64,000 nt of DNA, taken from a virus. The notes below the pieces were generated by a model. That model was not told the DNA's origin. It searched no databases and worked only from the letters and a program-made list of their open reading frames with translations. The position numbers were made by a program, and so were the translations under genes. The stretch lies in the IMG/VR virus record IMGVR_UViG_3300037111_000040, positions 57,715 through 121,714 of that record, one strand, 5' to 3'. Of this stretch, positions 1-64,000 are shown piece after piece; position 1 is the stretch's first letter, and each line of letters starts with the position of its first letter.

Positions 1-31
1 AGCGCTGTTCTCGGGCCATGGGCTTGGAGGA

Positions 32-3000
32 GTGGAGTCGCAGGCTACGGTCGTAGTAAGCGTCCCAAATGCTGGCGTATATCCAATCGAGGTCGATTAC
101 GACTTCTGGTACCACTCAGGACGCATTCTTCTCATCAATGTCTCAGCTACCGCTGGTGGAGCGCCGACACTTGTTCCGCCGCTCCCAGCCAGTGTTCGTC
201 AGGAAACACAGTACCGCTATGTCTATCGCTCCTCGACGACTGGGGCATTGTCTAATCCCTCTCCAGAATCCGCGCCAGAGACGGTACCGGTCACGGCGAA
301 CACTGTCACTTCGTACTGGTCCAACGATCCGCAAGTCGATGTGGTGGATTACTATCGCGTCGACTCTACTACGGCAAATTTTACCTATGTGGCGACCGGG
401 CCAAACGACGACTTAGGTGGTGGTGGAACGAACACCCCGATCACCGACTCGCTTACCGATACAGAATTGGGCACCCAGCTTTTGGAGTACGACAACTTTG
501 AACCATTCCCATCGATTGATCTTCCGCAGAAGGGAACTTGCAGCGTCTCAGGTGGAGTGATCACTTGGGTTTCAGGTGGCGCGATAGGAGGTTCGGCAAC
601 TGGATTCAACATCCGTTGGCTCGGAGGAACGGTGATCCTGATTGGTTCACCGACATCTCTCCCGTACATCTTCATCGCGCGTCCAACGTCCACGACGACG
701 ATAGAAATACCCAATGTCCCGGATGGAACGAATCTCGTGTATGAGATTCCGGAACCTATTCTGGCAGCGCAGCCGATGCCTTACATTGCCGGTCCTACCG
801 ACAACATTCCGTTCGCTTGCGGGGTTGGTGATCCGTTACGCCCAGCAACCTACTACTGGTCGAAAGGCAACAATCTTGATTCGGCTCCTGACACTAACCA
901 GCAGGACATCACCGATCCATCGGAGACTCTCATCAACCTCGTGATGACGACTGGAAAAGTGCTCTTGGGTTCGATCAAGAGGTTCTGGAACATCGTTCCC
1001 AACTTCTTCAATGCACTCGCCACGGCCACTGGCACTTCAGGATCGACTTGGAGCACACGCCTCACGCCGATTGATCGTGGTCTGTTCATGCCGCGTTGTG
1101 TGGCCGTTTCAGGTGGAGGAAACGTGTTCTTCCGCGTCGATGACGGAGTCCACGTGTCGGTTGCTGGCTTGTCATCGAAGTCGATCACAGATGAGACTCT
1201 CTATCCTCTCTTCTCGCATGAAGGTTCTATCCCAACTCCAGTCACAAGAAATGGCGTGATCATCTATCCTCCGGACGACACCCATCCACAATTCCAGCAA
1301 TTCACCTACCAGAATGGGTATCTCTACTACGACTACGGCTACAACTTCAGCGGAACGATAGTTACGAATGTCAGCTTTGTTCCAGAGAATGCCGCGAGCG
1401 CTGGGAGCGGCATAGCGTGGTTGAACCCACCGGGCGCTCTGCTGTCTGGAACGCCAGTATCCGCTACGATCACGAGTTGGTCGGTAAGCGGCGGCGTAAT
1501 GACATTCATATCCGATAACGATTTTGTGGCTGGAGAAGCGGTTAATTTTGCGGACATGGTGGCTGGTTCATTTCTTAACGGAATTCCGCTGGTTGTAATA
1601 TCTTCTGGTTTGAGTTCAACGCAGTTTTCGGCGGTCTTCCCCTATCCAGACACGGGAGCGACGGCTGATTCCGGAAACGCCACTCCAGCCATCCCTAACT
1701 ATGCGTCTCTTTCGATTCCGAATCCTCCGTTTACTCCTGACGCTGGAGAATATGTAGCTTATTCTCTTCCAACCGCTGCACTACCTCCAAACAGCGGATT
1801 CACTACGTTCGCCGGAGCAAAGGCTGGAATCGCGTCGGCAAGCTGGATTGCAGGCGGAGCCTGTGGCACGGCTAATACCGGAACTCCAGACACTCCATTC
1901 CTCACCGACGTGGACTGTGGATGGAGCGGTTTCACGGTTCCCACTCTCCCCGTGGGTGCTGTCATCACCAGAATCTATCCTGTGGCAGTCATGGCGAATT
2001 TTGAAACAGCCAGCGGTTTTTATTTTGTTCTATCGGGTGGTGTTGGTGTCACAGAGGTGTGGAGCGAGTATGTTACAGCGGACGGCCAATATAGTGCTCC
2101 CTCACCAGCAGATTCATTGGGAAGTTTGGCTGCCGATATCACTGGAGCTTACCTCAATCTAAACCTCACGGCTCGAACTGGACCATGGCCGGGTCGAGTT
2201 GATGTCTCTTCCGTCGCACTTGCCGTCTACTACACGGTTTCAAGCGGTGCTCTGCCATCGAATCAATCACAGACCTTAGAACTCACAGGAACCGGGTTGT
2301 CGATTCCTCCGGGGGCTGTGGTAACTGGTATCGAGATCGATTTCGAAAGCGGATTGGTTTTCGGTGGCGCAAGCGACGAGACCATTCAACTGACAGTAAG
2401 TGGAACTCCAGTCGGAAATGTTAAGGCAATCAATCCGGGATCGTGGCCTTTGCCGTACACCCTCGGCGGAAACGGCGATCTATGGGGACAGGGAGGAATG
2501 TCGGGCACACAGGCCAACAACTTGGGAGCGAACTTCGCTTCAGGTCTGAATCTAGGATCACAGTTGAATCTTAATGAAGTGTCTCTGACTGTTTTCTACG
2601 AGGCTTCCGTTGAGGAAACAGGGAACGCTACCTTGGTATTTGACACCGCCGCTGAGGGATGGATTCTGGATAAATACATCGGCCCAATTCCAACTATACA
2701 CGCGGCAGACGAAGGTGAAAGCCAGCAGGGAATCCTTGTCGGTTGCTCGGACGGCACAGTACGCCTCATGTCTTCCTCCGGAACCGAAACCGTAACTGGA
2801 ACGGTTCTCACCCCCGCTTTCGGCGGCGTCGGATGGCAGAATATGTACGAAGCGACGGTCGAGTACACTTCAAATCAGGCGGTGACACTGACGTTCATCG
2901 TTGCCGATGAAGGCAACGGAAGTTATGGACCTCCGCCAATCACACTCCCGGCGACGACGGAGGAACCTACGAAGTACACCTTCAAGGTTGGTGCGAACAA

Positions 3001-3157
3001 GTACAAGCTCCTGCAGATGCAGTTCCAGTCCACGGACCCCGCTTTGGCGGTGTACCTTGACGGCTGTATCTTGAACGTCCATGACTGGGGCTCCTCGGCA
3101 CCATACCGCCCGGTTAATCCGTTCACACCTTCCGGAGGCACAGGGGGTCAAGCATGA
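32..3157 (+). CDS. Large virion structural/tail protein (probably 5'-truncated by the window edge)
   Basis: 1041-aa ORF rich in Thr/Ser/Gly/Pro beta-strand-like sequence; lies upstream of fibre genes. Confidence 0.65.
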   Translation: MESQATVVVSVPNAGVYPIEVDYDFWYHSGRILLINVSATAGGAPTLVPPLPASVRQETQYRYVYRSSTTGALSNPSPESAPETVPVTANTVTSYWSNDPQVDVVDYYRVDSTTANFTYVATGPNDDLGGGGTNTPITDSLTDTELGTQLLEYDNFEPFPSIDLPQKGTCSVSGGVITWVSGGAIGGSATGFNIRWLGGTVILIGSPTSLPYIFIARPTSTTTIEIPNVPDGTNLVYEIPEPILAAQPMPYIAGPTDNIPFACGVGDPLRPATYYWSKGNNLDSAPDTNQQDITDPSETLINLVMTTGKVLLGSIKRFWNIVPNFFNALATATGTSGSTWSTRLTPIDRGLFMPRCVAVSGGGNVFFRVDDGVHVSVAGLSSKSITDETLYPLFSHEGSIPTPVTRNGVIIYPPDDTHPQFQQFTYQNGYLYYDYGYNFSGTIVTNVSFVPENAASAGSGIAWLNPPGALLSGTPVSATITSWSVSGGVMTFISDNDFVAGEAVNFADMVAGSFLNGIPLVVISSGLSSTQFSAVFPYPDTGATADSGNATPAIPNYASLSIPNPPFTPDAGEYVAYSLPTAALPPNSGFTTFAGAKAGIASASWIAGGACGTANTGTPDTPFLTDVDCGWSGFTVPTLPVGAVITRIYPVAVMANFETASGFYFVLSGGVGVTEVWSEYVTADGQYSAPSPADSLGSLAADITGAYLNLNLTARTGPWPGRVDVSSVALAVYYTVSSGALPSNQSQTLELTGTGLSIPPGAVVTGIEIDFESGLVFGGASDETIQLTVSGTPVGNVKAINPGSWPLPYTLGGNGDLWGQGGMSGTQANNLGANFASGLNLGSQLNLNEVSLTVFYEASVEETGNATLVFDTAAEGWILDKYIGPIPTIHAADEGESQQGILVGCSDGTVRLMSSSGTETVTGTVLTPAFGGVGWQNMYEATVEYTSNQAVTLTFIVADEGNGSYGPPPITLPATTEEPTKYTFKVGANKYKLLQMQFQSTDPALAVYLDGCILNVHDWGSSAPYRPVNPFTPSGGTGGQA

Positions 3158-3311
3158 AATTCGGAAGCATAACATCTCGACGCTGTCGTAGGTGCGGAGC
3201 CGTTAGCAATGCACAGTTGCCTGATACTGATACCCATCGCAACCTAAACACGCATCGGCTGTGTGACAAATGCACGAAGTGGCAAAAAGTAAATCAGAAG
3301 AGGGCTGTTAA

Positions 3312-4628
3312 ATGAGCACAAACCCAGTCTCAATGCGATTGCCAATCGGAATCGAGGGAAAAGCCGAGCCCGAAGTTGTGGAGACTATTCAATACCACGA
3401 CGACGCGATTACCGACCTGCAACAGGCGATTCCGAAACTAAAATCTCAGATCGATTCTTTGGTGACTACTGTCGGGGCGGTGACTGCGTCATCTTCTTCG
3501 TCGAGTGGCTCCTCACAGAGCATCACGAACATCATAAACAACATTGGGTTCGTCAACCCGCAACAGGGAGTGACCATCTATGCGACGCAGCCTAGCGATG
3601 AGGGTGCGCTGATCATTCTGAGTGACGCATCGCCTATCGCGGTGACCCTCACATCTGCCGGATCGATTCCCGGAATCACTCTTCCGTGGTACACATTCTT
3701 CCTCAATTTAGGATCGGGAACCGCCACTTTGACTCCAGCTACAGGGACGATCAGCTATCCCGGAAACCTTGGCGCGGCCTCCATGCCGGTGATCGCCGAA
3801 GCTATGGCGCTGGTCTACTTCGACGGGACAAATTTCTGGGCAGCTACCGTAATCGCAGGTGTGAGCGGATCAGGAACGACCGGCTACATCCCTGTCTTTA
3901 CAGGACCGACTGCCTTAGGAGACAGTCATCTTGACGATGGCGTAACGACTACTGGCATCATAACATCAAGTGAACCTTTAACTTGTAGCGATACTTCAAC
4001 TACACCATCTTACTTTGCCGGTGTCTTATCTGGTGGTAGTGGTGCTGTCTTCGGCGCGACAGGTCAATCAGCTACTGACTTGTATAACGACCTTGTTGGT
4101 AACTTTGGCAACATTGTGCCGATTCTTGCTGTTGCGGAAGGTACCTCGTACTTCGGGTCGTTGTCAACAGCACCTGGTGTTTCACCTACTATACTTTGGT
4201 CAGGAGCTTTCCTCGGTGTCAGTTGTGATGGCACTACTGCTGGTTCTAATGGATTCCTTTCATTCTTTGATAACAACTTCGCTGAGACGCCCTTTTACAT
4301 TGGCGGCACGAATCAGATCTACGTTCAACCGGCTAATAATACTGACTACCCATCTGCTCATGGCTATGTTGGTATTAACAACCCCTCTCCGGCTGTCCAG
4401 TTAGATGTAATTGGAGACATAGGCATAAGTGGTAACATAGCTATTCCTGCTAAGGTCACAGGTTATCACGGAACGGGTGCCGGTGATGTTGATGTGCAGA
4501 TGAGCGATGGGACAGGTTCTGCCGGAAACATGGCTATTTTTGACGCAGGCGGTGGTCTCACAGATGGCGGACCACCGGCAGGCGGCGGTGTTGGTTTCGC
4601 TCAGATATTTTTGTTGATGGGTGCATAA
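3312..4628 (+). CDS. Tail fibre-like protein
   Basis: N-terminal coiled coil, Gly/Thr-rich body, 'GYVGINNPSPAVQLDVIG' fibre-type repeat. Confidence 0.6.
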   Translation: MSTNPVSMRLPIGIEGKAEPEVVETIQYHDDAITDLQQAIPKLKSQIDSLVTTVGAVTASSSSSSGSSQSITNIINNIGFVNPQQGVTIYATQPSDEGALIILSDASPIAVTLTSAGSIPGITLPWYTFFLNLGSGTATLTPATGTISYPGNLGAASMPVIAEAMALVYFDGTNFWAATVIAGVSGSGTTGYIPVFTGPTALGDSHLDDGVTTTGIITSSEPLTCSDTSTTPSYFAGVLSGGSGAVFGATGQSATDLYNDLVGNFGNIVPILAVAEGTSYFGSLSTAPGVSPTILWSGAFLGVSCDGTTAGSNGFLSFFDNNFAETPFYIGGTNQIYVQPANNTDYPSAHGYVGINNPSPAVQLDVIGDIGISGNIAIPAKVTGYHGTGAGDVDVQMSDGTGSAGNMAIFDAGGGLTDGGPPAGGGVGFAQIFLLMGA

Positions 4629-4955
4629 ATGCCGACTACGATCAGAGTTCTCGCACAAGCATATCCCACGGCCACGGTCGAGACGACTCTCTATACCTGT
4701 GCGACGACATCAGCGGTCATCTCCACGCTTACCATCTGCAACAACAGTGCCACCGCAGACGCGATCACTATGAGAATATGCGTCGGGGGGGCTGGCGATT
4801 CGAACGAGCAATTGATTCTTAGTGGAACGACTGTTGGAGGAAATGGAGTGCTTGCTCTGACAGTCGGCATCACCATGGAGAACACGGACGTAATAAAAGT
4901 CACTTCCGCAAATGGAACAAGTGCATTCAATTTGTTCGGTCAGGAAAACTCATGA
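4629..4955 (+). CDS. Small virion structural protein
   Basis: 108-aa beta-rich ORF abutting both neighbours in the tail module. Confidence 0.55.
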
Positions 4956-5731
4956 GCATCGAATCTTATCCTCCCGGATTTCAGGGTCCCCAAGGCGCAA
5001 CCGGCAGTCAGGGAAATGCTGGCGTACAGGGAAACACAGGCACTCAAGGTGCTACGGGAACACAGGGTCCGACAGGTTCGCAAGGCACCACCGGCACTAC
5101 TGGTACTCAAGGAACTCAGGGAGTACAGGGAACCCAAGGTGTTCAAGGAACGGTTGGAACTGGCACTCAAGGCACGACTGGCACGCAAGGAGATACTGGA
5201 GGAACTGGTTTACAAGGCACACAAGGAGCACAGGGGAGACAGGGAGCACAAGTACAGGGTGCAACCGGAGGGACTGGGCCTCAAGGAACTCAAGGACTTC
5301 AGGGGCCAGCACAAGGGTTGCAAGGTGCAACTGGTGGTACTGGACCTCAAGGAGCCACTGGTGCTCAGGGAGCACAAGGCAGACAGGGTGCCACTTCGGA
5401 TATACGGTTGAAAAAAGATATTCGACCCTATCCCGGTGGCGTGCAGACAGTATTAGGAATTAAGCCTTGTATCTTCAAATACAATGGCCTGTACGATACC
5501 GCAGACGATGGCATTGACAAGGTTGGTATCATTGCTAACGAGTTGCAGGGCGTCATACCACAAGCAGTCTATGGGGTCAAGGGTAAGCTTCACCCTGAAG
5601 ATGAGGAAACTTCCGACATTCTGCATTACGATTTGACGCCTTTAGTGATGGCAAACACGAACGCCATAAAAGAAGTCGTTGCGACAGTGGATGATCTGCT
5701 TCTCAGAGTCAAAAAGTTAGAAGGCGAATGA
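4952..5731 (+). CDS. Collagen-like fibre protein with C-terminal intramolecular chaperone (peptidase S74-like) domain
   Basis: Long G-x-Q/G-x-T triplet repeat, then 'SDIRLKKDI...GIIANELQ' autocleavage-chaperone signature and a terminal coiled coil. Confidence 0.85.
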
Positions 5732-5770
5732 CCATGCTGTGCTGCTCAGCGGTCAGAAAGTTAGAAGGCG

Positions 5771-7597
5771 ATGTCTAATAGGAACTTCGTCCGCTCGGTG
5801 TTGGCAGAGGGCGGCGAAATCAAGCAACTAATGATTGCTTCCACAGACTCCGGTGGTCTCGGACTGTGTAATCCATCTGTGTTTGTTGACCGCGACGAAC
5901 TCTGGATGATTCTGCGAAACGTCAACTATACACTCTACCATGCGGAGAACGGGCAAACGTTCAACAATCGCTTCGGTCCTCTCGCCTATCTCAATCCCGA
6001 AAACGACCTGCATTTACGGACAACGAATTTCCTTTGCAAACTCGCTCCAAGCCTCGAAATCGAACGCTATTGGAAGATTGACACAAGCATGCTCGATAAA
6101 GAGCCGCTATGGGAGTTTGTCGGGCTTGAGGACGCACGCCTCGTTCGGTGGGATGGACATCTCTATGCCATTGGGTGTCGGCGAGACACCACAACCAACG
6201 GGCAAAGCAGAATGGAATTTTCAGAACTGGAAGTGACAGATAAATCTGTAAAAGAAATTGGTCGCTACCGCATTGAGCACCCCACAAATCCTGAATGGTA
6301 TTGCGAAAAGAACTGGATGCCTGTGCTCGATATGCCGTACCACTTCATCCAGTGGACAAATCCTGCCGTGCTGGTCAAGGCTGACCTAACGACGCTGAAA
6401 TCGTGTCGCGTGCGGGAAGTGGATGAAGCCGATAAAATTGAAGGGATGCCATTTCTTCGTGGTAATTCCCAAGTCATTCATTGGAAGGATTACTACGTCT
6501 GCGTAGTTCACGACTGCGACCTTTTCAAGAACAACATCGGGCAGAAAGACGCCACGTATATGCACCGATTTGTGGTCTATGACCAGAACTGGAAAATCGT
6601 AAGAATCGGTGAACCATTTTCGTTCTTGGATGGGGAGATAGAATTTTGCTGCGGACTGACGGAGTGGCAAAACGACCTGCTGATAACTTTCGGGTTCCAA
6701 GATAACTGCGCTTTCATTCTTCGGGTGCCGGAACGGGCGATTCCCAAGGTGCTGGGTCTGAATGAAACCTCACAGCAGCCAAGAGTTAAAAATAAGTGGC
6801 ACACAACTTCCTACCCGACACTTGAAATAACAACCGCCATTCCAAAGAATGGATGCCCACCGCATTGCGCGTTCTGCCCACAAGATAAACTAGTCGCGGT
6901 ATACAACGGGGAACGCATTCTGTCTTTGCCGGATTATGTAAAGCTTATCGACAAGGTGCCGCCAGAAATACAGATTACCTTCGCTGGTTGCGCAGAGCCT
7001 TTTCTAAACCCCAATTGCGCGGCGATGATATGCCATGCCCACGCTACGGGGCACAAGGTTTCCCTGTTCACAACTGGGATGGGGATGAGCCTCGCCGACT
7101 TCGAGCAGATTAAGGGGATACCGTTCACAGGAGTGCAGGGCGGGTTCGTCCTTCACCTTCCCGACGTAGAGGGTTACTTTTCCCATCATTCAGACAAATA
7201 CACGCAACTGTTAACGGCGATTAAGCGTGAATCACGTCATATCGAGAATTTCCGCTCCATGACGATGGGGACACTATCACCGGCTTTGCGAGGGCTGTTC
7301 CCTGAAACAATCAGACCTGCTATGTACAATCGGGCGGGTAATGTGAAGAAAACTGAGTTCATTCAGATTAGTCTCAACACAACGGAAATGAGAAATAGCG
7401 ATACAACTTGTGGTTGTCCAGAGCGGCTGTATCATAGTGTTCTGTTGCCAAACGGCGATGTCTCACTCTGCTGCATGGATTACGGTTTGGAGCACATACT
7501 AGGCAATTTGTACAAGCATTCCTTTGAAGAAATCGTTCCCAAGGATGGCACGCCATTCGTATTGTGCAAGACCTGTGAAAACGGAGTTCCAGCATGA
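5771..7597 (+). CDS. Fusion of a glycosidase-like beta-propeller and a radical SAM/SPASM-twitch domain
   Basis: N-half has NPS, GLEDARL, EKNWMP and IEFCCG motifs; C-half has CPPHCAFC (CxxxCxxC) and 'NGDVSLCCMD...LGNL...CKTC'. Confidence 0.7.
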   Translation: MSNRNFVRSVLAEGGEIKQLMIASTDSGGLGLCNPSVFVDRDELWMILRNVNYTLYHAENGQTFNNRFGPLAYLNPENDLHLRTTNFLCKLAPSLEIERYWKIDTSMLDKEPLWEFVGLEDARLVRWDGHLYAIGCRRDTTTNGQSRMEFSELEVTDKSVKEIGRYRIEHPTNPEWYCEKNWMPVLDMPYHFIQWTNPAVLVKADLTTLKSCRVREVDEADKIEGMPFLRGNSQVIHWKDYYVCVVHDCDLFKNNIGQKDATYMHRFVVYDQNWKIVRIGEPFSFLDGEIEFCCGLTEWQNDLLITFGFQDNCAFILRVPERAIPKVLGLNETSQQPRVKNKWHTTSYPTLEITTAIPKNGCPPHCAFCPQDKLVAVYNGERILSLPDYVKLIDKVPPEIQITFAGCAEPFLNPNCAAMICHAHATGHKVSLFTTGMGMSLADFEQIKGIPFTGVQGGFVLHLPDVEGYFSHHSDKYTQLLTAIKRESRHIENFRSMTMGTLSPALRGLFPETIRPAMYNRAGNVKKTEFIQISLNTTEMRNSDTTCGCPERLYHSVLLPNGDVSLCCMDYGLEHILGNLYKHSFEEIVPKDGTPFVLCKTCENGVPA

Positions 7598-8802
7598 GCG
7601 AACTGCTGAATTACGTCAGTGACCCCGAGAACGCGGAGTATAACTTTTCGCTGGGGAACTGGTATGAAAACCAAGGTCACACCGCCGCAGCAGCCGGGTT
7701 CTACATCAGGACAACTGAATACTCAACGAACGCCTTGCTCATCTACGAGGCGCTTTTGCGACTTGCCAACTGTTTTACACGGCAGGGCTGTCGGGTCTAC
7801 ACGACCAAAGGCATTTTGCTCAGGGCCATCTCTCTGATGCCCGACCGGCCAGAAGCCTATTTTCTTCTGAGCCGCTTGTACGAGGTCAACAAGGATTGGC
7901 AGGAATCCTACACCTTCTCGATTATGGGTCAGAAGCTGCATGAAGACCACCCAAAGTTACGCACGAACGTGGACTATCCGGGGCGATACGCCTTGGTGTT
8001 TGAACAAGCTGTATCTGCATGGTGGATTGGTCTGTTCGATGAATCCCTTCATCTCCTTAGACAATTGAAGAAGAATCCCACGATGTTGCCAGTACACATT
8101 ATGGCCGTACAGAATAATCTACAGAGGCTCGACGGCACGTTGTGGACTGACCCACTAATCTACTATGGCTCGATGTACGAGCAACTGCGGGTCAAATTCC
8201 CCGGTTCACGATTCATCGAACGCAACTATTCGCAGATGTACCAAGATATGTTCGTGTTGACGATGCTCAACGGGAAGCGCGATGGTACGTTTTTTGAACT
8301 CGGATGCGGAGACCCCACCTTCACGAACAATACGAAACTGCTTGAGGAGTGGGGATGGAGCGGTGTGTCCATCGACATAAAACCGTCAATAACAGCGAAG
8401 TACGCCAAGGAACGAAAAAGCACCGTCATCACTGGTGATGCCGTAAAATTGGACTACGATGCGCTAATCACAAAAGACTACGACTATCTGCAAATCGACA
8501 CCGACCCGAACTCCTTCAACGTATTGTTGCAGCTACCGTTTGAAACTCGAAAATTCGCTGTGATTACATTTGAACACGACGACTACCTCTCTCCTGACCC
8601 CACTGTCAAGGAGCGTAGTAGACGGTATCTTGAATCACATGGCTACCTTCTAGTCGTTGGTGATATTGCACCGAGGAAATACGATAGCATGGAAGACTGG
8701 TGGATTCACCCCGATCTGGTCGATCCAAAGATCGTGGATCGAATGCGCGACAACGGTACCGGCGTTAAAAGAGCGGACGAGTACATGCTCATGCACGCGT
8801 AA
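7594..8802 (+). CDS. TPR-repeat plus FkbM-like SAM methyltransferase fusion
   Basis: N-terminal TPR-like helices ('PDRPEAYFLLSRLY'); 'YSQMYQDMFV...FFELG...NNTKLLE...YLQIDTD...ITFEHD...EDWW'. Confidence 0.7.
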   Translation: MSELLNYVSDPENAEYNFSLGNWYENQGHTAAAAGFYIRTTEYSTNALLIYEALLRLANCFTRQGCRVYTTKGILLRAISLMPDRPEAYFLLSRLYEVNKDWQESYTFSIMGQKLHEDHPKLRTNVDYPGRYALVFEQAVSAWWIGLFDESLHLLRQLKKNPTMLPVHIMAVQNNLQRLDGTLWTDPLIYYGSMYEQLRVKFPGSRFIERNYSQMYQDMFVLTMLNGKRDGTFFELGCGDPTFTNNTKLLEEWGWSGVSIDIKPSITAKYAKERKSTVITGDAVKLDYDALITKDYDYLQIDTDPNSFNVLLQLPFETRKFAVITFEHDDYLSPDPTVKERSRRYLESHGYLLVVGDIAPRKYDSMEDWWIHPDLVDPKIVDRMRDNGTGVKRADEYMLMHA

Positions 8803-8899
8803 GGATTTTTAGGGCGTTTATCTTGTAATCGGTGTAGAATGGCGATGTGTTGAGCGGCGGTCCGGGAGCCGGTGCTCGCCTCGCGTTTGGAGGTGTGCC

Positions 8900-9409
8900 A
8901 TGGGCTTCTGGGAATCGGTTTTCGGCGGTCAAAATCTAGGTCTCAACGCGGCCATCGGCCAAACCAGCCAAGCCGCTGGCGAAGCTACCCAGCGAGGCGA
9001 GAAGAACACAGCCGCTGCATCCGATTGGTGGAACTCCATCGTGAGCGGCGATGCCACGAAGACGGCGCAGGCAATCGCTCCCGAAAGAAGCGCCGCCGAA
9101 AAATCCACACAACAAGACATCAAGAGTGCTACCGAACTGGGCACACGCTCGGGAGGTACAGCCGCGTCCAACGCCGCGACGAAGGACAAGCTCCACGAGT
9201 ATATGACGAACCTCATCGGCAGTCTCACAGGAAGCTCTGTGAGTGGTCTTGCGACAACTGGCGGTGATCTCTTGAAGACTGGCATGACCGGCATCGGGCA
9301 GGAGGCCGAACTGTCCCAGCAACGGTATGAGAACTGGAACAACAGTATCCTTGGCCGCGCTACCACGACTGGTGCAGCGGCTGGGGAAGCATTTGCACTT
9401 GGCGGGTAG
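8900..9409 (+). CDS. Putative DNA pilot/ejection protein
   Basis: GGAGG RBS; Gly/Ala-rich helical protein beginning MGFWESVFGG; follows tail genes. Confidence 0.5.
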   Translation: MGFWESVFGGQNLGLNAAIGQTSQAAGEATQRGEKNTAAASDWWNSIVSGDATKTAQAIAPERSAAEKSTQQDIKSATELGTRSGGTAASNAATKDKLHEYMTNLIGSLTGSSVSGLATTGGDLLKTGMTGIGQEAELSQQRYENWNNSILGRATTTGAAAGEAFALGG

Positions 9410-9437
9410 CGTCACAAATCACAAGGAGACGACAAAA

Positions 9438-9704
9438 ATGGCGAACGACGAAGCGTGGCAAGCTGGAATGGATATTGCCTCAAAGCACAAGGACAAAAAG
9501 AACAATAAAGGCAAATTTCTCGTCCAAGCGAGCGCCGACAAAATGGCGAGCCCGAAGTCCTTCAAGAAGGGCGGAAAAGTGAAGAAATCGGGGTACGCTC
9601 GCGTCCACAAGGACGAGGTGGTTCTCACCGCTGGGCAGGCCAAAGGTCGCCGTAAGGGCGGCAAGAAGAAGGCCGCGCGGAAGAGAGTCGCGAGGAAGGC
9701 ATAG
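9438..9704 (+). CDS. Small basic (Lys-rich) protein
   Basis: AAGGAG RBS before ATG 9438; 'FKKGGKVKKSGYARVHKDEVVL'. Confidence 0.6.
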   Translation: MANDEAWQAGMDIASKHKDKKNNKGKFLVQASADKMASPKSFKKGGKVKKSGYARVHKDEVVLTAGQAKGRRKGGKKKAARKRVARKA

Positions 9705-9708
9705 CCAG

Positions 9709-11304
9709 ATGGCGAACGAGAGTGCATGGCAAGAAGGTTGGCAGCTTGGCGCACAGCGCGGACAAGAACGGCGCGCTCACAAGCAAGCTTTGTCCGACGC
9801 TGAGTTTCAGGAAAAGCACAACGAAATTCAGGGGATGGTGGACAACCTCCAGACCAGACTCTCGACGCTCGATCCCAGCAGCACGGAGTATCTCCAAACA
9901 CGCGACCAACTAGCGCAAGCTCTGCAGACACGCGACGAGCATTGGGGAAGCCAGACCCATCCGAACGCGCTGATGAGATTCGGAAAGATGTTGGGCAAGG
10001 ACCTCCGTTTCCCTAAGAAGCCAGCATCGGCTCCCGCTCCGCCTCCGATCTACGGACAGTCGACGATTGACGCGAACGGAGAGAAAATTCCAGCAGGCCC
10101 AGCCTACGAAATCCGCGAGCAGGGTTCACAAACGCCGGAGCAAGTTAAGGCACAGGCCGAGGCTACTCAGCTTGCCTCCGCAGGACCGCCGTCTCCAACC
10201 GAGCAAGGAGAGGCAACAGCGCAAACGGAGATCACAAGAACAAACGCTGTTAACCAAGCGACGATTGAGTGGCTCAAGAAGAATAATGCCCCACAAGAGG
10301 TAATCGATCAGGCGGTGGCGAGCCTCGCCAAGGTTCCTCTCACGAAGGGCGTGAAGGCGATAGGACAGCCTTACAAAGACTCGAATGATGGAAAATTCTA
10401 CCAGCGTTTCTTGAATCCGGACGGCACCGATTTCCGCGAAGAGGTTCCCGGATACACGCAGCCAGCAGGAAAGGCGAGTCATTCGAAGTTCGCTGAAACG
10501 GAGGCCGCATACAGACACGACTACAACATCCCTGAAGGGGAGCCTCTGACTGTGGCCGATATTCTGTTCATCAACCAGCAAACGGCGCTATCGAGTGCGG
10601 CCCCCTCCGAGAGCATCACCACCACTCTGAAGCAGGACTTAAACGGCTGGTATGTGCCGGTTACGGAAACGAATCGCCGTGTCCCCGGATTTGGGGTAAT
10701 CCTGAAGCCACCCCGTGGGCCGTTACCGGGCGAAGATGAAAATGCTCAACCCGGAGAGGGACAACCGACGCATTTGGGCGGGGTAAAGAAAAAGGCACAG
10801 GCTGCTGGCTCACCGACCGCGTCATCTGGTGCAACTCATGTCGGCAAGGCGGTTCTCCGTGGCCGCACACCGGAGTACACGGCAGCGTACAAGGACTACG
10901 AGACTGCCAAGGGATTGTCTAAAATTGCTGATCTGGTGGCACAGCATCCGGACGATGCGATCAACCAGAAGCGCCTTGCTGTTGCTCTTGAGAAAGTCAG
11001 CGCCGGAAGGTTCACGACACAGGCTCTCGACTACATCATCACATCCGGATGGGGGAACACGATTCAGCAGTGGGTCAATAATCCGACACACGGTGCTTTG
11101 CCAGCCGATATTCTCCGCCAATTGATTGACGGCGCGCATGAAAACGAAACGGCGAAGAAGCAAGTTCTCGACGACATAAACACATCGGAAAGCGAGCCCG
11201 AAGGTTCCACACCGCCGTCGTCCACGAATCCCGACCTAGATGCGATCATGAGAACCCTACAGAACGGACCATCGCAAACCGCACCTGCGCATCCGCCACA
11301 GTAA
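9709..11304 (+). CDS. Putative internal virion/ejection protein
   Basis: 531-aa Gln/Pro/Ala-rich ORF in operon context. Confidence 0.5.
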   Translation: MANESAWQEGWQLGAQRGQERRAHKQALSDAEFQEKHNEIQGMVDNLQTRLSTLDPSSTEYLQTRDQLAQALQTRDEHWGSQTHPNALMRFGKMLGKDLRFPKKPASAPAPPPIYGQSTIDANGEKIPAGPAYEIREQGSQTPEQVKAQAEATQLASAGPPSPTEQGEATAQTEITRTNAVNQATIEWLKKNNAPQEVIDQAVASLAKVPLTKGVKAIGQPYKDSNDGKFYQRFLNPDGTDFREEVPGYTQPAGKASHSKFAETEAAYRHDYNIPEGEPLTVADILFINQQTALSSAAPSESITTTLKQDLNGWYVPVTETNRRVPGFGVILKPPRGPLPGEDENAQPGEGQPTHLGGVKKKAQAAGSPTASSGATHVGKAVLRGRTPEYTAAYKDYETAKGLSKIADLVAQHPDDAINQKRLAVALEKVSAGRFTTQALDYIITSGWGNTIQQWVNNPTHGALPADILRQLIDGAHENETAKKQVLDDINTSESEPEGSTPPSSTNPDLDAIMRTLQNGPSQTAPAHPPQ

Positions 11305-11306
11305 AA

Positions 11307-13853
11307 ATGGCAAACGATCTCACTTACGATCAGGCAATCGAGAAGCTCAGGAAACTCTCAGAGCCCGAGCAGAGGCTTGTCCTTGGAAAGATGTCTCCAG
11401 ATGCGCTGAAGCAAATTCGGCAAAGGCTCGAAGCTCCACAAGCGGACTTCACCGCGAATCCGAAGGGCGAGGGGCTGTACCGGATGCTCCCCTCATCGGA
11501 TCAGGGATTCACAAATATATCGGATGAGGTTCAGATTCCTTTCAGCAACGTGCAAAAGGCCATCGATGCCGGTTTCCATCTTCATCCAGACGAAGCACCG
11601 CGCTACCAAAGGGACTTCGAGCATCAAGGCGAGGGACCGACCATTCTCGAAAGGGCGAACGACAAGATTCAAAATCTCTTGCAGCCATCCACTGGGCGCA
11701 TTGGTCAGATGCCGATTGCTCCGTCTGGATTCGATGTTAACGCTATGAAAGCGGCTGGCAGAAGTCTTTACAGCGCACCGGAGTTTTTGAAGGATTTGTC
11801 AGTGGCTCTTTATGGGGCGGTGCGTCCGAGTGCTGGCGCGCAGGATGTGAACAATCTCCTCAACATGATCGATCCGACGCAAGTTCCGGACCAATTGCGT
11901 ACACAGTTCCGTGAGGACGCGAAGAAGGACCCAAAGTTGGCTGTCGACAATTTGCTGGGGAGCATCGCGGGTATGGGCATACTCGCCGCCGTCACTCACG
12001 GAGCGGCAAAAACCGTGGGGGAGGTTTACGCGAAGACGAGTATAGTTCCAGCCGAGCATTTGCGTACTGGGATCAGGGATACATTGGGCGTATCCGAAAA
12101 CACCGAGCGGACGGTTGAGAAGTTCGGCAAGGAATCCGAGGATGTGCGGAAGAAAAACGTCAATGAGACTGAGCAGAACCGAAAGGACAAGATCAAGGCC
12201 ATCAAGGACCGGCAGGAAGAGGAGGCCAAGCACCAGCAGGCAACCGACGAAGTACGGAAGCGCAACGATGCGGTCATGCGCGACCGCCAGAAGCGCGTCG
12301 ACACGCAACAAAAGTTGGACACCGCATCGAAGGAACTCGACGACAAGATCGCTAAGGCCGAGAAGGACGCGAACGCCGCTAACAATGCCGCGTGGAAGGT
12401 ATGGCGCGCCAAGGTCGCCAATGTCCAAGTGGATATGCAGACCGTGGTCGACGCGATCAAGGCACAAACGGACAAGATGAGTCCGGAGCAAGTTTCAACG
12501 TTCAAGGAAATCCTTCGCGAGACAGCGCCAGCGGAAGAGGATTTGTCCGAGCTTGACCAGACGAGAAACTCTATCGCGAAGAACGCAGGCTACGACAAAC
12601 CATACGCAGAACTTCCGCCCGACAGAAAAGCGGTCATTGACGATCAAATAAAGCGTATCGGTTTGGGCGATCTAGCCGATGAAGCCACTGGTGGTGAAGG
12701 TGGTGGCGCGACGGGCGGCGGACGCGGTCTTAAACAGATTTCCGCCAGCCGTCTCCATGGGTGGAAGACTCAGTTGGAAGATGCAGTGCGCGCCGACCGC
12801 ACTGGCAATGTGAAGTACGCCATCGGACAGGTGCTTCAGGTCGTCCGAAAGCTTGAAGAGGATGTTTCAAAAGAGGCCGGAGCCGACGATGAGTTGAAGA
12901 AAGCGCGCGCCCTCCATGGCCCCTACGTCGACACATTCCGGAACACGCAGACGACACCGGGAACCGCCGCGAACTACGTCAGGTCGAAGGTCACACCGGG
13001 CTTCACGAGGGACGCGAAGCTGGAAGACTACCTTGGAAGGGTCGGGCAATATGATCATTCGATTCCGAAGCTCGCGCAACACGTCGAAAACTTGCAAGCA
13101 GGACTGAAGGCACTTCCCAAGGATCAGCCTCTTCGCGAGCAGATCACACTTCCGCCGCCGCCGCTTGAACCAGCATCGAAGTTTGAGCCAAAACCACTCA
13201 CTCCGCATCCAGAGGTTCCCAACATTCAGGCGGAGAACGTACAGTACATCGACCGTGGATTGCGCAAGTACGGCAAGGTCGGAAGCTGGGTATTGAGAAT
13301 TGTCGTTGGCGGACTAACCACGAGGCTGGCACACGGTAATTTGAGCGAGTTCGGTGGAGAATTGCTCGTTGGACAAGTCGGTGTGACGCTACTGACAAAA
13401 GCCTTGCGCTCGCCGAGCGTCCTCGAATGGCTGGCAAGGCCGAGCGCCGAAGACATGCAGATGATCGAGAGCCTTCCGCCACAGGATGCGGACAAGCTTC
13501 GTCTATCGCTCAATCTTCTCGCCAACGAGGACAAGCTCAGAGACCCGCGCCTAAATAGCTTGCAGATCGCTCCAGCAATGGCGGCGTGGCTTGCCGGGGG
13601 AAAGGCGACACAGCAAACACCTCCAGCGCTACTCGATGTCAAGAAGCAGGGCGAACAGTTGCAAGCTCCACCCGCCCCGCCTCCGGCCCCACCGGCTGCG
13701 CCACCGCCTCCACCCGGACCGCAGGCGTCGGTAGCGGCAGCTAATTTGCAAAAGATCATCGAATCGGCTCAGGCGCTCCAAGGCGGAGGCGGACCGAAGC
13801 CCGTTTGGAGCCACGTCTACAGCGAAGAGCTTGGGAGAATAATACCCGTTTGA
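11307..13853 (+). CDS. Putative internal virion/ejection protein with coiled coil
   Basis: 848-aa ORF with long charged helices and a Pro-rich C-terminus. Confidence 0.5.
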   Translation: MANDLTYDQAIEKLRKLSEPEQRLVLGKMSPDALKQIRQRLEAPQADFTANPKGEGLYRMLPSSDQGFTNISDEVQIPFSNVQKAIDAGFHLHPDEAPRYQRDFEHQGEGPTILERANDKIQNLLQPSTGRIGQMPIAPSGFDVNAMKAAGRSLYSAPEFLKDLSVALYGAVRPSAGAQDVNNLLNMIDPTQVPDQLRTQFREDAKKDPKLAVDNLLGSIAGMGILAAVTHGAAKTVGEVYAKTSIVPAEHLRTGIRDTLGVSENTERTVEKFGKESEDVRKKNVNETEQNRKDKIKAIKDRQEEEAKHQQATDEVRKRNDAVMRDRQKRVDTQQKLDTASKELDDKIAKAEKDANAANNAAWKVWRAKVANVQVDMQTVVDAIKAQTDKMSPEQVSTFKEILRETAPAEEDLSELDQTRNSIAKNAGYDKPYAELPPDRKAVIDDQIKRIGLGDLADEATGGEGGGATGGGRGLKQISASRLHGWKTQLEDAVRADRTGNVKYAIGQVLQVVRKLEEDVSKEAGADDELKKARALHGPYVDTFRNTQTTPGTAANYVRSKVTPGFTRDAKLEDYLGRVGQYDHSIPKLAQHVENLQAGLKALPKDQPLREQITLPPPPLEPASKFEPKPLTPHPEVPNIQAENVQYIDRGLRKYGKVGSWVLRIVVGGLTTRLAHGNLSEFGGELLVGQVGVTLLTKALRSPSVLEWLARPSAEDMQMIESLPPQDADKLRLSLNLLANEDKLRDPRLNSLQIAPAMAAWLAGGKATQQTPPALLDVKKQGEQLQAPPAPPPAPPAAPPPPPGPQASVAAANLQKIIESAQALQGGGGPKPVWSHVYSEELGRIIPV

Positions 13854-14728
13854 TCTTCAAACAGCGGCAAGTCTGCTAGATCATCTTCTCTGCAACGCTT
13901 GTGCCTGTTTAGATATGCAAGCGCGCGTCTCGCGAGCTTCGGGTATTTCTCAAATCTCTCAATCCACGTATTGCAAAGTACACAAAGCAAACCACGGCGG
14001 CATTTGTCGCATGACCGACCGGGTTTACAGCAATTATGATCGTGGTCGATAGAAAATCTTCCGGTTGGATACCTACTGTCAGGCGACCCGCAAATAGCGC
14101 ACACTCCACCTTGAGCGGCGAGGGTCTTTTCGTACCACTCTAAATCTACTCCACGACTTTTCAGTCTGTTTTTTCTGTCCCATGTTGCAACATCTTGATT
14201 ATTCATTCTTTTACTCCTTGCTTTAGAGGCTATCGCCCCCTTATTTCTGAGATAAGAGTTTGAACATATACGCTTTCTGTATTCGGGGTCTTCCTCCAAT
14301 TTTTTCAGCAGCCATAATCGCTTATGTCCCCTATTTTTATTTTCTGATTTCCTTTTTATCTCCTTGACGTGATCGGCGTCTTTCTCATACTGCCTCTGCT
14401 GATAGGATCGCCCGCATTGCTTACATCGCGAGGCACGACCGTAGAGGCCGCTTTTTGATCTTGAATAGTTGCCCAACGGCTGAGGCACCCCATTAAATGA
14501 GCAGGTGCAAGAAGAGCATATTTTTGATTCTGGTCTGACGATCTCGCGTTTCGGATGCTTCTCTCTGTAGCTTGCTTTCTTGTCAGAGTACGTGCATATT
14601 TTGCATTTATACTTTCGCCCATGCGGCTCTCCTCGATCAACATGGAATTCCTCCAGTATTTTCGGGATACGGCATTTGCAGCAAACCCGCTTTATGCTTT
14701 CTGGTATATTTTCTTCGTGGGGTGTCAT
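13817..14728 (-). CDS. Endonuclease VII-like HNH homing endonuclease
   Basis: 'QGGVCAICG...FSIDHDHNCC...CRRGLLCVLCN' plus N-terminal Zn ribbons. Confidence 0.85.
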   Translation of the reverse strand: MTPHEENIPESIKRVCCKCRIPKILEEFHVDRGEPHGRKYKCKICTYSDKKASYREKHPKREIVRPESKICSSCTCSFNGVPQPLGNYSRSKSGLYGRASRCKQCGRSYQQRQYEKDADHVKEIKRKSENKNRGHKRLWLLKKLEEDPEYRKRICSNSYLRNKGAIASKARSKRMNNQDVATWDRKNRLKSRGVDLEWYEKTLAAQGGVCAICGSPDSRYPTGRFSIDHDHNCCKPGRSCDKCRRGLLCVLCNTWIERFEKYPKLARRALAYLNRHKRCREDDLADLPLFEDQTGIILPSSSL

Positions 14729-14825
14729 CGGAAACCTCTTTTCCGGTTGGCGTGAGCCGGGTGCGCAAACACCTGACGCCCCGATTATACTCCGTAAATC
14801 GTTGAATTTCGTCTATAATCGTGCC

Positions 14826-17800
14826 GTGCCTGCACAACACAAACTCGTCAAGGTGGACGATTCGATCATCGCCTTTCCGGCCACTCTGCCCGACGAAGAC
14901 GTTGCTGCGGTCATCAAAAAATTCAAGCAATCGAAGCCGACAAAAGACAAATCTCTGAGCCAGTCTCCGTTGCCATCTTCCGCTGGCGTGATGACGGAAG
15001 AGTCGGAGCACGCGCGCCAGTTGGCCCCGGCGCAACCTGTAGGCTCCGCCATCCCGGATTGGCTTACGCAGCCGATCCCACAAACGGCTGACAGGATCAA
15101 CAAAGCATTCAACCTGATGCTCGGATTTCCGGGTGGCGTCACTCCAGCCGAAGCCGAAATCAACGAGCGCAACAGAAAAGCCAACGAGGCGTTCGACAAA
15201 GCATTCCCGCTGACTGGCGGCGCGATGATGGGCGCGCATAATTTTGCAGAGGGACTGCTGACGCCAGCGAACCTCATGCTGATGCTCACGGCTCCGGAAT
15301 CGAAGCTCCTGAGCGCCTTCTTCGCGACGCAGGCCATGAGGGGATCGTATCGCGACGCGAAGGAAGCGGAAAAGGATTTTAAGGAAGGGAAGAACAAAGA
15401 AGCGGCTCAGTACATTACGCAATCGCTGCTCGGTTTGGGAGTGGCTGGTCTCGCGGGCTCGCACGCCGTGCGTGGAACGGCGGTCGACACAAGCGCGCTT
15501 TTCCCAGAGGGACCGAAGACCATCGAAGGTGAGTTTGAGCGCGCCGGAGAGCATGAAATCGTTCCGCAATCGACCGGAGTCAGATCGGTTGTTGACGCGA
15601 TGGCGAAGATGAAGAGAGCCGAGCCTCCGTCGCTGCCGGAAGTGAAGGCTGAGGCAAACAAGCTTGCGGTTGCACCGAAAACAATCGGCCCGAAGGAAGC
15701 GGAGGTAAAGCGGCCTTCGTTCAAGGAACCAGATTTGTCAACAGCGGAAGTAGTGTTCTCCGCCAACAAATCACCGGACCGTCTCTATCGCGGCACGAAT
15801 GGCGAAGAAGAACTTGGAAATATACTCGCGTCGAAGAGCATAGCCTCCACTTCTGAAACGGCATCGCGCTTAGGAAAGAGCGGACATCAAGGGTTGACAT
15901 TTTTCTCTGATCGTCCGAATGTCGCGACGAGCTACGTTCACGACGGGGGCTATGTGATTGAATTAGATGCATCGAAAGTCCCAGAAACTTCAGGACATGG
16001 CGCTGGGGAAATAGCAACTAACAAGCCAACTTCGCTCGATGCGGTCACTCGCATTTTCAAGATCGGCAAGGACGAGAATGGATACCACGCTATCGACGTT
16101 ACAAAACAAGTTCTTCCGCAATTAGGCGGCGGGAAAATTCGGAGCGCCACACCAGAGGGCATCAGGGAAGAAACGCAACATGTCATTGGCGGTAAGCAGG
16201 ATTCCATTCATCCACTGGAAGTTGTGAACACTGCGATGCTGGCGCTCGGTAAGAACAATAAGGTTTCTAGGATCGTTATTCAGTCGATCCCCGTCGATGT
16301 GGTGGATGTGCTTGCCAAGAACGGCTTCACTACCAAACAACTTTTTAGCCAGTATGATGTGGTCAGCAACGCTCTTCCCGTCGATGACCGAGCGACGGTA
16401 GCCAGAGGGCTTTCGAGTGCTCTTCAATTGGCTGGCACACGCTTTAGAGCAGCACTTGATGGGGTACTTCCTCCGAATCCTACAGGTAGAGACAAGGAAT
16501 TCTTGGCCGCAGTTCGCGCAGTTAAGGCGAACCCTAGCGTCCTTGGGGCTTTTGCGCCCTTTGTTAGCAGCACTGATCTTAGCGGCGATCTTGGCCTTGG
16601 CGGCGGGGTCTTGGGAAATGGCGAGTTGGGCGCAGGAAACGGAGCACCATCGGCCCCAATTCTTGGCGGCGTTGATCTGGCTCGGGTATCTCCAGAACTC
16701 AGCCCCGCACAACTCGCAGAATCTTTGAACAGGCATGGACAGATCATAGCGAAAAATGGTCCAACTGAATCCGTCGAAGATAAAAATAACAGGCCGTTCG
16801 CGTTGTTCAAGCTGCTCTACAAACCGCAGCCCGCAAGCGAAGTCGAGATCGCCAGAGAGGAAATGGCGCTCTACGAAGTGCAACGTATGCTTGATCAGAT
16901 TCCACCGCCAGCGGACCCTGTCTCCACAAGCACGCCGGAGCAGATTGAGAAGTGGGGTGCTGAATATAAGGCGTGGGCACAGAAGGCGGCTCCCTCTCTT
17001 GAGCGGTACAAGGAGATCGCCCAACGCATTGGGGAACTGAAGAACAAAGAAATCGGCGAGATTCGCAAGCTTCCCGATGGAAACAGAGTTCTCTACCTGA
17101 ACCGTGGCGGACTTAAGGCTCTCTACCACGGTTTGATGGGTGGACCGCCGCCGAAGAATTACGGCCTCAGCGGACTCTCGCTCGATGTTTCAGACATCAA
17201 GGCGATCACAAACAATCTCGCGTTGCTGAAGCCACTGCTCCACGGCGAACTGACGCAGATGATGCTCAGGGGCATGGACAAGAATGGCCTGACAATCTCT
17301 ATGATGCCGAGGAAGGGAGAGAGTCTGAGTGAGGCGCTCGCCACATTGCGCGAGGAATTGAACCATGGCTGGCAAAGGCGATTCGCGGACGCAGCAGGAA
17401 ACCATCTTTCTCCGGAACACTTTGCGAATTTGAACGTCGCGATGCCGAAGACGATGAGCGATTATCTCGGCACCAACTATCCAGAGATCAAGAACGACGG
17501 AAGTGAAGTGATGAACCGCAGGCGTGTCCTTGAAGCGTCTTCCAAGATGCTTTCTGAGTCCCCAAGAAGTTTGGGCTTGACGGACGACGAGTGGGCCGCA
17601 TATCTCTTTCAGTATTTCCACGCTGTCGAAGCAGAGCACGGAGACAAGGCGCTCAACGAGCTTCTCCACATCACCGCATTAGCAAAGGAAGTGAAAAATG
17701 TCTACTTCTCGACCACAGACCGATTCCCCGGAGTCCAAGAAAATGCGAGAGGCATGGGAGGCGTACAAAAAGGACGGCCTCAAGGGGCTGAGGGAACTGG

Positions 17801-18716
17801 CCCGCCAGCGCAACGCGGAGGAGCGGAAGGAGTCGGCCTAGAAAAGGTCAAGCGCGAAGCTGAGGCTCTGCAACCTGCCGCTGCGAGGACGGATACTCCC
17901 GAATTCAAGACGTGGTTCAAAGAATCGAAGGTGACCGACGAAAGTGGGAAGCCTAAGCCCGTGTTCCACTCCGGATGGTTCGACGAAAAAGAGGACCCCG
18001 TTCCGGACATCGGAGAAAACGGATTTCATTTTGGAACACGAGATGCGGCTCAGTCGAGGAACGGCGGGAAGCTTGTCGATGACTTTATCCGTGAGGGCAA
18101 GGTCGAACAATACGAAAACGAAGACGGAAAGATGGTATGGGGATGGTCGTCGGGGAGTGAGGAATCTTACGACTTTGACGAAGAGGGGTTTGAAACGGAG
18201 GCTGCAGCGAGACGCGATCTTGAGCAACGCGCAACCGAGCAAGAAGTTGACGAAGATATGCCTCTCACGGAAGCATATCTTTCAATTCAAAATCCAAAAC
18301 GCGTAAAGGATCAGGAAGACGATTGGGCTCCTGCTGTTGCGAAAGCAAAGCGCGAAGGCTATGACGGCATTGTTTATCGGAACGAGTTTGAAGACAAAGG
18401 CACCGACTCGTATATCGCCTTTTACCCCGAGCAGATAAAATCTGTAAAAAATGAGGGCGCACACGATCCTTCGAACCCCAACATCCTCAAGAGCGTGAAG
18501 AGGGCGGCGGAGAAGCTGAAGCCGCCAACAGACCTGTCACAGAAGGCGACGGAGTGGGCAACGAAGCATATGCACGATTCGACGCCTGCGGCTAACAAGG
18601 AATTCGGCAAGTTCTACGCTGAGAAGTTTCCCGATGGCGAAACTCCGATGGGAAGGGCGTGGATGAAGTTCCACGGCTTTGGCTCGGTGAAACCCGGACA
18701 ACAGTTTGGACAATAG
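14826..18716 (+). CDS. Large polyvalent protein with ADP-ribosyltransferase-like domains
   Basis: GTG 14826 follows TATAAT 14814-14819; 'LYRGT...FFSDRPNVATSY...YVIELD' and C-terminal 'FKTWFKESKV...VFH...AYLSIQNP...GYDGIV...YIAFYPEQIKS' resemble ART-PolyVal. Confidence 0.7.
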   Translation: MPAQHKLVKVDDSIIAFPATLPDEDVAAVIKKFKQSKPTKDKSLSQSPLPSSAGVMTEESEHARQLAPAQPVGSAIPDWLTQPIPQTADRINKAFNLMLGFPGGVTPAEAEINERNRKANEAFDKAFPLTGGAMMGAHNFAEGLLTPANLMLMLTAPESKLLSAFFATQAMRGSYRDAKEAEKDFKEGKNKEAAQYITQSLLGLGVAGLAGSHAVRGTAVDTSALFPEGPKTIEGEFERAGEHEIVPQSTGVRSVVDAMAKMKRAEPPSLPEVKAEANKLAVAPKTIGPKEAEVKRPSFKEPDLSTAEVVFSANKSPDRLYRGTNGEEELGNILASKSIASTSETASRLGKSGHQGLTFFSDRPNVATSYVHDGGYVIELDASKVPETSGHGAGEIATNKPTSLDAVTRIFKIGKDENGYHAIDVTKQVLPQLGGGKIRSATPEGIREETQHVIGGKQDSIHPLEVVNTAMLALGKNNKVSRIVIQSIPVDVVDVLAKNGFTTKQLFSQYDVVSNALPVDDRATVARGLSSALQLAGTRFRAALDGVLPPNPTGRDKEFLAAVRAVKANPSVLGAFAPFVSSTDLSGDLGLGGGVLGNGELGAGNGAPSAPILGGVDLARVSPELSPAQLAESLNRHGQIIAKNGPTESVEDKNNRPFALFKLLYKPQPASEVEIAREEMALYEVQRMLDQIPPPADPVSTSTPEQIEKWGAEYKAWAQKAAPSLERYKEIAQRIGELKNKEIGEIRKLPDGNRVLYLNRGGLKALYHGLMGGPPPKNYGLSGLSLDVSDIKAITNNLALLKPLLHGELTQMMLRGMDKNGLTISMMPRKGESLSEALATLREELNHGWQRRFADAAGNHLSPEHFANLNVAMPKTMSDYLGTNYPEIKNDGSEVMNRRRVLEASSKMLSESPRSLGLTDDEWAAYLFQYFHAVEAEHGDKALNELLHITALAKEVKNVYFSTTDRFPGVQENARGMGGVQKGRPQGAEGTGPPAQRGGAEGVGLEKVKREAEALQPAAARTDTPEFKTWFKESKVTDESGKPKPVFHSGWFDEKEDPVPDIGENGFHFGTRDAAQSRNGGKLVDDFIREGKVEQYENEDGKMVWGWSSGSEESYDFDEEGFETEAAARRDLEQRATEQEVDEDMPLTEAYLSIQNPKRVKDQEDDWAPAVAKAKREGYDGIVYRNEFEDKGTDSYIAFYPEQIKSVKNEGAHDPSNPNILKSVKRAAEKLKPPTDLSQKATEWATKHMHDSTPAANKEFGKFYAEKFPDGETPMGRAWMKFHGFGSVKPGQQFGQ
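16122..16736 (-). CDS. HNH endonuclease nested antisense within the polyvalent protein gene
   Basis: 204 aa from ATG 16736; two CxxC...CSxxC Zn ribbons and 'HIHHIDGDRLNNDPRNLIVLTERQHRSVH'. Confidence 0.85.
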   Translation of the reverse strand: MPVQRFCELCGAEFWRYPSQINAAKNWGRWCSVSCAQLAISQDPAAKAKIAAKISAANKGRKSPKDARVRLNCANCGQEFLVSTCRIRRKYPIKCCSKACASQLKSTRKPSGYRRSVIDGKSVADHIILAKKLFGSEAVLGKHIHHIDGDRLNNDPRNLIVLTERQHRSVHNFQWMNGILLTANDMLRFFPDALWCGAPNFPAA

Positions 18717-18732
18717 GTGGTAAATTGAAGCC

Positions 18733-18972
18733 ATGCTGATTCAGATTCTCGACGAACTTTGGCTGGACATCTGGGCGGTAACCGCCATCAAGAAAATCGA
18801 CGAAAAAAGCTGTGCGTTGTGGCTTACCGGTCAATCCGGGGAGGAGGGGCTCGTGTTGGACTATCCAGCAGAGGAAGTTGCTCAAGCGATCAACGACGAA
18901 CGCGAGAAAGATGGCGAAGAGCCGGAAGAAGAGAAGAACGCGGAGCCGGAAGAGGACGACGAGGAAGAGTGA
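18733..18972 (+). CDS. Small acidic hypothetical protein
   Basis: 79-aa ORF filling the gap in a co-oriented operon. Confidence 0.55.
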   Translation: MLIQILDELWLDIWAVTAIKKIDEKSCALWLTGQSGEEGLVLDYPAEEVAQAINDEREKDGEEPEEEKNAEPEEDDEEE

Positions 18973-19036
18973 GCTATAGTAGGGCCAGCGGTGTTTGAGC
19001 ACCGGCCTTGCGGCCCAATCGTCGAAGGAGGACGAT

Positions 19037-19777
19037 ATGCCAGCCCATAGTTTCACATTAGCACCAAATCTTTGTATTTGCCGCGATCCAAACTGCGACG
19101 TTCCGCTAGGCTATTGCCACTGCGGATGCGGAATAAGGACGGCTGTCGCGCGACAATCCAGCACAAAACGTGGGCATGTAAATGGAATGCCCAAAATGTG
19201 GATCAGTGGTCACTCGCAAGCACACAAGCGAATCGATTTCAATGACGCAAAACCCTTCAAAATTGATGGCGTATATTGCAAGTTGATTGGCCTAACCTTC
19301 GGCATGTATGCAGTCGTATGCGAACGTGACCATAAATGGCTAACAAGGTGGAGGTGGCAGGCCGCTTGGAGCAGCGCGGATGAGTGTTTCTACGCGATCA
19401 GAACCCACCGTGAAAAATGGAAAAAGCAGGAAACAATTAGGATGCACAGGTTCATCCTTGGACTCACTCGGAAAGATTTGCGAGTTGTCGATCATGAAAA
19501 TGGGAATACGCTCGATAATCGGCGCAGGATTAGAGGGCGCGGAAATCTTAGAATCGTTACGCATCGTCAGAGCAAGCTCAATTGCGGGGTACGCAAGGAT
19601 TGCGTGAGCGGTTTCAAAGGTGTCGGCGTAGACAAACATACTGGACGATTCAGAGCCCGCATTACAATTCACGGCAAACTTACCTCTTTAGGGCATTTTG
19701 AGACTCCAGAAGCGGCTCATCGGGCCTACTGTAAAGCGTCGAGGGTTTACCACGGCGAGTACGGGAGAACAGAATGA
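19037..19777 (+). CDS. HNH-AP2 homing endonuclease
   Basis: AAGGAGG RBS; 'MHRFILG...VDHENGNTLDNR..NLR' plus AP2 'SGFKGV...RARI...LGHFETPEAAHRAY'. Confidence 0.85.
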   Translation: MPAHSFTLAPNLCICRDPNCDVPLGYCHCGCGIRTAVARQSSTKRGHVNGMPKMWISGHSQAHKRIDFNDAKPFKIDGVYCKLIGLTFGMYAVVCERDHKWLTRWRWQAAWSSADECFYAIRTHREKWKKQETIRMHRFILGLTRKDLRVVDHENGNTLDNRRRIRGRGNLRIVTHRQSKLNCGVRKDCVSGFKGVGVDKHTGRFRARITIHGKLTSLGHFETPEAAHRAYCKASRVYHGEYGRTE

Positions 19778-20715
19778 GCGCCGGGACGGACGAACTCCTT
19801 ACCGCTTTCGAGGAGTGCCGCCGCAAAGCCTTCTGGATGCGAGAGTGGGAATCTACGAAGCTCACCGCGACCCAGATGCTCCAGATCGGCGTCCGTACCG
19901 GTCTGACGGAGCCAACGAAGAAAGATTGGGGTCTGGCGGCTGGTGAGGCGCTCTACTCATTGGGTGCCAACCATGGACTGGTGAGCAAACAATTAAACAT
20001 TCACGACGAAATCGTCCATCTCTCAGCCATAGCCGAAGCCGTGGCCACCGTCCTGCGCAAAGATGCCCCGTGGAAGCCGCCTGAGACGGTCGAGATAGGA
20101 AACGGCCACGCGTGGTCATCGGACGTGCTCCTAGACCCCTCTGGAGCCCGTCTACGCCGTATCGTTTTCGCTTCCTCATGGAACGATGACCGGCATTATA
20201 GCCTTTGCCGGTCTTGGGGCAGTCTCGGAAGCGTCTGCGTCCATAATCTCCCGCTTCAGATAGGCGTGGTTCTTTTAGGGGCGCACAAAGATGGAAAATT
20301 CCATAGCTGCTGGTCCAAAGCCTACAGTCATCCCGTGAACAGGCAGATAAGATTTAGAAGGAGAAACAACGTAAGCGAAGGCTTCAAAAGCACTTGGGGA
20401 CAAATTTGGCGTGAGGATCATGGCGAGTTTAGCACCCAAGATTGGTTGCAAGCCATGCTTGACGACTCAGTTTTACAGGACGCGCTCCTTGTAGTTGATC
20501 TTCCTGTCCCAGAAAAGGTGGCGCGACAAAGAATCCTCGATCTCGCCGCGCGAAGGCTGGATGAAATATGGGCTACGAAGGAACTTCCGGATCAACAGCT
20601 ATCGACCTGTGATTGGCCCCAACCGTGCGGTTTTCGCTCAAATTGCCACTCGGGGAACCAGCCCAGCGGGCGCTACGGCTTTGTGCCCGTGTCCAGTTTA
20701 TCCACCTCTGGATAG
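19774..20715 (+). CDS. Putative PD-(D/E)XK/Cas4-like exonuclease
   Basis: N-terminal 'FEECRRK' and C-terminal 'CDWPQPCGFRSNC', a 1+3 Cys arrangement typical of Fe-S staple nucleases. Confidence 0.45.
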   Translation: MSAGTDELLTAFEECRRKAFWMREWESTKLTATQMLQIGVRTGLTEPTKKDWGLAAGEALYSLGANHGLVSKQLNIHDEIVHLSAIAEAVATVLRKDAPWKPPETVEIGNGHAWSSDVLLDPSGARLRRIVFASSWNDDRHYSLCRSWGSLGSVCVHNLPLQIGVVLLGAHKDGKFHSCWSKAYSHPVNRQIRFRRRNNVSEGFKSTWGQIWREDHGEFSTQDWLQAMLDDSVLQDALLVVDLPVPEKVARQRILDLAARRLDEIWATKELPDQQLSTCDWPQPCGFRSNCHSGNQPSGRYGFVPVSSLSTSG

Positions 20716-20880
20716 CTCCCTTTGGCCTTCTCAAGCGCGGCGAACATCAAGCGCCAATAGGTGACTCCAGCTTCAAGCATTTTACGCGCCTCTTCCTCAC
20801 TAAGTTCGCGCGGCGGCGCTCGCGCAGGTCTCCATTCTGATCCCGGTAGAACGAAATATCGACACGAACCTCGTCTTCGC

Positions 20881-21090
20881 TCATAAAACCCTGTCTTTTA
20901 TGTCGCGCAGCCAGAAAAGTTGCTTGACGGAGCAGTTGCCGAAAGCCTCAACCTTCGCCATCATGTCTTTCTCGTTGGGGCGAATCTCGGATTCAAAGCC
21001 TTCGAGCATCTCGATGATTCGATTGGCCTCATCCAGACGTTCATCTGGCGTCAAGGTGCATTCGCTCAGGTCGTGATAGCTCATCGCCAA
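20881..21090 (-). CDS. Hypothetical protein
   Basis: Short ORF coupled to the upstream minus-strand gene. Confidence 0.5.
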   Translation of the reverse strand: MAMSYHDLSECTLTPDERLDEANRIIEMLEGFESEIRPNEKDMMAKVEAFGNCSVKQLFWLRDIKDRVL

Positions 21091-21710
21091 CCATCCTTTG
21101 TCTGCCTCTGCGGCTCATCGCTCGGAACGTAGTCGAGGTCCATGGCTCCGCCGACCGCCGTGTTCGGGACCAGCGGCACGGGCGGGCCTGAAATTCCCGG
21201 AATGGGCACGGCGTTGGTCCGGTAGAGCGCCTGATCGATTCCGTCTGGCGGCAGCGGCACCGGCTCGGAGATGGGCTGTGGCTGGGCGAATTGCGCGCCA
21301 TCCGGAGGTGGGAAGCCCTGCGTGGGGCCGACGAGAGCTTGGGGATGCACCGTGCCGCCTAGCGCCCGGATTACTTGGACGAGCGAAGGAATCTCGACGT
21401 TGAGCATCGCCACACGCTGCATGGCTTCAGCCCGCTCTTTGAGGGCCATCGCGAGGCGCTTCTCCGCGTAGTTGTGCGCCTTGCCGAACTCTTTTGGCTG
21501 TGTTTTGCGCGGCTTTTTGGGGGTTACTATCGGTGCTGGTTCCTGCTCTGGTGCTGGGGCCGGTGGATCAGCTTGCGCTTGCTCAGCTTTGACCTTAGCC
21601 CATCGCGCTTTTCCGGCTTCTCTGGCTATTTCCTTGCGCCGCTCGGGAGTGAGATTCGCATTGCGTGCCTTGCCGCCTTCGCTGCCCATGTTTTCCCTCG
21701 TGCTTGCCAT
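21081..21710 (-). CDS. Hypothetical protein with basic KGG-like N-terminal motif
   Basis: 'EGGKARNANLTPERRKEIAREAGKARW' followed by a Pro-rich tail. Confidence 0.6.
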   Translation of the reverse strand: MASTRENMGSEGGKARNANLTPERRKEIAREAGKARWAKVKAEQAQADPPAPAPEQEPAPIVTPKKPRKTQPKEFGKAHNYAEKRLAMALKERAEAMQRVAMLNVEIPSLVQVIRALGGTVHPQALVGPTQGFPPPDGAQFAQPQPISEPVPLPPDGIDQALYRTNAVPIPGISGPPVPLVPNTAVGGAMDLDYVPSDEPQRQTKDGWR

Positions 21711-21745
21711 TCTTGCACTATGCTTGCAAAAGTGCAAGCGCCCCG

Positions 21746-22402
21746 TTATCGATCAAGCGCTCCATTAAAAGGTTTGTCGAACCTTTCCTTTCCGGGAGGC
21801 CCTCCGTGCTTCTGCTCGTAATAGAACCCGTAGAGTGGAAAGGTCACGCCGTTGATGAAATTTAACTTTGGATCGCTCTTGATCGTCTGTGATGGTTCGT
21901 GCTTGACTGGGAGGCCCGTGTCGATGCACTCCCAGCCCGCGAGTCTCAGGCGGCGATATGTATCGTTATCGCTGAAGTATTGCGGAAGGTTCGTGTCCCA
22001 TCCGCCGATGTCTTCGAAGGCGTTCACGTTGAACGCGGCGAGAGCATCGTAATTTGTGAAGAGCACTCCCCACTTCGTGCCTTCGGCGGTCAGCTTTCGT
22101 GCCTGAGATATCAGCGCCATCACTGAACCCGGACCGGCCTCTGCGTCCGAGTGCATGAATACGCAGATTTTTGCGTCCGTATCTCGCGTGATCTTGAGGA
22201 TCAGATTCATCGTCTGCGAAAACGTGTATGGAACGACAGGTCTGAAGGTCTGAGACTCGAAGTTATCCCATGGATATTTTTGATCTCCCACCGAGTTGTC
22301 GATGATGGCGAGGTACTGCTTCACGTCTGCCAGCGATTCGACGGCGTTGTGGAGCAAGTCGGGACGGTTTACAAACGGCACAAAAACGCGGTAGTCGCTC
22401 AT
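21746..22402 (-). CDS. Glycosyltransferase (GT-A/GT2-like)
   Basis: 'IIDNS', 'FMHSDAE', 'IGGWD...YFSDND...RLRLAG'. Confidence 0.75.
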   Translation of the reverse strand: MSDYRVFVPFVNRPDLLHNAVESLADVKQYLAIIDNSVGDQKYPWDNFESQTFRPVVPYTFSQTMNLILKITRDTDAKICVFMHSDAEAGPGSVMALISQARKLTAEGTKWGVLFTNYDALAAFNVNAFEDIGGWDTNLPQYFSDNDTYRRLRLAGWECIDTGLPVKHEPSQTIKSDPKLNFINGVTFPLYGFYYEQKHGGPPGKERFDKPFNGALDR

Positions 22403-22923
22403 GCTTCCTCCGTGGTCCAAATGGTTTCAACCAGCCTAAAGTTTGGAATCAGTTCGTCGACGGCTTGCTTCACCCCAGCCCACTCGTTTCCATAATCGTG
22501 GCCGCACAGGATTCCACCATGGCTCAACAGTTGTCGCCACGCAAGAATGTCCGCCTTCACGTCCTGATATTCATGCGAAGCATCGATAAAGATCATATCG
22601 AAGTCAACGACGCACTCCGTAAGGACCGCACACGCTCTCAGTGATGCCATTGGAACTGGAAGGATGTTGTTTAAGCCTTGAGTATTGCGAAGAAAATCAG
22701 GCAATACCTGCACGCTCAGTTCGCTCCTGTGATCCATGCTTCCAGTCCAGCTATCGACAGCGTAGACGACACCTTTCGTGTTCTCAGCCAGAGCTATCGT
22801 GCTGCGTCCTTCCCAGCTTCCAATTTCGAGGATGGTACGGCGTCGACTCGCAGCCTCGGCCAAGTAAGACAGTTCCCCTTCGCTCATCCAACCGGGCGTC
22901 GCCAAAGCTCGCGCGATATTCAT
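22399..22923 (-). CDS. Class I SAM methyltransferase (Methyltransf_24-like)
   Basis: 'ILEIGSWEGRST', 'FIDASHEY..VKAD', 'GGILCGHDY'. Confidence 0.85.
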   Translation of the reverse strand: MNIARALATPGWMSEGELSYLAEAASRRRTILEIGSWEGRSTIALAENTKGVVYAVDSWTGSMDHRSELSVQVLPDFLRNTQGLNNILPVPMASLRACAVLTECVVDFDMIFIDASHEYQDVKADILAWRQLLSHGGILCGHDYGNEWAGVKQAVDELIPNFRLVETIWTTEEA

Positions 22924-23723
22924 TTCAGTCTCTCTTTCAGTGCTGCTAGAAATCGTTGAATCGTTCGGTCGTCTACATCCATCGCCTGCACCCAGAGCCA
23001 GCGATTTTCGTCGCGCCCCCAAGTCTCACCGCTCGTGTCTATGGGATGCCGTTGCTCCCACTCTTTACGCGACTTTGTAAAGTAATGATTGAGCCGGAGG
23101 ATGGAAGAGCGCGGTGGTGCCTCTCTGTCGAGCAGAGGCGTTCCATCTTCGTTGATGGTTCCACCGCTGGTCTGAAAATGGTGTTCACTGCCAAGCGTTG
23201 AGAGGGCAGCATCGTCCAGTCTGACGATGCTTTTGTACATGCGGTTGTACGGAAGACTTTCGTTCGGCCTCCAAGTAAATCGCTCGATCACTGGAGCGTC
23301 TTCCCATTCCTGCTTCCCGCTCGATCCGAACATCATCCAGTGGACCCCAACAGCGCCGCACGTTTGCGGCAAAGTAGCGAGCGCTTCGGTAACAGTCTCG
23401 TAGCGGGGCGAGAAAAGAAATTCATCGCTGTCGATTAAGGCAAGCCATCCCTTTTGCCCTTTGATTCTGTCGATGCAGTCTTGATTCGCATCGATCTGGG
23501 CGTTCCTGCCCCCGCTATGATGACACCTATACGGCCACTCTTTCACATCAACGATGCGTCGCTCGACATACGGATGAAGAACTTCCCTCCAGCCATCTTC
23601 CGGCGTGCTGGTTCCCTGATGGTAGAGATAAAATCTCCCTACACCCATTAGCAGATGAAATTCGATCCACTCGCGAAGATAGAGCGCATCGTTGCGAAAC
23701 ATGCTAGATACGGTAAGATTCAT
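22920..23723 (-). CDS. Glycosyltransferase (GT92/GT2-like)
   Basis: 'YLREWIEFH...GV..FYLY', 'IDSDEF', 'RLNHYFTKS'. Confidence 0.8.
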   Translation of the reverse strand: MNLTVSSMFRNDALYLREWIEFHLLMGVGRFYLYHQGTSTPEDGWREVLHPYVERRIVDVKEWPYRCHHSGGRNAQIDANQDCIDRIKGQKGWLALIDSDEFLFSPRYETVTEALATLPQTCGAVGVHWMMFGSSGKQEWEDAPVIERFTWRPNESLPYNRMYKSIVRLDDAALSTLGSEHHFQTSGGTINEDGTPLLDREAPPRSSILRLNHYFTKSRKEWEQRHPIDTSGETWGRDENRWLWVQAMDVDDRTIQRFLAALKERLK

Positions 23724-24232
23724 TATCTTCCCCAAACTAACGCCGTGTGCGGCAACTGTCTGTCGTCGAGGATGCCAAACCTGAATCCTGTAACCGCAGC
23801 GTGATAGCGCTCCCAGTCGTGTACGAGAACGCTTGCTCTTCTTGGTTGCCGGGACGAGATGTACTTCAGCGTTTCAATACGCCGTTCGGCTTTGTCGGAA
23901 TTGTCGACGAAAATCAAATCAAAATTCTCTAAATCAAAGTCGTCGAGAAATGGTTCGATGGGCTCTGGATGGATATGAATTTTGTGCCGCGCGTCCTCTG
24001 ACTGCTGAATCCATCCACGGTCGCTTTCGACTGAGACTAAGGTATCAAGAAAGGGAAACAGGGCTGAGTTGAGGAATGTTGGCGTAGAGTATCTCCCCAT
24101 ACCAAGTTCCAAAACCCTCGTCGCCCAGCCGCAGGTTCTCAGCAGCGGGAGGTGAGAAGCCCAATTGTTACAGGCCGTCTGCTTCCACGCTTCCGAAGCT
24201 TCCGTCATGCTCACGATTACCAATTTGTCCAC
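23723..24232 (-). CDS. Methyltransferase-like protein
   Basis: 'SHLPLL...VLELGMGRYST', 'DLIFVD', 'VLVHD'. Confidence 0.65.
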   Translation of the reverse strand: MDKLVIVSMTEASEAWKQTACNNWASHLPLLRTCGWATRVLELGMGRYSTPTFLNSALFPFLDTLVSVESDRGWIQQSEDARHKIHIHPEPIEPFLDDFDLENFDLIFVDNSDKAERRIETLKYISSRQPRRASVLVHDWERYHAAVTGFRFGILDDRQLPHTALVWGR

Positions 24233-24840
24233 TCCTTTCGCCTCGTGGCGTTATAGAAATCCCGCTCTGGATTAGGTCCCGGACCTTCGTACCAAGGAAG
24301 GTGCTCGAACTGATATGGCGGAGCCAATCTGCAACCTTGGAGCCCATTATCCCAAGCGCGCGGCATCGTTCCCTCCTCATACATCGAGAAAGTTGTATCG
24401 AGATTGGCCTCAAACCCTCCATCTACAGGACGCTGCCACCATTGCTGCTCCCAAGCGATAACCCTATTTTTAGCATCGTAACAGTCGGGAAGGTTGTCGA
24501 TACGAAGTGACGGCCCGACCGTACTGTATCCCCTGTCCATCATTAGGCTCATACGCTCAAGGAGGTCTCTGGGACAGTTCGCGCAGGGAACAACATCTGG
24601 GTCCGTGACGATGAACCTTCTTGCTGCTTGATGAAAGCCAAGTTCCCAAAACGCATAAGGCCCAAGATTCTTCTCGCAACGGACTATGGGAAAATGCGCG
24701 GCCTCGTAATACCTAAGCAGCGGCTCCCATGTCGATGCATTGTCGATGACAGTGAAGGGAACATCAGCCTCGATGAGCCAATCAACAAGACGGCTAAACC
24801 CTCGATTTAGGTTATTGAAATTGGTGATCCACACACTCAT
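24217..24840 (-). CDS. Glycosyltransferase (GT2-like)
   Basis: 'VIDNASTWEPLL', 'FIVTDPDV', 'ANLDTTFSMY', 'HLPWY'. Confidence 0.75.
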   Translation of the reverse strand: MSVWITNFNNLNRGFSRLVDWLIEADVPFTVIDNASTWEPLLRYYEAAHFPIVRCEKNLGPYAFWELGFHQAARRFIVTDPDVVPCANCPRDLLERMSLMMDRGYSTVGPSLRIDNLPDCYDAKNRVIAWEQQWWQRPVDGGFEANLDTTFSMYEEGTMPRAWDNGLQGCRLAPPYQFEHLPWYEGPGPNPERDFYNATRRKEWTNW

Positions 24841-26075
24841 TTCACCGCGTCCCGAAACCACTTCTCCCACGCAACCCAATTGTTCTTCCACTCGTAGCGC
24901 GGATCGAGATGCGTTCGCTTTCCGATCCATTCGTTCGCCTTCGCCGCCCAATTTTCTGCGTTGTAAACAGGGCGCTTGGTGCCAAATGATCCCGCATGGT
25001 AAAACGCTGCACTTCCCGAACCGTCAACCATCGGATCGACTTGCATTTCCTTTGGGACAAAATCCGCTGCGCCAGCGTAAGAGCCAGTGATCACGGGAGT
25101 GCCGCAGGCGAGACTTTCGGCTAACGGGAGTCCAAAACCCTCGGGTCCGATTCCGAGCATGAGGTCGCAGGCGGATAGTGCTTCTGCCATTTTTTGATCG
25201 GTAATTTGGCCCAAGCTGATTATCGTTTTGTCGATCATCCCGTAGTCGCACAATAGCGCTGGTATACTCCAAAATCGCTCGAATGCATCTGTGTGCGCCC
25301 AAAGGCGGACCTTGCGATTTCTGGCAAGTATCGCCGCCGTTTCGATACCCAACGCCCAATTTTTGCGATCCTGATTTGTGGCGACTATGGAAATCAGGCA
25401 TTCATCTTCCGTGATGGGGCCGTGATCCTCCATAATCTGCTGCCCGCCCGTGATCTGGAAGAACATGTGACGGCAAAGAGCGCGGTTTCTCTCGTAAAAG
25501 ACATCGCCATCAAAGCCGTGTGGCAAATTTGTCAGATGACGCTCAGCCGCTTGCTTATCGCCGATGGTTCTGCATAGGACGCCTTCACCAAACGGACCGT
25601 AGGCCAGCAGACGGTCGAAGCCCAGCGCCGTCCGCATAAGGGGAAACGAGAGCCTGTCGTTCGGGCCTGAGCCGTCTATTGGCACGTACCCAAAGAGCTT
25701 GAACGGACGTTTGACGAGCCACTGGCGCAATTCCGGATTCTTGAGCACGGCGGCTTCAGAGTATTTTGGCTGCGCAATCCAATCTAAGCGCGATAGGTCC
25801 CAAATAGTGCAGATGATACCCGGTTCGTTCCCAGCAAAATCCTCCCAGACTTCAGGAAGTGTTGGGATGGCCCACTCCTGCATTCCCTCGATCACATAAT
25901 TTACGAAACCGAATCTGCGGGAGCCCGGTCCGCCGTGGCCTAAGACTCCGACTCTGTAGACATCCGTCAAATGCTCGTGCGCCCTTGTCGTGAGGTCTCG
26001 GCATATCCTGCCGAGGCCACTCGACGATGACGGACTATCGGAAATAAAGAGGAGCGGCGTGGGTTGCTCAGCCAT
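24837..26075 (-). CDS. Glycosyltransferase family 4 (GT-B)
   Basis: 'SDSPSSSSGLGR', 'NQDRK', 'EGFGLPLAESLACGTPVI'. Confidence 0.85.
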   Translation of the reverse strand: MAEQPTPLLFISDSPSSSSGLGRICRDLTTRAHEHLTDVYRVGVLGHGGPGSRRFGFVNYVIEGMQEWAIPTLPEVWEDFAGNEPGIICTIWDLSRLDWIAQPKYSEAAVLKNPELRQWLVKRPFKLFGYVPIDGSGPNDRLSFPLMRTALGFDRLLAYGPFGEGVLCRTIGDKQAAERHLTNLPHGFDGDVFYERNRALCRHMFFQITGGQQIMEDHGPITEDECLISIVATNQDRKNWALGIETAAILARNRKVRLWAHTDAFERFWSIPALLCDYGMIDKTIISLGQITDQKMAEALSACDLMLGIGPEGFGLPLAESLACGTPVITGSYAGAADFVPKEMQVDPMVDGSGSAAFYHAGSFGTKRPVYNAENWAAKANEWIGKRTHLDPRYEWKNNWVAWEKWFRDAVK

Positions 26076-26165
26076 GCGCTTGAAGATAGTTTGGATGCTG
26101 TTCACTGTCAAGTGAATAAAAGATCGCAATTGACACAAAAACTGCTTTGTGAAACAGTATCGTCC

Positions 26166-26345
26166 ATGAGACTAGGAACTGTTCTTCGCAAGTGGCGAGC
26201 GATGGAAGAGAAAAGTGTACGCGAGGTAGCCAAGGAAATCGGCACCTCCTCAGCCACTCTCAACCGCATCGAGCACGACAAACCGTGCGAGTCTGGCACG
26301 CTGGCGAAGGTACTTCTATGGCTGATAGGCAAAGAGAAAAAGTGA
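26166..26345 (+). CDS. XRE-family helix-turn-helix regulator
   Basis: 'LRKWR...SVREVAKEIGTSSATLNRIE'; divergent from the GT cluster. Confidence 0.8.
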   Translation: MRLGTVLRKWRAMEEKSVREVAKEIGTSSATLNRIEHDKPCESGTLAKVLLWLIGKEKK

Positions 26346-26357
26346 CGGGAGGGACAA

Positions 26358-26705
26358 ATGGACTGGAAAGCGTGGGCAAAGAAGCAGGAAGAGGACGGAA
26401 CGGCTGAGGTTCACACGCCGACAGAACTTCAGTTCGCCGAGACAGGCGATGGTCCTTGGGCGCTGTACATCTACGGGCGCGCCGGATTCCATACCGGGAA
26501 AGTCTGGTTCCGCAAAGGACCAATGAAGTACCCTGACGAGGAAATCACCGCCACCGAAGCCAAGGAGCGCGTGGAGAAGGCCATTGGTGACGGGCGCGAA
26601 GTTCGCATCTGCAACGGCGGCGACATGCTCGTCTTCCACTCCGAGCGCGGTGTGGTGCTCTATCCAGACAGCGCCGAGGAGTTCTGGAAGGCGGTAGGCG
26701 TGTGA
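26358..26705 (+). CDS. Hypothetical protein
   Basis: GGAGGG RBS; 115-aa ORF. Confidence 0.6.
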   Translation: MDWKAWAKKQEEDGTAEVHTPTELQFAETGDGPWALYIYGRAGFHTGKVWFRKGPMKYPDEEITATEAKERVEKAIGDGREVRICNGGDMLVFHSERGVVLYPDSAEEFWKAVGV

Positions 26706-27475
26706 TGAGGCTGTTCGATCCGTTTCAGTACGTCCCTACTGACCGTCGAGGCACTCCTCCAGAGCAAGCCTTCGACAATATGGTCGAATCGTATGCGTAC
26801 AGCGTGCAGGGAAAGAGGGGTGATGGGCGTCCTCCGCTCCGAATGGGGGTTTCGGCTATTCCAGTCGAAGACGCTAGGCGTCTGTTCGTCCATTACGTTT
26901 CGTACTGGGAGGGATTCTATCGCAACGTGAGCCAAGCTCTGAACGATCACATGTCGATCTGCACGAGCCCGCCTCCGATCTTCGCGGAAATGAGAAAGGG
27001 CGATATGCGTAGCCTGTTCTCTCAAGGATACGTGGTGAACGCGGATCGCCGGAGCGGGAAGACACAAGCACTCTTCGACGAGGCCGACGAGGTTTCACGG
27101 GCAACATCCAGCAGGATTGCCATCGTAGCACCGCGCAAAGATTACATCATGGCCGAAGCAGTGAAGAGACGCTTGGAGCACGCGACGCCGGGACAATTCA
27201 ACAGGCTGGAGTTCATTGGTGAGGATGAACTACATAAGCTGGATGGGCTGAGTCGAGATGTGATGGTGGACGAATGGTGGCATCTTTCCGAACGGACGCG
27301 TGAAACACTCGCGGACAGATTCAACATCATGGCGGCGGTTGGGACATTGCCGCATGGCGCGCGGATACCAATCACATCTCGCGCACTGCGGGACGAAGAC
27401 GGCTACTACGGCAGGAAGCCGGACACCTACAACCCGTTAGCGATGGCACGGGTCGAAAGAGAGGATAGGTACTAA
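26702..27475 (+). CDS. Hypothetical protein with P-loop-like motif
   Basis: 'RRSGKT' Walker A-like and 'VMVDE' Walker B-like. Confidence 0.5.
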   Translation: MMRLFDPFQYVPTDRRGTPPEQAFDNMVESYAYSVQGKRGDGRPPLRMGVSAIPVEDARRLFVHYVSYWEGFYRNVSQALNDHMSICTSPPPIFAEMRKGDMRSLFSQGYVVNADRRSGKTQALFDEADEVSRATSSRIAIVAPRKDYIMAEAVKRRLEHATPGQFNRLEFIGEDELHKLDGLSRDVMVDEWWHLSERTRETLADRFNIMAAVGTLPHGARIPITSRALRDEDGYYGRKPDTYNPLAMARVEREDRY

Positions 27476-27624
27476 ATGACATGCAGCAAGTAGAGGATCA
27501 AGAGCAGGACCAAGATGGTGCCGATTCCAATGCCAGCGCCGCCGCCCGGACCCCACTGTGTATTACCCCAGTAGCCGCCGCCGAAACCGAAAATCAACAC
27601 CAACACGATAACGAGGATAAGCAT
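27472..27624 (-). CDS. Small Gly-rich membrane protein (DUF3309-like)
   Basis: Read by hand: MLILVIVLVLIFGFGGGYWGNTQWGPGGGAGIGIGTILVLLLILYLLHVI; GGAGG RBS. Confidence 0.7.
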   Translation of the reverse strand: MLILVIVLVLIFGFGGGYWGNTQWGPGGGAGIGIGTILVLLLILYLLHVI

Positions 27625-27634
27625 TTCGAACCTC

Positions 27635-27808
27635 CTAGCTGAAGTTTTCTTTTATCCACGCTGTGACGCGTTCGAGAATAGTCGGATCGTGAACAATGAC
27701 TTCGACGACCGGCGCGGGGTTTTGAACAATGATTTTTGTGACCGCTGTGTTTTTCTTTGTGGCTACAGGTTTCTTGACAACGATCTTGGGCTTCTTCGTC
27801 TTTGGCAC
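27635..27808 (-). CDS. Small basic hypothetical protein
   Basis: Read by hand: GTG start after GGAGG; MPKTKKPKIVVKKPVATKK...WIKENFS. Confidence 0.5.
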   Translation of the reverse strand: MPKTKKPKIVVKKPVATKKNTAVTKIIVQNPAPVVEVIVHDPTILERVTAWIKENFS

Positions 27809-27825
27809 ATCATCCTCCTATGAGG

Positions 27826-27987
27826 TTAGTGACCGATGTGAAGCGGCAGGATTCCGTTGAACAGGATGGAGGCCACGAAGAACGCAAATGCAGCCCAACC
27901 GAGGCTCCAGCGCTGCGGAGGGTTCGGAACACCGAGCGCCGCAAGGATCGCTAAAACTAAAGCGAAAACGAGCAGGATCGTTGACAT
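27826..27987 (-). CDS. Small two-helix membrane protein
   Basis: Read by hand: MSTILLVFALVLAILAALGVPNPPQRWSLGWAAFAFFVASILF...; GAGG RBS. Confidence 0.6.
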   Translation of the reverse strand: MSTILLVFALVLAILAALGVPNPPQRWSLGWAAFAFFVASILFNGILPLHIGH

Positions 27988-28057
27988 AGTTCACCTCAAG
28001 CCGATTATATGCTAAGATTGCGATGGATGGCTGTTCACTACTGAACATTTTGAGCAC

Positions 28058-28216
28058 ATGGCGGCGCAGTGTTTCCAGAAGCCCGATTCGAATCCCCCCA
28101 TCTGCGGGGTTCACAACGTTCGGCTTGTTCCAAGTGATGTGCCTTTCGATGGGAAGAAGATCGCCTGTCTGCGTTGTCCAGTGAGCCGATTCGTGGTGGA
28201 CGAAGAAAAACGTTGA
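28058..28216 (+). CDS. Small Cys-containing hypothetical protein
   Basis: Read by hand: MAAQCFQKPDSNPPICGVH...CLRCPVS... Confidence 0.4.
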   Translation: MAAQCFQKPDSNPPICGVHNVRLVPSDVPFDGKKIACLRCPVSRFVVDEEKR

Positions 28217-28241
28217 CAACCCACCAATTCCATGGAATGAT
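28213..28241 (+). promoter_or_regulatory. Sigma70-like promoter of tRNA array 1
   Basis: TTGACA 28213-28218, 17-nt spacer, AATGAT (weak -10). Confidence 0.6.
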
Positions 28242-28250
28242 GGTTTCGCT

Positions 28251-28319
28251 ATGAAGACAGTGTGCCTCAGTTCGCTCTCCTCGTATAGCTCATTACTGAG
28301 CGGTGGCGGGGGTTCGTGA
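28251..28319 (+). CDS. Attenuator leader peptide 1 (MKTVCLSSLSSYSSLLSGGGGS)
   Basis: Codons 5-17 are all Cys/Leu/Ser/Tyr, the amino acids of the downstream tRNAs. Confidence 0.8.
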   Translation: MKTVCLSSLSSYSSLLSGGGGS

Positions 28320-28347
28320 ACTGAGTCCAAAGTGGAATTCAGTCAGC

Positions 28348-28373
28348 GGCCTCCGAGAAATCGGGGGCTTTTT
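28348..28373 (+). terminator. Attenuator terminator upstream of tRNA array 1
   Basis: GGCCTCCGA-GAAA-TCGGGGGCT-TTTT; 5' arm can alternatively pair with CGGGGG at 28307-28312. Confidence 0.8.
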
Positions 28374-28380
28374 AGTTTGT

Positions 28381-28457
28381 GCCCGTGTACGCCAAATGGC
28401 AGAGCGCGACTTCTTAAAAAGGTCGGGATGGGGTTTCGAGTACCCCTGCGGGCACCA
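28381..28457 (+). tRNA. tRNA-Leu(TAA)
   Basis: GACTT-CT TAA AA-AGGTC arm, CCA end, short variable loop. Confidence 0.8.
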
Positions 28458-28458
28458 T

Positions 28459-28534
28459 GGATCGGTGGCGAAGTGTTAAACGCGGCAAGCTGCAACCTTG
28501 CTAATCGCTGGTTAAAATCCGGCCCGGTCCTCCA
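28459..28534 (+). tRNA. tRNA-Cys(GCA)
   Basis: GCAAG-CT GCA AC-CTTGC, U73, CCA. Confidence 0.85.
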
Positions 28535-28542
28535 AGTTTCAC

Positions 28543-28619
28543 GCGCGAGTAGGCAAACAGGCAAAGCCGCCAGATCGAGGGTCTGGTGTTTGGGGATTCG
28601 ATTTCCCCCTCGCGCACCA
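28543..28619 (+). tRNA. tRNA-Leu(GAG)
   Basis: CCAGA-TC GAG GG-TCTGG, CCA, short variable loop. Confidence 0.8.
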
Positions 28620-28620
28620 C

Positions 28621-28700
28621 GGGCAGGTACGCAAATTTGGCAAAGCGGCAGTCTTCAGACGGCTGTGATTTTGTGGATTCGAATTCCACTCTGCCCACCA
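28621..28700 (+). tRNA. tRNA-Leu(CAG)
   Basis: CAGTC-TT CAG AC-GGCTG, CCA. Confidence 0.8.
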
Positions 28701-28734
28701 AAGATTTGAACCATGATGGTATAATTGAACCATC

Positions 28735-29475
28735 ATGAAGTACACAAAGGAAATTCTCGAACAGGCCGTGAAAGAAAGTTTTTCAATGGCAGACGTATTG
28801 AGAAAATGCGGAGCACCAAATCTGGCTGGTGGAACATCTCACCATGTTTCGAAGAGGATTAAGGAATATGGGATCAGCACAAGCCACTTCATCGGAAAGC
28901 GTTGGCATTTAGGAAAGCCCAGTTTGAATCGAAGGGAAGCCGATTCATATTTGGTTTACCATGCAGACCTGAAAAGGCAGAGAGCAAAGGTGCTTGTGCG
29001 TTCGCTGCTCGACATTGGACGGCCATATAAGTGTTATGTTTGTGGGCTTCGCGAGTGGCGTGGAAAGAAACTGATTCTTGAGATAGAACACAAGGATGGA
29101 AACTTCCAAAACGATGTAGAGGAAAACCTAGAGTTTATTTGCCCCAATTGTCATTCCCAAACTCTTACATTTTCTCGCAGAAAGGATTCGAAGCAATTCC
29201 TCCCACCTAAGCTCAGGCCAAAGAGGCAAGGGAGAGAGGTCAGGCACCCGTCTTCGGACGGTTACTGGAGAACAAGGGACAAGCCGCGTTTGAGAAAAGT
29301 GGACCGACCGAGCCCTGTAGAATTGCAATCCTTATTGCAAACGTTGCCGATGATAAAGATTGGTGAAAAATTCGGAGTCTCTGACAACGCTGTTAGGAAG
29401 TGGATTCGGCGATATGGCATGGAGATGCCCAAGGTTTTCGGCAGGAGTCGTGGCAATAAGGATGTGCGCGTGTAG
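28735..29475 (+). CDS. HNH endonuclease inserted in tRNA array 1
   Basis: 'CYVCG...LEIEHKDGNFQND..ENLEFICPNCH' plus C-terminal HTH. Confidence 0.85.
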   Translation: MKYTKEILEQAVKESFSMADVLRKCGAPNLAGGTSHHVSKRIKEYGISTSHFIGKRWHLGKPSLNRREADSYLVYHADLKRQRAKVLVRSLLDIGRPYKCYVCGLREWRGKKLILEIEHKDGNFQNDVEENLEFICPNCHSQTLTFSRRKDSKQFLPPKLRPKRQGREVRHPSSDGYWRTRDKPRLRKVDRPSPVELQSLLQTLPMIKIGEKFGVSDNAVRKWIRRYGMEMPKVFGRSRGNKDVRV

Positions 29476-29551
29476 CAAAACGGAAAAGCGCCGGTTTTAG
29501 GCACCGGAGGGGTAACACCCATTGCGAGTTCGAGTCTCGCCACGCGCACCA
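29466..29551 (+). tRNA. tRNA-Leu(TAG)
   Basis: CCGGT-TT TAG GC-ACCGG, long variable arm, CCA. Confidence 0.85.
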
Positions 29552-29556
29552 AGTTT

Positions 29557-29634
29557 GCGGATGTGAAGGGAAACGGAATACCTCTGAAGCTCAAACCTTC
29601 AGGCTTATCGGTTCGAGGCCGATCATCCGCACCA
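29557..29634 (+). tRNA. tRNA-Leu(CAA)
   Basis: TGAAG-CT CAA AC-CTTCA, CCA. Confidence 0.8.
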
Positions 29635-29642
29635 AGTTTTAC

Positions 29643-29728
29643 GGAGCGCGGGCAGGATGGTAATGCAACGGCTTGCTAAGCCGCACAACCGCGAGGTTGA
29701 CAGTGTTCGATTCACTGGCGCTCCGCCA
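29643..29728 (+). tRNA. tRNA-Ser(GCT)
   Basis: CGGC-TT GCT AA-GCCG, long variable arm, G73-CCA. Confidence 0.9.
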
Positions 29729-29737
29729 TATTTTTAC

Positions 29738-29824
29738 GGAAGGGTGAGCGGAACGGTATCGCCCCCGGCTGGAAACCGGGTCACGTGAAAGCGTGTGCAG
29801 GTTCGACTCCTGTCCCTTCCGCCA
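29738..29824 (+). tRNA. tRNA-Ser(GGA)
   Basis: CCCGG-CT GGA AA-CCGGG, long variable arm, G73-CCA. Confidence 0.9.
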
Positions 29825-29829
29825 GTTTT

Positions 29830-29917
29830 GGAAGCGTTGGGCATTTGGCAGGCCCACCCCGTTCGAAGCGGGACACACCTTCGGGTGTTGAGCGTTCGAC
29901 TCGCTCCGCTTCCGCCA
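29830..29917 (+). tRNA. tRNA-Ser(CGA)
   Basis: CCCG-TT CGA AG-CGGG, long variable arm, G73-CCA. Confidence 0.9.
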
Positions 29918-29923
29918 AGTTTT

Positions 29924-30013
29924 GGATGGTTGGCAGAGTCTGGTTGATCGCGCTGGCCTTGAGTACCAGTAGACCGAAGGGTCTCGGGGGTTCGAATCCC
30001 TCACCATCCGCCA
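29924..30013 (+). tRNA. tRNA-Ser(TGA)
   Basis: CTGG..CT TGA GT..CCAG, long variable arm, G73-CCA. Confidence 0.85.
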
Positions 30014-30117
30014 GTTTGTAAGGGGGAGATTGACAGGTCGTGCAACAACGGTGAAGCAGTACCAGACTCCCCCTTTGGCGGCATCATGAGGCCGTCCTGA
30101 ACGGAAGTTTACCACGT

Positions 30118-30208
30118 GCGTTGGCTGGAGAGACGGTGGACTCTACCAGACTGTAAATCTGGATCATCTTCGATGACGCTGCAGGTTCAAATCCTGCCCA
30201 ACGCACCA
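30118..30208 (+). tRNA. tRNA-Tyr(GTA)
   Basis: CCAGA-CT GTA AA-TCTGG, long variable arm, CCA. Confidence 0.9.
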
Positions 30209-30233
30209 GAATTTCTGCGCTATACTCTGGCAC

Positions 30234-30617
30234 ATGCGAACGTATCGGTTTCAGACGACGTGGTCCCCGATGGACGATGACGATCTCCAGAATAACTTCG
30301 TGAGAATGAGGAAGAAATACTGGATAAAGCGTGGCCTTTGGATTCCAGAGAACGTGAAAACAGTTTTCCGGCACATACGTGACACAACTGTGTGGCAGAA
30401 CCATCCGTGTGGCCAACTTGATACTCTTCGAAGAGGCTACAAGATAGTTGTCTCTCCACCATTGGCGTTCATCTACTGTGTTGCGCATATTACCCTCCTG
30501 CATGAAATGGCGCACCTTTATCGAATTGCGAACTTCAACGATCACAGTCACGGAGATGGGTTCAAGAAGGAGATCGACCGCCTCTATGCCGCAGATGCAT
30601 TTAGAAAGCTAATTTGA
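30234..30617 (+). CDS. SprT-like zincin metallopeptidase
   Basis: 'TLLHEMAH...HSHGDGFKKE'; TATACT just upstream. Confidence 0.7.
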   Translation: MRTYRFQTTWSPMDDDDLQNNFVRMRKKYWIKRGLWIPENVKTVFRHIRDTTVWQNHPCGQLDTLRRGYKIVVSPPLAFIYCVAHITLLHEMAHLYRIANFNDHSHGDGFKKEIDRLYAADAFRKLI

Positions 30618-30677
30618 TTTATGCTACACTCCTGTCATTCCGTGGCAACACGGAAATACTTACGCAGGAGAAAATCA

Positions 30678-31163
30678 ATGAACCCCATCAGCTTCCGTAA
30701 CTCGAAGATCGTTTACTATGGCCCCCACACATGCGAAAATTGCGGCGTTTTCATCGTCAAGATGGGAACAGAGTGGGGCGGAAACGCGTTCACCAACCCA
30801 GAAGGTCCGATCTACCCAAACACAGAGTGGTTCCCACACGTTTGCGATCAGCAGTTAGTTCGCCAGCGCAAGGGCATGTCTGCGGCCAGCCGGGTCAGAG
30901 ATGATTTCCCACTTGCACATGCGATCATGCTCAACAACGTCGGTCATGTGATTCTCGGGGAACCATGCAACCCACAACATAAGCACGCCCTTGTTGTGAG
31001 TGAAAATAAGCACTACTATGACACGGAAGATGCGGCATGGGTTGGTGCTTTGAATCGGATTCTCAATGACTGGCCGACGTCGCACATCGATCTGAGTATG
31101 TACGGGGTCCACACTCGATTGACAGATGATCTGGCTACCCTGCCACAGTGCCCGTCAGAGTAA
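30678..31163 (+). CDS. Hypothetical protein
   Basis: AGGAG RBS before MNPISF; CxxC motif. Confidence 0.55.
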   Translation: MNPISFRNSKIVYYGPHTCENCGVFIVKMGTEWGGNAFTNPEGPIYPNTEWFPHVCDQQLVRQRKGMSAASRVRDDFPLAHAIMLNNVGHVILGEPCNPQHKHALVVSENKHYYDTEDAAWVGALNRILNDWPTSHIDLSMYGVHTRLTDDLATLPQCPSE

Positions 31164-31166
31164 TTC

Positions 31167-31195
31167 TTGCACGCGCGCAGGTTCCGTGGTACTGT
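31167..31195 (+). promoter_or_regulatory. Sigma70-like promoter of the Met/Asp/Glu tRNA cluster
   Basis: TTGCAC-17 nt-TACTGT, 6 nt before the first tRNA. Confidence 0.6.
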
Positions 31196-31201
31196 AAATA
31201 G

Positions 31202-31278
31202 CGCGTGGTGGAGAAGCGGTCTATCTCGCCAGCCTCATAAGCTGGAGATCGAGGGTTCGAATCCCTCCCTCGCAACCA
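31202..31278 (+). tRNA. tRNA-Met(CAT), initiator-like
   Basis: CCAGC-CT CAT AA-GCTGG, C1:A72 mismatch, CCA. Confidence 0.85.
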
Positions 31279-31284
31279 TTTTTT

Positions 31285-31359
31285 GCGGGCGTATCCTAAC
31301 GGTCAGGTACTGCACTGTCTATGCAGTTCAAGCGGGTTCAACTCCCGTCGCTCGCGCCA
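31285..31359 (+). tRNA. tRNA-Asp(GTC)
   Basis: CTGCA-CT GTC TA-TGCAG, G73-CCA. Confidence 0.85.
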
Positions 31360-31363
31360 TCTT

Positions 31364-31441
31364 GTCCTGTTCGTCTAGTCTGGCCAAGGACGTGACCCTC
31401 TCAAGGTCAAAACGGCGGTTCAAATCCGCTACGGGACGCCA
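31364..31441 (+). tRNA. tRNA-Glu(CTC)
   Basis: TGACC-CT CTC AA-GGTCA, CCA. Confidence 0.9.
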
Positions 31442-31447
31442 AGCTGT

Positions 31448-31527
31448 GGGGTAGTAGAAGGTGTCTGGAATCTTTCACCTGACTTTCACTCAGGAGTTCG
31501 CGGGTTCGAATCCCGTCTGCCCCACCA
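31448..31527 (+). tRNA. tRNA-Glu(TTC)
   Basis: CCTGA-CT TTC AC-TCAGG, CCA. Confidence 0.85.
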
Positions 31528-31530
31528 TAT

Positions 31531-32088
31531 ATGAACGGTGACTCCTCAATTTGCAACAAATGTGGTAAGTCTGAGCCAGAGGTCACATTTGCGCTGCGCC
31601 TCGTAGGCGGGAGACAGTATCCGAAATATATTTGTCGAAGCTGTGATACTAAACGTAAACAAATTTGGCGGCGGTCGCGTGGAAGAACAGAAACGATAAG
31701 GTTGTCAGCGATGATTCGCCAAAGGCGCGAAAGAACAGATCGAGAGCAGATACCGCGTGTGATAGTCGTTGACTGTCGGCGATCAGATAAGAAAAAAGGA
31801 TTTGTTTGTGACCTCACGATTGAGTTCGTGAAAGAATCCATAAAAGATGGTTGCTCTTATTGTGGGGAGATAAGAATACGCGTCGGCTTAGATCGCATCG
31901 ACAATGCGTTGGGCCACTCTCAGAATAACGTCGTAGCGTGCTGTGGGCGCTGTAATTATCTCCGGAGAGATATGCCCTATGCGGCATGGATGATGCTGGT
32001 TCCACAGGTGAGAAAAATCCGAGAATCTGGGGCTTTTGGAGACTGGGATGGGTTCGGCAGATATCGAAAGGGAAAAAATAATCTGTAA
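31531..32088 (+). CDS. HNH-like endonuclease
   Basis: 'CSYCG...GLDRIDNALGHSQNNVVACCGRCN'. Confidence 0.8.
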   Translation: MNGDSSICNKCGKSEPEVTFALRLVGGRQYPKYICRSCDTKRKQIWRRSRGRTETIRLSAMIRQRRERTDREQIPRVIVVDCRRSDKKKGFVCDLTIEFVKESIKDGCSYCGEIRIRVGLDRIDNALGHSQNNVVACCGRCNYLRRDMPYAAWMMLVPQVRKIRESGAFGDWDGFGRYRKGKNNL

Positions 32089-32130
32089 AACCTCTTGACA
32101 AATTCTGCGCTTTCCTTCACTATGCTGAAT

Positions 32131-32583
32131 ATGACGTAGATCGATTCCAAGACGTACTTTTACCTCTTCGTTCGGCAAGACCTCCCCATCGCTGCACAGA
32201 TCGTGCAGACGAACCACGCGACATTTGATATGGCTTACACGCTCACCCAGAGCGCCGATCCTTCTACGCCTTCCATCGTGCTCATAGGCGTTCCCGACAA
32301 AAAAGCGCTTCACAAGGTAATCCAGAAGCTCAAGCTGAATCGCATCGAGTTCTCGGAGTTCCACGAGAGCGATGACGATCTGGGACTCACTGCGGTCGCG
32401 ACGATTCCTCTCGACGAGGATCAGCGCGCGGTGCTCCAGAACTACAAGCTTTGGAACGAAAACAATTTGACATACGCGCCTAGCTCAGTGGTCAGAGCGC
32501 CGTTGCAGTCTGACGGAGGTCCGAGGTTCGAATCCTTGGGCGCGTACCAACGGGCGGATAGCTCGACTATGCAGGAGGTGTGA
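32131..32583 (+). CDS. PTH2-like peptidyl-tRNA hydrolase with in-frame TAG at codon 3
   Basis: ATG ACG TAG ATC GAT...; frame continues 'YFYLFVRQDLPIAAQIVQTNHA...IVLIGV...FHESD...LTAVA...YKLW'; TTGACA at 32095. Confidence 0.7.
32474..32549 (+). tRNA. tRNA-like element, anticodon AGT (Thr), inside the PTH2-like ORF
   Basis: 76 nt; ACGCGCC/GGCGCGT acceptor, TAGCTCAGTGG D arm, GGTTCGAATCC T arm, CCA; atypical loop GC AGT CT. Confidence 0.7.
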
Positions 32584-32878
32584 ATCCTCCGCCGCCCGGA
32601 ACGTAGTTCTTTGTGTTGAGGTCGGGAACGTCTTTAAGGTCAACCGAGACGAACCGTTCTTCGAACCGCGTGTCGAACAACGTCAGGCTGAACTTGTAGG
32701 TGGACTTTTTGTCTTCCCGGAGCTTCTTGATGTAGGTGTTGAAGCCGCCGATGGTGTCGTCGACACAACTTCCCATTGAGCCAGATTTGTCGAGAACAAA
32801 GTTAATCAGAACGCTTCCGCGATTTTCTTTGCCCTTTGGCTTTGATTCTTTTTTGGTTTTCTTTGTGGACTTGGCCAT
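32567..32878 (-). pseudogene. Truncated vWA-domain protein
   Basis: 'FVLDKSGSM...DTIGGFN...SLTLFD...YVPGGG' stops where the conserved T and second half of the vWA fold should follow. Confidence 0.6.
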
Positions 32879-33122
32879 GGATTTCTCCTCGCGAGATCGT
32901 CGCGGCTGTGGTTGAAATGTTTTCTGGGACCGTGTACGTCATAGTCGCGCTGACCCCGAGAGATTCAGTGATACTCCTGCCCGGTTCACGGCGGCGATTG
33001 TAAACGTCATTGAGGTAGGACGGCGACACGCCCAATGTCTGGGCAAAGTCCTTCTGGCTTTTCTCGCCCTGAAGCGTCTTCATGATTTCGAGGAGGCCAT
33101 CGATGTTCGTCACCGTGTGCAT
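32802..33122 (-). CDS. Helix-turn-helix regulator
   Basis: 'SQKDFAQTLGVSPSYLNDVYNRRREPG'. Confidence 0.65.
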   Translation of the reverse strand: MHTVTNIDGLLEIMKTLQGEKSQKDFAQTLGVSPSYLNDVYNRRREPGRSITESLGVSATMTYTVPENISTTAATISRGEIHGQVHKENQKRIKAKGQRKSRKRSD

Positions 33123-33468
33123 AAATTCGAGAATACGCGGATTTGCGTATTTGTCAAGAAGGACACCGCAGATGAAGAATTTATTGACTACCGGCCCGCG
33201 AGGCGCTACCGTTCTGGTATGGCAAGTACCGCCTTTCAGCCGATCATCGACCTTGTCAAGGGCTGGTCTGACAAGTTGCAGGGCGCTGAGGATTTCATCA
33301 ATAAGCTTCCGGTTCCCGGAAAATCCTCCACCATGAAAACCAGCAGGGGCAAGCCCCCCCTCGCGACCTCGTGGTACTACTACGGCAAGCAACAGCCGCC
33401 GCGCCCCGGCGAGCAGAAGGCCGTGGCCCGCAAGCGCATCCCAAAAAAGTGATAAACCGATGAAGTGA

Positions 33469-34182
33469 TTAAAGGTACTTTAGATTACATTCATCGCAAT
33501 GCCATGTGGTTGATGGGCTTTTGCAGGCGACACACAGCCCTTTCATCCGAATGGCGCGAGTTCGCTCGCTTGTTCGTTTGGCGTTAGCTTCGCGACAGAG
33601 ATCGCATCTACATCTGTGATAGGTATAGGTCGTGGTGACACCATGTATTGGCTTTGGTTTTACTCGTGGAGGCAAGGATGCCCGCGAGAGAGCATCACAA
33701 GAGAAGCCAAGCAATCCGGCTATTTGCCTCACCGTTTTCCCGTCATTTCGCAGCGATTCTATTTCAAGGATGTTGGCTCGAATCTTCTCTGAATTAGATT
33801 GACGAGCGGAAGATGAACCGACAATCTGGCGCACATATTCTCTTGTAAAACCGTATTTATTCCCAATTTTTTGCAGTGTCCAACCATCCCTACGGAGGAC
33901 TTTCATTTCCTCTCTGCGCGGATCGGCAGGTTTGGGTGGTATGGAGGCCCCAAGATCGTAGAATCCTGCCAACTCTCTGTTTAATCCCGGCCCATTATCA
34001 ACGTGCCACTTGCTGTGACAAAATAAGCAAAGCCAACGCACATCTAGTGGTCTTGCATAATCGTCGTGGTGGGCGACAAGCCGTCGCTGTGCCCCACATT
34101 CTTCGCATAAGAGCGCGATTGTAATGCTTCCACGCTCAACCGCTGCTTTGACGAGTAGGTGAACGCGGGCCATTTTTTTCAA
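33469..34182 (-). CDS. Zn-finger/HNH-like plus HTH DNA-binding protein
   Basis: 'CEECG...AHHDDYARPLDVRWLCLFCH', 'TLQKIGNKYGFTREYVRQI'. Confidence 0.65.
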   Translation of the reverse strand: MKKMARVHLLVKAAVERGSITIALLCEECGAQRRLVAHHDDYARPLDVRWLCLFCHSKWHVDNGPGLNRELAGFYDLGASIPPKPADPRREEMKVLRRDGWTLQKIGNKYGFTREYVRQIVGSSSARQSNSEKIRANILEIESLRNDGKTVRQIAGLLGFSCDALSRASLPPRVKPKPIHGVTTTYTYHRCRCDLCREANAKRTSERTRAIRMKGLCVACKSPSTTWHCDECNLKYL

Positions 34183-34189
34183 AAACCTC

Positions 34190-34218
34190 TTGACAGTTTT
34201 CCTGATTGATTATATCGT
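34190..34218 (+). promoter_or_regulatory. Sigma70-like promoter of tRNA array 2
   Basis: TTGACA-17 nt-TATCGT. Confidence 0.7.
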
Positions 34219-34225
34219 GGAAAAC

Positions 34226-34297
34226 GTGAGAACCCGATTCCATAACGCAGCGACACAGCCGACGCAACCAGCCGGTAATAGCGGCGGTGCGGACTAG
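34226..34297 (+). CDS. Attenuator leader peptide 2 (MRTRFHNAATQPTQPAGNSGGAD)
   Basis: GTG 7 nt after -10; codons match the 12 downstream anticodons. Confidence 0.8.
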   Translation: MRTRFHNAATQPTQPAGNSGGAD

Positions 34298-34339
34298 GGG
34301 TCTCAGACAGATTTTTTCCTAACACAGATGGAAAAACTT

Positions 34340-34380
34340 GAGACCCCCAGAACCGAAAGGAACTGGGGGTTCTCGTTTGT
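34340..34380 (+). terminator. Attenuator terminator upstream of tRNA array 2
   Basis: GAGACCCCCAG...CTGGGGGTTCTC-GTTTGT; competing 9-bp helix GGGGTCTCA(34297-34305)/TGAGACCCC(34339-34347). Confidence 0.8.
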
Positions 34381-34388
34381 GGGGATGT

Positions 34389-34463
34389 TCAAGGGTAGCT
34401 CAATGGTAGAGCCCACGGCTGTTAACCGTGTCGTTGTGGGTCCGACTCCCACCCCTTGAGCCA
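34389..34463 (+). tRNA. tRNA-Asn(GTT)
   Basis: CACGG-CT GTT AA-CCGTG, CCA. Confidence 0.9.
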
Positions 34464-34473
34464 GTTTAGAAGT

Positions 34474-34549
34474 TGGCTCTTCGTTCAATGGTTGAGGACC
34501 TTCGCCTCTGGAGCGAATGATCTGGGTTCGAGTCCCGGAGAGCCAGCCA
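34474..34549 (+). tRNA. tRNA-Gln(CTG)
   Basis: TTCGC-CT CTG GA-GCGAA, CCA. Confidence 0.9.
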
Positions 34550-34561
34550 AGTTTGAGTTGT

Positions 34562-34635
34562 TCCCGGTTCGTTCAGTGGCAGGACGTGGGCCTTTGGAAC
34601 CCAACACGGGAGTTCGATTCTCCCACCGGGTGCCA
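34562..34635 (+). tRNA. tRNA-Gln(TTG)
   Basis: TGGG..CT TTG GA..CCCA, CCA. Confidence 0.85.
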
Positions 34636-34636
34636 C

Positions 34637-34710
34637 GCGGGGTTGATGTAGCGGTAGCATCGAAGTGTGCCACACTTTGCGCATCGGTTCGAACCCGATA
34701 CCCCGCTCCA
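34637..34710 (+). tRNA. tRNA-Gly(GCC)
   Basis: GAAGT-GT GCC AC-ACTTT, U73-CCA. Confidence 0.85.
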
Positions 34711-34789
34711 CTTTGGAGGAAGAAGAATGAAGATCGATTTGAACGCCGACATGCAGCATGTTTTCGCACGGTTGGCGAAAGGATTTCGA

Positions 34790-34864
34790 GCACCGTTAGT
34801 TGAGTCGGCACAACACGACCCTCGTAACGTCGAAGCCCCGGTTCGATTCCGGGACGGTGCTCCA
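34790..34864 (+). tRNA. tRNA-Thr(CGT)
   Basis: CGAC..CT CGT AA..GTCG, CCA. Confidence 0.85.
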
Positions 34865-34897
34865 CAGATTGACGAGAGGTAGAAGAAAGGGGATTCC

Positions 34898-35443
34898 ATG
34901 GCACTCATACGGAGAGCGGTACTACAACTTAACGCGTCGTATGAGCCGCTGAGAATCGTCAGCGCGCGAAAGGCGCTCACGCTCATAACCAAGGGCGTTG
35001 CCGTGGTGGAGGTGCCAACCAGCATCCAAGTCCACAAGGGAATCTACCTTCCTTCCGTCATCCGTTTGCGGCACTACAGGAACGTCCCGCACCGGATGCA
35101 GCAGGTTTCGAGGAAGAACATTTTCATTCGCGACGGTTTCAGGTGCATGTACTGCGGCGCGAAGAAGAACAACGGGGCAGAGCTTGAACTGGAGCACGTG
35201 ATCCCGAGAAGCAGAGGTGGTAAGCAGTCATGGGACAACCTTGTTGCTGCCTGTTCCCCGTGCAATAGACGTAAGAACAACCGGACGCCGGAAGAGGCTG
35301 GAATGAAGTTGATCCATAGGCCGCTGCCCGCGAATATCTTTACAAGCCGCTTCATTTTGAAACAGCTTGGCAGAGAAGTTGAGGAATGGGGAAAGTTCCT
35401 TTTTTCTGATTCCGAAGGCGAAACGAGGTTACAATTTAGGTAA
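34898..35443 (+). CDS. HNH endonuclease (McrA/HNH_5-like)
   Basis: 'VLQLNASYEPL...RDGFRCMYCG...EHVIPRSRGG..SWDNLVAACSPCN..KNNRTPEEAGM'. Confidence 0.9.
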   Translation: MALIRRAVLQLNASYEPLRIVSARKALTLITKGVAVVEVPTSIQVHKGIYLPSVIRLRHYRNVPHRMQQVSRKNIFIRDGFRCMYCGAKKNNGAELELEHVIPRSRGGKQSWDNLVAACSPCNRRKNNRTPEEAGMKLIHRPLPANIFTSRFILKQLGREVEEWGKFLFSDSEGETRLQFR

Positions 35444-35446
35444 AAG

Positions 35447-36169
35447 ATGCGCAAACTCGTCGGCAAAATTTACTTAATTCGTAATCTCGCGAACGGCAAG
35501 GGGTACGTCGGCCAGACCACGAAACAAACTGTGTGGATAAGGTTCAACCAGCACAAATACGAGGTCAAGCGCGGAAGCAATCTGCCCATACATAGGGCGA
35601 TGAGAAAGTGGGGAGTTGAAAACTTCACAGTTATCGAAGTCGCCTCGTGTGATCCACTTTTGCTCGACGATCTCGAAAAGCACTTCATCAAATTCTACAA
35701 AACCTACATCACAAGCGGTCGCGGCTATAACAGGACGGCAGGAGGGTACAGCGGATTCAACAGAGACGGAATCAGGATTCTTACAGAAAAGGGAAGCTCG
35801 ACACTTTCAGATGTCCATAAGGGAAACTCTTATGCCAAGGGGCACAAAGTATCGGAAGAAGGAAGAGCGAGAATGGCCGAGGCTGCTAGAAATAGAGGAC
35901 CGGTAACGCGCTCGCCAGAGTTGAGGGCCAGAATCTCGGCCACCTTGAAAGGACACCCTGTTGCAGAGGAATCGAGAGCGAAGATGTCAGCGTCGCACAA
36001 GGGGGTAAAAGTCGGCTACCGGAAACGCAGGCCGATGTCGGATGAGCACAAGGCGAAGATTTCCGCGAGTATGCGTGGAAAGAGGAAAACTCCGGAGTCC
36101 ATAGCCAAGAGACTTGCGACTTGTGCTTTGCTTAACACGGGTGACACAAGATACCAGTTTGTTAACTAA
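35447..36169 (+). CDS. GIY-YIG homing endonuclease with NUMOD3-like repeats
   Basis: 'GKIYLIRNLANGKGYVGQT...GYNRTAGG'; 'SEEGRARMA', 'EESRAKMS', 'SDEHKAKIS'. Confidence 0.9.
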   Translation: MRKLVGKIYLIRNLANGKGYVGQTTKQTVWIRFNQHKYEVKRGSNLPIHRAMRKWGVENFTVIEVASCDPLLLDDLEKHFIKFYKTYITSGRGYNRTAGGYSGFNRDGIRILTEKGSSTLSDVHKGNSYAKGHKVSEEGRARMAEAARNRGPVTRSPELRARISATLKGHPVAEESRAKMSASHKGVKVGYRKRRPMSDEHKAKISASMRGKRKTPESIAKRLATCALLNTGDTRYQFVN

Positions 36170-36213
36170 CATAAATGTTCGTTATCGTCTCCAAATTTTG
36201 CTATACTCGGGAG

Positions 36214-36939
36214 ATGAAAAACGAAGAAAGGCGAAAAGCTGCTCGGAGGCGGTGGTACTACAGGAACAGGAAATCCAAGAAGGTGTTGAAGTCGCGAATT
36301 CCTGACGTACCGCTGCTTTCTGTTGAGGAACGTAAGACTATTAGCAGGGCGAATGCTGTGGTTGCGCTGGCGAAAGCTCATGCTAAAGCAAAAATCAAAT
36401 CGGATCAGATACAACGTAAGAGAGAAGAGCGTCGATGCGTAATTTGCGGCGGTCCTGTTCTCGTTAAGAATCTGAAAGCAAAATCGTGCTCGGTGAGATG
36501 CGCGAAGATCGCCAGACGAAAAAGAAGAGAGAATTGGGAAAAGGCTTGCGCGTACTGCGGTTCCACATGTTCTGGTCAGAACAAGTATTGCGACGACTGC
36601 AACAAAAGCCAAATCTACAAGATGGCTCAGTCTACTGAAGATGTAAGCGATTCAAAGGCTGTCAAGCGTCTGGTGCTTCGGAGAAGAGGACACAGATGCG
36701 AAGGATGCGGTTTAGATCAGTGGATGGGAAAAGCCATCCCGCTTGAACTTCACCATGTGGACGGGGATTCAGAGAATAACAAAGATGAGAACCTGCAACT
36801 TCTCTGTCCTAATTGCCACGCTTTGACTCCAACGTTTCGTAATCGAAACAAAAGGAAGGCGAGCGAAAGAAGAAGAAAGATAAGAAAGACGAGAGAGTTT
36901 GCCGAAGTAGCTCAAGAGGAAGTAGCGGCGGTTTTGTGA
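36214..36939 (+). CDS. HNH endonuclease inserted in tRNA array 2
   Basis: 'CEGCG...LELHHVDGDSENNKDENLQLLCPNCH'. Confidence 0.85.
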   Translation: MKNEERRKAARRRWYYRNRKSKKVLKSRIPDVPLLSVEERKTISRANAVVALAKAHAKAKIKSDQIQRKREERRCVICGGPVLVKNLKAKSCSVRCAKIARRKRRENWEKACAYCGSTCSGQNKYCDDCNKSQIYKMAQSTEDVSDSKAVKRLVLRRRGHRCEGCGLDQWMGKAIPLELHHVDGDSENNKDENLQLLCPNCHALTPTFRNRNKRKASERRRKIRKTREFAEVAQEEVAAVL

Positions 36940-36976
36940 ACCGCTGATGGGATTTCGAGTATCCCCTTCGGCCCCA
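36901..36976 (+). tRNA. tRNA-Thr(TGT)
   Basis: GCGGT-TT TGT GA-ACCGC, CCA. Confidence 0.8.
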
Positions 36977-37059
36977 AGCTCACTGGGACACGCGGAATCT
37001 CCCGCTTACGGGCGGGAGGGTGCTACCAAGCTATAACGTGTCCCGGTAGCGCGATTCAT

Positions 37060-37138
37060 GGCGGTGTTGGCAGAGCGGTCTATTGCGCGTGTCTGTGGCA
37101 CACGTATTACATCGGTTCGAATCCGATACGCCGCCCCA
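37060..37138 (+). tRNA. tRNA-His(GTG)
   Basis: CGTGT-CT GTG GC-ACACG, G-1:C73, CCA. Confidence 0.9.
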
Positions 37139-37147
37139 AAGTTTTAC

Positions 37148-37223
37148 GGGCCTATAGCTCATTTAGGAGAGCGCCGCACTTGCAATGCGGAGGCGGTCGG
37201 GGCGGAGCCGACTAGGTCCACCA
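37148..37223 (+). tRNA. tRNA-Ala(TGC)
   Basis: CCGCA-CT TGC AA-TGCGG, G3:U70, CCA. Confidence 0.9.
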
Positions 37224-37553
37224 AGTTTGACTGGTGCCTCACCTGTAACGACGTAAGGGTGAAGGCGTCACGGGTCGCACGTCGCAAGGTAGAGGCCCGC
37301 TAAGTTTTTAGGAGAAATATGCGTCAATTCATAAAGCGATCCGAGCGCGGTTTTTCTCAGCGAAGACATGAGGGAGATTTGCGTAGGAGAAAGCAGTTCG
37401 CAAGCAAGATCGCGGATTGTTTCTTTGCTGAGAGTCCTTTCCAGCGGATGCTCATGAGGTGTGGACGCGCTCGGAAGCTGATGCAGGCATATCGCGCGAA
37501 GAAGATGATTCGCAGGCCGAGCAACTTTCGGCAGGATGTTTGGCAAGAGTTTT

Positions 37554-37629
37554 GTCGATTGAGCTAGTGCAGTCATAGCGTCCGCCTGAAGAGCGGAAGA
37601 ACTCGGGGCAGCACCGGGAGTCGACACCA
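37554..37629 (+). tRNA. tRNA-Phe(GAA)
   Basis: TCCGC-CT GAA GA-GCGGA, CCA; atypical T loop. Confidence 0.8.
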
Positions 37630-37630
37630 T

Positions 37631-37707
37631 CGGGGAGGGGCGCGGTCAGGTAGCGCTTCGGTCTCGGGTACCGAAGGTCATGGGTTCGAATCCCATCTCC
37701 CCGACCA
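37631..37707 (+). tRNA. tRNA-Pro(CGG)
   Basis: TCGGT-CT CGG GT-ACCGA, CCA. Confidence 0.9.
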
Positions 37708-37720
37708 TTTTGGAAGTCAC

Positions 37721-37797
37721 ACGGGTGTAGCGAAGTCTGGAAACGCACCTGCTTTGGGAGCAGGGGATCGGGGGTTCAAATCCCTCCACCCGTACCA
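37721..37797 (+). tRNA. tRNA-Pro(TGG)
   Basis: CCTGC-TT TGG GA-GCAGG, CCA. Confidence 0.9.
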
Positions 37798-37807
37798 TTT
37801 TGAATGA

Positions 37808-37884
37808 GGGCCTATAGCGTAGTTGGATGACGCGGCAGACTACGAATCTGTTATACGGGGGTTCGAATCCCTCTAGGCCCTCCA
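37808..37884 (+). tRNA. tRNA-Arg(ACG)
   Basis: GCAGA-CT ACG AA-TCTGT, CCA. Confidence 0.9.
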
Positions 37885-37903
37885 TAAAAAGCGCAGAATT
37901 TGC

Positions 37904-37932
37904 TTGACGCGTTTTTGGAACCGTTGTAAGGT
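37904..37932 (+). promoter_or_regulatory. Sigma70-like promoter of the ncRNA array/Ro60-like operon
   Basis: TTGACG-17 nt-TAAGGT. Confidence 0.6.
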
Positions 37933-37963
37933 TAGAGACGTTGCGTTTTTGAGATTGAGTTTT

Positions 37964-38826
37964 CGCTGACTGTTTGGCTTACATGCGCCTCAAAGCGAGG
38001 CATTTCAATTGAGATGAAACGAACCGGGTGCGATTCCCGGATGTCCCGAAAGGGTTGCCTGACGACTACAGCGGAGAAAAAAATTGGCTTGACTGATTTG
38101 CATACATGCTTTGAGAGCAGGAACACCATGCAGATCGACTACAAGCCATAAAGTTTGTGCTGACTGACTTGCTTACATGTCCTTTGGAGACCGAGGTCGG
38201 AGGTTCGAATCCTTCATCCTCCACCATCAAAGAATTGACGGGGGATTAGCTCAGCGGTAGAGCGCGTAAAATAGCAGATCGACTACAGCACAATGATTTT
38301 GAATTTGGCCTGACAGAAGTGCTTACATGAAGCTCAATTGGTCGAGCATCTGACTCTTAATCAGACGGTAGTTGGTTCAAATCCAACCTGTACCACCCCG
38401 CAAGGGGTAGCACTTCGACTACAGGCCAATAAGTTGTGGCGGGTTAGTCAAAAGCTAACTTCCGGGTCGACTACAGCGGCGACGCTGACTGAGTCGGATA
38501 CATGGAAAAGACGGTTGTATTTGGTTACAACAGTATGGAGGTTCGAATCCTTCACCCGCCACCATCAAGTTTTACTGGGGGACCTAAGAGGTTCCGGAAC
38601 GACTACAGCGATACTGCTGACTGATTCGGATACATGTCTTTTTGGCGCAAGCCAATCTCGGCTCGTAACCGAGTCCCCCAGCCAAGTTTGGGTTGACTGA
38701 AGTGGATACATGACTTTGTTCCGGGGGAAACTCCGGCCCCCTCCACCACCTTATTCGGCTTCATCAATATGGGGGGCGCGAGCCGCAAGGCTCCGCAAAA
38801 TCTAAACCATATCGACTACAACCCAA
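37964..38826 (+). ncRNA. Tandem array of seven Y-RNA-like structured RNAs
   Basis: Seven copies each of TGACWG-N7-TACATG and CGACTACA with covarying closing stems; units approx. 37964-38073, 38085-38148, 38156-38293, 38305-38429, 38438-38563, 38575-38684, 38688-38826; several carry tRNA-like arms. Confidence 0.75.
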
Positions 38827-38849
38827 AAGTTCCTTCCGGGAGGGGAACC

Positions 38850-39410
38850 ATGGCAAGTGGCGACCGTTTCTATCAGCTTGAGTTGCGTCATCGCCCTGCT
38901 CTCATGGGCGACGTAGGCTCCCTCCTCAAAATCGAAGGTATCGTGGTCGGCGGCGAAGGTGCGCAGGCGATCTTCATGCTCCCCGGCTATGTGCTGTGGG
39001 GAGATGGAGAATGGCCGGATGGCGCTGACGTTAAAACCCTGACCGCCGAGCAGTGGTCTGACTGGCTCCAGAGATCGGACAACCCCGAGATACTGGTGAA
39101 CGGATCGCTTGAGAAGGCGTTCCACCGCAAGCTCCGCTACGACATCTCTGGCACCGTCCAGCAGAAGGTGTGGGTCGCTGACGGCTGCAAGTGTCTTTAT
39201 TGTAAGCAGCCTATGGGCCGGGTGCAACTCACAGTGGACCACTTCTGGCCTTTAGAGCAGGGTGGTGTCAATGATCCGTCTGGATACCTTTCAGCGTGCC
39301 GCCGCTGCAATAAGGATAAAGGTGCCATGGACCCGCGTGACTGGTGCGCTCTCAAGGGTCTTGACTATGATTTCTATGTCGAGTATTTGAAAGAGAGAAA
39401 ACTTCCATGA
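38850..39410 (+). CDS. Protein with C-terminal HNH domain
   Basis: 'CLYCK...LTVDHFWPLEQGG...LSACRRCNKDKG'; first gene after the ncRNA array. Confidence 0.75.
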   Translation: MASGDRFYQLELRHRPALMGDVGSLLKIEGIVVGGEGAQAIFMLPGYVLWGDGEWPDGADVKTLTAEQWSDWLQRSDNPEILVNGSLEKAFHRKLRYDISGTVQQKVWVADGCKCLYCKQPMGRVQLTVDHFWPLEQGGVNDPSGYLSACRRCNKDKGAMDPRDWCALKGLDYDFYVEYLKERKLP

Positions 39411-39958
39411 GTCGCATGAACGATGCGGTGACAAAGCTGAGCATGGCCGACTATGTAAGTTATCTTGGAAGAACTTCTGGGCAATCTCTTTATGGCCGCA
39501 TTGAGAAAAATATCAGCCACGAGCCAATGAGTGGTTGTTGGCTTTGGATCGGCTCATCGGACGATAAGGGCTATGCACATATCGGAGCGACGTTACAGGA
39601 TGGCGGAAGAATAGTAATTCGTGTCCACCGTTTCATGTACGTCAAAAAGCATGGGCCACTCGAATTTGGTCAGGTTGTGAGGCATAAGTGCGATGTACGA
39701 TGCTGTGTTAACCCAGACCATCTAATTGTTGGGACTCAACTTGATAATATCCGCGATATGATTCAACGCGGACGCCAGAGGGCCGGAAAAGGTGAGCGAC
39801 ATGCACTATCGGTTTTAACTGAGGAGCGTGTACAAGCAATTCGTAGCCTCGCCGAACAGTGCAATTTTTCGTTCATGAAGTTAGCTCGGATATTTGAGGT
39901 TGACCCGGCAACAATACGTCGCGTGGTTGATCGTGAATCATGGCAGCATGTGGAATAG
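39407..39958 (+). CDS. HNH homing endonuclease
   Basis: 'GCWLWIG...VHRF...VRHKCDVRCCVNPDHL..GTQLDNIRDM' plus HTH. Confidence 0.9.
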   Translation: MSRMNDAVTKLSMADYVSYLGRTSGQSLYGRIEKNISHEPMSGCWLWIGSSDDKGYAHIGATLQDGGRIVIRVHRFMYVKKHGPLEFGQVVRHKCDVRCCVNPDHLIVGTQLDNIRDMIQRGRQRAGKGERHALSVLTEERVQAIRSLAEQCNFSFMKLARIFEVDPATIRRVVDRESWQHVE

Positions 39959-39971
39959 GAGAAATAGGAAA

Positions 39972-41480
39972 ATGACAGAATCTGGTTTAACGAAGCAAAG
40001 AATTTATGCCGAATTGGCACGCAGCCCTCACGGGAAGCTGAGCGACTACATCCCCATCGGCAAGCAAGCCATCGAGCAGGAAGGCGAGTTCTATCAGCAT
40101 CTCGTGGCATGGACGTTTAAGAATTCACAGGTTCGCGATGCGAAGATCGCGCTGCCGGTTCTTGGTCTGGCATACGAAAGCGATTTTGAGCTTCTCGACA
40201 ACAGCATCGCGCACCTCGCGCTGCTCGGCCCGCGTGAGATGCGCAAGGCGTTCGACTTCGTGCGCGAGATGCGCCCGAAGGGAAAGATGTCGCGGATGGA
40301 TCGGATGATCCGCGCCTACCTCCGCCAGAAGGAAGGGGAGAAGGGCTGGGATCACCTTGCCATCCAGCACCGCAAGGTGCTCAAGGCGCTCTACGCTCTT
40401 TCTCGCACCGGTCCGGGCAACCGCCACGTCGCGGCTGTGATCTCCGGCCAGTGGAAGGAGAGCATCAACGGCTCGATGGTCGTGACCAAGCTGGCGTTGC
40501 CAAAGGGATCGATCTTTGAGGCCGTGGCCAACCTGAAGAGCATGTCTCCTGTTGAGGCGGCTGGCGCGATCTTGAGGTTCAGGATTCCGTTCCTTATCGC
40601 CATGGGCGCGCTCGGGGAGAAGGCCAAGGACACTGATCTTGTTCTTGCTCTGATCGAACGCATGTCGCCGACCGAGTTGACGACGAACGTGAAGATGCTG
40701 GAGAAGCTGGGCATGAAGAACAACCCAGCGCTTCGCGGTGCGTTCGAGAAGGCGATGGAGAAGGCTGCGAAGTCGAAGAAGAACACGCTGAAGACGACTC
40801 AGGCCGTCGACGCCGTCGAGGACGAGGGGCTGAAGGAGAAGCTCCGTGGGCTCCAGAAGCAGCAGATCGCTGCGGCTGGCGGACCGGAGGGCAACTGGCT
40901 TGTGCTTGCCGACAAGAGCGGAAGCATGAGGGTGGCCATCGAGGTCGCACGGCAGGTTTCGGCACAGCTTGCTCAGTTCGTCAAGGGCAAGGTGTGGCTG
41001 GTGTTCTTCGACGTTGTCCCGATGACGGTGGACGTGACCGGGCTTTCGCTCGATCAAATCCAGAAGGCAACGCGGCACATTCGCGCAGACGGAGGCACTT
41101 CCATCGGATGCGGTTTGAACCGGATGCTGGAGGAGAAGATCGAGGTCGACGGCATCGCCGTTGTTTCAGACGGCGGCGAGAACACGGCTCCGTTCTTCCA
41201 CAACGTCTACAAGAAGTATTCGGAGTTCGTGGGCAAGGAAGTGCCGGTCTACTTCTACAGCACGAGCGGCGACAACAACACGTTCAGCGGCTACCTGAAC
41301 AACGCAGGGATCGAGTCGCAGATGTTTGACCTTCGTGGAAGCCAGATCGATTACTATTCCCTGCCGAACCTCGTTCAGTCAATGCGTTCGAATCGCTATA
41401 GTTTGGTGGACGAGATTCTGACAACTCCGCTCTTGTCGCTCAGCGACGTGCTCAAGATCGGTGAACTGGTTGGTGCGTAA
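39972..41480 (+). CDS. Ro60/TROVE-like protein (helical N-domain plus C-terminal vWA)
   Basis: About 502 aa; ~310-aa all-helical N-part, then MIDAS 'DKSGSM', 'GGTS', 'VSDGGEN'; adjacent to Y-like RNAs. Confidence 0.65.
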   Translation: MTESGLTKQRIYAELARSPHGKLSDYIPIGKQAIEQEGEFYQHLVAWTFKNSQVRDAKIALPVLGLAYESDFELLDNSIAHLALLGPREMRKAFDFVREMRPKGKMSRMDRMIRAYLRQKEGEKGWDHLAIQHRKVLKALYALSRTGPGNRHVAAVISGQWKESINGSMVVTKLALPKGSIFEAVANLKSMSPVEAAGAILRFRIPFLIAMGALGEKAKDTDLVLALIERMSPTELTTNVKMLEKLGMKNNPALRGAFEKAMEKAAKSKKNTLKTTQAVDAVEDEGLKEKLRGLQKQQIAAAGGPEGNWLVLADKSGSMRVAIEVARQVSAQLAQFVKGKVWLVFFDVVPMTVDVTGLSLDQIQKATRHIRADGGTSIGCGLNRMLEEKIEVDGIAVVSDGGENTAPFFHNVYKKYSEFVGKEVPVYFYSTSGDNNTFSGYLNNAGIESQMFDLRGSQIDYYSLPNLVQSMRSNRYSLVDEILTTPLLSLSDVLKIGELVGA

Positions 41481-41557
41481 TGCCGAAGAAGATTCCAATG
41501 AAGAGGAAGAACATCTTTGTCAACCCCGGTATGGAGAAGACGGAAAGGAGGAAGCCT

Positions 41558-41857
41558 ATGCTTCAGGAATTCAAGAACTTCAATGTGGACGCTGCATCCA
41601 TCGACGAGCTTGTTGCGTTGTCGGCGTTTGGCAAGCAGCTTCGCGGTGAGTTCGAGGCCCAGAAGGTTGCGGTACCCGAGTACGTTTCGGACAACCTGAA
41701 CACCCTCGCTCGCGAGATCGACTCGCGCATGGCCGACCGCCGTGCAACGCGTATCCGTGAGTTGAAGTCGCAGCGCGACAGTCTCAAGACTGCGCAGGAG
41801 AAGCGCGATTCCATCGACAAGGAACTGGCCGCACTTGGCGAGCCTGTCGGCGCGTAA
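41558..41857 (+). CDS. Small coiled-coil protein
   Basis: AGGAGG RBS before MLQEFK; last gene of the operon. Confidence 0.65.
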   Translation: MLQEFKNFNVDAASIDELVALSAFGKQLRGEFEAQKVAVPEYVSDNLNTLAREIDSRMADRRATRIRELKSQRDSLKTAQEKRDSIDKELAALGEPVGA

Positions 41858-41886
41858 CATTTTCTTGGTTGCCACACTTGGCAGTG

Positions 41887-41914
41887 GGCACGGTGCGAGC
41901 CGTGCCCTTTTTTT
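41887..41914 (+). terminator. Rho-independent terminator
   Basis: GGCACGG-TGCGAG-CCGTGCC followed by a T run, between convergent genes. Confidence 0.8.
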
Positions 41915-41916
41915 GT

Positions 41917-42357
41917 CTACCTTTTTTTCTGCCAGTAGCCGTACACGCACCGCGTCCCATCGCGGGACGGATCGTAGGTGTCGCGGTTGACGCCGTCGAT
42001 CACTGCGGTCCAGTGCTTGCTGACCGAGACGACCAGCCGCCCCATTGGTAGCTCGCCGTCCCTGAGATGCACCTTGCATCCTTGGCCGATGAGCATCGTG
42101 GCCGTCCACTCGAAGCCGAGGTCATGCATGTAGTCGAGGAACCATAGCCGCTTCACGCTGACCCCGTTGCGTGCGCTGGCGCTCCGCTTCTTCGAGCGCT
42201 TGGTTATCCTCTGGCTCCCCATCCCCTCAGCCAAGGCCGCGTAGACCTTGGCGTATGGCTTGCCGCTCGCGATGGCAACGGCTCGGGCAACGCAGTCGCC
42301 TGCGTCACCCTTGAAGCCTGCCGCCGCACGCCCACCATCATCGTAGACGTACTTCAC
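41917..42357 (-). CDS. Hypothetical phage protein, possibly papain-like fold
   Basis: 'GDCVARAVAIA...HWTAVIDGV..DTYD' Cys/His/Asp arrangement. Confidence 0.6.
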   Translation of the reverse strand: MKYVYDDGGRAAAGFKGDAGDCVARAVAIASGKPYAKVYAALAEGMGSQRITKRSKKRSASARNGVSVKRLWFLDYMHDLGFEWTATMLIGQGCKVHLRDGELPMGRLVVSVSKHWTAVIDGVNRDTYDPSRDGTRCVYGYWQKKR

Positions 42358-42710
42358 TTGCGCCCTCCCTTCTTCGCGCGCATGAATCCGGGAAGCTCGC
42401 CGCGATCCTTGCGCTCCTGAGCTACGCGCTTCGACGCCTTGGAGCGTCTCCGGGCTGTGAGCGCATCACGCTGTGAGGCGATCAGCGATGCAACCTTCGG
42501 AGGGAGGCATACGCGAACGAGCCCATTCTCGTCCGCGACCTCGATGAAGATGTGATCGCCCTGATCTTCGTGGCGGCACGTCTCGACAATGTAGGTTTCT
42601 GACTTGCCGGTGATCGATTGCACATTTTTGATGGTGGATGGTTTGGTGAACATCGCCACGTCGTGTAGACCGCCGCGAATCCTGTCGTACTTGCTGATTT
42701 GGTCATCCAT
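42354..42710 (-). CDS. Hypothetical protein
   Basis: AGGAGG RBS; 4-nt overlap with the next gene. Confidence 0.6.
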   Translation of the reverse strand: MDDQISKYDRIRGGLHDVAMFTKPSTIKNVQSITGKSETYIVETCRHEDQGDHIFIEVADENGLVRVCLPPKVASLIASQRDALTARRRSKASKRVAQERKDRGELPGFMRAKKGGRK

Positions 42711-42904
42711 GTTTTTCTTTCCTCCTATATCTATTTTCTCATTGACCATTCTCAAACATGCATGAATACAGGCGATTCACCACTTCTAGCGTTCGTAAGT
42801 AACTGACAGTACGATGTGAAAATAAAATACTTGACAAGAATTTCCAATTTTTGCACTTGCGCTCTAACTCTGCACCGTGCGACCCTGATTCGGGAGGAGC
42901 CACC

Positions 42905-43414
42905 ATGAGCGACAATTTCCAGTGTCCGCGCCGATCTGAGAGTCACATCGGAACGTCTCCAGTGTTCGCCCGCGACAATGACTACGACCCCTCGGATGAC
43001 ACTTGCCAGTACTGCGGCTCGCTCAATCCTGATACCCTGATCGCGCGGCTTGAGGCTGGGGATGTGCTGTTGGGATCGACGGACAAAAACTACAAAGTCT
43101 ACGTCGAGAACAACGGTGGCGCTCCGTTCAAGCAGAGCTTCCGGGATTGCCCGAAAGACAAGAAGATGACTGGATTCGGAGGCAACGAATACTTCGTGAG
43201 CAGTTGCGATGGCGGTCCCGATGCGTGTACTCACTGGGTGACGCGTGAAACGTCAGAGACGAAATTTTATTTCCCGCATTTGAGCGACGAGCAGAGGACG
43301 CGATTCATCGAGTTGTTCAACGAGAAGCGGATCAAGTTCTCTGGAGGTTACGGCTTCTACGTCATGCCGTTCTTCTGCCGCGCCGCCCCCGCAACCCAAA
43401 AGTCAGACTCTTGA
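42905..43414 (+). CDS. Hypothetical protein
   Basis: GGAGGAG RBS; 'DTCQYCGSLNPD...STDKNYKVYV...KFYFPHL'. Confidence 0.65.
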   Translation: MSDNFQCPRRSESHIGTSPVFARDNDYDPSDDTCQYCGSLNPDTLIARLEAGDVLLGSTDKNYKVYVENNGGAPFKQSFRDCPKDKKMTGFGGNEYFVSSCDGGPDACTHWVTRETSETKFYFPHLSDEQRTRFIELFNEKRIKFSGGYGFYVMPFFCRAAPATQKSDS

Positions 43415-43481
43415 CGACTCTCCGACCTAAAGGACGGAGATTCTAGAGCCCTCGCGGGCTCCATTGGCTAAAACAGCCTGC

Positions 43482-44606
43482 TCAGACTACGCATAGCGTT
43501 ACTCCGCTTACGTTAGCGTCTGATAGCTCTGCCCGAGCTAATATGTTTACTGCCCCGTTCCTGTCCGCGTGGTCCGTGTGTCCACAGGAGACGCAGAGGA
43601 ATAGCTCCTGAGTCTTCCTGTTGTCTTTGGATACATGATCGCACTTGGCACAGGTCTGGGATGTGTACTTTGGGTCTACGGCAACGAACATCCTACCGGC
43701 CCATTCTGCCTTGTAGGATAGTTGCCTAAACCATTCTGCCCAACTCACGTCTAGAACATGTTTGGCAAGGTTGCCCTTGGACATGCCAGAGACGTTTAAA
43801 TCTTCTACCGCGATAGCATCGTACTTCTGAATCACTGCTGTCGATAGTTTATGGAGGAAGTTCGCGCGCTTGTTGGCAACACGTTGGTGGACTTTCTTTA
43901 GCAGGATAACTGCCTTGCGCCTACGATTAGATCCCTTCTTGCGCCGAGCAACTTTCCGCTGTGCTCTGCGGAGTTCTGCTTGAGCGTTCTGGTAGATTCG
44001 AGGGTTTGGAATCGCCGTACCATCAGAGAATGTGGCGAACGACGCGATGCCTACGTCTATGCCTACCGGCAATCCAGTGGACGGCAACGGCACGGGCTCG
44101 AACTCAAATGTGATCGTCGCGTACCATCCATCTGCTTCGCGTTTGATTGTACACAGCTTGAGCACAGCATCATTCGGGAGCGGACGAGACAACCGCACCT
44201 TGACGTTCCCGATCTTGGAGAGCGATAGTTGATTTCCCTGGAGAGACCAGCCCGTATTATTGAACGCGAAGGAGTTGAAACGATCCCTGCCTTTGAACCG
44301 AGGGAATCCAGGAGCACCGCCAAGTTTGCAGCGACGAAAGAAGTTCTGATAGGCAACGTCGAGCTTCTTTAGAACGTTCTGTAGCACCTGGGAATGGACT
44401 GTTTTGTACTCGGGGACGGCTTCCTTGATTGCAGGCAACTGCTTATCCTGATCGAATCTGCCAACACGTTGGTGGAGTTTATAGGCCCCGATGCGCTCTT
44501 GCAGGGCATCGTTGTATAAAGATCGGCACAGAAACAAGGTCTGGTCCAGCGCCACACGCTGTGCCTTGTTGGGAACTAGCCGATATTTGTGAGTCTTGAC
44601 TGACAT
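43482..44606 (-). CDS. tnpB: RNA-guided nuclease TnpB
   Basis: RuvC 'GIDVG', 'VEDL', 'HADRNGAVNI'; Zn ribbon 'TSQTCAKC...CVSCG'. Confidence 0.95.
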   Translation of the reverse strand: MSVKTHKYRLVPNKAQRVALDQTLFLCRSLYNDALQERIGAYKLHQRVGRFDQDKQLPAIKEAVPEYKTVHSQVLQNVLKKLDVAYQNFFRRCKLGGAPGFPRFKGRDRFNSFAFNNTGWSLQGNQLSLSKIGNVKVRLSRPLPNDAVLKLCTIKREADGWYATITFEFEPVPLPSTGLPVGIDVGIASFATFSDGTAIPNPRIYQNAQAELRRAQRKVARRKKGSNRRRKAVILLKKVHQRVANKRANFLHKLSTAVIQKYDAIAVEDLNVSGMSKGNLAKHVLDVSWAEWFRQLSYKAEWAGRMFVAVDPKYTSQTCAKCDHVSKDNRKTQELFLCVSCGHTDHADRNGAVNILARAELSDANVSGVTLCVV

Positions 44607-44631
44607 GATGTCTCCACTATACACTTGGTCT

Positions 44632-45051
44632 ATGAGTGATGCAAGCGAAATCCGACACGGCAGACACTGTGTTTTCCAGATTCATGTTCATTTGGTCTTT
44701 GTGACCAAGTACAGGCGCAAAGTCTTTGACAAAAGTGCCATTGACAGTTTGCGAACTATATTCAAGAACGTTGCCACAGACTTTGAAGCCGATCTAGTCG
44801 AGATGGACGGGGAGCAAGATCACGTTCATCTTTTGGTCAACTACCCACCAAAGCACTCTGTATCTGCTATGGTCAACAGTCTCAAAGGCGTCTCCAGTCG
44901 CCTGCTCAGACTCGAACGTCCCGATATCCAGAAGCGCTATTGGAAAGGCGTCCTCTGGTCTCCAAGCTACTTTGCTGCATCATGCGGAGGAGCACCGTTA
45001 GGTATCATCAAGCAATACATAGAGCAACAGAACACTCCAGAATCCGCGTAG
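44632..45051 (+). CDS. tnpA: IS200-type Y1 transposase
   Basis: 'HLVFVTKYRR', HUH 'DHVHLL', 'LWSPSYF', 'IKQYIEQQ'. Confidence 0.95.
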   Translation: MSDASEIRHGRHCVFQIHVHLVFVTKYRRKVFDKSAIDSLRTIFKNVATDFEADLVEMDGEQDHVHLLVNYPPKHSVSAMVNSLKGVSSRLLRLERPDIQKRYWKGVLWSPSYFAASCGGAPLGIIKQYIEQQNTPESA

Positions 45052-45155
45052 CCGCCTTTCGTATCAACCCCTAAAGGGGCTGAACTCTTGACGACCAGCT
45101 ATCCATCCCCGAGCTGAAGCACGGGGCTTTTCGCTGAACTCAGGTAATTTTTTAC

Positions 45156-45184
45156 TTGCAAAGAATCCGAAACAGGTGTAGGCT
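45156..45184 (+). promoter_or_regulatory. Sigma70-like promoter of tRNA array 3
   Basis: TTGCAA-17 nt-TAGGCT. Confidence 0.65.
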
Positions 45185-45191
45185 GAATTTC

Positions 45192-45281
45192 GTGCAGATA
45201 AGGTCCAAATCCGTGAGAACCTCCATGACCGGGACCAAGCGGGTCATTTGGGGAGTTGTGCGCGAGGGTTGGGACGACTAA
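45192..45281 (+). CDS. Attenuator leader peptide 3 (MQIRSKSVRTSMTGTKRVIWGVVREGWDD)
   Basis: GTG 7 nt after -10; codons match the 12 downstream anticodons. Confidence 0.8.
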   Translation: MQIRSKSVRTSMTGTKRVIWGVVREGWDD

Positions 45282-45306
45282 TCTGCAATCAGATTCGAGT
45301 CCACAG

Positions 45307-45339
45307 ACCCTCGGCTCAGGCCGGGGGTTTTTGTTGTTT
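45307..45339 (+). terminator. Attenuator terminator upstream of tRNA array 3
   Basis: ACCCTCGGC-TCAG-GCCGGGGGT-TTTTGTTGTTT; competing helix CGAGGGT(45263-45269)/ACCCTCG(45307-45313). Confidence 0.8.
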
Positions 45340-45347
45340 GACAATAC

Positions 45348-45423
45348 GGGGGCGTAAGCTTAGCGGCTAAACTGTCGGATTCCAAACCCGAACTCGCAGG
45401 TTCGAGTCCTGCCGCCCCCGCCA
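45348..45423 (+). tRNA. tRNA-Trp(CCA)
   Basis: TCGG..TT CCA AA..CCGA, G73-CCA. Confidence 0.9.
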
Positions 45424-45428
45424 TATTT

Positions 45429-45502
45429 GCCGCGTACCCGAGATGGGACGACGCTCTCATAAGGCGTTCGGAGTAAGGGTTCGCTTCCCTCGCGCGGCAC
45501 CA
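45429..45502 (+). tRNA. tRNA-Met/Ile2(CAT)
   Basis: ACGCT-CT CAT AA-GGCGT, CCA; short D arm. Confidence 0.75.
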
Positions 45503-45511
45503 AGTGTTGTT

Positions 45512-45605
45512 GGGGGATAGCATCGGCTGTGCGGCGGAGCCTTATAAACTCTGGAGAGCGCCAGATTAGCGCAACGGCACGGTTCAACTCCGTGATCCCC
45601 TACCA
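45512..45605 (+). tRNA. tRNA-Ile(TAT) with long variable arm
   Basis: GGAG..CT TAT AA..CTCT; extra GCGC/GCGC arm; CACGG/CCGTG T stem; CCA. Confidence 0.75.
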
Positions 45606-45606
45606 T

Positions 45607-45683
45607 CCCGACGTAGCTCAAATGGGCAGAGCAACCGGCTCTTAACCGGAAGGTTGGAGGATCGTGGCCTCTCGTCGGGACCA
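45607..45683 (+). tRNA. tRNA-Lys(CTT)
   Basis: CCGG-CT CTT AA-CCGG, CCA. Confidence 0.85.
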
Positions 45684-45689
45684 AGTTAC

Positions 45690-45764
45690 GGGATGCAAGC
45701 TTTAATGCTGAAGCAACCGGCTTTTAACCGGAAGAACGGGGATGGTTACCCCGGCATCCCACCA
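45690..45764 (+). tRNA. tRNA-Lys(TTT)
   Basis: CCGG-CT TTT AA-CCGG, CCA; atypical T loop. Confidence 0.8.
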
Positions 45765-45765
45765 T

Positions 45766-45840
45766 GAGCCTATCGTCTAACGCATAAGACGCCGGTCTTC
45801 TAAACCGAGAATCTGAGTTGAACTCTCAGTGGGCTCTCCA
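45766..45840 (+). tRNA. tRNA-Arg(TCT)
   Basis: CGGT-CT TCT AA-ACCG, CCA. Confidence 0.85.
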
Positions 45841-45841
45841 T

Positions 45842-45917
45842 CAACTCGTGGTGAAAATGGAGATCACGGAAACCTCCTAAGTTTCAGTTCTGGATTCGAG
45901 TTCCAGCGGGTTGACCA
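45842..45917 (+). tRNA. tRNA-Arg(CCT)
   Basis: GAAAC-CT CCT AA-GTTTC, CCA. Confidence 0.85.
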
Positions 45918-45924
45918 AAGTTTT

Positions 45925-45999
45925 GCAGGCGTGGTGAAACGGAAATCACAGAGGTCTCCGGAACCTCAATTCGCAGTTCAAATCTGCGCGCTTGCACCA
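45925..45999 (+). tRNA. tRNA-Arg(CCG)
   Basis: GAGGT-CT CCG GA-ACCTC, CCA. Confidence 0.85.
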
Positions 46000-46000
46000 T

Positions 46001-46074
46001 GGGGGATTAGTTCAACGGAAGAACACCTGTCTTACAAGCAGGCTACGAGGGCTCGACTCCTTCATCCCCCACCA
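46001..46074 (+). tRNA. tRNA-Val(TAC)
   Basis: CCTGT-CT TAC AA-GCAGG, CCA. Confidence 0.9.
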
Positions 46075-46081
46075 AATTTTG

Positions 46082-46156
46082 GGCCGGATAGGTTAACGAG
46101 AAAACCTCTTGCTCGGTAAGCAAGAATTGTCGGGGCAGTTCCGACTCTGGCCTCCA
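46082..46156 (+). tRNA. tRNA-Thr(GGT)
   Basis: CTTGC-TC GGT AA-GCAAG, CCA. Confidence 0.8.
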
Positions 46157-46160
46157 TTTT

Positions 46161-46234
46161 GTACCTGTCGTCCAACGGTAGGACGCACGCCCGATTAGCG
46201 TGTCATCGCGGTTCAAATCCGTGCAGGTACACCA
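46161..46234 (+). tRNA. tRNA-Ile(GAT)
   Basis: CACGC-CC GAT TA-GCGTG, A73-CCA. Confidence 0.8.
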
Positions 46235-46237
46235 AAT

Positions 46238-46699
46238 TTAGCGGCGCTTTTTGCGTTGGTGTGGACACCCACCGTAAAACTGTTTGGCTGCGTTGCAATT
46301 GTGACATAGAACTTGGAATATCGGAGGAAAGTTGTTTGCGATCAGCCAATAATACAATTGGGTGCCGTGTCCTACTTCGCGTCGATGTTTTCTACCATTT
46401 CCGTTGATGTGGTCGAGGGCTAAAAACTCGATAGTATCTTCGCCGCAGCACGCACACTTCGGGTGATTACCTCCGTAAGCTACAAGGCACTGGAGCCGTT
46501 TGCCTTGATTTCGCGCCTTGTGGAGAGTTGAAAGGCGAGCCTTGTTGCGCTCTCTGTATTCTTTTGAGTAGCCACTCATATATTCTGAGTGACACAACTT
46601 ACATCTCCCATCTGGAACGCGCATTCCATGCGACGTGCGCGTTGGGAAAGAAGTAATACGTTTACGGGATTTGCACTGGTTGCAAACTTTTGTTTTCAT
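46238..46699 (-). CDS. HNH-like endonuclease
   Basis: 'CACCGE...LALDHINGNG...FQVLCHNCN'. Confidence 0.8.
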   Translation of the reverse strand: MKTKVCNQCKSRKRITSFPTRTSHGMRVPDGRCKLCHSEYMSGYSKEYRERNKARLSTLHKARNQGKRLQCLVAYGGNHPKCACCGEDTIEFLALDHINGNGRKHRREVGHGTQLYYWLIANNFPPIFQVLCHNCNAAKQFYGGCPHQRKKRR

Positions 46700-46723
46700 G
46701 CTAAGATTCCCAATGGGGGAGAG

Positions 46724-47182
46724 ATGATTAGCAGCAAGGATTGGAGGTACCTGAAATATATTTTAGCCCATAAGCGATTTGTTTTCCAAGCTGGTCTAAA
46801 ATTTAGGGTACCAATTTGGAGACTGATAATCCACGACTACTCCAAATTTTTCCCCGTCGAGTGGATCGCGTATCGGGAATTCTTTTACGGCGAGCGGACA
46901 CAGGTGGTCAAGGATGCGTTCAGGATAGCGTGGCTGCACCACATCCACCTGAACAAGCACCACTGGAACCACTGGGTGTATTCGGACGAGAGCAGCACAC
47001 CGGTTCTGGAAATGCCAGAGATTTATCTTCGGGAGATGCTGGCCGATTGGTGGGGAGCCGGACGCGCGATCTTCGGAGTCTGGCGCGCGGATCAGTGGTA
47101 CGAAGAAAAGCGAGATGTGATCGTGCTTCACCCAAAGACGCAGGCCGAGGTGGAGAGGCGATTGACGAGTGTAAAGTTTTAG
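46724..47182 (+). CDS. HD-like phosphohydrolase-family protein (DUF5662-like)
   Basis: 'HK..V...HDYSKF...AWLHHIHLNKHHW...EMP...EMLADW'. Confidence 0.65.
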   Translation: MISSKDWRYLKYILAHKRFVFQAGLKFRVPIWRLIIHDYSKFFPVEWIAYREFFYGERTQVVKDAFRIAWLHHIHLNKHHWNHWVYSDESSTPVLEMPEIYLREMLADWWGAGRAIFGVWRADQWYEEKRDVIVLHPKTQAEVERRLTSVKF

Positions 47183-47224
47183 TGGGGCTGGTATCGGGTA
47201 GAATGGGCTCACGGGAGGTGACCG

Positions 47225-47482
47225 ATGGGCATGTTTTACGTGAATGCAGAAACCACGCTGCTGGATGATGAGTTCTTGATCGAGGCCGACGATTTTGTAA
47301 GCGCGACGATGAAGGCACTCGATTTCTTACGCGAGTTAGACAACAGAGTGGCGAAGCACCTCGGTGAGCCGGTCGCTGATTCGAAGATCATCACGCTCAA
47401 CGAAATCAAGGCGATCTGGGCAAACGAAGAAGGCATCCAGAAATGCCTTGAGAGGCTAGAAGCACATCAAGAAGACGAATAA
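47225..47482 (+). CDS. Hypothetical protein
   Basis: GGAGG RBS; 85 aa. Confidence 0.55.
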   Translation: MGMFYVNAETTLLDDEFLIEADDFVSATMKALDFLRELDNRVAKHLGEPVADSKIITLNEIKAIWANEEGIQKCLERLEAHQEDE

Positions 47483-47557
47483 GCGGGGCTGGTATATGGG
47501 TTGCTGCCTCAGCCTTCCAAGCTGAAGAAACGGGTTCGAGTCCCGTGCCCCGCTCCA
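47483..47557 (+). tRNA. tRNA-Gly(TCC)
   Basis: TCAGC-CT TCC AA-GCTGA, U73-CCA. Confidence 0.9.
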
Positions 47558-48219
47558 TCCTTTTCCGTGATAAACTGCGCCTTATGGCGTCCAGTTCCCT
47601 TCAACTCGTTCCTCCGCAAACCGTCTGGCACGCGACGCGAAACCGCACGCGCGAAGAGTTGTGGCACGCCGAGGGATGCAAATGCCACTGGTGTGGAAAG
47701 CCTACGCGCCTGTGCGCCAATCCAGAACCAGATCAAGCGACAATCGAGCACATCGTTTCTCGCGCAAAAGGTGGAACAGACGCGAGAGACAATCTGGTAT
47801 CCGCATGTCACTTATGCAACGCTCGCCGCGCATACGAGCAAGCTATGGGCGTTCCAGATGGTTCCATGCTTGCGACGTTTCCCGTCACAGATAGGCAAAA
47901 GAGAGCGTTCGGACTCGCAGTCCCTGTCGGGCCACAGGGAAAGCCAAACTACTATCGCCATATTGCGCTCACGGGAGACGAGAAAAAGGCGATCATGGCT
48001 GGGCAGGTTGCGCCTGCGCCCGTTCTCCACCACGCCGTGAGGCACAATGCTGAAGATGTTCTCCGCGAGCAACGCGATCAGGCGCTTCGCGAATTGACGC
48101 TCGCCCGCAACGAACTCAAGCTGTTCAGAAAAATCGTCGAGGATCAGGAAAAGGATTTGAAGACGATGACGGTCTGGAAGCTCATCCGGAAACGCATCTC
48201 AGAGTGGATCAGGCCGTGA
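47545..48219 (+). CDS. HNH endonuclease (start uncertain)
   Basis: 'CHWCG...ATIEHIVSRAKGG...NLVSACHLCN'. Confidence 0.75.
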   Translation: MPRSILFRDKLRLMASSSLQLVPPQTVWHATRNRTREELWHAEGCKCHWCGKPTRLCANPEPDQATIEHIVSRAKGGTDARDNLVSACHLCNARRAYEQAMGVPDGSMLATFPVTDRQKRAFGLAVPVGPQGKPNYYRHIALTGDEKKAIMAGQVAPAPVLHHAVRHNAEDVLREQRDQALRELTLARNELKLFRKIVEDQEKDLKTMTVWKLIRKRISEWIRP

Positions 48220-48992
48220 AACCCACAGATGCTTCTTGACACTCGACGGGAAATGCCCTACAAACAATCAAGCGCTCAGGTTGCCATGCGCTAGGGAACA
48301 GTGCCTCCCATTTGCGCTGCGATCCCTGCCCCTCGCGACGGGCGGTTTTCTTTCCTCCTCGGTTGTGCCGCCCGCCGCTTCCTCTCAAGCCACTTTGTCG
48401 AGCAGTTCAGCGTTGCGCTTGCGCGCGGCGCGCATGGCGCGCTCCCGGCTGTTCCGGCATTTCCGGCACTCTTTGATGATCTTGTCCCCACGCCTATGCG
48501 TGATCACGTTCTTTCCAGTCTTCAGGTGGCCTTTGCGGCAATGGTCCGATGCTTTGCGTGACATGGACCGACTTTAGCGCAGAACGCGGTCGTGGCGCAA
48601 GCACGGCGATCTCCTCGCCGGGTCTTCTTGCCAGCGTGCTTTCGCGGGAGGTGTTGCAGAGGATTTTTTGGAAACACTTAGAGAAGAGTTCGTGCGTTGA
48701 GTCCATCGGCGGGACTGGCGTTAGCGGAAATTTTACGCCGCAGCCGTTTCGAAATCAAGATTCGACCGAGCGATGAATCCCTCGTCGACAACGAGCGTGT
48801 CGAGCTTATGCTTCGTGGGCTCGGTGATCTCTGGCATATCCGGCCACGTGACGTATCCGGTGAGCCCGGTGATCCGGACGACAACTCCGGGCTCTCCGGC
48901 AATAGCGTTCGCCAAGTAGACCCTGTCACCAATTGTGATGCACTTGGTCATGCTTGCAGTATGCAAGCATAGGCGCAGATTGTCAAGGGATG

Positions 48993-49502
48993 CTACTCAA
49001 AGCAGGCGAATTCACCGAAGTGGAGCTTTGCGGCTTCACAGTAGGCTAGGTGACCAGCTAACGCGGTGGAGAAGTAGCCGAGATGCTTCACTTTCCCTTC
49101 GACATAAATGCGCGCCTGCCACTTTCCAATTCTTTTATGGAACGATGATCCCTTGTAGCCACTGGTGTTATGGGCTGTCATTCCTTTATTTTGATCCTGC
49201 TGCCCCCTTGTGGCGAAACGAATATTGTCGTCGGTATTGTCCAAAGTATCGTGGTTCCAATGATCGACAGTGCGTTTATCCCCCTTCTCTAAGCCCATGA
49301 TCTCCCGGTGCATGTATATCGTATAGCTCTTCTTCCCTCCTGCCATCGAGCTATTTCTAACGGCCCTGAAGGTTAGGGTAGTGGCGTCCCAAAGGGCAAA
49401 CCATTTGAAAGCATTGAGCGCTTTGTAGCGGTGGCTGCTAACGATGGTGAACTGGTCTTGGGTGAGGTAGATGATGCTGTATGCTTCAGGTGGGGATGTC
49501 AC
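48993..49502 (-). CDS. HNH-AP2 homing endonuclease
   Basis: 'YMHREIMG...VDHWNHDTLDN..NIR' plus AP2 'NTSGYKG...WQARI...LGYF'. Confidence 0.85.
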   Translation of the reverse strand: MTSPPEAYSIIYLTQDQFTIVSSHRYKALNAFKWFALWDATTLTFRAVRNSSMAGGKKSYTIYMHREIMGLEKGDKRTVDHWNHDTLDNTDDNIRFATRGQQDQNKGMTAHNTSGYKGSSFHKRIGKWQARIYVEGKVKHLGYFSTALAGHLAYCEAAKLHFGEFACFE

Positions 49503-49755
49503 CGATGGGCCTCCAGCGGCCTTGAGGATTGGGCGTTACAAGCGCCCGATGTCCCCATTATAGCGCCCCTAAATCAACAAATCCATCGTCTCCTCAACCG
49601 GTGTCCCGGTGGGAATCGCACAGTTCTTGTGGCGCAACCTTCCGTCGACCCCTATGAACCACTTGTGCGCCTTCTTGATCGGGTGGCCGCACTGGGCACA
49701 GATTCTCCGGCCCGCTGGTTGTAGGGACGGAGGGTTGATTTGCTGGCCGCACTTG

Positions 49756-50133
49756 TCACAGATCGTCATTGGAGCCTCGCGGGTCCTTCGGCTTGAGGCC
49801 CAGAACGTGCATCCCGATCAAGTGACATGGCGGGCAGCCGCCCAAGAGCGTGTTCCCCTGCGCCTCGGTCCAGCCAAAGCGCCGCTTGCTGTGGAGGTGG
49901 ACAAGGTGCCAGTGATCCCATGGGGTCTGGCCGTCCGAGGGGAGAAGGCCATGGACGTGATCGATGTGCAGCGGCTTGCCGTCTTCGCCGCGTAGCTCAC
50001 AGCGGCCCGCACAACGCGCGTAGACGCGTCGGCGCTCGGTGTCCTTCTCTTCCCTTGTCGGCTCGCCCCGGCGCGGCGTGGCGCGCCGCTTGCGCACGGG
50101 AGTGTGCCTTTTAATAGGACCTGACCTCTTCAC
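49756..50133 (-). CDS. HNH-like Zn-binding protein
   Basis: 'RCAGRCE...HLVH...N..GGCPPCH'. Confidence 0.55.
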   Translation of the reverse strand: MKRSGPIKRHTPVRKRRATPRRGEPTREEKDTERRRVYARCAGRCELRGEDGKPLHIDHVHGLLPSDGQTPWDHWHLVHLHSKRRFGWTEAQGNTLLGGCPPCHLIGMHVLGLKPKDPRGSNDDL

Positions 50134-50353
50134 AGGAGAACCTCACGCACTCCGACCGCCTCAAGAACCCTTTCCGGCACGAACCGCGTCCTGTAGTTCG
50201 CAAAGACCCACAGCCGCACAGCGTCATTCTTGGCGGCTTCCTTTTCTGTGATCCCGAGGCCGTGGAGAAGCAAATCGAATCCCGATGGGCAAATAGGCTC
50301 TTCATCCGTAGGCTTTCGCTGGCTTCGTAGTTGCCACCCCGAGGGACGTTTGC

Positions 50354-50785
50354 TCATGCGGGCACCGCCAACCGTTCACGAGGATACTTGAATCCCTTGC
50401 GCGGCCCGCGCTTGCGTATGGTCATTGAGTGGATAAGCCCCAGCAACTTTTCGGTCGAGCAATCTTCTTTCGATACGAGCGCATCGGCCATGTTCATCCC
50501 TGCGTCTGAAGTGTAGGCTTCCCCGAGCAACACCATGGGCACATGTTCGTTAACCGCTTTCATCTTAACGAGCAATTGCTTTCCAGTCATCCATCCACGG
50601 AGATGCTTCGCGTAATCCGCGATCAGCACCATTCGGATATCATACGTGGTCGAGAATGTGGCAATCGCCTTATCGGCAGTCGGAGCCGTGATGACTCTGT
50701 AGCCGTTAGTTTCGAGAGTGAACTTCATGATCGATAGTTCCTGCTCGTTCTCGTCTACGCAAAGAATAATAGTTTTGGGCCTCAT
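50354..50785 (-). CDS. Single-domain response-regulator receiver protein
   Basis: 'IILCVDENEQELSIMKFTLETNGYRVITA'; C-terminal 'RKRGPRKG'. Confidence 0.75.
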   Translation of the reverse strand: MRPKTIILCVDENEQELSIMKFTLETNGYRVITAPTADKAIATFSTTYDIRMVLIADYAKHLRGWMTGKQLLVKMKAVNEHVPMVLLGEAYTSDAGMNMADALVSKEDCSTEKLLGLIHSMTIRKRGPRKGFKYPRERLAVPA

Positions 50786-51258
50786 GGTTCTATACCCAGC
50801 GCTTTCATTTCGCGGTGACGCTCTCTGTGGTGGGGCGGGCAAAGCCATACCACTTCGAGTGGTTTATCGTAATTTTCGTGATGCGCGTGCGAATTTACTG
50901 CCCCGCACCGCTGACACGGCTTTGTCGCTAAGGTTAGATCATATCTTTTGCGGTTGTTGAACAAAAGTTGTGCGGCCCTTTTGCGCGGATTTTTGTCCCA
51001 CCATTTACGTGAGGCTCTCGCAGACGCAGCCCTTCCTTTTGGTGACTGGTTATAGAAGAACTTAGCAACCACGCGATGCGGCTCGGCATTCCTTTGATGG
51101 TCATACTCCCTCAACGTCTCCCGGTTCCCGCGCCGGTGTTTTTTAGCTTCGAACTTGCAACATTCTTTGCATTTGTTGAGGTGCCCGTCTGCCATCTCAG
51201 GATGGGTATAAAACTCATCCGAAGATTTTGGCTTTTTGCAGCGGATGCATATTTTCAT
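50782..51258 (-). CDS. HNH-like Zn-finger protein
   Basis: 'CIRCK...CKEC'; 'CQRCG...HHENYDKPLEVVWLCPPHH'. Confidence 0.7.
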   Translation of the reverse strand: MKICIRCKKPKSSDEFYTHPEMADGHLNKCKECCKFEAKKHRRGNRETLREYDHQRNAEPHRVVAKFFYNQSPKGRAASARASRKWWDKNPRKRAAQLLFNNRKRYDLTLATKPCQRCGAVNSHAHHENYDKPLEVVWLCPPHHRERHREMKALGIEP

Positions 51259-51291
51259 TCGCCAACTATACTACAACGGAACCTAAAACGG

Positions 51292-52803
51292 TCAAAAAGG
51301 AGCGGAGTATTCGTCTTTGTCTTTGTACATCGACGTTTGCTCCGCGCCCTTCTTCTTTTTCTTCGGTGTGTGTATGTACCCTTCTTGAACCGGAGCCTCG
51401 GCCTGCGTCAAGTGCAGTTCCTCTTCTCCGCCCTCGATCCGATAGTAGATCGGCGGTGCGGCGCAGTCAGCCTTCGTGTGAAACTGAATTTTGCGGATCA
51501 GGTTCCTCGGCTCAGCATCCGGATTCTCCACCGTGACGCCGATTCCCCATTCTTTCCAGCCATTGATTCCGCCGCCGCGCGCCCGGTCAAAGATCGTTCC
51601 CCTGTCACTTTTCGAGAGGTGATGGATGATGCAAACTTGGCACTTACCTTCGCGGCTGATTCTTTTTGCCGAGGCCAGCACTCGCGCTGTCTCCTGATTG
51701 TCGTTTTCGTTTCCCTCCCAGAGGTCACGGAACACGTCGAAGAAGACGAACTGGATTTGTCTTTCCTTGATCGACTCGATGATGTCGACGAGATCGGGAT
51801 TGCTCTGGAGCGTCCAGCTTTCGCGTTGTGACCGTGTGTTGATGTAAAGCCAATCTTCGAGGTCGAGCCCGGAGAGAAACATCTTCACCGACTCAGGCGC
51901 TCCTTTGAGCAGCCTCTTCAAACGGTTCTGGGAGAGGCCCGGAGCGTCCTCGCGCGCCACGAGGCCGACCTTGACCCTTTCCTTGATCTTATGTTGGAAC
52001 CACGAAACCCCGGCCACCATGTGCATCGCAAGATGAAACACGAGCAGCGATTTCGAGCTACCAGAGTCGCCGAGCACGAGGCCGTTGCCCTCTTTTTGGA
52101 TCAATCCCTCAACGGTCCAATCGACCACATCGGGAGCGCTTGTGATGAACGTCCGCGCGCCAACGAAGAACGGGATCGGATTCCGGGTGCGGAGAAGCAA
52201 CCGGCTGTCTTCTCTGAGGGTGAGGATTTCGCGTTCCACGAATTCGAGCGTGCTGACCGCTTCTTCGCTCTGATCGGCGGCGCGCGCAATCGCGGAGGAG
52301 CTAATGCCCATCAACCGGCGCGCGATGCTCTTGTCTTTGATGATGCGGATGTATTCGCTGATGACCGGGCGGCGCGGAAGCCCTTCAGTGAGTGACGCAA
52401 GATAGGCAACGCCGCCAATCGATTCGGTTTCCTTGTGCTTACCGAGTTCGTTTGACAACGTGACGATGTCGACCGGCATCGCCGCGTCTGATAGCTCGAC
52501 CATGCGGAGGAATATGCGACGGTGGGAGTCGAGCGAAAAATCGTCGGCGCGTATGACCTCTTTGGCTTCTTTGATCGCACTGTCGTCCAGCAGGATCGCT
52601 CCGAGGATCGTCCTCTCGGCGTCAAGGTTGGCGGGGAGCCCAGCCTCAAGCGTGAGGTCTGGGACCGTGGATGTTCCCGATCCACGGTATTCGTGCTTCC
52701 TGTCTGGCGGCGGCTCCGCTATTGGGCTCTCGACGAGAACTTCCTCGGGAGGCGGCTCAGGTGTTTGCTCGGCCATGAAGAAGTCGCCCGGATCGTCTTT
52801 CAT
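51292..52803 (-). CDS. Replicative helicase (DnaB N-terminal domain plus RecA-like AAA_25 domain)
   Basis: 'LPANLDAERTILGAILLD...DF..DSHRRIF'; 'GDSGSSKS', 'FFDVF', 'IIHHLSK'. Confidence 0.8.
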   Translation of the reverse strand: MKDDPGDFFMAEQTPEPPPEEVLVESPIAEPPPDRKHEYRGSGTSTVPDLTLEAGLPANLDAERTILGAILLDDSAIKEAKEVIRADDFSLDSHRRIFLRMVELSDAAMPVDIVTLSNELGKHKETESIGGVAYLASLTEGLPRRPVISEYIRIIKDKSIARRLMGISSSAIARAADQSEEAVSTLEFVEREILTLREDSRLLLRTRNPIPFFVGARTFITSAPDVVDWTVEGLIQKEGNGLVLGDSGSSKSLLVFHLAMHMVAGVSWFQHKIKERVKVGLVAREDAPGLSQNRLKRLLKGAPESVKMFLSGLDLEDWLYINTRSQRESWTLQSNPDLVDIIESIKERQIQFVFFDVFRDLWEGNENDNQETARVLASAKRISREGKCQVCIIHHLSKSDRGTIFDRARGGGINGWKEWGIGVTVENPDAEPRNLIRKIQFHTKADCAAPPIYYRIEGGEEELHLTQAEAPVQEGYIHTPKKKKKGAEQTSMYKDKDEYSAPF

Positions 52804-53180
52804 GCTTTCAACCTCTTCACTTCACGTCCCACGTATACCGGTAGCGTGAGGACTTCCTTTCGGCCCTCAGCAAAGTTCGGCCATTTTTCATGTGCGTCAC
52901 TCATCACTGAAAGGATGTCCCCGAGGGACGGGAGCGCCGTTTCTCCTTCGTCTCTCGGCGTCTCGGATAGAATCGCCATCGCCACCTGAAACGCCCGGAG
53001 ATCGGTGTTCTTCAGGTGGTTCGTGTAGGTCTCCAAAGCTAACTTCCAGTCCTGTGGGCTCAGCTTCACTTGCCTGCAAATCGCCATGTGTGTAAGCGCC
53101 GCCTTGATGTTCCCCTCTGGCGATAGATTCGGCAGAAACGCCCACAAGCGTTCCCATTCCTTGCTTAGATAAATTGGCAC
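52800..53180 (-). CDS. Hypothetical replication-module protein
   Basis: GGAGG RBS, GTG start; coupled to the helicase. Confidence 0.5.
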   Translation of the reverse strand: MPIYLSKEWERLWAFLPNLSPEGNIKAALTHMAICRQVKLSPQDWKLALETYTNHLKNTDLRAFQVAMAILSETPRDEGETALPSLGDILSVMSDAHEKWPNFAEGRKEVLTLPVYVGREVKRLKA

Positions 53181-53496
53181 CTGATCCTCCGGGTTGAAGT
53201 GGTTGTCCGTACCGGTTCAAAGGGGTTGTGTAAAGGGTCACATTCGCGAGCCAGAAGTAAACCCGGCTGCTGTGAACGACCGCCTCTGACTTCAGCCGGT
53301 TCCGAAGTAGCTGGGCGAACTGTTTGGCGCTGATGGTCGGGCAGGCGGTGAGGAAGTCGATGAGGGTGCAAATCTCTTTTTTCCCCCACGGGAGTTCGAA
53401 TTCTGGGTTGGCCTGCTTCCAGTACGCACTCAGCAAATCTACGAAGTCGTGGTAGCGGGGATCGAGTTCTTCGGGGACTATTTCGCGGCGTCTCAA
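52897..53496 (-). CDS. Hypothetical replication-module protein
   Basis: Coupled to the upstream initiator; 3' half overlaps the next ORF. Confidence 0.45.
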   Translation of the reverse strand: MRRREIVPEELDPRYHDFVDLLSAYWKQANPEFELPWGKKEICTLIDFLTACPTISAKQFAQLLRNRLKSEAVVHSSRVYFWLANVTLYTTPLNRYGQPLQPGGSGANLSKQGMGTLVGVSAESIARGEHQGGAYTHGDLQASEAEPTGLEVSFGDLHEPPEEHRSPGVSGGDGDSIRDAERRRRNGAPVPRGHPFSDE

Positions 53497-54029
53497 TGCT
53501 TCTCTCCCTGCAAAATCTCCATGGCTTCCGTCAACCCCCCTTTGGGGGGTGAAGGGGGGTGTATTTGCTTTTCTGTCTCTGTCCCTGTCCCTGTCCCTGT
53601 ACGTGTGTCGGCGGAGCGTGACGGTCCGGCAGGCACAGCGACACGGTGACCGTTCGGTGACTGCACGTATATGACGCCCGGTGACCGTGCGCTATTCGTT
53701 CGGTTAGCGGCCCCGCGTCGAGCATCGAAGATTCTCTTGGCTTCCAACCACTCTTCGTAACAGGTTTCGTTGCGCAGGCGATTGCCATCAACCACATCAA
53801 ATTTCCGGATAATTCTGGGTCCGTGGATGGCCCAAAGCTCGTCCCCCAAGCCACTATTTTCGGCAAGGTCGAGCGAGTCTGCTGAGACGGTGCAATCGTC
53901 GGTTTGCCATGCGCAGGAGAGGAGGTATAGGTAGCCGATCCGGGCGGACGGATGCATGGCTTGCACGGCTGGGGAGCCCTTAAAGGCGTCGATTCGGAAC
54001 GGCATCCACTGTTGCCACTTAGCAGGCAA
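53493..54029 (-). CDS. Putative replication initiator (DUF1376/YdaU-like)
   Basis: 'WMPFRIDAF...M.PSARIGYLYLL..AW'; 'TGTGTGTETE' linker. Confidence 0.65.
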   Translation of the reverse strand: MPAKWQQWMPFRIDAFKGSPAVQAMHPSARIGYLYLLSCAWQTDDCTVSADSLDLAENSGLGDELWAIHGPRIIRKFDVVDGNRLRNETCYEEWLEAKRIFDARRGAANRTNSARSPGVIYVQSPNGHRVAVPAGPSRSADTRTGTGTGTETEKQIHPPSPPKGGLTEAMEILQGEKH

Positions 54030-54446
54030 AACTCCCCCTCTTCCCCTTTCGGACAGGGGAATATCCTCGGCAAAATCAACGCCTGCGCCATCGAAAAGGA
54101 AATCCGAACGGCCTACTCTCCTGAAAGGTGGTTGGGGCCAGTTGAGGGAACCGGCCCCCAGACCTGTTCGGACAAGGAGGCATCTGGGAGCTACCCAGAC
54201 TCGGCAACCATAGGTCACAAAAGGTTGCCTGTCAAGCGAGAAAAAGAGGATTTCCACAGGCAAAAGTGGAAATGTGGACCAAGATAGTCAACCCATCAAA
54301 CGGCACGATCTGTATCGCTTACAGAAATACACAGACAGAGATGGGGTTTAGTAATCAACAAAATTCCACACTTTTCTATTGACAAGCTGCGCTTTCGGGT
54401 CTACGTTGATTTCAATAAAGCTGAATCCATCAGCGGGAGCGAGCAA

Positions 54447-54998
54447 GTGAAAGAGCGTGATCTGCAAGACGTGAAGGTTGGCGACATGATCGCCGCCATG
54501 AGCCACAACATCGGGCGTGTGGACCGGTGGACCGGGGCTATCCACGAAGTCAAGAAGGTGACAGCCAAGCAATTCATGGTCATCGGACGATGGTTTGAGA
54601 AGGCGACCGGCAGGGAACGTCGCCGCTCCATGAGCCAGTACCACTACGAACTGGCAACGCCTGACCAGATCGAGGCCAACCGGAAACGCGCCGCCGCGCG
54701 CACCGTTGAAGATGCGAAACGCGGCAGTTTTTACGCGCGGCCCGAGCAGAAAGACGTTTCCGCGATCTTCCGACTTCTCTCCGACATGACTCCTGATAAT
54801 CATCCTCTCGACCGGCTGACGCCAGCGGAGTGGGCCGCGCTGCGGCGCAGGCTGGGGGCACTGGACTCTGGCGACTGGTCGTGGCAGTGCAACGAGTGCG
54901 GATCAAACGAATTTTCGTCATCGGTGAGCGAGCACGATCTGGAGAGTCTTTCGTGTACAAACTGCGGCGGCAACGAGTTCCATAAGGTGAAGGCGTGA
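54447..54998 (+). CDS. Hypothetical protein with C-terminal Zn ribbon
   Basis: 'CNECG...CTNCGG'; TTGACA at 54379 upstream. Confidence 0.55.
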   Translation: MKERDLQDVKVGDMIAAMSHNIGRVDRWTGAIHEVKKVTAKQFMVIGRWFEKATGRERRRSMSQYHYELATPDQIEANRKRAAARTVEDAKRGSFYARPEQKDVSAIFRLLSDMTPDNHPLDRLTPAEWAALRRRLGALDSGDWSWQCNECGSNEFSSSVSEHDLESLSCTNCGGNEFHKVKA

Positions 54999-55341
54999 CG
55001 GCGCTCTGGAGTTCAGTGGGGAAGATCGAGGTGACTGCACCTCGCGCATTGGCAATCATCACAGAGAAGATGATCGCCTCGCTGGCACGCGGCACAGACG
55101 CGAAGGATCGGAACCATGGTGTAGTAGGGCTTTTTCTTCTTCTGGTTTTTCGGTGCGCCGTTCTGCGATCCGGGGCATACTCTGTACTCGTCGGTGAAGA
55201 TGCCGCGCGTGAGGTGAAAAGTCACCCTGCCCTTGTCGCTTGGCACGGTCTGGCCGCACACGGGGCACTCCAGCATCGCGCGGAAAGATTTGATGGTCGG
55301 CACAACAGACATGATACTCTGCGCCGGGAAAGGTTTGACGG

Positions 55342-55776
55342 ATGAAATTCGATGACTCACTGGCGGAAAGCTTGCATGTGGCGTTGAGGAAGGGCTGCGA
55401 TTCCAGCGCAAGTTCGGCGGCGTGGAACCTAATCTACCTTCTCAAGCCGAAACAGTGGAATGGATTTCTCAAGCACGTCGAAGACGGCTTCGCGACCTAT
55501 TCGCTGACGGCGACTGGCGAGACAAAAAAGCTGACTGAGCGCATGACGACGGCAGCTTTATCGAAGCAACTCAAAGCGGTCGTCTCGAAGTGGAAGCCCT
55601 ACGGCGAGGGGCACGAGGCCGTCGCGCTCCATTGCGTCTTCGATCTTTTCTCTGAAAACGATTGGTACGGATTCGCGAGCTTCCTTCACTACAGCATCGA
55701 GAAAGAGAAGGCGTCAAGGCATGAGCCAGAAATCAAAAAAGCCGCAGGAAAAGAAAAAGCCCGAGCCCGATCCTGA
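55342..55776 (+). CDS. Hypothetical protein
   Basis: 144-aa ORF in a co-oriented block. Confidence 0.5.
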   Translation: MKFDDSLAESLHVALRKGCDSSASSAAWNLIYLLKPKQWNGFLKHVEDGFATYSLTATGETKKLTERMTTAALSKQLKAVVSKWKPYGEGHEAVALHCVFDLFSENDWYGFASFLHYSIEKEKASRHEPEIKKAAGKEKARARS

Positions 55777-55893
55777 AACGGAGCCGGACTGGGAGGGGAA
55801 GTGCGAAGTTTGCGGCGCATCTCCAGTCGTCCCATGCACTGGAATGTGCGGACCTTGTACTTTTGGTGAAGCTGACACTGCTGGGGGAAACTG

Positions 55894-56160
55894 GTGACCG
55901 AAACCGAGAAGATAGCGGAGCGCGTGTGCGCGAAATATGGAATCAGTGAACCCGAAAAGCGCGAAGCAGCACAAACGGAGTCTTACCATTTTCTGTGCTG
56001 CGATGACGGTGATTCACTGGGCTGGCTATGGACTATTGTCTTTGGCTTTGCCTTCGGGATCATCGTGGCGGCTCTTGCTTTCATTGCCTTCATTGTGGTT
56101 GTCATCTATGTGTTTTCGTTGGTGCCTCGCGTTATAGTTGAGTTGCTCGGGGGAAAGTGA
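55894..56160 (+). CDS. Small membrane protein
   Basis: Long hydrophobic C-terminal segment. Confidence 0.5.
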   Translation: MTETEKIAERVCAKYGISEPEKREAAQTESYHFLCCDDGDSLGWLWTIVFGFAFGIIVAALAFIAFIVVVIYVFSLVPRVIVELLGGK

Positions 56161-56172
56161 TGGAGGAACTGT

Positions 56173-56532
56173 ATGACGTATCTGAAAATGCTGGATGAGG
56201 AGATCACGGCCAGCGACAAATTCACGAGGGAGAAATTCGGCCTTCAGGTTGGCGACGGATTCCCTGAGATGGTCCGCGAGGTTCTGAAGAGTGAGAAGTT
56301 GTCGATGCGGCTACTTCTCGGACTGTTGACGACTGGCCTTTCCGGCAAGGAAATCGCAGAATCGATGAGAGAGATGCCCAGCGGCCAGAAACCGGATTTT
56401 GGGAACGTCATACTGAATAACCTCACAGCGTTTGAGGCTCCGTTGGCGCTCTTGTATTGGGGAATCCAGATTGGTCGCAAGATGGAGAGCGAATCTGCGG
56501 CGGCGCTAAAGTCGCTCGACGAGAAGGCTTAA
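56173..56532 (+). CDS. Hypothetical protein
   Basis: GGAGG RBS; 119 aa. Confidence 0.6.
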   Translation: MTYLKMLDEEITASDKFTREKFGLQVGDGFPEMVREVLKSEKLSMRLLLGLLTTGLSGKEIAESMREMPSGQKPDFGNVILNNLTAFEAPLALLYWGIQIGRKMESESAAALKSLDEKA

Positions 56533-56671
56533 CCAGCTTCCCCGCGCCCATCGTTCGTTCCGGGCAAGGGATGCCTTGGGGGTTGGACGCCCCCTCATTG
56601 TCGACTAGGTAAGGTCTGACAGGGCGAGAAAGCGGGGGCCGTGAAAGCGGCCTCCGCAGAAAGACAATGGA

Positions 56672-56923
56672 ATGGATTACGGTTTGTATGTCGGGCACTC
56701 ACTTGAGCCGGTGTTCAAGGGTACAGCAGGAGAGTGCCGCGCGCATGTGGACGAGTTGACCGACGAGCAGCAGCAAAGCGGGTGGAAAATTGTTCCGCTG
56801 CCGTTGGAGCCATCTCCGCTGCCGGTCGATCCTGATCTCTGGAAGAGAGTCCTCGTACTTGTAAGTGCGGTTGGCGGAATCATGCTGATTCTAGTGTTTG
56901 CGCTATGGGAGGCTACGCGATGA
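56672..56923 (+). CDS. Hypothetical membrane-anchored protein
   Basis: C-terminal hydrophobic helix. Confidence 0.5.
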   Translation: MDYGLYVGHSLEPVFKGTAGECRAHVDELTDEQQQSGWKIVPLPLEPSPLPVDPDLWKRVLVLVSAVGGIMLILVFALWEATR

Positions 56924-57258
56924 GTCTCGGCCCTGACGAATGTAACTGGGTGGGATGCGGAGCACTGAGAAGAGGCGTTAACCACTGGTACATCGTGGCC
57001 GAGACCAAGGGAGGAGTTCGGATTTATAAATGGGCAGAATGCCCACCGGAGGCCATGAAAAACGGCAAGCATTTTTGTGGATTAGCGCACGCTTTCCAGC
57101 ACGCGAGCAAGGTACTAACGCCAGATGAAACAAAACCGGATCGCGAGTCAACACTCGAATTGAGACCCCCGCTGACACGCGAAGGAACGAAGCCGGAAGA
57201 AGTGACAACGCAAGAATCACCGGAAGCTGAGGAGACAGAGAAACCAAATGGCGAATGA
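56920..57258 (+). CDS. Hypothetical Cys-containing protein
   Basis: GGAGG RBS; 'CNWVGCG...NHW...HFCG'. Confidence 0.55.
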   Translation: MSLGPDECNWVGCGALRRGVNHWYIVAETKGGVRIYKWAECPPEAMKNGKHFCGLAHAFQHASKVLTPDETKPDRESTLELRPPLTREGTKPEEVTTQESPEAEETEKPNGE

Positions 57259-58387
57259 AGCCGAATACCTCCAACCCGAAAGCGAAGACGATCCAATCGA
57301 GCAGATAGAAGCCGCTCCATCCACGCTCGCGATCATCACGCAGAGCGAGTACGCGGCGATGGTCGCGACCGCAAACATCAAGGGCAACAGGCGTAGCGTC
57401 GATGAGTTCTCGAAGAAGCTGATGCTCTACGCTACTCACTCTCAGCCCGTCGCTCTTGGGATGTTCTACAGCCTGCCGCGCGCAGGGAAACAGATTGTCG
57501 GCCCCTCGGTGCGCTTCGCCGAAGTCGTCGCGCCGTGCTGGAAGAACAACTCGACAGGCTCAAGGATCATCGGCGAAACGGAACAGACGGTCACGGCGCA
57601 AGGCGTCTTTCTCGATTACGAAGCCAACATGCGCAACGTGAAGGAAATCCCGCGTCGCATCACATCGTCCGATGGGCGGAAGTTCAATTCCGACATGATT
57701 CTCACCACGTCGAAAGCCGCGCTTAGCATTGCCTACCGCGAAGCGATCTTGAAAGGCGGCGTGCCGCAGGCTCTTTGGACTCCAGCCTACGAGGAAGCCA
57801 AACTGACGGCTGTCGGCAAGGCTATGAGTCACAGCGCAAGAATCGACGCGGCGATGGAGTATCTCACGAAGCTCGGTGTGACTGAGTGGCAAATAATGAA
57901 CGCTGTCGGATGCGCGTCGCCGAAGGAGATGGAGACTGAGCACTTGGTAACGCTCAAAGTCATGTGCGAGGAAATCAAGCGTGGCGACAGAACCATCGAG
58001 GCCGTCTTCGGCTCTCCATACGACAAGGAGATCGACGCTCTCTTCACGCAACTCAAGAAGAACGAGGCCGAGAAGCGCCTCCTCAAGGGCTCCTACATGG
58101 GTCGCGCCAAGGAACTGGTCGAGTATCTGCGTGAGCGCGTGACCCCAGCGGCGCGCGGCACTGAAGTGAAGCAGGAAACGAATACGGAGCCGGAGAAGAA
58201 GACAGACGAAGCCTCCGGAACCACGTCGCCAGCGACGGGAAAGAAGGGCGGCGCGAAGAAGGGTAAGGAGCAACCGCCTGCTACTGATACTCAAGCTGAA
58301 GGAACGAAGGAAACCGCAGAAACCAAGCCGGAGGAGAAGCCAGCGGCAGATGGGAAAGAAGCCGACTCTGGGTCTTTCAACTTTTAA
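57248..58387 (+). CDS. Phage protein, possible ssDNA-annealing/recombination protein
   Basis: 'FYSLPRAGKQIVGPSVRFAE'; disordered acidic tail ending in F. Confidence 0.55.
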   Translation: MANEAEYLQPESEDDPIEQIEAAPSTLAIITQSEYAAMVATANIKGNRRSVDEFSKKLMLYATHSQPVALGMFYSLPRAGKQIVGPSVRFAEVVAPCWKNNSTGSRIIGETEQTVTAQGVFLDYEANMRNVKEIPRRITSSDGRKFNSDMILTTSKAALSIAYREAILKGGVPQALWTPAYEEAKLTAVGKAMSHSARIDAAMEYLTKLGVTEWQIMNAVGCASPKEMETEHLVTLKVMCEEIKRGDRTIEAVFGSPYDKEIDALFTQLKKNEAEKRLLKGSYMGRAKELVEYLRERVTPAARGTEVKQETNTEPEKKTDEASGTTSPATGKKGGAKKGKEQPPATDTQAEGTKETAETKPEEKPAADGKEADSGSFNF

Positions 58388-58407
58388 GCAAGCAACCGGG
58401 AGGAAAC

Positions 58408-59046
58408 ATGGCGATTCACATCAAGGATATGCTCTTTGAGAGCGGCAGTAAGCCCGCGCCTCATCCAGCCACTCAAACCACGCCGCCACAGGCGCATTCG
58501 TATATTCACACCGACACGACAGCCGGTTACCCGAACGGGGCTCCATCTGTCGCGGTGGCTGACGACGGTGGAGCGAATCACGCGGACGATGCGTACCAGC
58601 GGGTACTCGCTCACAGCGATTTCACACAGACAACCGTCTACCAGACGCTCCAGAAATACGTCGCTCCGCTCATGGACGTGTTGCCGGATGAAAAGACGAG
58701 ATTCCGGGCGGCGGTTAAACAGGCGGCGGCACAGTCCGGATTTGATCCGGCGTCGATTGCGACAGCCTTCGATCAATTGAAGACTGATCTTTCGAAGACC
58801 GCTGACAATTTCAGTGCGTCCGTCGATCACGCCATCGCTGAGGGAGTGGACGCCAAGAACAAACAGGCGGAGTCACTCACGACACAGGTGCAGAGCCTGC
58901 AAGCTCAGATCGCACAACTCAAGGAAGACGCCTTCGCCACGCAACAGAAGATCGAGGCTGGAAAGCATCGCTTCGATACCGCTCTCCAAACACGTCAACA
59001 GGAACTCGCAACCGAAGCGGCGAAATACGCCGGTCTTCTGGCATAG
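58408..59046 (+). CDS. Coiled-coil hypothetical protein
   Basis: GGAGG RBS; Gln/Ala-rich heptads. Confidence 0.6.
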   Translation: MAIHIKDMLFESGSKPAPHPATQTTPPQAHSYIHTDTTAGYPNGAPSVAVADDGGANHADDAYQRVLAHSDFTQTTVYQTLQKYVAPLMDVLPDEKTRFRAAVKQAAAQSGFDPASIATAFDQLKTDLSKTADNFSASVDHAIAEGVDAKNKQAESLTTQVQSLQAQIAQLKEDAFATQQKIEAGKHRFDTALQTRQQELATEAAKYAGLLA

Positions 59047-59614
59047 GAGGAACACCTTGTCAACCAATCTCTCACTACCTACCTCGACAGACATTAAATC
59101 CTTTTGGTCGCGGCCCGAAGGGAAGATGGCCATTGGAATTTACGCCGCAATCATTGGAGCCCACGATACATGGCCCACATACCCGCCCGCGAATAAAAGG
59201 ATGTGAATGATCTACTGGTTGGAGGACAGGTGGGACGACCTGACATGGTGGGTCTGGCGAAAGTGGCGCTGGAGGTGGAAGCACCGCAACGACACGCTCC
59301 AAGAGATGCGACAGGAACTTTACCGGAACTGGGATGTTTACTTGAATCAAGTGAAAGACATTCCTGCATCGCGAGATTTGCACGATGCGATTGAGGGGAT
59401 GAAGGAACTTAAAAATATGCTCGGAGACGAAGATGAAGGGCCGAATTAAGAAGAGGCGGAAGACAGGACAAAGGGACATTATCTCCCGGATGGAGGATCA
59501 TGTCCTCGACGAAAAAATCCAGCAGTCTGATAACCGGCGCAAGTTCATCGAGAAGCTCGACAAAAAGACGGGAGAGTTTGCCCGTCGCGAATTCGCCAAA
59601 CTGGGGCTATTTTA

Positions 59615-60661
59615 ATGAGCGAACTCGAACTCATCTACGAGAAGCTGGACAACGCCTGCTGTCCCGAGGAGGTCTTCGGGACGGGCGATGACCCCAGCGT
59701 GGTATTCCGTAAGCTGGCGCGGGCCTGTCATCCAGATTTGCACCCTACTGAGCCCATCGCGAAGAAGGCTTTTCAGAAGCTCAGCGCGCTCAAGGATGAG
59801 GCCGACAGGCGAGTCAAAGACGGCAAGTGGGGAAAGAGAGTCCCATTACCGCATTGCGTGCCTCTAAAGATCGGAAAGTACAAGGCGAAGCCCCATCCTC
59901 GGGTCGGAGACATTGCAGACTTGTACACGGTCGAGGGCGGAAAAGCCATAATCAAGGTCACTCGGCACCATGACGACAACGATCTTCTGAGAGCCGAGGT
60001 CACTGCCTTGGGCCTGTTGAGCGGAATCACAACCTCCGTGCTCGATGGTGTCCCAAAGCTGATCGACAACTTCTGGGTTGAGGGGATGTGGAAGCGCGAG
60101 GCCAATGTCATCACGGCGTTTCCGGGCTTCGTGACCGCGCAGCAAGTTCATGCGCGCTACGGAGACGACTCAGTCCACAAGCGTACCGGGGTGTGGATGT
60201 TCAAGAGGATACTGTCCCTCTTAACTTGGGTGCATCACTTCGATTTAATTCACGGAGCCATCCTTCCGCCGCACGTGTTGTTCTATCCGGATAATGACGG
60301 CCACAAGGACGTGGATAAGCGGAAGCACTCAATCCGGCTGATTGATTGGTGTTACTCAGTCGACTTCACGCAAAGGACGCGGCTCTCCTCGTGGGTGCCA
60401 GCTTGGCAGGATCACTACGCGCCAGAGTTGCTCTCCAAAAAGTCAATCGGACCGCCAGCGGACATTTACATGGCGGCGAAGCTGATCGTTTACCTGTGCG
60501 GCACATTGTGGCCACCAGCGCTTGGAACAGTTCTCCTAAAGTGTCTTGAATCCGATCCAAAGAAGCGTTACCAAAAAGCCGGTGACATATTCGATGCATG
60601 GACCAAGGCTGCTACGACGGAGTTCGGCACTCCGAAGTGGTTCGAATTCAACTTGCCGTAG
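59615..60661 (+). CDS. J-domain plus Ser/Thr kinase-like fusion
   Basis: 'FRKLARACHPD' (HPD); kinase-like 'IIKV', 'IHGAILPPHVL', 'LIDW', 'YAPE', 'DIYM'. Confidence 0.8.
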   Translation: MSELELIYEKLDNACCPEEVFGTGDDPSVVFRKLARACHPDLHPTEPIAKKAFQKLSALKDEADRRVKDGKWGKRVPLPHCVPLKIGKYKAKPHPRVGDIADLYTVEGGKAIIKVTRHHDDNDLLRAEVTALGLLSGITTSVLDGVPKLIDNFWVEGMWKREANVITAFPGFVTAQQVHARYGDDSVHKRTGVWMFKRILSLLTWVHHFDLIHGAILPPHVLFYPDNDGHKDVDKRKHSIRLIDWCYSVDFTQRTRLSSWVPAWQDHYAPELLSKKSIGPPADIYMAAKLIVYLCGTLWPPALGTVLLKCLESDPKKRYQKAGDIFDAWTKAATTEFGTPKWFEFNLP

Positions 60662-60677
60662 CAACTGGAGGGTTTTT

Positions 60678-61616
60678 ATGGGTGGAGGAAGCTGGGATTC
60701 AGGAACTTACCACAGCACCAAGTCAACACGTGCGGCAAACAATGTACCTGACTTTGCCTACACGCAGAGCGCGACGAACGTCCACGCAAATCTGGACCCG
60801 AAGCGCATCAACAAGAAACCATTCGGAAAGCTCGAATCGCGTGATTCAGCAGACCATCCGGAATCACACGCCGTTCTGGTGTGCTTCGACGTGACCGGCT
60901 CGAACATTGATCGGGCGGTGGACGTGCAAAAGAAGCTGCCGACCCTGATGGAGCTTCTGGCCAAGTACATTGCTGATCCACAGGTTGCCGTCGCCGCGAA
61001 CGACGATTACAAGGTCGTTGGCACGAACTCGATCCAGATTTCGGACTTCGAGAGCGACATCCGCGTCGACGAACATATCCGCAACATCTGGCTCGTGGGC
61101 AACGGCGGCGGAAATAACGGAGAGTCTTACGATCTGTTGCTGTACGCGGCGGCGCGCAAGATGGTGCTCGACTCCGTCGAAAAGCGCTCGAAGAAGGGCT
61201 ACATGTTCCTCTACGCCGATGAGCTTGTCTTCCCCGAGGTCTTGAGGGACGAAGTCTCCGACGTATTCGGGGACAAGTTGGAGTCCGATATCCCGACCGT
61301 CGAAATCATCGAAGAGGCGCAACGCAACTTCCACATCTTCGTGATCTGGCCGCGCGGCGGAGAGGATCGCGCGCACGAGCAATACAAGAAGCTGTTCGGC
61401 GAGGAGAATGTGCTCGTCTCTCAGCATCCGAACCTGCTCTGCGAGTTGATCGCTTCGACTGTGGCGCTCTACGAGAACAAGCCAGCAGACGTTGTTGTCA
61501 ACGACCTGATCGCAATCGGAGTCGGGGATGCTGATGCGAAGGCGCTGGTGAAGCGCGCGGCGCACTCCGCGTCAACACTGGCAACGTCGGGCGGAGACAA
61601 AGCCGCACGGCTGTAA
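60678..61616 (+). CDS. vWA-like domain protein
   Basis: 'MGGGSW', 'FDVTGS', 'GNGGGNNGESY', 'KGYMFLYADE'. Confidence 0.7.
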   Translation: MGGGSWDSGTYHSTKSTRAANNVPDFAYTQSATNVHANLDPKRINKKPFGKLESRDSADHPESHAVLVCFDVTGSNIDRAVDVQKKLPTLMELLAKYIADPQVAVAANDDYKVVGTNSIQISDFESDIRVDEHIRNIWLVGNGGGNNGESYDLLLYAAARKMVLDSVEKRSKKGYMFLYADELVFPEVLRDEVSDVFGDKLESDIPTVEIIEEAQRNFHIFVIWPRGGEDRAHEQYKKLFGEENVLVSQHPNLLCELIASTVALYENKPADVVVNDLIAIGVGDADAKALVKRAAHSASTLATSGGDKAARL

Positions 61617-61658
61617 CAACCGGGTGGGGGTCGCGAGGCCCCCATCGCAAGGTGCGCT

Positions 61659-61865
61659 ATGGAATACGACTTAGAAAAGATCGCCGCCGCAGTCCACGAA
61701 TCGTGGATTGAAAGCAAACTCAGCAAGGGAATCACTTCTCGTCTCAGCGAGACAGGTGAAGAGTTGATAGTTCCCTACGAGAATCTTTCAGAAGCCGCGA
61801 AAGACCTCGATAGAGGCAGCGTAAAGGCTGTCGTTGCGGCGATTGAAAGTCTTCAAGTGGAGTAA
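61659..61865 (+). CDS. Stand-alone RyR-like domain protein
   Basis: 'IAAAVHESW...LIVPYENLSEAAKDLDR'. Confidence 0.7.
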   Translation: MEYDLEKIAAAVHESWIESKLSKGITSRLSETGEELIVPYENLSEAAKDLDRGSVKAVVAAIESLQVE

Positions 61866-61888
61866 CGATGAAAGCGCTAGCGATACGG

Positions 61889-62551
61889 TTAGAACAGTTT
61901 TACGGGCTTTTTCTCAAGCCATCGTATCGCTGCGCGCAAAATCTCAGGACTATCTTTAAAACAACCAAGGGCTTGGTTGCACTGGTGGCACAAAAGACCG
62001 CGAATGCATTTCGAGCATCCCTTTCGAGTTCCGTATGGACAACAATTATGATCGTGATCTATACACCAACCTTTCCCGGTGCCGGGGTCTGTAGTTTTGC
62101 AGATTCCACAAATCTTAGGTTGCTTGTCATACCAATCGGACGGAAGACCAGCCCTCTCACAAAACACTTTTATTCGAGCCATTTTTATTTCTTCTGGTTT
62201 TTCCCAATAGAGGCGTTGTGCGCCTGCTACTTGTTTCTTTCTCTTTTCTTCAAACCGAAGAGGAAGACATTCTTTACAAACGTGCCGACCATTCGACTTG
62301 CCATGAGCCACAAACGGTTGCTGGCAGTAGTAGCAGATTCTTTCAATAGGTGCAAAGCGGTCTGGATAACGTTGCCCAGACGCGCTTTTATGAGTATCAA
62401 TCAGGCCAGCCTGCACTCTGGCATTACGTCTGTCATATCGCCCCCTGATGCTCTTAGAGAGGCAATCAGCGCAGCATGGAAGCGGCCCATATTTACCGAT
62501 TTTGGTCACGGGTGTAATTTTGCATCGTGGGCACAAGCTAGTCTTTTCCAT
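61889..62551 (-). CDS. Endonuclease VII-like HNH homing endonuclease
   Basis: 'CGICK...CIDHDHNCC...IRGLLCHQCNQALG..KDSPEILRAAIRWL'. Confidence 0.9.
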   Translation of the reverse strand: MEKTSLCPRCKITPVTKIGKYGPLPCCADCLSKSIRGRYDRRNARVQAGLIDTHKSASGQRYPDRFAPIERICYYCQQPFVAHGKSNGRHVCKECLPLRFEEKRKKQVAGAQRLYWEKPEEIKMARIKVFCERAGLPSDWYDKQPKICGICKTTDPGTGKGWCIDHDHNCCPYGTRKGCSKCIRGLLCHQCNQALGCFKDSPEILRAAIRWLEKKPVKLF

Positions 62552-62585
62552 AACAGTATTGTAATTGGAGATGAGGGTGTCGTCA

Positions 62586-63728
62586 ATGTCTAAATCGTTT
62601 CTGCTATGTGGGTTAGCGTTTGGAGATGAAGGAAAGGGAAGTTGTGTAGACGCCCTTACGAGGCATCTCTCCGCCGATCTGATCGTTCGCTATGGCGGAG
62701 CGTGCCAATGCGCTCATAACGTAGTCACCCCGGAAGGAGTTCATCATACCTTCTCCCAGTTTGGCTCCGGTATGCTCGCGAACAATAAGGTTCGCACGCA
62801 TCTTTCGCGCTTCATGCTCATTGAGCCGTTTGGAATGATGCGGGAAGCGGAGGCTTTGGGAAAGCTTACTGACAATGTGTGGGATAGAACAACGGTAGAT
62901 GGCAACGCGGTAATCATCACCGCTTTTCATAGACACTTGAATCGACTCAGGGAAAAAGAACGCGGGGCTAGCGCTCACGGCAGTTGCGGTCGCGGGGTGG
63001 GCGTAGCGAGGGAAATGCAACTCAAATTCGGCGATCAGGTTTTACTTGCGAAGGATACAAGAAACGCTATATCGGCATTCAAGAAACTGCAGTTTTGTGT
63101 GTCTGAAATGCTTCCAGAAATCCATGAGCTTGAGGCGATGCTCGGAATAAAAGACAGCGGATACACATTTGACTTTGCAGCTTCTATAGCTGCCGCGTAT
63201 CCGGAGTGGCCTGTGCGCATAATTGACGGGCTGGAGCCTGCGGAGACGATGGTTTTCGAAGGAGCGCAGGGCGTGATGCTCGATGAAAAACACGGCACGG
63301 CCCCGCATAACACATGGACGAATACGACTTTTGAGAACGCTGACACGCTGCTGGATGAGGTAGGTGTAGCGCGTAAAGATAGGACGAGAATCGGATGTTT
63401 CCGCACTTACTACACTCGTCACGGCGCAGGGCCATTCCCGACCGAGGAAACGGGACTCGATCTGCCCGAGCCACACAATGGCGATGAAGGATTTCAAGGC
63501 AAATTCCGCGTTGGACGCTTTGACTACCGCATGGCCGAGGAGGCGTTGGATATTGTGAGAGGCGTTACCTTCCTCGCAGTCAGTCACCTCGACTACCTAC
63601 CGCGCCTCGGGGTTGAGGAAGATGAATTCCTCGAACATTTGGTGAATGAATTGGACACGCCAGTCGGAATATACGGCAGCGGTCCAACGGCGGCACAGAG
63701 AACGATCAATCTCGGGGTCACAGCATGA
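62586..63728 (+). CDS. purA: Adenylosuccinate synthetase-like protein
   Basis: 'GLAFGDEGKG', 'HGSCGRGVG', 'FEGAQGVMLD', 'TRHGAGPFPTE', 'FRVG.FD'. Confidence 0.8.
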   Translation: MSKSFLLCGLAFGDEGKGSCVDALTRHLSADLIVRYGGACQCAHNVVTPEGVHHTFSQFGSGMLANNKVRTHLSRFMLIEPFGMMREAEALGKLTDNVWDRTTVDGNAVIITAFHRHLNRLREKERGASAHGSCGRGVGVAREMQLKFGDQVLLAKDTRNAISAFKKLQFCVSEMLPEIHELEAMLGIKDSGYTFDFAASIAAAYPEWPVRIIDGLEPAETMVFEGAQGVMLDEKHGTAPHNTWTNTTFENADTLLDEVGVARKDRTRIGCFRTYYTRHGAGPFPTEETGLDLPEPHNGDEGFQGKFRVGRFDYRMAEEALDIVRGVTFLAVSHLDYLPRLGVEEDEFLEHLVNELDTPVGIYGSGPTAAQRTINLGVTA

Positions 63729-64000
63729 AGCGCCAGAGAGACATTCTCGCTTTTTCCCTGCACACACTCAAGATCGGCGAAGAGGTGTTCTGCACGTTGC
63801 GCGCCTACGCCGACCTCGCCCCTCGTCTCGAAACATTCCAACACGCCAATCCGTCGTGCCGTTTCAAAGTGCGCCAGTGGGATGGGCTCGCGCATATCAG
63901 GAGAACTCGGTGACGAAAGCAGTTGTGAAGATTGAACCAGCCCCAATTCCATCGCTCCACCAGTCAACAGAACAACAAACAGCTTGCCCAACTTTTTACG

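What the first reader, a model, noticed from the sequence alone, without database searches (positions are those of the whole stretch)
45192..45339. Leader 3: rare-codon panel (ATA, AGG, AGA, CGG, GGA) matching array 3
The leader contains ATA, AGG, AAA, GTG, AGA, ACC, ATG, GGG, AAG, CGG, ATT, TGG and GGA. Array 3 encodes Ile-TAT/GAT, Arg-CCT/TCT/CCG, Lys-TTT/CTT, Val-TAC, Thr-GGT, CAT, Trp and, distally, Gly-TCC. Three Arg and two Lys isoacceptors are each sampled once. Three TCC codons are unmatched and may be spacers. CGAGGGT/ACCCTCG plus GGAC/GTCC forms the antiterminator.
Basis: partly seen in the sequence, partly recalled or inferred. Interest (0 to 1): 0.86.

Follow-up and report, generated by a model that had tools for sequence, protein, structure and literature searches.

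The report
Leader-peptide attenuator gating phage tRNAs
A tiny test gene, written in the codons read by the twelve tRNA genes behind it and wired to a switchable transcription stop, probably lets this uncultured peat phage make those tRNAs only when ribosomes run short of them.

Summary

**What is there (window 45156-45339):**
- a weak promoter-like site
- a 29-codon ORF (GTG 45192 to TAA 45281)
- an antiterminator whose 5' strand lies in the last ORF codons
- the strongest intrinsic terminator of the region, 45305-45330, 17 nt before tRNA-Trp

**Codon match:** the ORF samples 12 of 12 tRNAs of array 3. Ten of these are by exact Watson-Crick codon (p about 2e-4 to 5e-4), and only in this frame. 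Leaders 1 and 2 match their own arrays in the same way. Cross-matches stay at background (diagonal 0.57-0.68, off-diagonal 0.07-0.16).

**Relatives:** twenty distinct homologues from related about 105-140 kb phages keep the ORF in frame.
- Each has either a promoter placed for a leaderless start or a Shine-Dalgarno site.
- Their terminators differ in sequence, but the stop-codon/antiterminator geometry is kept.
- Arg, Thr and Gly codons are split between leaders 2 and 3 by isoacceptor. This argues for tRNA sensing rather than amino-acid sensing.

**Caveats:** the "rare-codon" label is only partly true. Some relatives carry codons without a matching tRNA gene.

**Novelty:** five literature searches found no published case. 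This scan has already reported the same kind of system in at least eight other phage genomes.

The parts
45156..45184 (+). Promoter-like site: -35 TTGCAA (45156-45161), 17-nt spacer, -10 TAGGCT (45179-45184). The -10 ends 7 nt before the GTG start, so the leader ORF would sit at or next to the 5' end of the transcript (leaderless).
   Evidence: Read. It was NOT listed by the consensus scan at its threshold: it matches 4 of 6 and 3 of 6. The same layout (TTGCA[A/T] or TTGACA, 17 nt, TAnnnT ending 6-9 nt before the start) is seen in 13 of 20 homologues.
45192..45281 (+). Leader ORF: 29 sense codons plus TAA, VQIRSKSVRTSMTGTKRVIWGVVREGWDD*.
   Evidence: An in-frame ORF of 20-31 codons is kept in 20 of 20 homologues.
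45198..45254 (+). Sensing panel, codons 3-21 (ATA AGG TCC AAA TCC GTG AGA ACC TCC ATG ACC GGG ACC AAG CGG GTC ATT TGG GGA). It holds a codon for each of the 12 tRNAs of array 3.
   Evidence: A ribosome with its A site on these codons leaves an antiterminator worth about -8 to -18 kcal/mol.
45225..45247 (+). Conserved hairpin inside the ORF (ATGACC ... GGTCAT around AAGCGG). It is a candidate pause hairpin or '1:2' element.
   Evidence: MFE fold. It is the most conserved block of alignment A2. L007, L046, L047 and L063 carry CCAT..ATGG-type changes on both strands. Its function is inferred.
45263..45275 (+). Antiterminator 5' strand inside the last ORF codons: CGAGGGT (45263-45269) and GGAC (45272-45275). 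A ribosome at the stop codon would cover it.
45280..45295 (+). Apical hairpin of the antiterminator: AATCTG / CAGATT with a 4-nt loop.
45299..45313 (+). Antiterminator 3' strand: GTCC (45299-45302) and ACCCTCG (45307-45313). The second segment is also the 5' arm of the terminator, so the two structures exclude each other.
45305..45339 (+). Intrinsic terminator: an 11-pair stem with a 4-nt loop (45305-45330), followed by the T-tract TTTTTGTTGTTT (45328-45339).
   Evidence: It ranks first of 29 terminator-like sites. Hairpin energy is -19.9 kcal/mol. Homologues carry different stems of -11 to -20 kcal/mol. 5 of 5 consensus pairs show changes on both sides.
45348..46234 (+). Array 3 core: Trp-CCA, CAT, Ile-TAT, Lys-CTT, Lys-TTT, Arg-TCT, Arg-CCT, Arg-CCG, Val-TAC, Thr-GGT, Ile-GAT.
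47483..47557 (+). tRNA-Gly(TCC), the distal last member of array 3. In L005, L006 and L011 it directly follows Ile-GAT. Here it is separated from the core by an inserted block of genes.

Best explanation
This is a ribosome-mediated (leader-peptide) transcription attenuator that gates the third tRNA array of an uncultured 121.7-kb phage.

Proposed sequence of events (every step is inferred from sequence and folding; none is shown at the bench):
1. Transcription starts at a weak promoter a few bases before GTG 45192.
2. A ribosome translates the 29-codon leader while RNA polymerase moves on.
3. If all codons of the panel (codons 3-21) are decoded promptly, the ribosome reaches the last codons or the stop and covers CGAGGGT/GGAC. 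The terminator (45305-45330 plus T-tract) then forms, and transcription ends 17 nt before tRNA-Trp.
4. If a charged tRNA for any panel codon is scarce, the ribosome stalls upstream. CGAGGGT/GGAC then pair with GTCC/ACCCTCG as soon as those are made. The terminator's 5' arm is sequestered, and polymerase reads through into the twelve tRNA genes.
5. The new tRNAs relieve the stall. The product of the operon therefore closes its own negative feedback loop.
6. Without any ribosome, the 5' part of the ORF pairs with the antiterminator strand and termination is the default.

Leaders 1 and 2 do the same for arrays 1 and 2, each with its own codon set.
For: (1) Codon match.
- 12 of 12 tRNAs of array 3 are sampled, 10 of 12 by exact codon, and 17 of 28 codons are decoded.
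- p = 2e-4 to 5e-4, or 5e-6 to 8.5e-5 for the joint measure.
- Among 3943 small ORFs of the genome, this ORF ties for the top wobble cover. It shares 12 of 12 with three longer ORFs of 37-40 codons.
- Other frames give 4 of 12 and 5 of 12.

(2) Specificity.
- Leader x array matrix in the window: own arrays 8/11, 9/11 and 10/12 by exact codon, others 0-3.
- In 4 of 4 genomes that hold all three leaders, the diagonal is 0.59/0.68/0.57 and the off-diagonal 0.07-0.16.

(3) Isoacceptor level. Counts are (array-2 type):(array-3 type) codons.
- Arg: 10:2 in 7 leader-2 homologues, 7:50 in 20 leader-3 homologues.
- Thr: 19:7 against 9:71.
- Gly: 9:0 against 0:36.
- Window alone: leader 3 has 0:3, 0:3 and 0:1.

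(4) Structure.
- MFE -66 kcal/mol, z = -3.7, 0 of 200 shuffles as good.
- Free-energy gain of the antiterminator is -9.5 to -17.6 kcal/mol with the A site on codons 4-20, against -0.8 to -7.3 on codons 22-30.
- Switch amplitude is 9.5 against 1.4 +/- 3.2 in 150 dinucleotide shuffles, and 2 of 150 reach it. For leaders 1 and 2, 0 of 150 reach the observed value.

(5) Conservation.
- 20 of 20 distinct homologues keep an in-frame ORF that ends at or in the G-rich strand.
- 13 of 20 have a -10-like hexamer 6-9 nt before the start. 7 have an AAGGA/AGGA site instead (with L007 read from its context line).
- In 20 of 20 the antiterminator is weaker with the ribosome at the stop than with an upstream stall, means -1.8 against about -10. 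A footprint-only mask gives -2.8 against -10.6.
- Terminator stems differ, with compensatory changes.

(6) Leader peptides of families 1 and 2 keep their composition while the residue order changes.

(7) In L010, array 3 has gained Glu-TTC, Glu-CTC and Asp-GTC. Its leader has GAA and two GAT in the sensing part.

(8) A contig of a peat RNA library (X20) covers 45305-45571, from the terminator into tRNA-Trp, CAT and Ile-TAT. This is weak, because contigs show neither ends nor strand.
Against: - There is no experiment, and the host is unknown.
- The promoter is weak (4 of 6 and 3 of 6) and the scan did not list it.
- A leaderless GUG start works in some bacteria only.
- At equilibrium, with only the footprint masked and the full transcript present, the terminator wins at most stall positions. 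P(antiterminator) exceeds 0.5 only for A-site codons 4-6. The model therefore rests on co-transcriptional kinetics.
- 11 of 28 codons are not decoded by array 3 under conservative wobble, among them TCC x3, CAG and GTC.
- Many homologues carry CAG, ACG, CGC, CAC or TTC near the N-terminus. These belong to array-2 tRNAs.
- Counter-examples exist. L011 has GAA in the sensing part but no Glu tRNA was found. The window's leader 2 has TTC but no tRNA-Phe was found. L007's leader 2 has Pro codons but no Pro tRNA was detected.
- Three tRNAs of array 3 need relaxed detection.
- The homologues are related, so counts over them are not independent events.
- The 'no ribosome' default is clear in the window (-6.2 against -18.6) but small in L005, L043 and L061.
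Confidence: 0.75

Rival explanations
1. It is a real ribosome-dependent attenuator, but it reads general translation capacity, amino-acid supply, or the timing of infection (for example host shut-off). It does not read the level of particular tRNAs. On this view the codon match is a by-product of grouping tRNAs by amino acid.
For: - Any slowing of the ribosome in codons 3-21 would free the antiterminator.
- The Anabaena tRNA array is induced by general translational stress (PMC8421152, passages read).
- Several leader-3 homologues carry codons of array-2 tRNAs.
- Leaders have not tracked some tRNA losses.
Against: - Synonymous codons of Arg, Thr and Gly are divided between leaders 2 and 3 according to which isoacceptor each array encodes. 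Amino-acid sensing or general sensing does not require that.
- Three unrelated leaders each match their own array and not the others.
Confidence: 0.13
2. The ORF is not translated. The RNA would be a structured leader that is acted on by a protein or by tRNA directly (T-box-like), or it would be just a leaky terminator that sets a fixed low level of tRNA expression.
For: - The promoter-to-start distance leaves no room for a Shine-Dalgarno site in the window.
- The central block is conserved at nucleotide level and forms a hairpin.
- The terminator is thermodynamically dominant.
Against: - 20 of 20 homologues keep the frame, and 7 carry a well-spaced AAGGA/AGGA site.
- The match is frame-specific.
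- The composition of the leader-1 and leader-2 peptides is kept while their order changes.
- The stop codon always abuts the antiterminator strand.
- Apart from tRNA matches, a search of 28000-47999 at E up to 1 gave only sub-threshold hits on this strand or the other (YrlA, a beta-tmRNA fragment, sX4, HgcC, three plastid UTR families). None was a T-box or another leader family.
Confidence: 0.07
3. The leader encodes a small protein with a job of its own, and the terminator is an ordinary insulator between transcription units.
For: Part of the peptide (TKRVIWG) is conserved in most leader-3 homologues.
Against: - The conserved part coincides with a conserved RNA hairpin.
- Leaders 1 and 2 change residue order freely.
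- I found no promoter between the terminator and tRNA-Trp when reading 45330-45367. The array therefore depends on read-through.
Confidence: 0.04
4. The ORF and the codon match arose by chance next to a terminator.
For: Small ORFs are plentiful (3943 of 15-45 codons in this genome). A few longer ones also reach 12 of 12 with wobble.
Against: - Length-matched p is 2e-4 to 5e-4 for this leader. It is similar for two more leaders at the two other places fixed in advance.
- The ORF is conserved in 20 homologues.
Confidence: 0.01

Closest known systems
Leader-peptide (ribosome-mediated) transcription attenuators of amino-acid operons: trp, his, leu, pheA, and the multivalent thr and ilvGMEDA leaders (recalled textbook knowledge; PMC1183508 and PMC3082878 seen only as search listings with abstract starts)
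   Same: - A short ORF directly after the promoter.
- Regulatory codons tied to the operon's product.
- An antiterminator and an intrinsic terminator that exclude each other.
- A ribosome at the stop codon masks the antiterminator, and an upstream stall frees it.
- An upstream segment pairs with the antiterminator strand when nothing is translated.
   Different: - The genes controlled are tRNA genes, not enzymes.
- The regulatory codons are a panel of about 12 different codons, mostly used once each. Classical leaders use runs for one to three amino acids.
- Synonymous codon choice follows isoacceptors.
- The product (tRNA) acts directly on the sensor.
- The element is phage-encoded, and the start is probably leaderless.
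Long tRNA array (trn operon) of Anabaena sp. PCC 7120 under the repressor TrcR (PMC8421152, passages read; PMC10272220, abstract and outline)
   Same: An extra, horizontally moving array of tRNA genes that is silent by default and switched on when translation is impaired.
   Different: - Control in Anabaena is at initiation, by a ribbon-helix-helix repressor that binds direct repeats over the -10 box.
- The words leader, attenuat- and terminator occur 0 times in PMC8421152.
- The published operator motif has 0 matches in this window with up to 1 mismatch.
T-box riboswitches (recalled)
   Same: They sense tRNA status and choose between a terminator and an antiterminator.
   Different: - A T-box binds uncharged tRNA directly through a specifier codon and the T-box sequence, without a ribosome, and controls synthetase and amino-acid genes.
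- No Rfam T-box match was found here.
- This element instead has a translated-looking ORF with a multi-codon panel.
Leaderless polycysteine short ORFs that act as cysteine-responsive attenuators in mycobacteria (bioRxiv 10.1101/834739; search listing and abstract start only)
   Same: A short ORF that begins at the 5' end of the transcript (AUG or GUG) senses supply during its own translation and controls downstream genes.
   Different: It senses one amino acid, controls protein-coding operons, and is bacterial rather than phage-encoded. I did not read its mechanism.

Membership tests
Ribosome-mediated leader-peptide transcription attenuator | A short ORF with translation start signals lies in the 5' leader, directly after the promoter. 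| tested here: met
   The ORF is 45192-45281. The -10-like hexamer ends 7 nt before GTG. 13 of 20 homologues have the same leaderless layout and 7 of 20 have an AAGGA/AGGA site. Translation itself is not shown.
Ribosome-mediated leader-peptide transcription attenuator | Regulatory codons are cognate to what the operon supplies, and are enriched beyond chance. | tested here: met
   12 of 12 tRNAs are sampled, with p 2e-4 to 5e-4. The match is specific to the frame and to the array.
Ribosome-mediated leader-peptide transcription attenuator | An intrinsic terminator lies between the leader ORF and the first structural gene. | tested here: met
   The terminator is 45305-45330 plus a T-tract, 17 nt before tRNA-Trp. 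It is present in 20 of 20 homologues.
Ribosome-mediated leader-peptide transcription attenuator | The antiterminator excludes the terminator. A ribosome at the stop codon masks it, and a ribosome stalled at the regulatory codons leaves it free. | tested here: met
   These are thermodynamic models with masked footprints, and the kinetics were not modelled.
Ribosome-mediated leader-peptide transcription attenuator | An upstream segment sequesters the antiterminator strand when there is no translation (1:2 pairing, pause hairpin). | tested here: inconclusive
   It is clear in the window: the MFE pairs the 5' ORF with the 3' ORF, and the gain is -6.2 without a ribosome against -18.6 with a stall. 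It is weak in L005, L043 and L061.
Ribosome-mediated leader-peptide transcription attenuator | Read-through rises when the cognate charged tRNA is limiting. | not testable with these tools
   This needs a reporter assay, cell-free assay or 3'-end mapping. RNA-library contigs only show that the array and the terminator region are covered.
T-box riboswitch | A specifier loop and the conserved T-box sequence are recognisable by the Rfam model. | tested here: not met
   Rfam at E up to 1 over 28000-48000 gave no T-box hit.
TrcR-controlled long tRNA array (Anabaena type) | [quoted passage not shown] | tested here: not met
   0 matches in the window with up to 1 mismatch.

The most novel reading that the evidence does not exclude
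The three leaders together form a phage-encoded tRNA-pool monitor with isoacceptor resolution. Each codon of a panel reports on one tRNA species. Loss of any one of them would then switch on a replacement set, which shuts itself off once decoding recovers. Such a loss could come from host anticodon nucleases used in anti-phage defence, or from decay of host tRNA after shut-off. That would be a sensing arm for the known counter-defence role of phage tRNAs, and the first case where tRNA genes are controlled by the decoding of their own codons.
Probability: 0.35. Interest if true: 0.9.

Novelty: new variant of a known kind. Interest (0 to 1): 0.8.

Why it matters
How phages regulate their tRNA genes is largely unknown. 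In the papers I could reach, control of a tRNA array has been worked out only for the Anabaena array (PMC8421152), and that works through a repressor.

An attenuator whose test codons are the codons of the tRNAs it releases would explain three things:
- how large phages pay for dozens of tRNA genes only when they are needed
- why these arrays are sorted by amino acid and isoacceptor
- how phage tRNA supply connects to tRNA-targeting host defences

The idea is directly testable, because the switch is about 150 nt long and portable. It would also be a compact natural part that reports decoding speed of chosen codons. About 20 natural variants are available here for comparison.

Tried and rejected
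**Searches that gave little**
- Searching deposited phage genomes with the array-3 and array-1 DNA gave only tRNA-sized hits. 0 records covered 80% of the query.
- PHROGs named only 4 of 10 large proteins.

**Ideas rejected**
- ARAGORN at a very loose threshold gave 336 calls in 64 kb. One was a 'tRNA-Ala' over 45251-45333. I treat this as noise, and I dropped my early idea that the antiterminator is a tRNA remnant.
- No tRNA-Phe could be found in the window. Relatives do have Phe-GAA after Ala-TGC.
- L008, a second lineage with Glu/Asp in array 3, has an endonuclease-like gene where the leader would be. It gave no second test of the Glu/Asp co-change.

**Rows dropped**
- Of 29 distinct regions upstream of a tRNA-Trp, 21 hold the homologous leader. 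I analysed 20 and dropped L040, which is nearly the same as L037.
- The other 8 have no homologous leader within 230 nt: L003, L012, L014, L016, L024, L025, L045 and L066.
- In one search I dropped three rows as wrong ORF picks by my script: L046 under A1, and L014 and L047 under A2.
- I trimmed nine over-long ORFs to the homologous start.

**Methods that fell short**
- The MAFFT alignment of whole leaders (A2) is not in register for the antiterminator. I therefore did not count columns for it and used per-sequence energies instead.
- The terminator alignment (A3) captured only 5 pairs.
- The equilibrium fold of the full transcript with footprint masks favours the terminator at most positions. 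I report this as a limit of the model.

**RNA libraries**
- The bin 44600-45263 has depth 0-1.3 in the four RNA runs. A part without cover is no evidence.
- Contig starts at 45305 (X20) and 45348 (X21) are not the same place and show no RNA end.
- A contig of X14 leaves the window at 45253 and runs on in letters that look like a relative's leader end. I draw nothing from it.

**Not used or not seen**
- Structure, complex and protein-atlas tools were not used.
- Supplements of PMC8421152 (promoter mapping, array survey) could not be seen. They may hold details on upstream regions of other arrays.
Full report
**Setting**

The window is the last 64 kb of a single 121,714-bp contig with 54.5% G+C. 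The system treats it as a virus record. It has no close relative among deposited phages and few PHROG hits.

It carries 36 tRNA genes by ARAGORN at default and a few more at a relaxed threshold, all on the + strand. They fall in three large arrays starting at 28381, 34389 and 45348, plus a small group at 31202-32549. HNH and other small genes are interspersed. The finding concerns the 150 nt in front of the third array.

**Check of the observation**

Array 3 holds Trp-CCA, CAT, Lys-CTT, Arg-TCT, Arg-CCT, Arg-CCG, Val-TAC, Ile-GAT and the distal Gly-TCC at default settings. Three more need relaxed detection:
- Ile-TAT has no Rfam hit.
- Lys-TTT has 23.4 bits in Rfam, below the gathering score of 29.
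- Thr-GGT has 42.8 bits in Rfam.

All three are found at the same positions in relatives.

The terminator at 45305-45330 is the best of 29 terminator-like sites between 28000 and 47900. The second best on the + strand in front of tRNAs lies before array 1. The named pairings CGAGGGT:ACCCTCG and GGAC:GTCC are in the sequence and appear in constrained folds.

**Is the codon match more than chance?**

- With conservative wobble rules, the leader samples 12 of 12 tRNAs of array 3, 10 by the exact Watson-Crick codon. 17 of its 28 codons are read by that array.
- In 200,000 length-matched windows, taken either from any stop-free frame or from long ORFs, the exact-codon cover is reached with p = 2e-4 to 5e-4. 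Wobble cover and decoded count together are reached with p = 5e-6 to 8.5e-5.
- Among all 3943 small ORFs of the genome, this ORF is at the top for array 3. It ties at 12 of 12 with three longer ORFs of 37-40 codons.
- The other two frames of the same DNA give 4 of 12 and 5 of 12.
- The ORFs in front of arrays 1 and 2 match their own arrays equally well, with p of the same order, and not the other arrays.

These are three unrelated sequences at three places fixed in advance, so chance is not a serious explanation.

**Relatives**

The Ro60-sized vWA protein between arrays 2 and 3 has more than a thousand homologues. Many carry the same three arrays in the same order.

Of 29 distinct regions upstream of a tRNA-Trp, 21 hold a homologue of leader 3. 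I analysed 20. For those 20:
- All keep an in-frame ORF of 20-31 codons.
- 13 have a TTGCA[A/T] or TTGACA box, a 17-nt spacer and a TAnnnT hexamer that ends 6-9 nt before the start codon. The ORF would therefore begin at the 5' end of the RNA.
- 7 instead have an AAGGA/AGGA site 3-7 nt before the ATG.

Two different ways of providing a translation start at the same codon argue that the ORF is translated.

The leader-1 family (8 members) is made almost only of Leu, Ser, Cys and Tyr. The leader-2 family (7 members) is made of Arg, Phe, His/Gln, Asn, Ala, Thr, Pro and Gly. In both, the order of residues changes from phage to phage while the composition stays. In the four genomes that hold all three leaders, the fraction of codons read by the own array is 0.59, 0.68 and 0.57, against 0.07-0.16 for the other arrays. 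Over 16 leader-3 homologues with 10 or more tRNAs, 64% of codons are matched and 89% of tRNAs are sampled.

**tRNA or amino acid?**

Arg, Thr and Gly each have isoacceptors in both array 2 and array 3. The sensing parts of the leaders follow that split. Counts are (array-2 type):(array-3 type) codons.

| Amino acid | Leader-2 family (7) | Leader-3 family (20) |
|---|---|---|
| Arg | 10:2 | 7:50 |
| Thr | 19:7 | 9:71 |
| Gly | 9:0 | 0:36 |

In the window alone, leader 3 has 0:3, 0:3 and 0:1. The counts are over related sequences and are not independent events. The direction, however, is what tRNA-level sensing predicts, and amino-acid sensing does not need it.

One natural experiment points the same way. 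In L010, array 3 has taken in Glu-TTC, Glu-CTC and Asp-GTC, and its leader has GAA and two GAT in the sensing part. 18 of the other 19 leaders have no Asp or Glu codon there.

The exception is L011, which has GAA without a Glu tRNA. Other mismatches exist too:
- The window's leader 2 has TTC, but no tRNA-Phe could be found.
- L007's leader 2 has Pro codons, but no Pro tRNA was detected.
- Many leader-3 homologues start with CAG, ACG, CGC or CAC, or TTC, which belong to array 2.

The match is strong but not strict.

**Structure and mechanism**

The free leader folds with z = -3.7. Its 5' ORF pairs with its 3' ORF, and the terminator is formed.

I asked how much free energy the terminator's 5' arm gains by pairing upstream at the moment when its 3' arm has not yet been made, with a ribosome placed at each codon. 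Values are in kcal/mol.

| State | Free-energy gain (kcal/mol) |
|---|---|
| Window, A site on codons 4-20 | -9.5 to -17.6 |
| Window, codon 21 | -7.7 to -8.5 |
| Window, codons 22-30 | -0.8 to -7.3 |
| Window, no ribosome | -6.2 |

The panel codons lie exactly in the responsive stretch. Leaders 1 and 2 show the same step.

The amplitude of the step is 9.5, 9.8 and 16.2 for leaders 3, 1 and 2. In 150 dinucleotide shuffles it is 1.4 +/- 3.2, 0.7 +/- 2.7 and 0.0 +/- 2.1, and 2, 0 and 0 shuffles reach the observed value.

In 20 of 20 homologues the step is present, although the terminator stems differ (hairpins of -11 to -20). The mean is -1.8 at the stop against about -10 from 4-10 codons upstream. 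With a footprint-only mask the means are -2.8 at the stop, -10.6 at codon 6 and -5.6 with no ribosome. In a small alignment of the terminators, 5 of 5 consensus pairs show changes on both sides.

As a limit, an equilibrium fold of the whole transcript favours the very stable terminator at most stall positions. The switch must therefore be kinetic, as in the classical attenuators. This comparison is recalled knowledge.

**RNA evidence**

The stretch is held by many peat, permafrost and lake metagenome runs and by six peat RNA libraries. In the four RNA libraries laid, contigs cover parts of array 3. One contig (X20) runs from 45305 through the terminator into tRNA-Trp, CAT and Ile-TAT.

Depth is very uneven along the 20 kb. 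For example it is 12.9-37.7 over 37960-38623, and 0 in three of the four runs over 41944-43271. This speaks for RNA rather than carried-over DNA. Contigs cannot show ends, strand or level, so this is only a weak hint that read-through RNA exists.

**Comparison with what is known**

The element works like a leader-peptide attenuator and meets each sequence-level feature of that class that I could test (see the membership table). It differs in four ways:
- in what it controls (tRNA genes)
- in the form of the sensor (a panel of single codons for a dozen tRNAs)
- in following isoacceptors
- in its likely leaderless start

It is not a T-box. It is not of the Anabaena TrcR type: the operator motif has 0 matches, and PMC8421152 holds the words leader, attenuat- and terminator 0 times.

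Five full-text searches with different word sets found no paper that describes a leader peptide or attenuator in front of tRNA genes. A sixth search was only a title look-up. The library lacks most subscription journals, and supplements were closed.

**Earlier notes of this scan**

Follow-up agents reported the same kind of system in at least eight other phage genomes, among them giant and crAss-like phages. Each found no published account. These are AI notes and not independent evidence. I list them because they show that this is a recurring find of the scan.

This report adds:
- a 20-member family of one leader
- the two modes of translation start
- the isoacceptor split
- the position-resolved switch with shuffle controls
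- the Glu/Asp co-change
- the counter-examples

**Verdict**

It is unpublished as far as I could search. It is a new variant of a known kind of control and has high interest.

Noticed in passing
window 43482-45051: A complete IS200/IS605 element sits directly upstream of the leader-3 promoter. It has TnpA (Y1_Tnp, 149.6 bits) on the + strand and TnpB (OrfB_IS605 plus a Cas12f1-like TNB domain) on the - strand. Relatives have no such element there. The T-run and -35 box of the promoter are intact.
   Followed up: partly
window 37960-38830 and 39894-41480: An array of Y-RNA-like units lies in front of a Ro60-sized vWA protein. Rfam gives a weak YrlA hit at 38190-38271 (27.9 bits, gathering score 69). 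The protein matches PHROG 850 'RNA-binding protein' and has more than 1000 homologues. This array and 41280-41943 have the highest depth of the 20 kb in four peat RNA libraries (12.9-37.7 and 4.7-45.4).
   Followed up: partly
L006/L020 (about 2861 and 14039 in L006); L007 13464; L037; L017: Relatives carry tRNAs with stop-codon-reading anticodons. CTA occurs twice in L006, once in the slot where others have Arg-TCT. TTA occurs in the slot of Lys-TTT in L007 and L037. These are possible suppressor tRNAs. The leader ORFs of these phages end in TGA (L006) or TAG (L007, L037).
   Followed up: no
window 37224-37630, compared with L005 8336-8498: The window has no detectable tRNA-Phe, although leader 2 keeps a TTC codon. 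In relatives, Phe-GAA follows Ala-TGC. In the window an 82-aa ORF (37319-37567) lies at that place.
   Followed up: partly
L012 6250-6478 (same as L053): A more distant relative has a single tRNA-Trp behind its own TTGACA promoter, an unrelated short frame that contains TGG, and a strong terminator. It may be a one-tRNA version of the same layout.
   Followed up: no
window 45335-45347 and the same place in 19 of 20 homologues: A conserved TTTGA[C/A]AA motif lies between the terminator's T-tract and the 5' end of tRNA-Trp. No -10 box follows at promoter distance. It is perhaps a processing or termination context.
   Followed up: no
window 31202-32549: The small group Met-CAT, Asp-GTC, Glu-CTC, Glu-TTC and Thr-AGT has no leader of its own. 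A 180-aa ORF ends 38 nt before it. In L010 and L008 the Glu and Asp genes sit inside array 3 instead.
   Followed up: partly
window 45512-45605: The tRNA with anticodon TAT is 94 nt long and has an extra arm. Only the relaxed ARAGORN run finds it in the window. Shorter versions are found at the same place in many relatives.
   Followed up: partly
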